The notes beneath the pieces are model-generated. The model ran no database searches, was not told the DNA's origin, and worked only from the letters and a program-made list of their open reading frames with translations. A stretch of 24,853 nucleotides of DNA from a virus (taxonomy: Duplodnaviria; Caudoviricetes), in IMG/VR virus record IMGVR_UViG_3300042260_000489, positions 1 to 24,853 of that record; one strand, 5' to 3'. Numbering within the stretch: position 1 is the first letter of the stretch; each line of letters starts with the position of its first letter. A program made the translations under genes and the position numbers. Shown here in pieces: positions 1-24,853 of this stretch.

Positions 1-1074
1 ACCTGAAGGTGGTCTAATGCCTCCGCCCATTGTCCCAAAAGGAGCATTTGCTTCCGCCACACCTTTCTGCTTCAGTGTGTCAGGATGAGCAAGACCTTTC
101 TTGACCTTTTCGGCCTGCGACATTTTATCAACGGCTTTTCCAAGTTTCTTATCAACATCGTGCCAAGTCTTGGGGTGAGGTTTTTTCAGTTTGTGAAGTT
201 GTGAGGCCGCTCTGTCATCTGCCCATTTATCAAACCCTGGGCCTTCCGCCACACCTTGCTGTTTTTTCTTGCGAATGTCGGCAATGTTTTTAGCACGATG
301 TTTCTTGTATGTGTCCATGTTAGGTGCATCTACTGGTTCAGTAGCATAGTCCCAGGCTTTCTTAGCTGCTTTAATCATCTTGTCGGTTGTGATAGATTTA
401 CCTTTGCCTTCTTTGCCTTTACCTAACTCATAGTCGTCACGGCTTCTTGTATAACCTTGGCCGTCCATTTCTGTGACTTTTTTAGCACGTTTAACTGGCA
501 ATGGATATTTCTCACAGGCTTGTTTAACTGTATCAAAATATGATAGTCCTGCTACTTTAAGTTTAGGATCAGTGCCGCTAGCATGGTAAAACGCAACTTT
601 ATCATCGGCACGAGCCGCATCACGTAATGCTGTGGCACTGCTAACACGTGGGCTAGGTACATGAGTTATTGCGGCAAACTTATAATAGCCGTGAGCTCCC
701 TCTATGCCATTATATTGATTTAATAATTTACCACTCCATGCCCAATCTTGTGCATCTGTAATATAAGCGATACTAGCGTTTTCATTCTTACGTAACTTCT
801 TAAAAATATAAGCGGCTAATGTTAGTACACTTTGTTCTGCTACAATATGTCCACTAATAGGAGGATAAATCTCTGCCATCCATGCACTCTTCTGTTCAAA
901 GGTTAATGGATCATTGGGTCCCAGTGTACTGGGATTAGTTCCAATAAACCAATTTGCACCTGCTTGTTCAACAGCACGCCATACTTCAATGTGTCCTTGG
1001 TGTGCAGGATTGAATCTACCAAAGGCAAATGCCACTGTTGCTTTTTCCGTTTCTAATAATTGATCTGTTTTCAT
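1..1074 (-). CDS. Cytidylyltransferase-like (HIGH-motif nucleotidyltransferase) protein with long modular C-terminal extension; runs off the window edge
   Basis: Not in the ORF track. The ATG at 1074 overlaps the upstream stop (ATGA). My translation is MKTDQLLETEKATVAFAFGRFNPAHQGH...NDPLTFEQK...PRVSSATALRDAA, which has the GRFNPxHxGH and SAT motifs. The frame is open to base 1, and the tail contains two GVAE repeats. Confidence 0.85.
   Translation of the reverse strand, partial: MKTDQLLETEKATVAFAFGRFNPAHQGHIEVWRAVEQAGANWFIGTNPSTLGPNDPLTFEQKSAWMAEIYPPISGHIVAEQSVLTLAAYIFKKLRKNENASIAYITDAQDWAWSGKLLNQYNGIEGAHGYYKFAAITHVPSPRVSSATALRDAARADDKVAFYHASGTDPKLKVAGLSYFDTVKQACEKYPLPVKRAKKVTEMDGQGYTRSRDDYELGKGKEGKGKSITTDKMIKAAKKAWDYATEPVDAPNMDTYKKHRAKNIADIRKKKQQGVAEGPGFDKWADDRAASQLHKLKKPHPKTWHDVDKKLGKAVDKMSQAEKVKKGLAHPDTLKQKGVAEANAPFGTMGGGIRPPSG
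51..63 (-). repeat. GGTGTGGCGGAAG repeat copy 1 (KGVAEA)
   Basis: Plus strand cttccgccacacc, an exact 13-mer, in frame. Confidence 0.95.
241..258 (-). repeat. CAAGGTGTGGCGGAAGGC repeat copy 2 (QGVAEG)
   Basis: Plus strand gccttccgccacaccttg, an exact 18-mer shared with 9965-9982 and 10535-10552. Confidence 0.95.
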
Positions 1075-2219
1075 TGTGGTGTCCAACGCTTTCTCGGTAC
1101 AAACTTCACGTTGCCGAATTGTTTATTAGAGTCTGCATATCTTACGCGACCCTCTCCATTTGTATCCCAGATATCGGCCCGAGGTCCGCTTTCAATTTGG
1201 TCAATAACCGTGTCTTTTAATATCTGAAGCGCCTTGACGATTTTAAATATTTCATCAAGTGCATTGTTATGTGTTTGATTTAATTCTTTGATCTTAGCCT
1301 GTTTGGGTGCACTTACTTTTGTTGCCGCCCACTGGAAGAAATGTACCGCACTTAAATTATCTAGTTGTTTAGCTTTGGCTGTTTGGTTTACATAGTTATA
1401 GATGATTTGTTTTAAATCACTTAAACCTGCGGCACCTTGTAGGAATGCATCTATGTGCTGTGCATGTTGTTTAATATGCTGTTCTACTTGTTGTATTTTT
1501 GTTGTGTCTACTTTAACCGGCGCTACATTGTATATCGGACCTAATACAATTAACTTTGGATTAGCATTAAATGCGGTAAAATCTTTGATCGGTATTTGTG
1601 CACTGTCGGGCTGCCCGTGTTCTGTAAAGTAAGCATGCCCAACAACCATGACTTCTGCTTGTGCAATACGCTTACCTAAGCCACTGTCAGCACGAACGTG
1701 ATAACAGGTTTGGCTCTTTGGGTTAGGGCAGAATGTATAAACGCCGTCTTTTAGTTCTGGTGGTGTCAAGAACAGTGCATCTGCATAAACATAATATGTT
1801 GTATTCCCGTCTAGTTCCTTGGGTGTAGAGGCAGCAAACAATGGCGCAAGACTGGCAAATTTATCTGCAAATTGCTGACGAGCCGCAACTTCTTCTGGTG
1901 TCACAGCCTTACCCGTGCTCATAATGTACTTGCCAACATCCTCACCAGATTGTGGTAATATACCTTTACTCCATTGTGCATGTCCGTGTGGTGGGATAAC
2001 CTGACCATTCTCACGTCCCCAATATATCTGAGGATTACCATCCCACTTCATACGAACACTAGAACTACCTTGTTCAGTGTTCATGTCTTTTAGATGTTCA
2101 AGAGCTTCTATCGTTCCTGCACTGCCATAAAAGAATACTAGATCCTCTAAGTGATTGAAAGCACGACCCAACTTAGGATCCATAGCCTCCATTAAGTCCA
2201 ATAATTCTAATAATCTCAT
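1071..2219 (-). CDS. Conserved phage protein with HLEDL and KWDG motifs (DUF6267-like; KxDG ligase-type adenylation motif)
   Basis: 382-aa ORF containing NHLEDLV and VRMKWDG, translationally coupled to both neighbours. The family assignment is from memory of the motifs. Confidence 0.65.
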   Translation of the reverse strand: MRLLELLDLMEAMDPKLGRAFNHLEDLVFFYGSAGTIEALEHLKDMNTEQGSSSVRMKWDGNPQIYWGRENGQVIPPHGHAQWSKGILPQSGEDVGKYIMSTGKAVTPEEVAARQQFADKFASLAPLFAASTPKELDGNTTYYVYADALFLTPPELKDGVYTFCPNPKSQTCYHVRADSGLGKRIAQAEVMVVGHAYFTEHGQPDSAQIPIKDFTAFNANPKLIVLGPIYNVAPVKVDTTKIQQVEQHIKQHAQHIDAFLQGAAGLSDLKQIIYNYVNQTAKAKQLDNLSAVHFFQWAATKVSAPKQAKIKELNQTHNNALDEIFKIVKALQILKDTVIDQIESGPRADIWDTNGEGRVRYADSNKQFGNVKFVPRKRWTPQ

Positions 2220-2959
2220 AGTCGGTTTAACATATTACGGAACCATTCGTTAGTACCGACTTTACTTTCTTGTTTTATTTCTTTCCAGTTAGGATCTGCC
2301 TTGCCACGAGCTAGTAATTCAGCAGCCTGTTGTTGTGGCAATGCCGCCAAGATACTTTCCACACTGCCCAACACTGCGGCATCGGCTTTACCGGTTAAAA
2401 TCTCTGCGATCTTTGCTAGATCATCAGTGACAAAGTCTGCTTTTTTACCTGCTTGATCTCTGGCAAATAAACCTTGCCAAGCACTCCACATATAGCCTTT
2501 ATCCTTGGCTAGGAATGCCATGAGTAATTGTTTGTTTACACCTTTGTAAGGACTGCCTTGTGGAATCTGATGTGTATGGAATTTAGCAACTTGATTAGCA
2601 TTAGCAGTAACCATGATATCTACTTGGTGATGCTCATTGCCAACTGGAACGTTTACGTGCACATTAATACCGGTTTGTGCTGTATCTAAACCTTTGCTTT
2701 TGATATAATCGTTTAGAGCCTTACGTGCTGTTTTAGCGTCCTTGGCTTTAAAATAATGCATTACCGTGGCTTCGTCGGCTAGAACATCCATGTCACCGCT
2801 TTGTTTGCCAGGTTTAGGTGAAGCGGCACTACCCACGGGGATAACTTCAATACCCGTACCACGTAACGCACTATTAACTGTTTTTAGAATAGCAGGCACG
2901 TCTTTGTGATCAAATGGCACAGCATTTGCAAATACATTACCACCTTCATTTAATATCAT
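2216..2959 (-). CDS. Pol-beta-superfamily nucleotidyltransferase
   Basis: VGSA...SGDMDV (GS plus DxD) and a third Asp in QVDIM. A GGAG RBS and a TAAATA promoter lie upstream. Confidence 0.75.
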   Translation of the reverse strand: MILNEGGNVFANAVPFDHKDVPAILKTVNSALRGTGIEVIPVGSAASPKPGKQSGDMDVLADEATVMHYFKAKDAKTARKALNDYIKSKGLDTAQTGINVHVNVPVGNEHHQVDIMVTANANQVAKFHTHQIPQGSPYKGVNKQLLMAFLAKDKGYMWSAWQGLFARDQAGKKADFVTDDLAKIAEILTGKADAAVLGSVESILAALPQQQAAELLARGKADPNWKEIKQESKVGTNEWFRNMLNRL

Positions 2960-2980
2960 ACTGACTCCAATATTTTATAT

Positions 2981-2986
2981 TATTTA
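2981..2986 (-). promoter_or_regulatory. T4-type late promoter core TAAATA
   Basis: Minus strand reads AAGG-TAAATA-ATATAAAATATTGGAGTCAGT-ATG. The same arrangement occurs at 10850 and 20161. Confidence 0.6.
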
Positions 2987-3009
2987 CCTTAATTAAACAG
3001 ATATATCAG

Positions 3010-3465
3010 ATCGTGACAAGTCATATATTACGGGATTTTACTAAGTGCTACGCATTGCTACGCACTATGATTCTTCATACTTGCGTATTCGAATCATTTA
3101 TTTCTAAAGTCACGGTATCGAAAAGTACTCAAATACTGGTTGATTATTTCGTAGATTCGGTCATAATTTGCCGTTAACCGGCAAAAAATAAAAACATTTC
3201 GTGAGTTCTGCTTTCATACTGTATTAATGAGATTTGCTTTAGCAACAGAGGCGGTTGACCTGTACCCCTTACTCACGACTTGACTGTCAGCGGTAACACT
3301 CATAATCCCAATACAGCGAAATTATGAATATCTGCGGTTGTATCTTTTTCACATTTCCGCAATCTTTTAGAACCTTTCGTTAGTTCCTAACGTACACAAC
3401 CTAAGACTCTGACGGCACAGCACAACCTGTACAGCCTCAATAGGGATTAGCCAACGCTAATCAAA
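3010..3465 (-). ncRNA. Candidate large structured non-coding RNA, family unassigned
   Basis: 527-bp gap with no ORF of 60 aa or more, containing about 10 short complementary pairs. One hairpin has a GCAA (GNRA) loop on the minus strand (3067-3097). Confidence 0.6.
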
Positions 3466-3486
3466 CAACCGTGTAATGATTTGATG

Positions 3487-4020
3487 TTAACGGTTATTAA
3501 ACCATTTAATGAATTCTTCTTGACCTTGTGCTAGTGAATCTTCCCATGTATTCCCTGCTTCCCCGTCAGCATTGTCACTGACCCATTTGCGACTAATCCA
3601 TGGTATTTTAACATGTTCGCAGACTTTTGCAATACTCCAGAGTTCCATATCGACTAAGTCGCAATGATCTAATGTCCATTGATCTGGATCTGTGACAAAA
3701 TTATTACCTGAGCCTACTCTAACACCTACTTCTTGACTATGATAATACAATAGATTTTCGCCTAACATATAACCACGTTCACGTAATGGGCTACAATCAG
3801 CATCACGCTGACAAACGCTGGCTACGCTGTTAAGTCCGGTTATTCCTTTTAAACTACCTGCACTACCATAGTTAATAACTAAGTCAGGTCTATGTTTAAG
3901 TACGGCCAAAGTAGCATGCATGGCTGCATTTGATACACCTACTCCTGTATAAACAACTGGGCAGTCTACTCTGGTTTTATCTAATTCTTCCTGTAATGCT
4001 ACTAAGATTAATGTTTTCAT
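3487..4020 (-). CDS. MTA/SAH nucleosidase-like (PNP_UDP_1 family) protein
   Basis: ALQEE, TGVG, INYGSAG, VDME and KWVSDNAD motifs. Confidence 0.85.
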   Translation of the reverse strand: MKTLILVALQEELDKTRVDCPVVYTGVGVSNAAMHATLAVLKHRPDLVINYGSAGSLKGITGLNSVASVCQRDADCSPLRERGYMLGENLLYYHSQEVGVRVGSGNNFVTDPDQWTLDHCDLVDMELWSIAKVCEHVKIPWISRKWVSDNADGEAGNTWEDSLAQGQEEFIKWFNNR

Positions 4021-4760
4021 TTTTCTACAAATGCTCTTTCTACTACAAATTGTCCAGGTTCGCGAATACTGCCTTCCTGCATGCCCTGATCACGACACCA
4101 TGCCGCAACTTGATGATTAAATTCTAAATTACCACATACCATGATTTTATCTTCTGCTATATTAACAGGTAATTGTCCCAAAGTCAACTGTGTTGTGATC
4201 CTGGCTTCACCGTTACCTGTGAGTATAGGATGATATTCTAGCACATTACTAACCATTTCATGCAAGTCACCGTCTTGAGGATGAAGTTTAAATGCAGATG
4301 CTAAGTCTGTGTTGTAAGCTAGATCTTTAGCTTCTCTGACACTGTGTACTATATGAATCTTTGACCATGTTTCCAGTGTTTCTAAGTCACGTATCAGACT
4401 CATAAAAGGAGCAAGTCCTGTACCAGTGGCCAGCATCCATAGTTCTCCGCCTTTATCTAGAGCACTGTTGACCAGTGTACCTGTACATTTAGGCATGATG
4501 ACAACTTCGCTGCCAATTTCGATGTGTTGAAGTTTACTGGTTAACTCTCCGTCTTGTATTTTAATACTAAGAAATTCCAGTTCTTCAGCCCAAGGTGGAT
4601 TTACTATACTGTAAGCTCTGACAACTCTTTTACCGTTAATCATTAAACCAATCATGGCGAATTCGCCGGCAGTAAATCGAAATGCAGTATTTCTGGTGCA
4701 TTTAAAACTAAACGTTCTGTCGCTCCAATGATGTACCCATGTGACTCGTTCTGTAAACAT
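4017..4760 (-). CDS. fpr: Ferredoxin/flavodoxin-NADP+ reductase (bacterial type)
   Basis: RAYSI, GELTSKL, ATGTGLAPF and MVCG motifs, with C-terminal VERAFVEK. Confidence 0.93.
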   Translation of the reverse strand: MFTERVTWVHHWSDRTFSFKCTRNTAFRFTAGEFAMIGLMINGKRVVRAYSIVNPPWAEELEFLSIKIQDGELTSKLQHIEIGSEVVIMPKCTGTLVNSALDKGGELWMLATGTGLAPFMSLIRDLETLETWSKIHIVHSVREAKDLAYNTDLASAFKLHPQDGDLHEMVSNVLEYHPILTGNGEARITTQLTLGQLPVNIAEDKIMVCGNLEFNHQVAAWCRDQGMQEGSIREPGQFVVERAFVEK

Positions 4761-4768
4761 TAATATCC

Positions 4769-4890
4769 AAAATAAAAGCTCACTTTGAGCAGAGTCTGGC
4801 GTAACCCTGAACCAGGCAGCAGCCGCCTGTTTGACGCCTGGAGCAACTAGTGCTCCTAACCGTTAGCGACAACGGCCCTAAGGTGGGTTC
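4769..4890 (-). ncRNA. Candidate structured cis-regulatory RNA or sRNA ending in a terminator-like hairpin
   Basis: GC-rich intergenic segment with several stems and a possible pseudoknot, ending in GCTCA-AAG-TGAGC-TTTTATTTT just before the fpr ATG. Confidence 0.55.
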
Positions 4891-5850
4891 TTATTGTGTA
4901 TTTAGTTTGCTGATAATAGGAATCCACTGCTTGCGTAACTGCATCATACTGTTTTTAAATCCAGCAGGAGTTAGTTCTCGTTCATCAGAAAACATTAAAT
5001 TATTGTCAAAAAACTGTTGGGCTTCCTTGCCAAGAATAATGCTGCCGAAATTTTTTACATACCAGTCAATAATTTCTTTGGGAGTGTCTTTTGGTAAAAT
5101 TAGTCCCCATGCGGCATAGACATTCATACCTGGAATATATTGATTCATTAGTGGAACATCGGGAATCTGTGCCAGCTTCTTTTCGCCGCAGATTGCCAGT
5201 ATTCGAATTTTACCAGACTGTGCCAGTGTTTGTGCAACGGCAACAGGAAGTATACCGTAGTCTACTTCTTTGCCGGCAACTGCCACAGCCGCTTGAGCAG
5301 GTCCTTTATATCCAACCAACTGAACCTTTGTTTCGTCTAGTTTTAACTTATCACTCATATAATTATATGCTAATTTATGTGCTCCACTGCCCGCGGCTAT
5401 ATTCAAGGGCTTAACTGGATTTTGTATTGTCTTTAAAAATTCTGGAACAGTTTTGATGTCACTGTCACCGGGTACAACTATAGCTAGGGGACTTTTAGCA
5501 ATACTCATTACGTATTCAAAGTCATTTAATGTATATTTCACAGCGGCTTTATTGAAATATTCTGCAGTGACCCAAATACCTTGATGGCTGGGTACATACA
5601 AATGATATCCGTCATTGGGTTTAGTTATAAAATCATTCATAGCTATTACGCCATCTGCGCCAGGTTGATTTCGTATAATAAACGTGAGGTCTTTATTCTG
5701 CCTTTCCAATAATGCACTAACGCCCCTAAAACTAAGTTCATTTCCAGAACCAGGAGCGAAACCTACATATACATTTATAGGTTTAGTTGGTTGCCAGGCA
5801 ATTGCATTAGCACTTAAAACCAGTGTTAAAATTGCTAGAAATTTTTTCAT
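4891..5850 (-). CDS. Bug/TctC family tripartite tricarboxylate transporter substrate-binding protein
   Basis: Signal peptide followed by PTKPI..VGFAPG, NQPGADG, YKGPAQA, PDVP and WGLILPKDTP motifs. An AAGGA RBS is present. Confidence 0.9.
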   Translation of the reverse strand: MKKFLAILTLVLSANAIAWQPTKPINVYVGFAPGSGNELSFRGVSALLERQNKDLTFIIRNQPGADGVIAMNDFITKPNDGYHLYVPSHQGIWVTAEYFNKAAVKYTLNDFEYVMSIAKSPLAIVVPGDSDIKTVPEFLKTIQNPVKPLNIAAGSGAHKLAYNYMSDKLKLDETKVQLVGYKGPAQAAVAVAGKEVDYGILPVAVAQTLAQSGKIRILAICGEKKLAQIPDVPLMNQYIPGMNVYAAWGLILPKDTPKEIIDWYVKNFGSIILGKEAQQFFDNNLMFSDERELTPAGFKNSMMQLRKQWIPIISKLNTQ

Positions 5851-5875
5851 GTGTATTTCCTTTGTGGTTAGTTGA

Positions 5876-5906
5876 TATAAATAAATTTACATTGTAAATA
5901 TTTATA
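5876..5906. promoter_or_regulatory. Two perfect T4-type late promoters (TATAAATA): plus strand 5876-5883 and minus strand 5899-5906
   Basis: Exact TATAAATA on each strand within the 76-bp divergent intergenic region. Confidence 0.65.
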
Positions 5907-5926
5907 CAATAACTCAAAAAAATACT

Positions 5927-6658
5927 ATGAATACTAAAATTTTTAATCTTCTTAAAAAAAATTTATTACAAGCGTTCAATTTACCCAAGTACTCTAAAAT
6001 TTTAGCCGCCATCGACGAAAATACAGTAGTGGATCAGTTACCCTGGACACCTGCCCGCTATCGCAAGTTCAAAGATGCCGTGGATGCCGAGTTACATTTA
6101 TCCTGCGATTATGTAGGTACACTGGGTGACATCACAGCAGATCTCAGTGACAGATATACAATGAGATTTTTTGGAGAAATTTGGATGCCCAGAACCGACG
6201 AATACAGTCACACTGGTTGGCAACTAGCAGATGAAGTTAATAAACTCAATCCTAAAAACGTCCTCGATGTAGGCTGCGGGTATCACCCATTCAAGGGAAG
6301 AATTCACAACATCGTAGGTATAGATCCCTACAACAATGCAGCTGACTATCAAGTAGATATCAGAGATTATAAAGTAAAACCTGAAAGTCATGATGTTATC
6401 ATAGCACTGGGTAGTATTAATTTTAATAGTAAAGATGAAATCGAGGAAAGATTTTCGGCCTGCGTTAGTTTACTTGCAAAAAATGGCAGATTTTATCTAC
6501 GTGCCAACCCCGGCAGGCCACATAAGACAGGACCCTATGTAGATATATTTCCCTGGAGTTTTGAAGTAGTAAATGAATTTGCAGAACGGTATAATCTTAA
6601 ATTGTTAGAATTTAAAAAAGATGTTGATCGTTTATATTTTGTATATGAAAAGCTATGA
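5927..6658 (+). CDS. Class I SAM-dependent methyltransferase with an extra N-terminal domain of about 75 aa
   Basis: VLDVGCG motif I, GIDP, HDVIIALGSINF and LAKNGRFY. Confidence 0.85.
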   Translation: MNTKIFNLLKKNLLQAFNLPKYSKILAAIDENTVVDQLPWTPARYRKFKDAVDAELHLSCDYVGTLGDITADLSDRYTMRFFGEIWMPRTDEYSHTGWQLADEVNKLNPKNVLDVGCGYHPFKGRIHNIVGIDPYNNAADYQVDIRDYKVKPESHDVIIALGSINFNSKDEIEERFSACVSLLAKNGRFYLRANPGRPHKTGPYVDIFPWSFEVVNEFAERYNLKLLEFKKDVDRLYFVYEKL

Positions 6659-7233
6659 TATTACCAAATAGAATATTTTTTACCGGTGTCCCTGGAAGCC
6701 GTTGGAGTGGCATAGCACAAATTTTAGAATCTCTGGCTGGTTTCAACACTTCAGATAGAACACTGGCCAGAACCTATGACCACAACAGTTTTAGCGGTCA
6801 CAAAGGAGCTTATTTTGGTAGACTCATGGAATTTGAAGCCAAACTTGATGCCGGTTATTTACAAACTGCCTGGGAAAAACAAGGTGGCACTTGTTTAGTT
6901 AAAAGTCATGACTGGGCCTATAGTCTGGATAAAATAAAAACAGAGTTTCCTGACGACTGGATTATATTAGTGCACAGACCTGATGATACAAGTTTTACAT
7001 GGTGGAAGCAAGCAGGTGGATTTGATATCAAGTACCCCAGTTACCTTGCTTACCATAATGATCAAATAATGCAACGAGAAATCAACTGGCAAAATCAAGC
7101 CATACTAAAGTTTGCAGAACAGAATTCTCTAGTCTGGAGTAAATTTACTTCAGAGTGGATCAGTGAACACTTTGATCAGCAAGTAGCAGATATAAGTGTG
7201 GCAGATGACATCAGGGTCGCTATATTAAAATGA
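6655..7233 (+). CDS. P-loop/sulfotransferase-like fold protein
   Basis: N-terminal IFFTGVPGSRWSG, a later LVKSH and IILVHR, matching the sulfotransferase-like layout. Coupled to the upstream gene by ATGA. Confidence 0.55.
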   Translation: MILPNRIFFTGVPGSRWSGIAQILESLAGFNTSDRTLARTYDHNSFSGHKGAYFGRLMEFEAKLDAGYLQTAWEKQGGTCLVKSHDWAYSLDKIKTEFPDDWIILVHRPDDTSFTWWKQAGGFDIKYPSYLAYHNDQIMQREINWQNQAILKFAEQNSLVWSKFTSEWISEHFDQQVADISVADDIRVAILK

Positions 7234-7457
7234 GAGACCATGTCTGGTACATTAAATACGCCAGCGCCATAGTAATTTTATCTGCTATGGTGTTACATGT
7301 GCAGGGAATAACACCCTGGAACAGTCTACTTCAGATGCTGGGCGCAAGTGGTTGGATATATGTAGGATGGCGCTGGCGAGAACGTGCACTGATGCTAAAC
7401 TTTATACCGCAGTTCTTTATTATTATTCCTGGCTTGATATACATGTATTACAAATAA
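7230..7457 (+). CDS. Small 3-TM membrane protein
   Basis: 75 aa with three hydrophobic segments, coupled by ATGA overlap. Confidence 0.75.
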   Translation: MRDHVWYIKYASAIVILSAMVLHVQGITPWNSLLQMLGASGWIYVGWRWRERALMLNFIPQFFIIIPGLIYMYYK

Positions 7458-7458
7458 T

Positions 7459-7629
7459 TCAAGCAAAAGTCACATAAGCCGCACATACAACAAAGAATGT
7501 GATCAGAGCAACAGTGACACCGAAGAAATACCACATAACTGGAAAGAACAACATCCAGGCTATGTGGTATAGCTCAAACCACCAAGGTAAATCTCTTTTA
7601 ATTGCACCAGCTTTGTTTGGCTTCGCCAT
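7459..7629 (-). CDS. Small membrane protein (56 aa), below the ORF-track cutoff
   Basis: Translates as MAKPNKAGAIKRDLPWWFELYHIAWMLFFPVMWYFFGVTVALITFFVVCAAYVTFA. It fills the gap exactly and overlaps the end of the SNase gene. Confidence 0.55.
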   Translation of the reverse strand: MAKPNKAGAIKRDLPWWFELYHIAWMLFFPVMWYFFGVTVALITFFVVCAAYVTFA

Positions 7630-8038
7630 AGTATTCACGAGCGAACCCGTTTTGAATTAATAATCCACGTAGACTAGTATTGTTATCTAATATAATATCA
7701 CCTAGCATACGTCCGCCATACTTGTCCCAGCCTTGTACAGCTACACGAGCTGTCTTACTTTCAGTGATAACTTTCTTCGTAAATGCAGTGGCTGCTTCTC
7801 CACGTTGCGCTTCGCTGGCACACATAGCTCTGTGTCCTTTTTCAGGAGTATCTACGCCAAATACGCGAATGCTCATTTTCTTGGGTAGTGGATCCGGGAC
7901 CCAGGGTGTAGCTACTTCTACAGTATCTCCGTCTACTACACGATTTATTTTCCAGTCATAGACGACCATGGGCTTTTCTTTTTGTGCCAGTGCCACTGTA
8001 CATATAGACAGTAACATTATTGATATGATTTTTTTCAT
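7598..8038 (-). CDS. Thermonuclease (SNase family) with signal peptide
   Basis: RVVDGDT, IRVFGVDTPE, DKYGGRMLG and LIQNGFAREY motifs, with an N-terminal signal peptide ending ALA. Confidence 0.92.
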   Translation of the reverse strand: MKKIISIMLLSICTVALAQKEKPMVVYDWKINRVVDGDTVEVATPWVPDPLPKKMSIRVFGVDTPEKGHRAMCASEAQRGEAATAFTKKVITESKTARVAVQGWDKYGGRMLGDIILDNNTSLRGLLIQNGFAREYYGEAKQSWCN

Positions 8039-8039
8039 G

Positions 8040-8675
8040 TTATTTCCAAATTACCATTTTGAATCGTTCTTTTGGTACTCCAAAATAGTTGCACTTCCAG
8101 TCACTTTGTGCAAAGAATTCTAAATGGTGCCATTTATCTTTGTATTTAATCAAATCTTTGGCAGCAGAGTTCCAATCGATATTTTTGAGTACGGGTTCTA
8201 TTTCTTTTTTAATTATAGAAATTTCATCGTAGTTAAAGCTATCCCATTCCCAGTGTAATATTTCAAATGAATTACCCTGTTGATCTACGTAATCCATGCT
8301 AAAATCCAGTCCCCATTTTGCTCGTATGGCAATAACCTTGTATACTAGTGGAAGTTTTTTAGCCCAGTGCTGTAATTGTTCTAATGCTGGTCCAGCATAG
8401 GCTTTGCGCTCAAATAAATTACTGTGATTCAGTACAGCGCCTTCTAGTTTAACTTCTTCAGTGAACCAATCATGTTTAATTGCATGCCTATGACCACGTT
8501 GATTTTTAGGCTTAACATAATTACCATAAGCATAGTGACGTTCCAGTTGTGTGAGATCATAGCCATTTTGATCAAACAATTCTAAGTCTTCGTAGGTGGG
8601 TTCATAGAGTAATTTGGCTATTGGGTTTCGCCAGTAGCCATCTGGATTAAACTCACTGTCAGTTAAAGTTAACAT
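8040..8675 (-). CDS. Hypothetical phage protein
   Basis: 211-aa ORF with 1-nt spacing to both neighbours and no motif I recognise. Confidence 0.75.
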   Translation of the reverse strand: MLTLTDSEFNPDGYWRNPIAKLLYEPTYEDLELFDQNGYDLTQLERHYAYGNYVKPKNQRGHRHAIKHDWFTEEVKLEGAVLNHSNLFERKAYAGPALEQLQHWAKKLPLVYKVIAIRAKWGLDFSMDYVDQQGNSFEILHWEWDSFNYDEISIIKKEIEPVLKNIDWNSAAKDLIKYKDKWHHLEFFAQSDWKCNYFGVPKERFKMVIWK

Positions 8676-8676
8676 T

Positions 8677-9075
8677 TTATTTTATAATAGGACCGCCGGT
8701 GATCCATAATTCACAACTACGGCTTCCGGCACATTTAAAATGTAGTAAGTTACAATAGCCTAAGTCTGCGGCTTCTCTAGTCTTTTCTTCCTGATATGCT
8801 TGTTTGCCCATGCCATCGTGTATACATTTGTACATAGCATCGGTGATATTAAAAGCCGCACAATTAGCGCATTGCATTGTCTTAGCAGTTTTTTCATCGA
8901 TGTTCCATTGCTTGGCTGCAACTTTCCAATAATCTCCGGGCTTGTCTGGATTAGCAGGACCATAGTGATGATTGTCTATACCTACTTGTCGATTCTTGAC
9001 ATTGACTTCTAAATCGTGAGTAGCAATAGGACAGCCTTTGCCAGCCGCTTCTACAATCGTAATATATTTTCTCAT
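8677..9075 (-). CDS. Cys-rich protein with a HiPIP-like cysteine pattern (probable metal or Fe-S binding)
   Basis: CANCAAF...GYC..LHFKCAGSRSCELW. I placed the start at ATG 9075 because of the TAATG overlap, rather than at 9081. Confidence 0.6.
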   Translation of the reverse strand: MRKYITIVEAAGKGCPIATHDLEVNVKNRQVGIDNHHYGPANPDKPGDYWKVAAKQWNIDEKTAKTMQCANCAAFNITDAMYKCIHDGMGKQAYQEEKTREAADLGYCNLLHFKCAGSRSCELWITGGPIIK

Positions 9076-9473
9076 TACCACTTACGGCAACTCCAGTAAC
9101 GTGCTTTTGTTCTTGGACCTGGATTAGCACAGTTGTGACGTGCTCTAAAACTTTTACGTCTTGCAGGATTACTTTTCTTAATACGCATATTAGGATCGCC
9201 AAAGTTTACTTTAACAGTTTTACCTGTTTTAGGATTTCTAACATAGACTTTAAACTTCTTAACGTCACCCTGCATGGGCTTACCTAGTTTAACTGTGCGT
9301 CCTTGATATTCTGCTTCTAATAATGTCATACCTAGATCATTGTCAGTTTCGCAGATGTAATCACCTTGATCTATTCCAGCTATAACTGTTTCTACCAACT
9401 CGTCGCCGATTTCTACTTCAAGTATATCACCAACTTCTGGAACATCAGTGTCAATAATTTCATCTAATCTCAT
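9075..9473 (-). CDS. Phage protein with an acidic N-terminal half and a basic C-terminal domain (RRKSFRARHNC...YWSC), possibly nucleic-acid binding and virion-associated
   Basis: Sharp acidic-to-basic switch at LLE|AEY, His/Cys motif, and TAATG coupling. Confidence 0.7.
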   Translation of the reverse strand: MRLDEIIDTDVPEVGDILEVEIGDELVETVIAGIDQGDYICETDNDLGMTLLEAEYQGRTVKLGKPMQGDVKKFKVYVRNPKTGKTVKVNFGDPNMRIKKSNPARRKSFRARHNCANPGPRTKARYWSCRKW

Positions 9474-10825
9474 TATTCGCCCTTTGTCGTTAACATAAAT
9501 TTTTTGCCCTGATTAAAAGGCTTTTGCATCATTGTAACTGCGGCTTTATTAGCCGCCGCCTTACCCACAAATGTATATGGTTGGCCTTCTTTGTTCTTCA
9601 ATAATTTACCGTCAATAGTAATATACCAAGTACCGCTGGCTGCTATGCGTTCGTTTCTACGGTCGATTTCGTGATGCTCGTCGTCTTCGCGTTCTCTGCG
9701 TCCCCAATTAGCTTCACCGCCATAGTCACCTTGGTAGTCTGGCATATTGCTGTCCCAGCTTGCTCTACCCGTTGCACGACCAAAACCTGCTTCGTTCATA
9801 GCATTCCAATCTTCGTGGCCAATGTAAAAATCAGTTTCAGGATCGTAGTACTTGCCTTCTTGGGGATCGTAATAAACAACTTTACCACTGCGAGTACTAA
9901 ATGGGCCTTCTAAACCTGGTCGTTCTTGATAGCGTTCGCGATCAATGCCGCGAGTTACGGTATAGCCTTCCGCCACACCTTGCAGTTCTTTTTGCGTAGC
10001 TCCTGCTTTTCTAGCAGCCTCGGCATCTTTGGGATCTTTGGTTTTGTGATATCGTGCTGTCAACTCTTTGCGTGTGCCACCTTGACTTGGAGGATTGTAG
10101 TCCGTGACTCCGGTGCCTTCCGCCACACCCTCTGGTAAGTTGGGAGCAGGATGACGACCTAATCTATCAGCAACTTTAGCCTTCATTACTTTAGCATCTT
10201 GACCATGCATCTTACCAGCTTTAGTAGTTCTAAAATCCCCGCCGGGTTGACTTGGGCGACCCAAGTTGCTACTGCGAGAGTCTCGGCCAAACGGCTTGTC
10301 ATCTCTACCCCAGTAACTTACTTCACCGGCTTTTTGTAAATGTGCAGAACCCTTGGGACCGAAACGCTTGGCAACATACTGCTCGATAGCATCGTATTCT
10401 TCATCTTCTTCTGGGTTAGTTTCACCTGCGTGACCTTGATAGACCAATTGAGTATAACGATTGATTATCTGTTTAAAACTTGGGTTAGAAGATAAATCAA
10501 TCGGCTGCATTCCATCGTCGTTTAAATCGTAATAGCCTTCCGCCACACCTTGTTCACGACCGTCTCTAAAAGCAGTCATTAAAAATTCTTTGGCGTCTGC
10601 CCAGTTCTTTACATTAAGAACATGTGGTTCATAGCCTGCACGTTTTTCACGTCCCACAGCGTTTAACGCAATGTCCAGTAACGTTGTTTGTAGAAATTCC
10701 AGAGCCTGAGCGCCCTTAATGCCTTGTGCATGCATTTTCTTTTCAATGCCTTTGAGAGCCATATAAGTTCTCATATTGTCATCTGTTTTTATCTGTGGCG
10801 CTTCTTCTATTTGGTGAAATCTCAT
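9473..10825 (-). CDS. Modular hydrophilic protein with three GVAEG junctions (putative virion internal polyprotein)
   Basis: 450 aa containing EQGVAEG, PEGVAEG and LQGVAEG. A late promoter and AAGGA RBS lie upstream. Confidence 0.8.
   Translation of the reverse strand: MRFHQIEEAPQIKTDDNMRTYMALKGIEKKMHAQGIKGAQALEFLQTTLLDIALNAVGREKRAGYEPHVLNVKNWADAKEFLMTAFRDGREQGVAEGYYDLNDDGMQPIDLSSNPSFKQIINRYTQLVYQGHAGETNPEEDEEYDAIEQYVAKRFGPKGSAHLQKAGEVSYWGRDDKPFGRDSRSSNLGRPSQPGGDFRTTKAGKMHGQDAKVMKAKVADRLGRHPAPNLPEGVAEGTGVTDYNPPSQGGTRKELTARYHKTKDPKDAEAARKAGATQKELQGVAEGYTVTRGIDRERYQERPGLEGPFSTRSGKVVYYDPQEGKYYDPETDFYIGHEDWNAMNEAGFGRATGRASWDSNMPDYQGDYGGEANWGRREREDDEHHEIDRRNERIAASGTWYITIDGKLLKNKEGQPYTFVGKAAANKAAVTMMQKPFNQGKKFMLTTKGE
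9965..9982 (-). repeat. CAAGGTGTGGCGGAAGGC repeat copy 3
   Basis: Exact 18-mer. Identity with the 10535 copy extends to 21 nt (9962-9982 vs 10532-10552). Confidence 0.95.
10115..10129 (-). repeat. GGTGTGGCGGAAGGC repeat copy 4
   Basis: Plus strand gccttccgccacacc, an exact 15-mer, in frame. Confidence 0.95.
10535..10552 (-). repeat. CAAGGTGTGGCGGAAGGC repeat copy 5
   Basis: Exact 18-mer, in frame. Confidence 0.95.
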
Positions 10826-10831
10826 GGTGGA

Positions 10832-10865
10832 AAATCCTTGCTAATATGTTATTTAGCAAGGATTT
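10832..10865 (-). promoter_or_regulatory. 13-bp perfect inverted repeat containing a late promoter (TAAATA, 10850-10855) and the downstream RBS
   Basis: aaatccttgctaa (10832-10844) and ttagcaaggattt (10853-10865) with an 8-nt loop. Confidence 0.75.
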
Positions 10866-10883
10866 ATTAGAAATAAAATTTAA

Positions 10884-11159
10884 TTATTTCTTGGCAGTTG
10901 TAGTCTGATAAGCCTTCATTACGCCTTCGCCAAACTTGGCGTAGTCGAATTTAGTAGCGTTTTGATACGCCTTGACGGTTTCACTGGCCAGTGTGCTAAC
11001 AGTATCTTGACCGACTTTAACAGCTTTCTTTGTATATTCTGCCTGCGCATCAACAAAGTTGACTAGGGCTTCTTTTACGGTTTCGTTGGTAACGAATGTG
11101 TTGACAAAAGTTTTTTTGCCAGTTTGTACTGTATCGATAATTGCATCTGCTGTAAACAT
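10884..11159 (-). CDS. Small amphipathic helical protein, phasin-like
   Basis: 91 aa, rich in Ala/Thr/Lys/Val with a helical pattern. It has a strong AGGAGA RBS and its own sigma70 promoter. The phasin call is a resemblance only. Confidence 0.55.
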   Translation of the reverse strand: MFTADAIIDTVQTGKKTFVNTFVTNETVKEALVNFVDAQAEYTKKAVKVGQDTVSTLASETVKAYQNATKFDYAKFGEGVMKAYQTTTAKK

Positions 11160-11218
11160 GTAGTTCTCCTTAATTAAGCAAGATAATAATATAGCTCTGT
11201 CTTAGACGCTATGTGTTT

Positions 11219-11247
11219 ATTATACAATTACTTATCGGTAAAGTCAA
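11219..11247 (-). promoter_or_regulatory. Sigma70-type promoter TTGACT-N17-TATAAT
   Basis: -35 at 11242-11247 and -10 at 11219-11224 with a 17-nt spacer. A late-like TAAGTA lies within the spacer. Confidence 0.8.
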
Positions 11248-11249
11248 GA

Positions 11250-11277
11250 AAAAATGTGCGGTCGCAGCATTTTTTTC
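11250..11277. promoter_or_regulatory. Imperfect palindrome AAAAATGTGCGGTCGCAGCATTTTT: operator or bidirectional terminator
   Basis: TGCG/CGCA core with A/T-tract flanks, between the RimK-like stop and the -35 of the next promoter. Confidence 0.5.
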
Positions 11278-11290
11278 TAGTGTTTGGTCA

Positions 11291-12193
11291 CTAATTTATC
11301 AGCCCTTTAATAATTTCTGGATAGATATTTAAATCAGAGTGCATCAAATCAAAACCCTTGAGCATGGGAACGGTGTTGATTTCTCCAACCAAAAAGCCAT
11401 GTTTACCCATTAAAAAATCAATGCCCGCATAATTCAATCTAAATAATTTACAGATGTTCAAACTCATTTCAGATAAGGTATTAGTTAGTTCAAATGGTTT
11501 TCTGTCATAGCTACCACTGGTAGTGTTTGCTTTCCAGTGACAGTGTGACAGTTTTAGATATGAGCCTAGACATTTGTTGTTTAATACAATTACTCTAACC
11601 GTTTGTCCCTGTGATTCTTTGATATATTCTTGAATTAAAAGTTTAGCAGTAGTGTCGTTGTTTGCGGTTCTAAGTGAACAGATGTTTAACAAGGAAAATG
11701 TATCCTCGAACTCCTGTTGGGTATTGATCTTGATTACACCTCTGCCCAGTGACGAGTTTGTAATTTTGAGCACACAGGGCCAACCCATGTCATCGTTAAT
11801 ACGTTTAATTAATGCACCTTTGTCATCTAAGAATAAAGGATTAATGTGCAGTGTTTTTGGAACTGGGAACCCTGAATTTTTTAATTCAATGTATGACAAC
11901 ATTTTATCATCTGCAATAATTGAATTATAAATCGGATTTAACACACCTACACCGCGTAGCTCTAAATCACGTAGATATTGCTGATGACTAAACGTTGTCA
12001 TCTGTGACATATTAAAAACTGCTCGTGGTAGATCTTCGTCAAGTGGTGTTATAAGTTGTTGCCCACCCAACTTAACTATGTTAAAACCTAAATCAGTGGC
12101 AGCTCTAGTCAATCTTTGTATTTCATAGTCTGAATGAATTGCCGAAACACTGGGATGAGAGTTAAATGTAAGAACTATTTGATCTTTTTTCAT
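11291..12193 (-). CDS. RimK-like ATP-grasp ligase
   Basis: DDK, PVPKT, PCVLK..SSLGRGV, IQEYI, YAGIDF and GEINTVP motifs. Confidence 0.9.
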   Translation of the reverse strand: MKKDQIVLTFNSHPSVSAIHSDYEIQRLTRAATDLGFNIVKLGGQQLITPLDEDLPRAVFNMSQMTTFSHQQYLRDLELRGVGVLNPIYNSIIADDKMLSYIELKNSGFPVPKTLHINPLFLDDKGALIKRINDDMGWPCVLKITNSSLGRGVIKINTQQEFEDTFSLLNICSLRTANNDTTAKLLIQEYIKESQGQTVRVIVLNNKCLGSYLKLSHCHWKANTTSGSYDRKPFELTNTLSEMSLNICKLFRLNYAGIDFLMGKHGFLVGEINTVPMLKGFDLMHSDLNIYPEIIKGLIN

Positions 12194-12582
12194 GAATGTA
12201 AAGTAATCAAAATTTGCTTGACTGCGTCAGCAGATAATTCTGCTACTTCACCACGAATTGTACGACATACACTGCTGAACCAAAATCTAGCTTGTTGATC
12301 CAAGTCGCGTTCTTCGTCGAGAATAGAACCCACAAAAAAATCACTGTGTTCAATGGGTTCAAATCTGCGATAATATTTCATAAAAGCACATACCTTGACA
12401 TTGTCACCCACAGGTACGTGATTATAAACTTTTAATAGTGCAATAACGGCAGTGGATCTATCCATGACTTTACCGTTCCAAGCAAATACGTCATCAAATA
12501 TCGGTGCCGGCCTCCCACTGAGTTTACTAAGCAGTACTGCTTGCCCTAGCTCAGTATCCAAGAGACTCTGCGTCAAATTCAT
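12190..12582 (-). CDS. Hypothetical protein
   Basis: I moved the start to ATG 12582 (MNLTQSLL), which is preceded by a GAGGA RBS. The stop overlaps the RimK-like start. Confidence 0.65.
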   Translation of the reverse strand: MNLTQSLLDTELGQAVLLSKLSGRPAPIFDDVFAWNGKVMDRSTAVIALLKVYNHVPVGDNVKVCAFMKYYRRFEPIEHSDFFVGSILDEERDLDQQARFWFSSVCRTIRGEVAELSADAVKQILITLHS

Positions 12583-13177
12583 AGTTGATGTCCTCATTAT
12601 TGATGATATCCAAAAATGCTTGATTGGGCATGGTATAGCCATAGCCCACATATTTGGCGTAACGAGCCAAAAAACCTCGATGATCCAAGCGATTTACGCG
12701 AAGTTTAAATGACCTAGCATCTTCAATGCCTGGACCTTGAATATTAAGATCTTTGTCTACTGCAACTTGGCAACAGGTAAAATCAAATTGTTTGAAAACT
12801 TCATCTAAACTGTTGTAATAATTTCTACGAATTAATTGAACTTTGTGGTCGCCGATTTGATAAGTTTTTGCATTATCACTGGAAAATGTTTCATACATTG
12901 AATTTCCAAAATTATTATTCAATCTAATCATACACTGTTCATAACTTGTGGCACCGCTGAACCACACATCAATGTCAGAAAATTTAGTGTTGGTTGGATC
13001 CACGGCAAGCTGGCGGCCCATACCACCGGCTACCCAGGGACCTTGTTCCGGTGTACTGTCTTTGTAGATAACCTCCATGATGTTTGGGATCGTAGATCTA
13101 AGAAATACTCGTTTCTCAATGGCATCTAAGGTGGCATGCCAGGGATCAGTAAAAACTTCAGTTAGATTTTTGAACAT
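12551..13177 (-). CDS. Nucleotidyltransferase resembling the CCA-adding enzyme/poly(A) polymerase head domain
   Basis: WVAGG, SDIDVWF and FDFTCCQ motifs. I moved the start to ATG 13177 because another gene occupies 13158-13304. Confidence 0.75.
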   Translation of the reverse strand: MFKNLTEVFTDPWHATLDAIEKRVFLRSTIPNIMEVIYKDSTPEQGPWVAGGMGRQLAVDPTNTKFSDIDVWFSGATSYEQCMIRLNNNFGNSMYETFSSDNAKTYQIGDHKVQLIRRNYYNSLDEVFKQFDFTCCQVAVDKDLNIQGPGIEDARSFKLRVNRLDHRGFLARYAKYVGYGYTMPNQAFLDIINNEDINYEFDAESLGY

Positions 13178-13304
13178 TTTGTTGAACCAGTTTATAGAGT
13201 TTGTAGTAATAAGCGAACTGTCGAGGATAATGTTCGAAGTTGGGTAATTCACCAAACTCCAGCTCCATGGCTTTATATAAGTCTAGTATTTCCTGTTCAG
13301 TCAT
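13158..13304 (-). CDS. Small hypothetical protein (48 aa), below the ORF-track cutoff
   Basis: Translates as MTEQEILDLYKAMELEFGELPNFEHYPRQFAYYYKLYKLVQQNVQKSN and overlaps both neighbours by a few nt. Confidence 0.65.
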   Translation of the reverse strand: MTEQEILDLYKAMELEFGELPNFEHYPRQFAYYYKLYKLVQQNVQKSN

Positions 13305-14313
13305 TTAATAGTTCACGTAGCTTAAAGCTGGCAAGATTCTTACCTTTGCTTTCGCACATGATATCTGCCCATGTGCTGTGTGTAATAGCCCAAGTATTTA
13401 CTGCATCATTCCAGTAGAAGTCTGAATGTGCTCTGAGCTTACCTTTCTTATGGCCACTTTCCATTAACGGACCAAGAGCGGGACGCTCAGATCCGGTATG
13501 GCCGACAAGTACATCTTCACGGCTGACGGAATAGTGAATAACAGGACGAACGCCACGCCAACTATCACTAATCTTTTTAATACGATCATCAGTATTTTCA
13601 ATATATTCTCCAGTTTTAATCCAATGGTGATGGATATCTAGGACTAAGGCACAAGTATCCACCAATTCTAAACTATGTTCAATGCCCCAAGAAATCTCAT
13701 CGTTCTCGATAGTCAGCATGTTACGTGCTTCGGGACTAAGACGCTTCATAACATCCTTAATACCCTGTGGACCACGGCGGCCTGCAATATGCACATTAAT
13801 CTTAAAGTCTTGAAACGTCTGACCATAGCCCATATAGCGAGCCATGTCTGTGTGATATTCAAATTCTTCTATACTGCGCTGAACAATGTCGTCACTTTCG
13901 CTAGCCAAGACACAAAACTGTCCAGGATGAAAACTAAGACGTACACCGCGAGATCTAGCATGGTCACCAATACTAGAAAAAACTCTACTGCAATATTCTT
14001 TAACATCTGGACGCTGCCAGAAGTAACTCCATTTGGGTTCAGTATAAGCAGGCAGCAGATCACTGCTAATACGTACCATCCTGAGGCTTTCATCGAGTTC
14101 GCCGACTTTCTCGATAAGTTTACGTGTAGCTTCTAGGTTTTGAACCATTAAGTCCCATAGTTTCTGTTCAGCTACAGTTTGACTTTGGCGGTTAAGCCAA
14201 GTAATAGTGGTCGTGCCTGTGTTGTATTGTTTACAATCATCTTTGGGTTTGATACCATCTAGTTGGTGGGGGTAATCAATCCATTTGCAAGCAAAGCCAA
14301 TTCGTTTAGTCAT
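13297..14313 (-). CDS. uvsE: UV-damage endonuclease (UVDE)
   Basis: RIGFAC, RISSD, RLSFHPGQF, IENDE, LDIHHH, RAHSD and MCESKGK motifs. Confidence 0.93.
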   Translation of the reverse strand: MTKRIGFACKWIDYPHQLDGIKPKDDCKQYNTGTTTITWLNRQSQTVAEQKLWDLMVQNLEATRKLIEKVGELDESLRMVRISSDLLPAYTEPKWSYFWQRPDVKEYCSRVFSSIGDHARSRGVRLSFHPGQFCVLASESDDIVQRSIEEFEYHTDMARYMGYGQTFQDFKINVHIAGRRGPQGIKDVMKRLSPEARNMLTIENDEISWGIEHSLELVDTCALVLDIHHHWIKTGEYIENTDDRIKKISDSWRGVRPVIHYSVSREDVLVGHTGSERPALGPLMESGHKKGKLRAHSDFYWNDAVNTWAITHSTWADIMCESKGKNLASFKLRELLND

Positions 14314-14318
14314 AGTGT

Positions 14319-14347
14319 ATTATATAATATAAATGATTAATAGTCAA
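14319..14347 (-). promoter_or_regulatory. Sigma70 promoter TTGACT-N17-TATAAT, probably leaderless (uvsE)
   Basis: Only 5 nt separate the -10 box from the ATG, and there is no SD. Confidence 0.8.
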
Positions 14348-14711
14348 TGTTAGTTTTATATACAATCCAATGACCCTCGCAGTAATTTTTATCGGAATCA
14401 AATATTTGCCAAGTCAATTTAATCAATGGTGTGTTTTTTCTTGGTTTATAACCAAATTTAACTGTTACTTGTTTATTAGCCGGTAATTTGTTTCTAAATT
14501 TGGCATCTAGCATCATACTCACACTGTGCGCACCAAAAAATATACCGGCACTATTAAATGTTTGCTTGGCTAGTTTTGGTAATAACCCTATTATAAATCC
14601 GCCCTGTACTATACCATCTTCAGAATGAACTGGTCCGTTGTCACCGGACAACTCTCCAAAAGCATTTATTTGCTTCTGTGTAACAATTAGAGTCGTGGTA
14701 AGATAGTTCAT
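14337..14711 (-). CDS. MaoC/PhaJ-like hotdog-fold dehydratase
   Basis: TQKQINAFGELSGDNGPVH...IVQG matches the hydratase-2 motif (SGDxNPxH-like). Confidence 0.75.
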   Translation of the reverse strand: MNYLTTTLIVTQKQINAFGELSGDNGPVHSEDGIVQGGFIIGLLPKLAKQTFNSAGIFFGAHSVSMMLDAKFRNKLPANKQVTVKFGYKPRKNTPLIKLTWQIFDSDKNYCEGHWIVYKTNIDY

Positions 14712-14717
14712 TTAACT

Positions 14718-14746
14718 ATTATAAATGAAAAATCATTAATTGTCAA
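14718..14746 (-). promoter_or_regulatory. Perfect sigma70 promoter TTGACA-N17-TATAAT, probably leaderless
   Basis: Only 6 nt separate the -10 box from the ATG, and there is no SD. Confidence 0.85.
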
Positions 14747-15096
14747 GCTATTTTAGTTAATTGTTCAAGGGTTACAGTGTTTAATAACTGCTGTTCAGAC
14801 ACAGAGTCCATGCTACTTTCGCAGTCAAAATCATCTTCGGGGAATATTTCTTCTAGACCGGCAAGGATTTGATCTCCTTGCTCTGCGTCTATACTAGCGG
14901 CAAGCCTAACATCGTAACAATGCGGATTGCCATCACCTTCGCTGTCGTCTAAATGATAGACCATAACAGTATCGTCATTGTCAGGCTCAACATCTGCAAT
15001 GTCGTCGACTACTAATAGATATGATTTGGCTTCTTCACTGGTAAGAGTTCTGTTCAAGCATAGTCTAAAGTAATGGTCGAATTCGTCTATGATCAT
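14743..15096 (-). CDS. Highly acidic hypothetical protein
   Basis: 117 aa, D/E rich, with TAAGTA (15104-15109) just upstream. Confidence 0.7.
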   Translation of the reverse strand: MIIDEFDHYFRLCLNRTLTSEEAKSYLLVVDDIADVEPDNDDTVMVYHLDDSEGDGNPHCYDVRLAASIDAEQGDQILAGLEEIFPEDDFDCESSMDSVSEQQLLNTVTLEQLTKIA

Positions 15097-15106
15097 AATA
15101 AGTTAC

Positions 15107-15658
15107 TTACGCTTTGCCTTCTACTTTTTCTTTGGTTCTTCCATAAGCCGCAATACCAAGAACAGCACCCATAGCGATATGGTATAATCCCGCACCTTGC
15201 AGTGTTAATGGTTGCCATTGGCTTGTTACGCTGCCTTTACTTAGAGCTTGCAATAAACTCCATAAGATTGGAAATACTACAAAGTCCATGGTACATGTAA
15301 GCATATAGACCCAGCCCATGACCGGACGCCATTTTTTATTAATCCAGTCCTGTGATTCTTTATCTAGTTTTACTGTTGATTCGCCACCTGAGTGCATGGC
15401 GCCAGCGGCCTGTCCACTGGTGTTGTTTGTCGGTGCTGTGCCAAAACTATTTTGCATTGGTGAATTAGATCCATTAAACGAACCATAGCCACCGCCTAGA
15501 TTCTGCGCTCCAATGCCGTTGGTAATTGGCTGTGAAAATCCGCTTGTTGAACCAAAAGCCGTGGAGCCTGTGCTAACAGGCGGCGGTCCAGATTTACTCT
15601 GTGTGATTTCTGGCAGATTACCCGGATCTACGAAATCGTCTTCATCTAACTTAGGCAT
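15107..15658 (-). CDS. Holin-like protein (GTA-type 3TM family resemblance) with a long disordered G/S/N-rich N-terminus
   Basis: WRPVMGW...hydrophobic segments...LGIAAYGRTKEK, with an AAGGAG RBS. Confidence 0.65.
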   Translation of the reverse strand: MPKLDEDDFVDPGNLPEITQSKSGPPPVSTGSTAFGSTSGFSQPITNGIGAQNLGGGYGSFNGSNSPMQNSFGTAPTNNTSGQAAGAMHSGGESTVKLDKESQDWINKKWRPVMGWVYMLTCTMDFVVFPILWSLLQALSKGSVTSQWQPLTLQGAGLYHIAMGAVLGIAAYGRTKEKVEGKA

Positions 15659-15668
15659 AGTCTCTCCT

Positions 15669-17681
15669 TTATACGTATGTTAAAATTATTGTTACTTGAC
15701 CTGTGCCAAGTGACTGTGTTGTTACTTCTGCAACAACTTCAGTGTATGATGTTATTCTATAATCACAGTCCACGATATAAGAACCAGACGCGGTTAATAC
15801 AGCATCTCTTATGTCTGTGAATGCGTTTTTATTCATAGTAGTTCCAACAGTTAATGAACAATCAGAAGGGCACTCCGCAGTAACTAAAACTCTTACGTCT
15901 TTGACAGTTCTATCAGAACTTATGGTACCTATGCTCAGGGTATTAATGCCTACGCTCAGCACTGATACATCTACGTCCAGTACAAGAGTACGTGCGTCTG
16001 TTTCTTTACTGCGTTTATTACCAAACTCCTGCCAATTTGCACCATCAAATACGTAGATAGCCCATTCTCCATGGCCTGCATTTAATACATGCGCTTGATC
16101 ACCAACTAAAGGATATAATGCGTCTCTTGCAGTCAGATCTGCGACAACACTTACCCTACTACTGCGTAAACCCTGTTCTATGTTTAGACCAAGAGCGTAT
16201 CTACCTGTCTGACCACTCATAACTCCTGCTCGATCAAGGTACGTTCCTTGAACATCTCGCATGGTCAGTGGACCACCATCATTGCGTTGTAAACGTAGGG
16301 CATATGATGAAGTGTTTGCCAGGGTTTGTATTGGCAGCGCAGATATACTACCAGCGCCTGCGAAGTCGTTGCCGTTGGCGTCTGCTGATATATTTGCAAT
16401 AGTTATTGTGCCGCCAGATGAATTGGTAATACAAAGCGCACCACCATTTAATACTGTAGCAGTTATATCTGTGATATTTGCGTTGTTAATATCAATGACC
16501 ATGTCATTGGCATCTGCAACAATGGGATCGCCATAAGCGGCTGCACCACTTACTGTGGTAGTGAAATTAACCAGTGTGCCGTTGATGCTGGCACTGAACG
16601 GGGTATAACCTGCAACAACACCATATGAATTAAGCAATCCATCCTGTCCTGATATAACCTGTGTTGCGGCACCAACTTTCAATGCGGTTATTTTATGAAA
16701 ATAAGTTTCTGCGTTTATTATATCTATGACTTCATCCAAGGTTACATAACCGTTGCCGCTGCCGGTCAGGGTCATTTGTTTTCTATTAAATTCGATTACC
16801 TCATCGTCAACTCCCAGTGGGTCTATACCAGTGCCGGTTGAAATACTTGGCAGTTCTGTGGCAACCTTCATGTAAATAGGTCTGCGGCTGGAATCGTCAA
16901 TGGTTAGATCACCGCTGCCGTCAATACTGGGATATATGTAATCTCCTACATTGCCAGGTAAACTGGGAACAAAGTCGATAATGCCGTTGGCAGGGCGTAA
17001 AATAAACTGGTGTGGACCTGGTCCAGGATGTACTACGGTGCCTACAAATTTATCTACATTGTCTCTGTCACTTAAAACAAATTCTTCGTCTTCAATACAG
17101 ATTGCATCTCCTTGTTGAAAGCCATGGTTTTGTTTTTCGAGAACATAGTTAATAAGTGGATTTAAATATTGGAAACGACTCAATACGTTGTCGGCAAAAT
17201 CACTGCTGGCTTCGCCGGGAACGGGATCCAGCATGGGGTAGCCAAGTTCGTTGATCTGGAAGAAAATTACCTGTCCCGGTGTTGTGAACAGACCAAAACC
17301 AGTTGGATCACGAAACGTATTATAGCGCAGTCTGTCTTCTACGATAGCAACTATTTGGCTGTCAGTTTTACTGATAATGCTCATGATCTGACAGACTTTT
17401 CCGTCCTGTGCACCTGCAACAAAGTCACCTACTTCAACATCCTGTGCATTAAATCTAAACGGTGTTCTAGTTAAATGACTGCCATGCAAGCGTTCATTAA
17501 CAGTGAACGTAACTTGCCAACGATAATATTGTGGGTTTATGCCACCACTCCAATATGGATCATCTTCTCCATTTGCATAAGGCCAAAGACCTATACTTGT
17601 AAATGAATCTGCTGTTCCGGATAAAACTTTACTGGGCTTGTTAAGACCTATAAAGTTTGTTTTCCATGAATGAATAGTCAT
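15669..17681 (-). CDS. Putative virion structural (tail/baseplate-associated) protein
   Basis: 670 aa, acidic and G/T/S/N-rich, directly downstream of the fibre gene in a late operon. Confidence 0.6.
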   Translation of the reverse strand: MTIHSWKTNFIGLNKPSKVLSGTADSFTSIGLWPYANGEDDPYWSGGINPQYYRWQVTFTVNERLHGSHLTRTPFRFNAQDVEVGDFVAGAQDGKVCQIMSIISKTDSQIVAIVEDRLRYNTFRDPTGFGLFTTPGQVIFFQINELGYPMLDPVPGEASSDFADNVLSRFQYLNPLINYVLEKQNHGFQQGDAICIEDEEFVLSDRDNVDKFVGTVVHPGPGPHQFILRPANGIIDFVPSLPGNVGDYIYPSIDGSGDLTIDDSSRRPIYMKVATELPSISTGTGIDPLGVDDEVIEFNRKQMTLTGSGNGYVTLDEVIDIINAETYFHKITALKVGAATQVISGQDGLLNSYGVVAGYTPFSASINGTLVNFTTTVSGAAAYGDPIVADANDMVIDINNANITDITATVLNGGALCITNSSGGTITIANISADANGNDFAGAGSISALPIQTLANTSSYALRLQRNDGGPLTMRDVQGTYLDRAGVMSGQTGRYALGLNIEQGLRSSRVSVVADLTARDALYPLVGDQAHVLNAGHGEWAIYVFDGANWQEFGNKRSKETDARTLVLDVDVSVLSVGINTLSIGTISSDRTVKDVRVLVTAECPSDCSLTVGTTMNKNAFTDIRDAVLTASGSYIVDCDYRITSYTEVVAEVTTQSLGTGQVTIILTYV

Positions 17682-17690
17682 TGTATACCT

Positions 17691-19607
17691 TTAAACTGAA
17701 CTTAAAATAAACTGAACAATACAATGTGTTGTCTGACCCACAGCCGCACTGGAACCTGTTGCCGCTTTAGTTAAGCCCAGTGTCATTGTATTTGCACTGG
17801 AATCAAAAGCATCAAATGCCGTTGGACTACCGCTGCTACCGCCACCTAGTAAAGTTCTCGTTGGGAAATCACTGGCCAGGGCACGAGTCACATAAACGTT
17901 GTTTGTTCGCTGATAACCATAGACTTGTATACCTAATGGCGTGCTTGTGCTACCTGCAAATGTAAATGTAACTGTGGCAGTTGTACTTGTTGCCGTTGCT
18001 ATAACAGCACTGATATTTCCATCCAGTACACTTACACTACTTAGGTTACCACTGGCATCATATTCTATACGAACTGTTGATTTATACACAGAACTCGAGC
18101 CACCGCCACCGCCTGAGCTTACGGTACCCGGTGCCCAAGTATTACCGTTCCAGACCAAGGCCTGACCTGTTGTTGGCGTAACATTAGCAACATCCGCCAA
18201 TGCCATTAAATTACTTTGTGCAAGCCTGTTATCAAATCTATTGTTTGTAAAATATAAATTGTTTGCGCCTTCTGCTACTTGATCTGTGTTAGTGTTTAGG
18301 CTTACAACACCTGTACTACTGTTATAGCTTATGCCTGCGCCTGCACTTAATGCGCTTCTCGCCCTTGCGGTTGTAAAATATTGATTAGTGCCTTCACTGA
18401 TTTCGGAAGTACTAACACCATTCAAGCTGGTTAGCATGGTTACATTTGCACTGCCATCAAAACTGGCCAAACCAGTTACTTTACCTGTAAGAGCGATGTT
18501 TCTTGCAGTGGTTAATTTATTTGCTTTATTTGCAAGATCTATTTCTAAGTCATAACCCGGTTGCGTTGTTGCACCAACACCGTATACCTGAACTTGGCCT
18601 GTTTTGTTATTAATTGTATAACTTGTGCCGGCAGGTCCTTCTATGCCTTGTTCGCCCTGCGGTCCCTGTGGGCCTGCAGGACCTACACTGCTGCCGGCAT
18701 CTATAGTTGTGCCATTGCTTAGTGTGAGAATTAAATGGCCTGAACCATTGACAGTTGCACTGGTAACACTTATACCCTGAGCTCCCGTAGCGCCGGTTGC
18801 TCCTGTAGCGCCAGCTTCACCGGTGTCACCTTTAACACCTTTTACTTGTCCGGCATTGATGGTTGATCCGTTGGACTTGGTTAAGATTAGGTTCCCTGTT
18901 ATGTCAACAATCGCGCTGGTTATACCAACACCGTCTGTACCGGCAACGCCTGCAGGTCCTTGTGCTCCTGTGGCACCTGTGGCACCAGCCGGACCCTGAA
19001 TACCCTGTGGGCCTTGTAATCCTGTTTCACCTGGAATACCCTGTGCACCATCTGCGCCAGCGGGTCCTTGTGCTCCTGTGGCACCAACAACATAACCAGC
19101 ATCTATGGTTGATCCACTGGAAGTTGTAATAATTAAATGACCAGAACTATTAACTGCGGCATTTGAAATTGTTGTACCGCCGCCTGCTGGTGCATCTATG
19201 GGATACCAATAGGTTCCATTGAACGCTAATATCTGACCACTTGTCGCATCGCTTACGAATACATCCGTAAGACCATCCAAGGTCAACACTGGATCTGGTA
19301 AATTTTCTACCACGCTGTCCACATAGCCTTTTGTTGCTGCCTGTAGTGGCAGTGTTGGCGCCGCAGGCAACGTGATAGGACCGGTCATTATACCGCCAGA
19401 TACATTTAATTTACTCTGTAGTGTAGCAAGTAAAGTAGCCGCAAAGTTTGGATCATTATTAATTGCGTTGCCCAGTTCTTTAAGCGTGTCCAATACCGCA
19501 GGTGCACCATTGACTAGGCTTTGAACCTGAGAGTCAATATATTCTTTTACGACTTCTTCATTAACTGGCTGGCCGTCACCACCCAACCCATCTACATATA
19601 TTGCCAT
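17691..19607 (-). CDS. Collagen-like tail fibre protein
   Basis: APAVLDTLKELGNAINNDPNF, AATKGYVD, Gly-X-Y runs, LTTARNIALTG and EGTNQYFT repeats. Confidence 0.88.
   Translation of the reverse strand: MAIYVDGLGGDGQPVNEEVVKEYIDSQVQSLVNGAPAVLDTLKELGNAINNDPNFAATLLATLQSKLNVSGGIMTGPITLPAAPTLPLQAATKGYVDSVVENLPDPVLTLDGLTDVFVSDATSGQILAFNGTYWYPIDAPAGGGTTISNAAVNSSGHLIITTSSGSTIDAGYVVGATGAQGPAGADGAQGIPGETGLQGPQGIQGPAGATGATGAQGPAGVAGTDGVGITSAIVDITGNLILTKSNGSTINAGQVKGVKGDTGEAGATGATGATGAQGISVTSATVNGSGHLILTLSNGTTIDAGSSVGPAGPQGPQGEQGIEGPAGTSYTINNKTGQVQVYGVGATTQPGYDLEIDLANKANKLTTARNIALTGKVTGLASFDGSANVTMLTSLNGVSTSEISEGTNQYFTTARARSALSAGAGISYNSSTGVVSLNTNTDQVAEGANNLYFTNNRFDNRLAQSNLMALADVANVTPTTGQALVWNGNTWAPGTVSSGGGGGSSSVYKSTVRIEYDASGNLSSVSVLDGNISAVIATATSTTATVTFTFAGSTSTPLGIQVYGYQRTNNVYVTRALASDFPTRTLLGGGSSGSPTAFDAFDSSANTMTLGLTKAATGSSAAVGQTTHCIVQFILSSV
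18625..19175 (-). repeat. Three S-A-x-V-x-x-x-G-x-L-I-x-T-x-S-x-G-x-T-I-x-A-G knob repeats alternating with collagen Gly-X-Y tracts
   Basis: ISNAAVNSSGHLIIT, ITSAIVDITGNLILT and VTSATVNGSGHLILT in the translation. Boundaries are approximate. Confidence 0.8.
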
Positions 19608-19611
19608 GTGT

Positions 19612-19977
19612 TTATAAACTCAACATAACTTTGGTAATATCACCTACTGATGACGTATCTGTCAAATAACTTCTAGTTTTTCTAAATCTCACAAGCACAA
19701 AATTACCTCTGAAAGTAAATGCTTCTGTGCCAGTTTTTGCTGTAGTGTATTGTTTGTAAGGATTTGCCGGTGTTAACCAAATAGGAAACCAATCTGCACT
19801 CTGTGGTTCTAATTCCAGTGTGGCTTCTATTTGAATCCTACCTATGAAATTATTAAATTGCACCGCCATGGTATGATAACCGTCACGATAACCATAGTAA
19901 CCGTCACCTCTGACAGCATCACTGAGTTGATCTAACTGACCGTTGCCAACCAACATCGTTACATTTGTTGTATTCAT
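19612..19977 (-). CDS. Hypothetical protein, probably structural
   Basis: 121 aa with beta-rich character, in the late operon. Confidence 0.7.
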   Translation of the reverse strand: MNTTNVTMLVGNGQLDQLSDAVRGDGYYGYRDGYHTMAVQFNNFIGRIQIEATLELEPQSADWFPIWLTPANPYKQYTTAKTGTEAFTFRGNFVLVRFRKTRSYLTDTSSVGDITKVMLSL

Positions 19978-20141
19978 GCCTTGTCTACCTCTACCACAAC
20001 TGCATCACCTACTAGCTCTTGTGCTACTTGTTCCAGCGCGGCTTGAACATCAGAATTAGCTATATTGGATACTTCTGATTCACTGTCTTTGACAATTTTG
20101 CTTAATTTAATTACAATTATTTCTTCTATGATTTTAGCCAT
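19974..20141 (-). CDS. Small acidic protein (55 aa), below the ORF-track cutoff
   Basis: Translates as MAKIIEEIIVIKLSKIVKDSESEVSNIANSDVQAALEQVAQELVGDAVVVEVDKA. It has a GGAG RBS, TAAATA upstream and an ATGA overlap with the next gene. Confidence 0.8.
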   Translation of the reverse strand: MAKIIEEIIVIKLSKIVKDSESEVSNIANSDVQAALEQVAQELVGDAVVVEVDKA

Positions 20142-20160
20142 GTTAGCTCTCCGTTATTAA

Positions 20161-20166
20161 TATTTA
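20161..20166 (-). promoter_or_regulatory. Late promoter core TAAATA heading the fibre/structural operon
   Basis: Lies immediately after the terminator and 19 nt before the ATG. Confidence 0.65.
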
Positions 20167-20169
20167 GTC

Positions 20170-20200
20170 AAAAAGAAAGGCACAACCGAAATTGTGCCTT
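20170..20200 (-). terminator. Rho-independent terminator
   Basis: AAGGCACAAT-TTCG-GTTGTGCCTT followed by TCTTTTT. Confidence 0.9.
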
Positions 20201-20219
20201 AGTAAAATGTTGGTTCGTC

Positions 20220-20936
20220 TTAGGTTTCAGAGATCAAAACTGCTTTTTCAACACTGTCATAATAATTATCCAGCAATAACTGAAGCATCATTACATCTTT
20301 GTCGTCGTTAAGATATATTGAAAATGCACTGTATCTGTACCTAAATCTCGGAGCACTGAGTTGTTCAGGTGTCATTGCCATTGCAGTAGCCAGTGTAGAG
20401 TTAGCACTCCATCTAGTACCATCTTCGTTGTCCATGGCATCCAGCCAGTTTTTTAAAGAGTCAAAATCATTGAATTTCCAAGTCCAACTATTTTTAATAT
20501 TTACTTTATATCTATACTGCTTTAAGAACAAAGTTCTACGCACCCTAATCCTGTGATTATCTAACATAAGTTGTTTGTGATTTTCACTGGCAGGAACACT
20601 GATTTCTATGATGCAGTTCTGTAATCGATCAATTAAATCCTCAAAAATTTCACTGTTGTCAAGATACATGGTAACATATTTTTGTTCTGATCTAAATTTG
20701 CATTCGAGATCGTCGGGTAATTTGTCTATAATTCTTCGCTTTAATTCGTTTTGCAAAGAGATTATATTGGTTCGTGAATACGAACCATACCAGCCACGCT
20801 CGATGTTTGATCTAACGATTTTGTCATCATCCACTGTAAAGCATATCCTATAAGCATACTTTTTATAGTACAGCTTTTCAGTGGTGTAAACTCGTATTCC
20901 TTTAGGAAACTTGTTCAATGCCATAGTCAGTACCAT
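20220..20936 (-). CDS. Hypothetical protein (true start may be MALNK, a few codons in)
   Basis: 238-aa ORF overlapping the end of clpA, with an apparent internal duplication (LYYKKYAYRI vs LFLKQYRYKV). Confidence 0.7.
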   Translation of the reverse strand: MVLTMALNKFPKGIRVYTTEKLYYKKYAYRICFTVDDDKIVRSNIERGWYGSYSRTNIISLQNELKRRIIDKLPDDLECKFRSEQKYVTMYLDNSEIFEDLIDRLQNCIIEISVPASENHKQLMLDNHRIRVRRTLFLKQYRYKVNIKNSWTWKFNDFDSLKNWLDAMDNEDGTRWSANSTLATAMAMTPEQLSAPRFRYRYSAFSIYLNDDKDVMMLQLLLDNYYDSVEKAVLISET

Positions 20937-23106
20937 TATAGGTAACCATTATAGTGCAACCTACAAGATTGTCAAACACAATCTTTTTACTCAATGGTTT
21001 CTTAATTTTTTCTGCAATGATTCGTTTCATTGGTCTCGCCCCCATCTTCTCATCAAAACCTTCGGTGACCAGTTGATCCAGTGCAGATTCTGTTACTTGT
21101 ACTTTGATACCACGAGATTCCAGCAATTCATTGAGTTCGTCAATAAACTTCATAGCGATTGGCTTAACCTGTTCTTTGCTTAGTCTATTAAATTCAATGA
21201 TAGCATCTAAACGATTACGGAACTCAGGCGTAAAATGCTTGTTTACGGCTTCGATACTAGCTGTACTATTTGTGCTATTATCAAAACCAATACGATTACG
21301 TTCGCCGTCTCTGGCGCCCAGGTTGCTGGTCATAATCAATACAACGTTACGGCAACTTACACTTTTACCACTGCTACTGGTAAGCATACCATTGTCCATG
21401 ACACCTAACAAGATGTTTAAAACATCTGGGTGTGCTTTTTCAACTTCGTCTAGTAATAGAACTGCACTGGGGTGTTGTTCCAGGTCATTTATAAGTTTAC
21501 CAGAACCAGCATCTCCCTCACCGTAACCAACATAGCCCGGGGGCGCACCAATCAAACTTGCCACTTTGTGACTTTCCATGTATTCGCCCATGTCGTAACG
21601 TAACAGTGTCATGTCTAAACAAGTAGCAAGTTGATTGGCTAATTCTGTTTTACCTACACCAGTTGGTCCAACAAACAAATAGCTACCCATGGGCTTTGTA
21701 ATGTCCTTTAATCCAGCTTTGGTAATATAAACCGCATCCAGTAATTGTTCAACCGCAGTGTCCTGACCAAACACTTTGGCCTTGATTGTTGATTCGTAGT
21801 TGATATTAAAGTTATCTGTTTTTACTGTGAGCTGTTCCAGGGGAATCTTTGCTTGCTCACTGATCTCGTGTTTGACTAAGTCAACAGTAAGTTCTTTATC
21901 TAAGTTAATAACTTTTAATTTTGCCATGGCACTGTCTAAAACATCAATAGCTTTGTCTGGCAAGTACCTATCGTGCATGTGCGTAACTGTTAGATCAACC
22001 ACGGCATCTAGTGCCGCATCTTCGATGTGAATCTCATGATAGAGTTCATATTGTGGCATTAGTGCACGTAACATTGTTTTACAATCTTCGGGTGTCATTT
22101 CCACGACATCTAATTTTGTAAACCTGCGAGCCAGTGCACGATCTGGTTCCACGGTCTCTCGGTATTCCTCATAGGTCGTACTACCAATAACTTGTAATTT
22201 ACCACGAGTAAGTGCAGGCTTTAACAAGTTTGCCATGTCCATACTACTATTACCTGCGGCGCCTGCGCCCACTACAGTATGTATTTCGTCAATAAACAGA
22301 ATAGCATTATCTCGTGATTCCAAAACTTCAATAACTTGTTTAATTCGTTCTTCGAAGTCGCCTCGGTATTTTGTACCTGCCATTAATGCGCCCATGTCAA
22401 GACTATAAACAACACAGTCCTTAATCGTATGAGGTACGACATTTTCAACGATTTTACGAGCAAGACCTTCTACAATAGCAGTTTTACCTACACCGGGATC
22501 ACCGACTAAAATAGCATTACGCTTTTTGCGGCGTGCAAGTATCTGTGTGAGTTTATCTACTTCCTTGTTACGACCGATCAACGGATCTACGTTGCCACTC
22601 TTTGCTTCGGCGTTCATGTTAACACAGAATTCTTTTAATACTTTTTCGCCGGGATCACGAGTTTTACTGTCTGTTTTCACCGTTTTACCTACAGCGTCTA
22701 GTACGCTTTCTTTGGTAATACCATGACTGCTTAAATAAAAACAAGCATGGCTATTCTTTTCGCTGAGCACACTTAGTAACATGTCCTGTGGGCTAATACT
22801 GGCACGTCCATTAAAAATAGCCTGTGTAAACGCGCGATTAAATGCACGTTCAAGACTCTGTGTCTTTCTAGGCTTAGTCAGACCCTGCACAACTAGATAG
22901 TCTTGGCTAGCAAGGAAATTTTTAATATCCTCACTAATAGGCTGTGATGCAACACCCATGGAAGAAAGTATGTCTGTTATATCTTTATGTTCTAATATTA
23001 CCAGAGTTAGATGTTCTAGTGTTACGTATTCATGTTCACTGAGAAGTGCGAGACGGAAAGCACGTTCTAGGATTTCGTTGATTGGTTGATTGTCTTCCAT
23101 GGGCAT
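20902..23106 (-). CDS. clpA: ATP-dependent Clp protease ATPase subunit ClpA
   Basis: [10 protein letters not shown]-domain, two Walker A motifs ([16 protein letters not shown]), Walker B motifs FIDEIH and LLDEVEK, IGF loop and GARP. It lacks the ClpB middle domain. Confidence 0.95.
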
Positions 23107-23107
23107 A

Positions 23108-23602
23108 TTATTTCCTTTTTAAATTCTTTTTTCTACGTTTGGTTGCAAGGTCTAAACTTAGCTTTCCTACTTTATTTACAAAACAAACACCGTTTAAGTG
23201 GTCTAGTTCATGTTGAAATACTCTTGCTGGCAGCCCCGTAAATTCGTGTTCTTGTTCTCTACCTATAATATCTTGATATTTTACGGTAATAGTTTCTGGG
23301 CGTTCAACATTTAACCATAGTCCAGGAAAACTCAAACATCCTTCCTGATCTCGATTTGTACCCTGTGTGCTGGTTATTTCTGGATTGACACAGATATAAC
23401 TGCGTTGCTGATTGCCCATGACAAAGACTCGCTTATTGACGCCAATTTGCGGCGCCGCGAGTCCGATTCCATTATTTTCAAACATTATTTTAAGCATGCT
23501 CTGGGCAAGTTCGGCTATTTCACCGTCATTGTCCCAGTTCCAGTCTTCAGACACTTTTTTTAGAGTGTCGTCAGTTTCTTTAACTAAATTATAAATCGTC
23601 AT
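23108..23602 (-). CDS. def: Peptide deformylase
   Basis: GIGLAAPQ, EGCLS and QHELDHLNG motifs. Confidence 0.97.
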   Translation of the reverse strand: MTIYNLVKETDDTLKKVSEDWNWDNDGEIAELAQSMLKIMFENNGIGLAAPQIGVNKRVFVMGNQQRSYICVNPEITSTQGTNRDQEGCLSFPGLWLNVERPETITVKYQDIIGREQEHEFTGLPARVFQHELDHLNGVCFVNKVGKLSLDLATKRRKKNLKRK

Positions 23603-23608
23603 GCTGTT

Positions 23609-23637
23609 ATGATACAGCCTTTATACTAAGAAGTCAA
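23609..23637 (-). promoter_or_regulatory. Sigma70 promoter TTGACT-N17-TATCAT, probably leaderless (def-clpA)
   Basis: Only 6 nt separate the -10 box from the ATG, and there is no SD. Confidence 0.75.
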
Positions 23638-23898
23638 TTAAAAACCTAGCCAATTTTTTCTAGGTGGGTCAATGCGTGGAAGATCTTTTTTGCATTTATC
23701 AATTTGATTTGATATAGCGATTTTGGTTGCGGCATCCGCGGTTTTCATTGCTTCCGCCAGTACCAATAAACATGCAGATTCTGTTGCATACACGCTTTGT
23801 TGCAATCTAGAACTGGTTTCCATGTAGCTCAGGTAGTCTGAACTGGTTGTTGCACAGCCAGACAGCATTAGTAGATTTAACAAGTAAATTTTTTTCAT
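23638..23898 (-). CDS. Small lipoprotein
   Basis: MKK, hydrophobic stretch and LSGC lipobox. Confidence 0.75.
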   Translation of the reverse strand: MKKIYLLNLLMLSGCATTSSDYLSYMETSSRLQQSVYATESACLLVLAEAMKTADAATKIAISNQIDKCKKDLPRIDPPRKNWLGF

Positions 23899-24161
23899 TT
23901 TACTCGATCGTAGATATCTTTTTGTTTTTTGTACCAGTCATTCCAACCATCATTTTTTAGGCTGCAATCATAGTATAACGCATAATTATCCACTACGGTT
24001 CTTAAAAGGTCAGTGATAGCTACTCGGTCACCGTCGATTCTTTTAAGGTCCGGACAGGGTTTTGTAAGCTCTGGCAAAGCTTCTGGAAATTTTGGTTTAG
24101 CGGGCAAAAATACAGAACAGCCTGCGATCAGTGTGACACTTATAAGAGCTATAATTTTCAT
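23895..24161 (-). CDS. Lipoprotein, o-spanin (Rz1)-like
   Basis: IAGC lipobox, Pro-rich segment (PAKPKFPEALPELTKPCP) and a later Cys, directly after an i-spanin-like gene. Confidence 0.65.
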   Translation of the reverse strand: MKIIALISVTLIAGCSVFLPAKPKFPEALPELTKPCPDLKRIDGDRVAITDLLRTVVDNYALYYDCSLKNDGWNDWYKKQKDIYDRVK

Positions 24162-24667
24162 TTTTTGTCTCCTGAACGCTGTGCACCTTTGTTATGTATG
24201 TCCAATAATTCCTTGGGTACTGGGCAGTTTTCTATGTATTTGATAACTTCTTCTACTCTAACACGTTCTGGACCAGTTACTTCTTTGAGTACTTCTTTGG
24301 TTTTCCATTTATCAATATACTTGATAACTTCTTTGTTTTTTGTAGCTTCTAATTTACGTTTTTCACTGATCACAGTGGCCAATTCAGTATTTGCAGTCTT
24401 AGCAGATTCCTCTGCTGTTGCAACTTGTTTCTTTAGTTCTTCTGTTCTCGCTTGCCAAATTGCTTCATTGGCAATAATTCCCTGAGCATAGATACCCACT
24501 ATTAATGCTACCACACCGCCTACACGCAATGGAAGTTTATACTGAGTCACCAAGGGGATCTTAGATAGAAAGTAAGATGCCAGTATTGCGGTGATACCAG
24601 ATAATAATACCAGTGTCCAAAATATGTTTGGTATAAAATTTATCATCCAAATTATTTGATTCATCAT
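24158..24667 (-). CDS. Membrane-anchored coiled-coil protein, i-spanin (Rz)-like
   Basis: Two N-terminal TM segments, a coiled coil and a C-terminal Cys (NCPVP). Confidence 0.6.
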
Positions 24668-24853
24668 TTATGCCTAAATGTTATGCGACCCTTGCTAAGA
24701 TCGTATGGGGTTAATTCTACATCAACCGCATCGTGCATTAATATGTTTATGTTGTGTTTTCTAATTTTTCCTGATATAGTTGCTAGAATAACCTTTTTAA
24801 TATCTTCTAGTTCTACCCTAAATGTCGCATTTGGTAAACACTCGACCACACGA
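24664..24853 (-). CDS. infA: Translation initiation factor IF-1 (5' end outside the window)
   Basis: [14 protein letters not shown]...[31 protein letters not shown]. Confidence 0.95.

Follow-up and report, generated by a model that had tools for sequence, protein, structure and literature searches.

Why should a four-residue peptide be encoded by one and the same DNA sequence at five places in two genes of a phage genome fragment? The window, that is the whole stretch of DNA analysed, is the complete viral record, itself a fragment of 24,853 bases, and wider counting of the motif was done in related contigs. A search allowing up to 2 mismatches found the exact 13-mer GGTGTGGCGGAAG at 51-63, 243-255, 9967-9979, 10117-10129 and 10537-10549, with no further matches; as written, it is the minus strand, the plus strand of the window carrying its reverse complement, and all five copies have the same orientation. 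The shuffle mean was 0.18 copies, and none of 100 shuffles contained five or more.

An in-frame repeat in two genes

Three copies lie in the ORF at 9473-10825 (minus strand) and two in the left-edge ORF at 1-1086 (minus strand; ATG at 1074), and GGT GTG GCG GAA is read in frame as GVAE at all five. From start to start, neighbouring copies are 192, 150 and 420 nt apart, all multiples of three because the copies concerned share one ORF. The copies at 243, 9967 and 10537 have the extended form of an 18-mer, CAAGGTGTGGCGGAAGGC (QGVAEG); of the other two, one is preceded by GAG, and the other is preceded by AAA and followed by GCA. In positions, single strand, shared frame, extended copies and spacings the initial annotation was accurate, as it was in seeing no recombinase: Pfam and PHROGs comparisons identified no recombinase family among the 31 window ORFs, the nucleases present being one SNase-like and one UvdE-like protein. 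Neither a protease nor a capsid gene was identified in the 24.8-kb window by these comparisons. The two genes had also been called unrelated, which is too strong, as both open with a similar short leader. The features are listed below, a slash marking a predicted cut.

9473..10825, minus strand: P0001, a 450-aa multi-module protein (ORF calls, BLASTP boundaries, structure model)
10535..10552, minus strand: Linker 1, canonical 18-mer, QGVAEG, aa 92-97, junction of modules A and B (motif search, homologue boundaries)
10133..10534, minus strand: module B (YYDLN...NLPE), shared more widely than any other module (homologue coverage)
10115..10132, minus strand: Linker 2, GAG + 13-mer + GC, EGVAEG, aa 232-237 (motif search, homologue boundaries)
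9965..9982, minus strand: Linker 3, canonical 18-mer, QGVAEG, aa 282-287, upstream of module D (motif search, module-D loci)
9791..9964, minus strand: module D, aa 288-345, ending at the non-canonical candidate site MNE/A (phrog_13298; KVP40.0154 and relatives)
9476..9790, minus strand: module E, aa 346-450, recurring as the C-terminal module of other motif proteins (homologue comparison)
8677..9473, minus strand: two small genes with CTS-like starts (MRKYITIVE/A; MRLDEIID...) and without a GVAE linker (leader inspection)
1071..2959, minus strand: two more genes with leader-like starts (MRLLELLDLME/A, a DUF6267 protein; MILNE/G) (leader inspection, Pfam/PHROGs)
1..1074, minus strand: P0002, with leader MKTDQLLETE, a cytidylyltransferase-like domain (~aa 1-190) and a basic two-linker tail, its 3' end outside the window (ORF, Pfam/PHROGs)
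241..258, minus strand: Linker 4, canonical 18-mer, QGVAEG, in the P0002 tail (motif search)
49..66, minus strand: Linker 5, AAA + 13-mer + CA, KGVAEA, in the P0002 tail (motif search)
1..439, minus strand: hypervariable P0002 tail, replaced in the twin contig G006 (window vs G006 alignment)

P0001 consists of a leader (aa 1-9, MRFHQIEE/A) followed by modules A (aa 10-91), B (aa 98-232), C (aa 238-281), D and E. The starts of BLASTP HSPs on this protein cluster at aa 90-94 (47), 282 (8) and 344 (10) and their ends at aa 232-241 (61) and 345-348 (19), and in 119 homologues the module boundaries concentrate on its three motifs. In the structure model (pTM 0.32), Linkers 1-3 and MNE/A each open a stretch of pLDDT <50 between confident modules, as at aa 94-100 (Linker 1) and aa 233-264 (Linker 2). 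Module B is covered by 74-85 among the listed P0001 homologues and, of 73 matches, at least 56 have ...x-E-G directly ahead of it; Linker 2 abuts its end, ...NLPE, giving two candidate cut sites 4 residues apart (LPE/GVAE/G), and in P0003 an unrelated insert is placed exactly between LPE/ and xxE/AGFG. Module D is elsewhere a stand-alone small protein of other phages, including KVP40.0154 and its relatives. Among 35 viral loci with this module, 8 are stand-alone genes and 27 have it fused directly behind x-x-E-G, with a hydrophobic residue three positions ahead of the cut in 24 of the 27.

The 18-mer occurs in an estimated 920 IMG/VR stretches and is absent from 50,697 phage records, no cultured phage there carrying the motif. 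Contigs from many separate data sets contain it, as do six runs belonging to four studies, and 153 of the 154 copies examined are read in the QGVAEG frame of an ORF open for at least 100 codons. Five contigs of 262-374 kb hold 15 GVAEG sites, 13 of them canonical, on one strand throughout and clustered in few genes; these contigs contain no non-coding and no antisense copy. The flanks of motif copies have no common sequence.

Fixed spelling and module exchange

That all five window copies share a single encoding was confirmed, and the spelling is specific to them: the 6 other V-A-E sites in window frames of at least 60 aa all use GTA or GTT with GCA, GCT or GCC. Across the 31 window ORFs GTG accounts for 12.3% of Val codons and GCG for 9.6% of Ala codons, the rarest for each, and GGT and GAA are the commonest for their residues. 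With window codon usage, the canonical encoding has a likelihood of 0.5% per site, and agreement of five sites on any encoding one of ~2e-6. When CAR, GTN and GCN were left free, the canonical spelling was found at 101 of 135 sites and the usage-expected GTA GCA once; GTC and GCC, also rare codons, are unused at motif sites. The conserved block begins mid-codon, the preceding codon being enriched for an AG ending: AAG 32 vs AAA 7 (background 68/161), GAG 23 vs GAA 10 (33/132) and CAG 24 vs CAA 0 (22/87). Furthermore, the silent positions are constant even where the modules of the contigs differ to 72-75% DNA identity, and near-variants of the 13-mer keep both the Glu (only 2 read GVAK) and a Val, Met, Ile or Leu.

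Loci retrieved by the exact 18-mer are preselected, and identity of that copy within them is uninformative; the unbiased figures are those from the degenerate pattern, the five large contigs (13/15) and the fused module-D loci, in which the canonical spelling is exact in only 2 of 27, one being the window's twin. The initial annotation had asked whether synonymous codons vary freely at such sites, and the answer is mixed: the spelling dominates where three silent positions are left free, but relatives often spell the equivalent joint as GTA GCT, as GTA GCA or with other residues. Judging by these sequences, the canonical spelling is dispensable at any given joint.

Homology between contigs tends to end at the motif. 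Pairs of flanks compared by DNA were similar upstream only in 29 cases, downstream only in 26 (55 one-sided in total) and on both sides in 8; compared by peptide, the figures were 48, 42 and 9. Among HSPs of at least 90% identity, 34 of 46 non-edge ends fall on a canonical motif, which occupies 4.9% of positions, and loci L063 and L098 differ by the presence of a 318-nt cassette exactly between two motif copies. In the window itself, a Logan contig from the same samples aligns to 9808-9981 at Linker 3 and differs past both ends, and same-sample contigs part ways at 241-258, at Linker 4. Logan data are contigs, in which circles and rare deletions are not visible, and the Logan "joints" linking the copies at 261/264 and 10527/10534 span 18-23 letters, which is the motif itself. 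Following a module homologous to the one at Linker 5, G006 carries GGGGTGGCGGAAG (KGVAEG). This contig is 99.64% identical to the window over 440-12065, and its different P0002 tail breaks from that of the window at ~440, off any motif; this is the only swap seen between near-identical genomes. The expectation that indel breakpoints coincide with the repeat therefore holds for most homology ends and for the exact 318-nt indel, and fails for this tail swap. Taken together, the comparisons support the motif as a mark of sites of module exchange, gain and loss among related phages.

The initial annotation had pictured this exchange as integron- or shufflon-like. The exchange stands, on the homology breakpoints, the 318-nt indel and the pile-up of boundaries in the homologues of P0001; the site-specific system is not supported. 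Integron cassettes and the R64 shufflon likewise have short repeated sites bounding exchangeable cassettes, those of the shufflon lying inside a coding region, and both systems depend on a tyrosine recombinase of their own and on sites that are structured or inverted. Here, no recombinase was found by the array among the 31 window ORFs, and every copy lies in direct orientation on the coding strand, unlike structured (attC) or inverted (sfx) sites. Ordinary homologous recombination over ~20 shared bases is enough for the pattern.

A predicted protease site and its alternatives

Whatever the codons, hydrophobic-x-Glu/Gly is retained at module boundaries. In T4, cleavage follows Glu, and residues 8 and 10 of the CTS govern processing (PMC9026906, PMC5694885); the leaders of the motif proteins resemble the published T4 CTS sequence (PMC8442874). 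A T4-CTS-like N-terminal leader of ~10 residues ending in hydrophobic-x-Glu is present in both P0001 and P0002, and of the 43 motif ORFs whose start is visible, 29 show the leader pattern, vs 36 of 320 control ORFs, the controls including spurious frames. Modules resembling Tat signals begin 4-7 residues past a linker in 4 of 5 cases and past an N-terminal leader in the fifth (TAT_signal match of 20.4 bits, below the Pfam cut-off of 22.7). Peptidase_S77, the T4-type prohead protease, was found in 4 of the 9 related contigs searched (G002, G003, G004 and G009), and Gp23 in G009. G001, rated 99% complete, gave no match to the Peptidase_S77 or Gp23 Pfam models or to the G003 protease as query, and the partial contigs G005, G006, G008 and G010 gave no protease match. 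It is likely, from the indirect evidence of sequence and model, that the linker serves as a prohead-protease site in addition to a recombination joint. The motif proteins are likely to be head cargo of an uncultured, T4-related giant freshwater phage, and the two genes at 8677..9473 are candidates for further cargo.

These observations are probably, though by no means certainly, accounted for by an in-frame linker, a ~20-base DNA block with fixed silent positions, that joins modules of head-cargo proteins and acts both as an exchange joint and as a predicted prohead-protease site after Glu. The motif proteins would enter the prohead by means of the CTS-like leader, and a gp21-type protease would cut past Glu and release the modules. 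Crossovers would occur by ordinary homologous recombination inside the shared block, each yielding a working new chain because the copies share a frame and separate self-contained modules. The spelling, it is proposed, stays fixed because only intact copies go on recombining: each cassette insertion would multiply copies, and mutated ones would persist as dead joints, still likely cuttable.

Rather unlikely, by comparison, is that the block is recognised by an enzyme dedicated to it (a homing-type nuclease, site-specific recombinase or RNA-guided nuclease) that moves cassettes, with the peptide incidental. A conserved unit that begins mid-codon, silent positions that stay constant between modules at 72-75% DNA identity, copies grouped in few genes and an exact cassette indel between direct repeats would all suit such a site, but the window copies have no recombinase or homing nuclease beside them, just the SNase-like and UvdE-like nucleases, and the five large contigs, lacking non-coding and antisense copies, lack a guide-like copy as well. 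A pure DNA site would also tolerate antisense frames, whereas 153 of 154 copies are in frame, and the x-E-G peptide is kept at joints without the DNA block, which shows that the peptide itself matters. We give a similarly low probability to GVAEG being an uncut flexible linker in ordinary multi-domain proteins other than head cargo, its fixed DNA merely a short homology for domain shuffling. The mosaic joints and low-confidence linkers of the model fit this well, as does the lack of a protease or capsid gene in the window and the failure to find either in G001; left unexplained are the Glu-Gly with a hydrophobic residue two before it at joints of any spelling, the x-E/ pattern that also closes N-terminal leaders, the modules that occur as stand-alone genes, and N-terminal-type Tat signals right after linkers.

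A signal in RNA or translation (a pause at rare codons or at a Shine-Dalgarno-like sequence between modules, or cleavage of the message by an RNase) is very improbable as the cause of the fixed spelling. Val and Ala are written with their rarest codons, GTG and GCG, and every copy is on the sense strand, as a signal of this kind would have it, but the other rare codons GTC and GCC are unused, GGT and GAA are the commonest, likeness to a Shine-Dalgarno sequence is limited (by eye) to AAGG, only 19 of 141 contexts have a start-like codon after the 18-mer (ATG 7, TTG 12), and the mosaic joints are left unexplained. Chance or an assembly or adapter artefact was considered since adapter chimeras also join unrelated flanks at one short sequence; this reading, to which we attach a negligible probability, is refuted by 0 of 100 shuffles with five copies, by frames open through 153 of 154 copies, and by the motif's recurrence in the many data sets and the six runs noted above. 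Furthermore, the 18-mer is shorter than the 31-letter words of Logan and cannot alone join contigs.

Comparison with known systems and significance

As a linker of predicted head cargo that is both cut and recombined, the GVAE block invites comparison with the T4 internal proteins. IPI, IPII, IPIII and Alt (PMC8442874, PMC9026906, PMC3012670, PMC5694885) resemble the motif proteins in an M-K/R-x-x-D/E/Q-hydrophobic leader ending in hydrophobic-x-Glu, in predicted cleavage past Glu, performed there by gp21, and in a diverse, fast-changing cargo that keeps nothing constant except the signal for targeting and cutting. The T4 proteins are single and cut once, whereas the motif proteins chain several unrelated modules with an internally repeated signal; in the latter, moreover, hundreds of contigs have this internal signal in one fixed DNA spelling, and cutting and packaging are predicted. 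Pfam and PHROGs detected no similarity between the window ORFs and T4 internal proteins. Many head and inner-body proteins of phiKZ, 201phi2-1 and SPN3US are cut after Glu at a three-residue S/A/G-x-Glu, with multiple sites per propeptide, as predicted for the motif proteins; DNA-level conservation of these sites, or module swapping at them, is not described in the available portions of the two papers concerned (PMC5694885, PMC9026906). The residue three before the cut is Ser, Ala or Gly in giant-phage heads and Val, Met, Leu or Ile in the GVAE linkers.

The promoter-early stem-loop (PeSL) cassettes of T4-type phages likewise have a short functional DNA repeat in direct orientation around variable, non-essential cargo, and both repeats mark insertions, deletions and replacements between close relatives (PMC2839356). 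The motif shares with PeSLs a repeated conserved DNA element at breakpoints between related genomes, but not the intergenic promoter and terminator stem-loop: 153 of its 154 copies are inside long frames and their flanks are unshared. PeSLs are thus intergenic and move whole genes, whereas the GVAE block is intragenic, translated and frame-locked and moves protein parts; PeSL mini-circles have been demonstrated (PMC2839356), and the data on the GVAE block are contigs, in which circles are not visible. The glycine-rich motifs of the gp38 adhesins of T-even phages are also conserved, in-frame and set between exchanged variable segments; they form one family's structural core, whereas the GVAE linker joins unrelated modules and proteins and is modelled as disordered (PMC3157838). 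In a literature search with subscription journals outside its scope, no paper on the linker was found, queries on the peptide, the 13-mer and CTS-polyprotein-recombination yielding nothing on phages.

A bolder version, offered tentatively and on balance doubtful, would make the block an in-frame adaptor of universal use: whichever gene or phage of the freshwater clade they lie in, any two copies could cross over and always give a working chain of cut-apart modules. There would then be one shared pool of injectable mini-proteins, an integrase-free, intragenic cassette market holding anti-defence proteins, enzymes and proteins sent to the periplasm by a cut-exposed Tat signal, in which selfish cassettes would spread only with intact adaptors.

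Should the linker prove to be cut as well as recombined, it would show a way for large phages to renew the proteins that they carry into the cell, by swapping modules between genes and between phages with frames intact. The T4 principle, in which variable cargo bears a conserved signal for targeting, would be widened from single proteins to shuffled chains, and nature would have supplied a clear example of selection, or of selfish spread, acting on silent positions of a peptide linker. Hundreds of uncharacterised small modules would become candidate injected effectors, and the linker would represent a ready-made cleavable adaptor with which to load proteins into capsids.

A DNA block fixed in frame in two phage genes

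When the window was searched with up to two mismatches allowed, the 13-base sequence GGTGTGGCGGAAG was found in five exact copies, all on the minus strand, and no sixth copy appeared in the window even with two mismatches tolerated. Shuffled controls held a mean of 0.18 copies, and none of 100 shuffles reached five. The copies lie as follows.

Exact copies of the 13-mer in the window
51-63, minus strand, tail of P0002
243-255, minus strand, tail of P0002
9967-9979, minus strand, gene for P0001
10117-10129, minus strand, gene for P0001
10537-10549, minus strand, gene for P0001

Every copy is read GGT GTG GCG GAA (Gly-Val-Ala-Glu), in one or the other of two genes. P0001 is the 450-residue product of ORF 9473-10825 (minus strand) and is built of modules A to E, while P0002, a cytidylyltransferase-like domain followed by a tail, is encoded by an ORF whose start is at 1074 and which continues past the left end of the window. 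The initial annotation had described five exact copies in the same strand and frame of two genes, three of them extending to an 18-mer, and on both points it agrees with our search, the 18-mer being CAAGGTGTGGCGGAAGGC, read QGVAEG; its sequence and copies were correct, with the one correction that the sequence it gave is the minus-strand reading. The single shared encoding that it had stressed was likewise recovered. GTG accounts for only 12.3% of Val codons and GCG for 9.6% of Ala codons in the 31 window ORFs, and the six other V-A-E sites in the window all combine GTA or GTT with GCA, GCT or GCC.

The exact 18-mer is present in an estimated 920 stored IMG/VR stretches. Among 126 loci fetched, the QGVAEG frame is open for at least 100 codons at 153 of 154 copies, compared with 2 and 0 cases for the other two sense frames, and the flanks of the copies are otherwise unrelated. 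The motif was not found in cultured phages, where a 33-base query around it returned 3 chance matches (E = 4) from 50,697 phage records.

Three counts that are independent of how the loci were chosen bear on the level at which the motif is conserved. All GVAEG-capable sites were listed in five contigs of 262-374 kb, and of these 15 sites, which are clustered and confined to a single strand within each genome, 13 are canonical and 2 carry one silent change. With any synonymous codon allowed for Gln, Val and Ala, the 112 loci that were read, out of 126 returned, gave 135 sites, of which 101 were canonical and 17 were one step away; the usage-favoured GTA GCA occurred once. The codon preceding the 18-mer is AAG 32 times versus AAA 7, GAG 23 versus GAA 10, and CAG 24 versus CAA 0, an AG ending far commoner than the codon usage of the motif genes predicts. 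By these fixed silent positions and the AG-biased preceding codon, the conserved unit is, at the level of sequence, a block of some 20 DNA bases beginning mid-codon, and not a codon string.

Exchange of modules at the block

Fifty residues on either side of each copy were compared across copies. At the peptide level, 48 pairs are alike upstream only, 42 downstream only and 9 on both sides, with similarity reaching within 0 residues of the motif in most such pairs; at the DNA level, with both partners required to have comparable sequence, the counts are 29, 26 and 8. When the 126 loci were compared with one another by blastn, the alignments with at least 90% identity had 46 ends away from locus edges, and a canonical motif lay at 34 of them (in both partners for 18), although only 4.9% of positions are that near a motif. 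The expectation that indels begin and end at the repeat was realized in one pair of loci, in which L063 carries a motif, a 318-nt cassette and a second motif where L098 has one motif, the upstream 120 nt being identical and the downstream 93 nt 92.5% identical.

Module boundaries in P0001 follow the same positions. BLASTP found 473 homologues, and in the 119 that were listed the alignments start at residues 90-94 (47), 282 (8) and 344 (10) and end at 232-241 (61) and 345-348 (19), which are the three linkers and a fourth boundary, the non-canonical candidate cut site MNE/A between modules D and E (a slash marks a presumed cut). The homologue P0003 is 72% identical to P0001 overall, with modules C and D replaced by an unrelated insert exactly between LPE/ and xxE/AGFG. 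Logan contigs from 6 freshwater runs of 4 studies were compared with window 1-11200. Those from the same lake samples follow one flank and then depart from the window at 51, 241-258, 9981 and 10554. The comparison yielded no usable sign of circles or deletions, and apparent joints from 261/264 to 10527/10534 in the Logan contigs were rejected, as their sides of 18-23 letters are the motif aligned to another copy. The one swap between near-identical contigs counts against the reading of the block as a site of exchange: the window (1-439) and its twin contig G006 (locus L289, 1-374), which share 99.64% identity over 11.6 kb, differ in the tail of the cytidylyltransferase-like gene, and the breakpoint at about 440 is away from any motif. 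A module PKTWHDVD...KGVAE is common to both tails, with 83% DNA identity and different neighbours.

The integron- or shufflon-like system put forward in the initial annotation is not supported, as all sites are direct repeats and the 31 window ORFs include no recombinase family. An enzyme dedicated to the block, whether nuclease or recombinase, could also account for a fixed spelling, and is judged unlikely. Other roles were considered and rejected: the five large contigs hold no guide-like or antisense copies, start-like codons follow the 18-mer in just 19 of 141 contexts, as opposed to what internal start sites would require, and 1-5 copies per 260-370 kb, clustered in one gene class, do not suit a Chi-like or nick-site role. 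The favoured account of the fixed spelling is a birth-and-death process, in which insertion of cassettes would multiply copies of the block, recombination would continue only among intact copies, and mutated copies would stay behind as dead joints, probably cuttable even so. Such a process fits the star-like spectrum of variants.

Leaders, joints and a putative head cargo

Module D, searched without its linker, occurs in 35 viral loci, in 8 as a separate gene some 60 codons long (for example in Vibrio phage KVP40) and in 27 fused behind x-x-Glu-Gly, with Val, Met, Leu, Ile, Phe or Tyr three residues before the presumed cut in 24 of the 27. The proposed tabulation of GVAE codons found the canonical spelling at most sites in the counts of 13/15 and 101/135 and at few of these joints, where canonical DNA is present at only 2 of 27 loci (one being the window's twin) and others have the same or a similar peptide in other codons. 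Module B is preceded by ...x-Glu-Gly in at least 56 of 73 matches and itself ends in ...Leu-Pro-Glu; a locus search from a single module-B protein gave 9 loci. Sequences in the same frames that differ slightly from the 13-mer retain the Glu in all but two cases, and their residue at the position of Val is hydrophobic. At window 10115-10138 (minus strand) the module-B end ...NLPE directly abuts GVAE/G, placing two candidate cut sites four residues apart with a predicted free GVAE tetrapeptide. AlphaFold models P0001 as four confident modules (pTM 0.32), and each of the three linkers, like MNE/A, marks the beginning of a stretch with pLDDT <50.

A start of the form M-K/R-x-x-D/E/Q-hydrophobic is found in 29 of 43 motif ORFs with a visible start versus 36 of 320 other ORFs of the same loci, and in both motif genes of the window and four neighbours. 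The latter (window 1071-2959 and 8677-9473) begin MRLLELLDLME/A, MILNE/G, MRKYITIVE/A and MRLDEIID..., leader-like sequences described as ending hydrophobic-x-Glu, and may encode further head cargo that has no DNA-fixed linker. In L064 and L083 the linker directly follows the N-terminal leader (MRATEFIIE-GVAEG, MRINEILVEQ-GVAEG), which makes the leader end and the linker equivalent positions. The leaders resemble the ten-residue capsid-targeting sequence (CTS) of T4 internal proteins, as outlined in a passage of PMC8442874, and the T4 prohead protease gp21 cuts the CTS off after Glu, with positions 8 and 10 governing processing, according to excerpts of PMC9026906 and PMC5694885.

On sequence grounds, the motif proteins are most likely head-cargo polyproteins of a T4-related giant phage, with putative cleavage and packaging. 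The leader would carry the chain into the prohead, where the prohead protease would cleave after each Glu and so set the modules free. The canonical block would then be one spelling of the cut site that doubles as shared homology, and because all copies share one frame and each is set between self-contained modules, a crossover between any two of them would yield a working chain.

The likeness to T4 internal proteins lies in the targeting signal, the gp21 cut and the variable cargo (passages of PMC3012670), the cut here being predicted, and that to the PeSL cassettes of T4-type phages (part of PMC2839356) in shuffling, of genes there and of modules here. Unlike in both, the signal here is internal, repeated, translated, frame-locked and DNA-fixed across hundreds of contigs. 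A search of the open-access literature found no published description of this linker.

The phage genome and Tat-like modules

The window makes up the whole of its record, a 24.8-kb viral contig, and the sequencing runs that contain the sequence are freshwater metagenomes. The phage genes on it code for a collagen-repeat tail fibre, a holin, a ClpA-like ATPase, peptide deformylase, UvdE, a RimK-like ligase and a TctC-family binding protein. The closest relatives of the ClpA-like protein (42-44% identity) come from jumbo phages, Atu_ph07 and PA5oct among them, and the twin G006, rated 8% complete at 43.8 kb, points to a very large genome. In regions 20902-23602 and 11291-12193 (both minus strand), a double AAA+ ATPase of the ClpA/ClpB type (734 aa) shares one phage fragment with peptide deformylase and a RimK-like ATP-grasp ligase. 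The TctC-family (tripartite tricarboxylate transporter receptor) periplasmic binding protein at 4891-5850 (minus strand) has a signal-peptide-like start and is an unusual phage auxiliary gene, which may hint at a betaproteobacterial host. Solved structures gave 0 sequence matches for the cytidylyltransferase-like domain.

Of 9 related contigs searched, 4 carry a Peptidase_S77 gene, and one of these 4 also has a T4-type capsid gene. Counting against the head-cargo reading, the 24.8-kb window holds no protease gene, nor is one detectable in G001 (342,865 bases, rated 99% complete), in which Pfam models matched neither prohead protease nor major capsid and the G003 protease used as query had no match, and which carries four canonical linkers and leader-type N-termini. 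The linker may cross phage lineages, or the protease and capsid genes of G001 may be too diverged to detect.

Related proteins contain five distinct Tat-signal-like segments, four of which start 4-7 residues after a GV[AS]E linker and one after an N-terminal leader.

Tat-signal-like segment inside polyproteins
L127 11654-13552, minus strand, aa 319-339, RRGFL[KR]G followed by an Ala/Gly-rich stretch; also in L131, L086, L119 and L132

One such segment that was scanned scored below the cut-off of the Pfam TAT_signal model. Tat signals function only at the N-terminus, and if the linker is cut, the N-terminus thereby created on a Tat-like module would bear an export signal.
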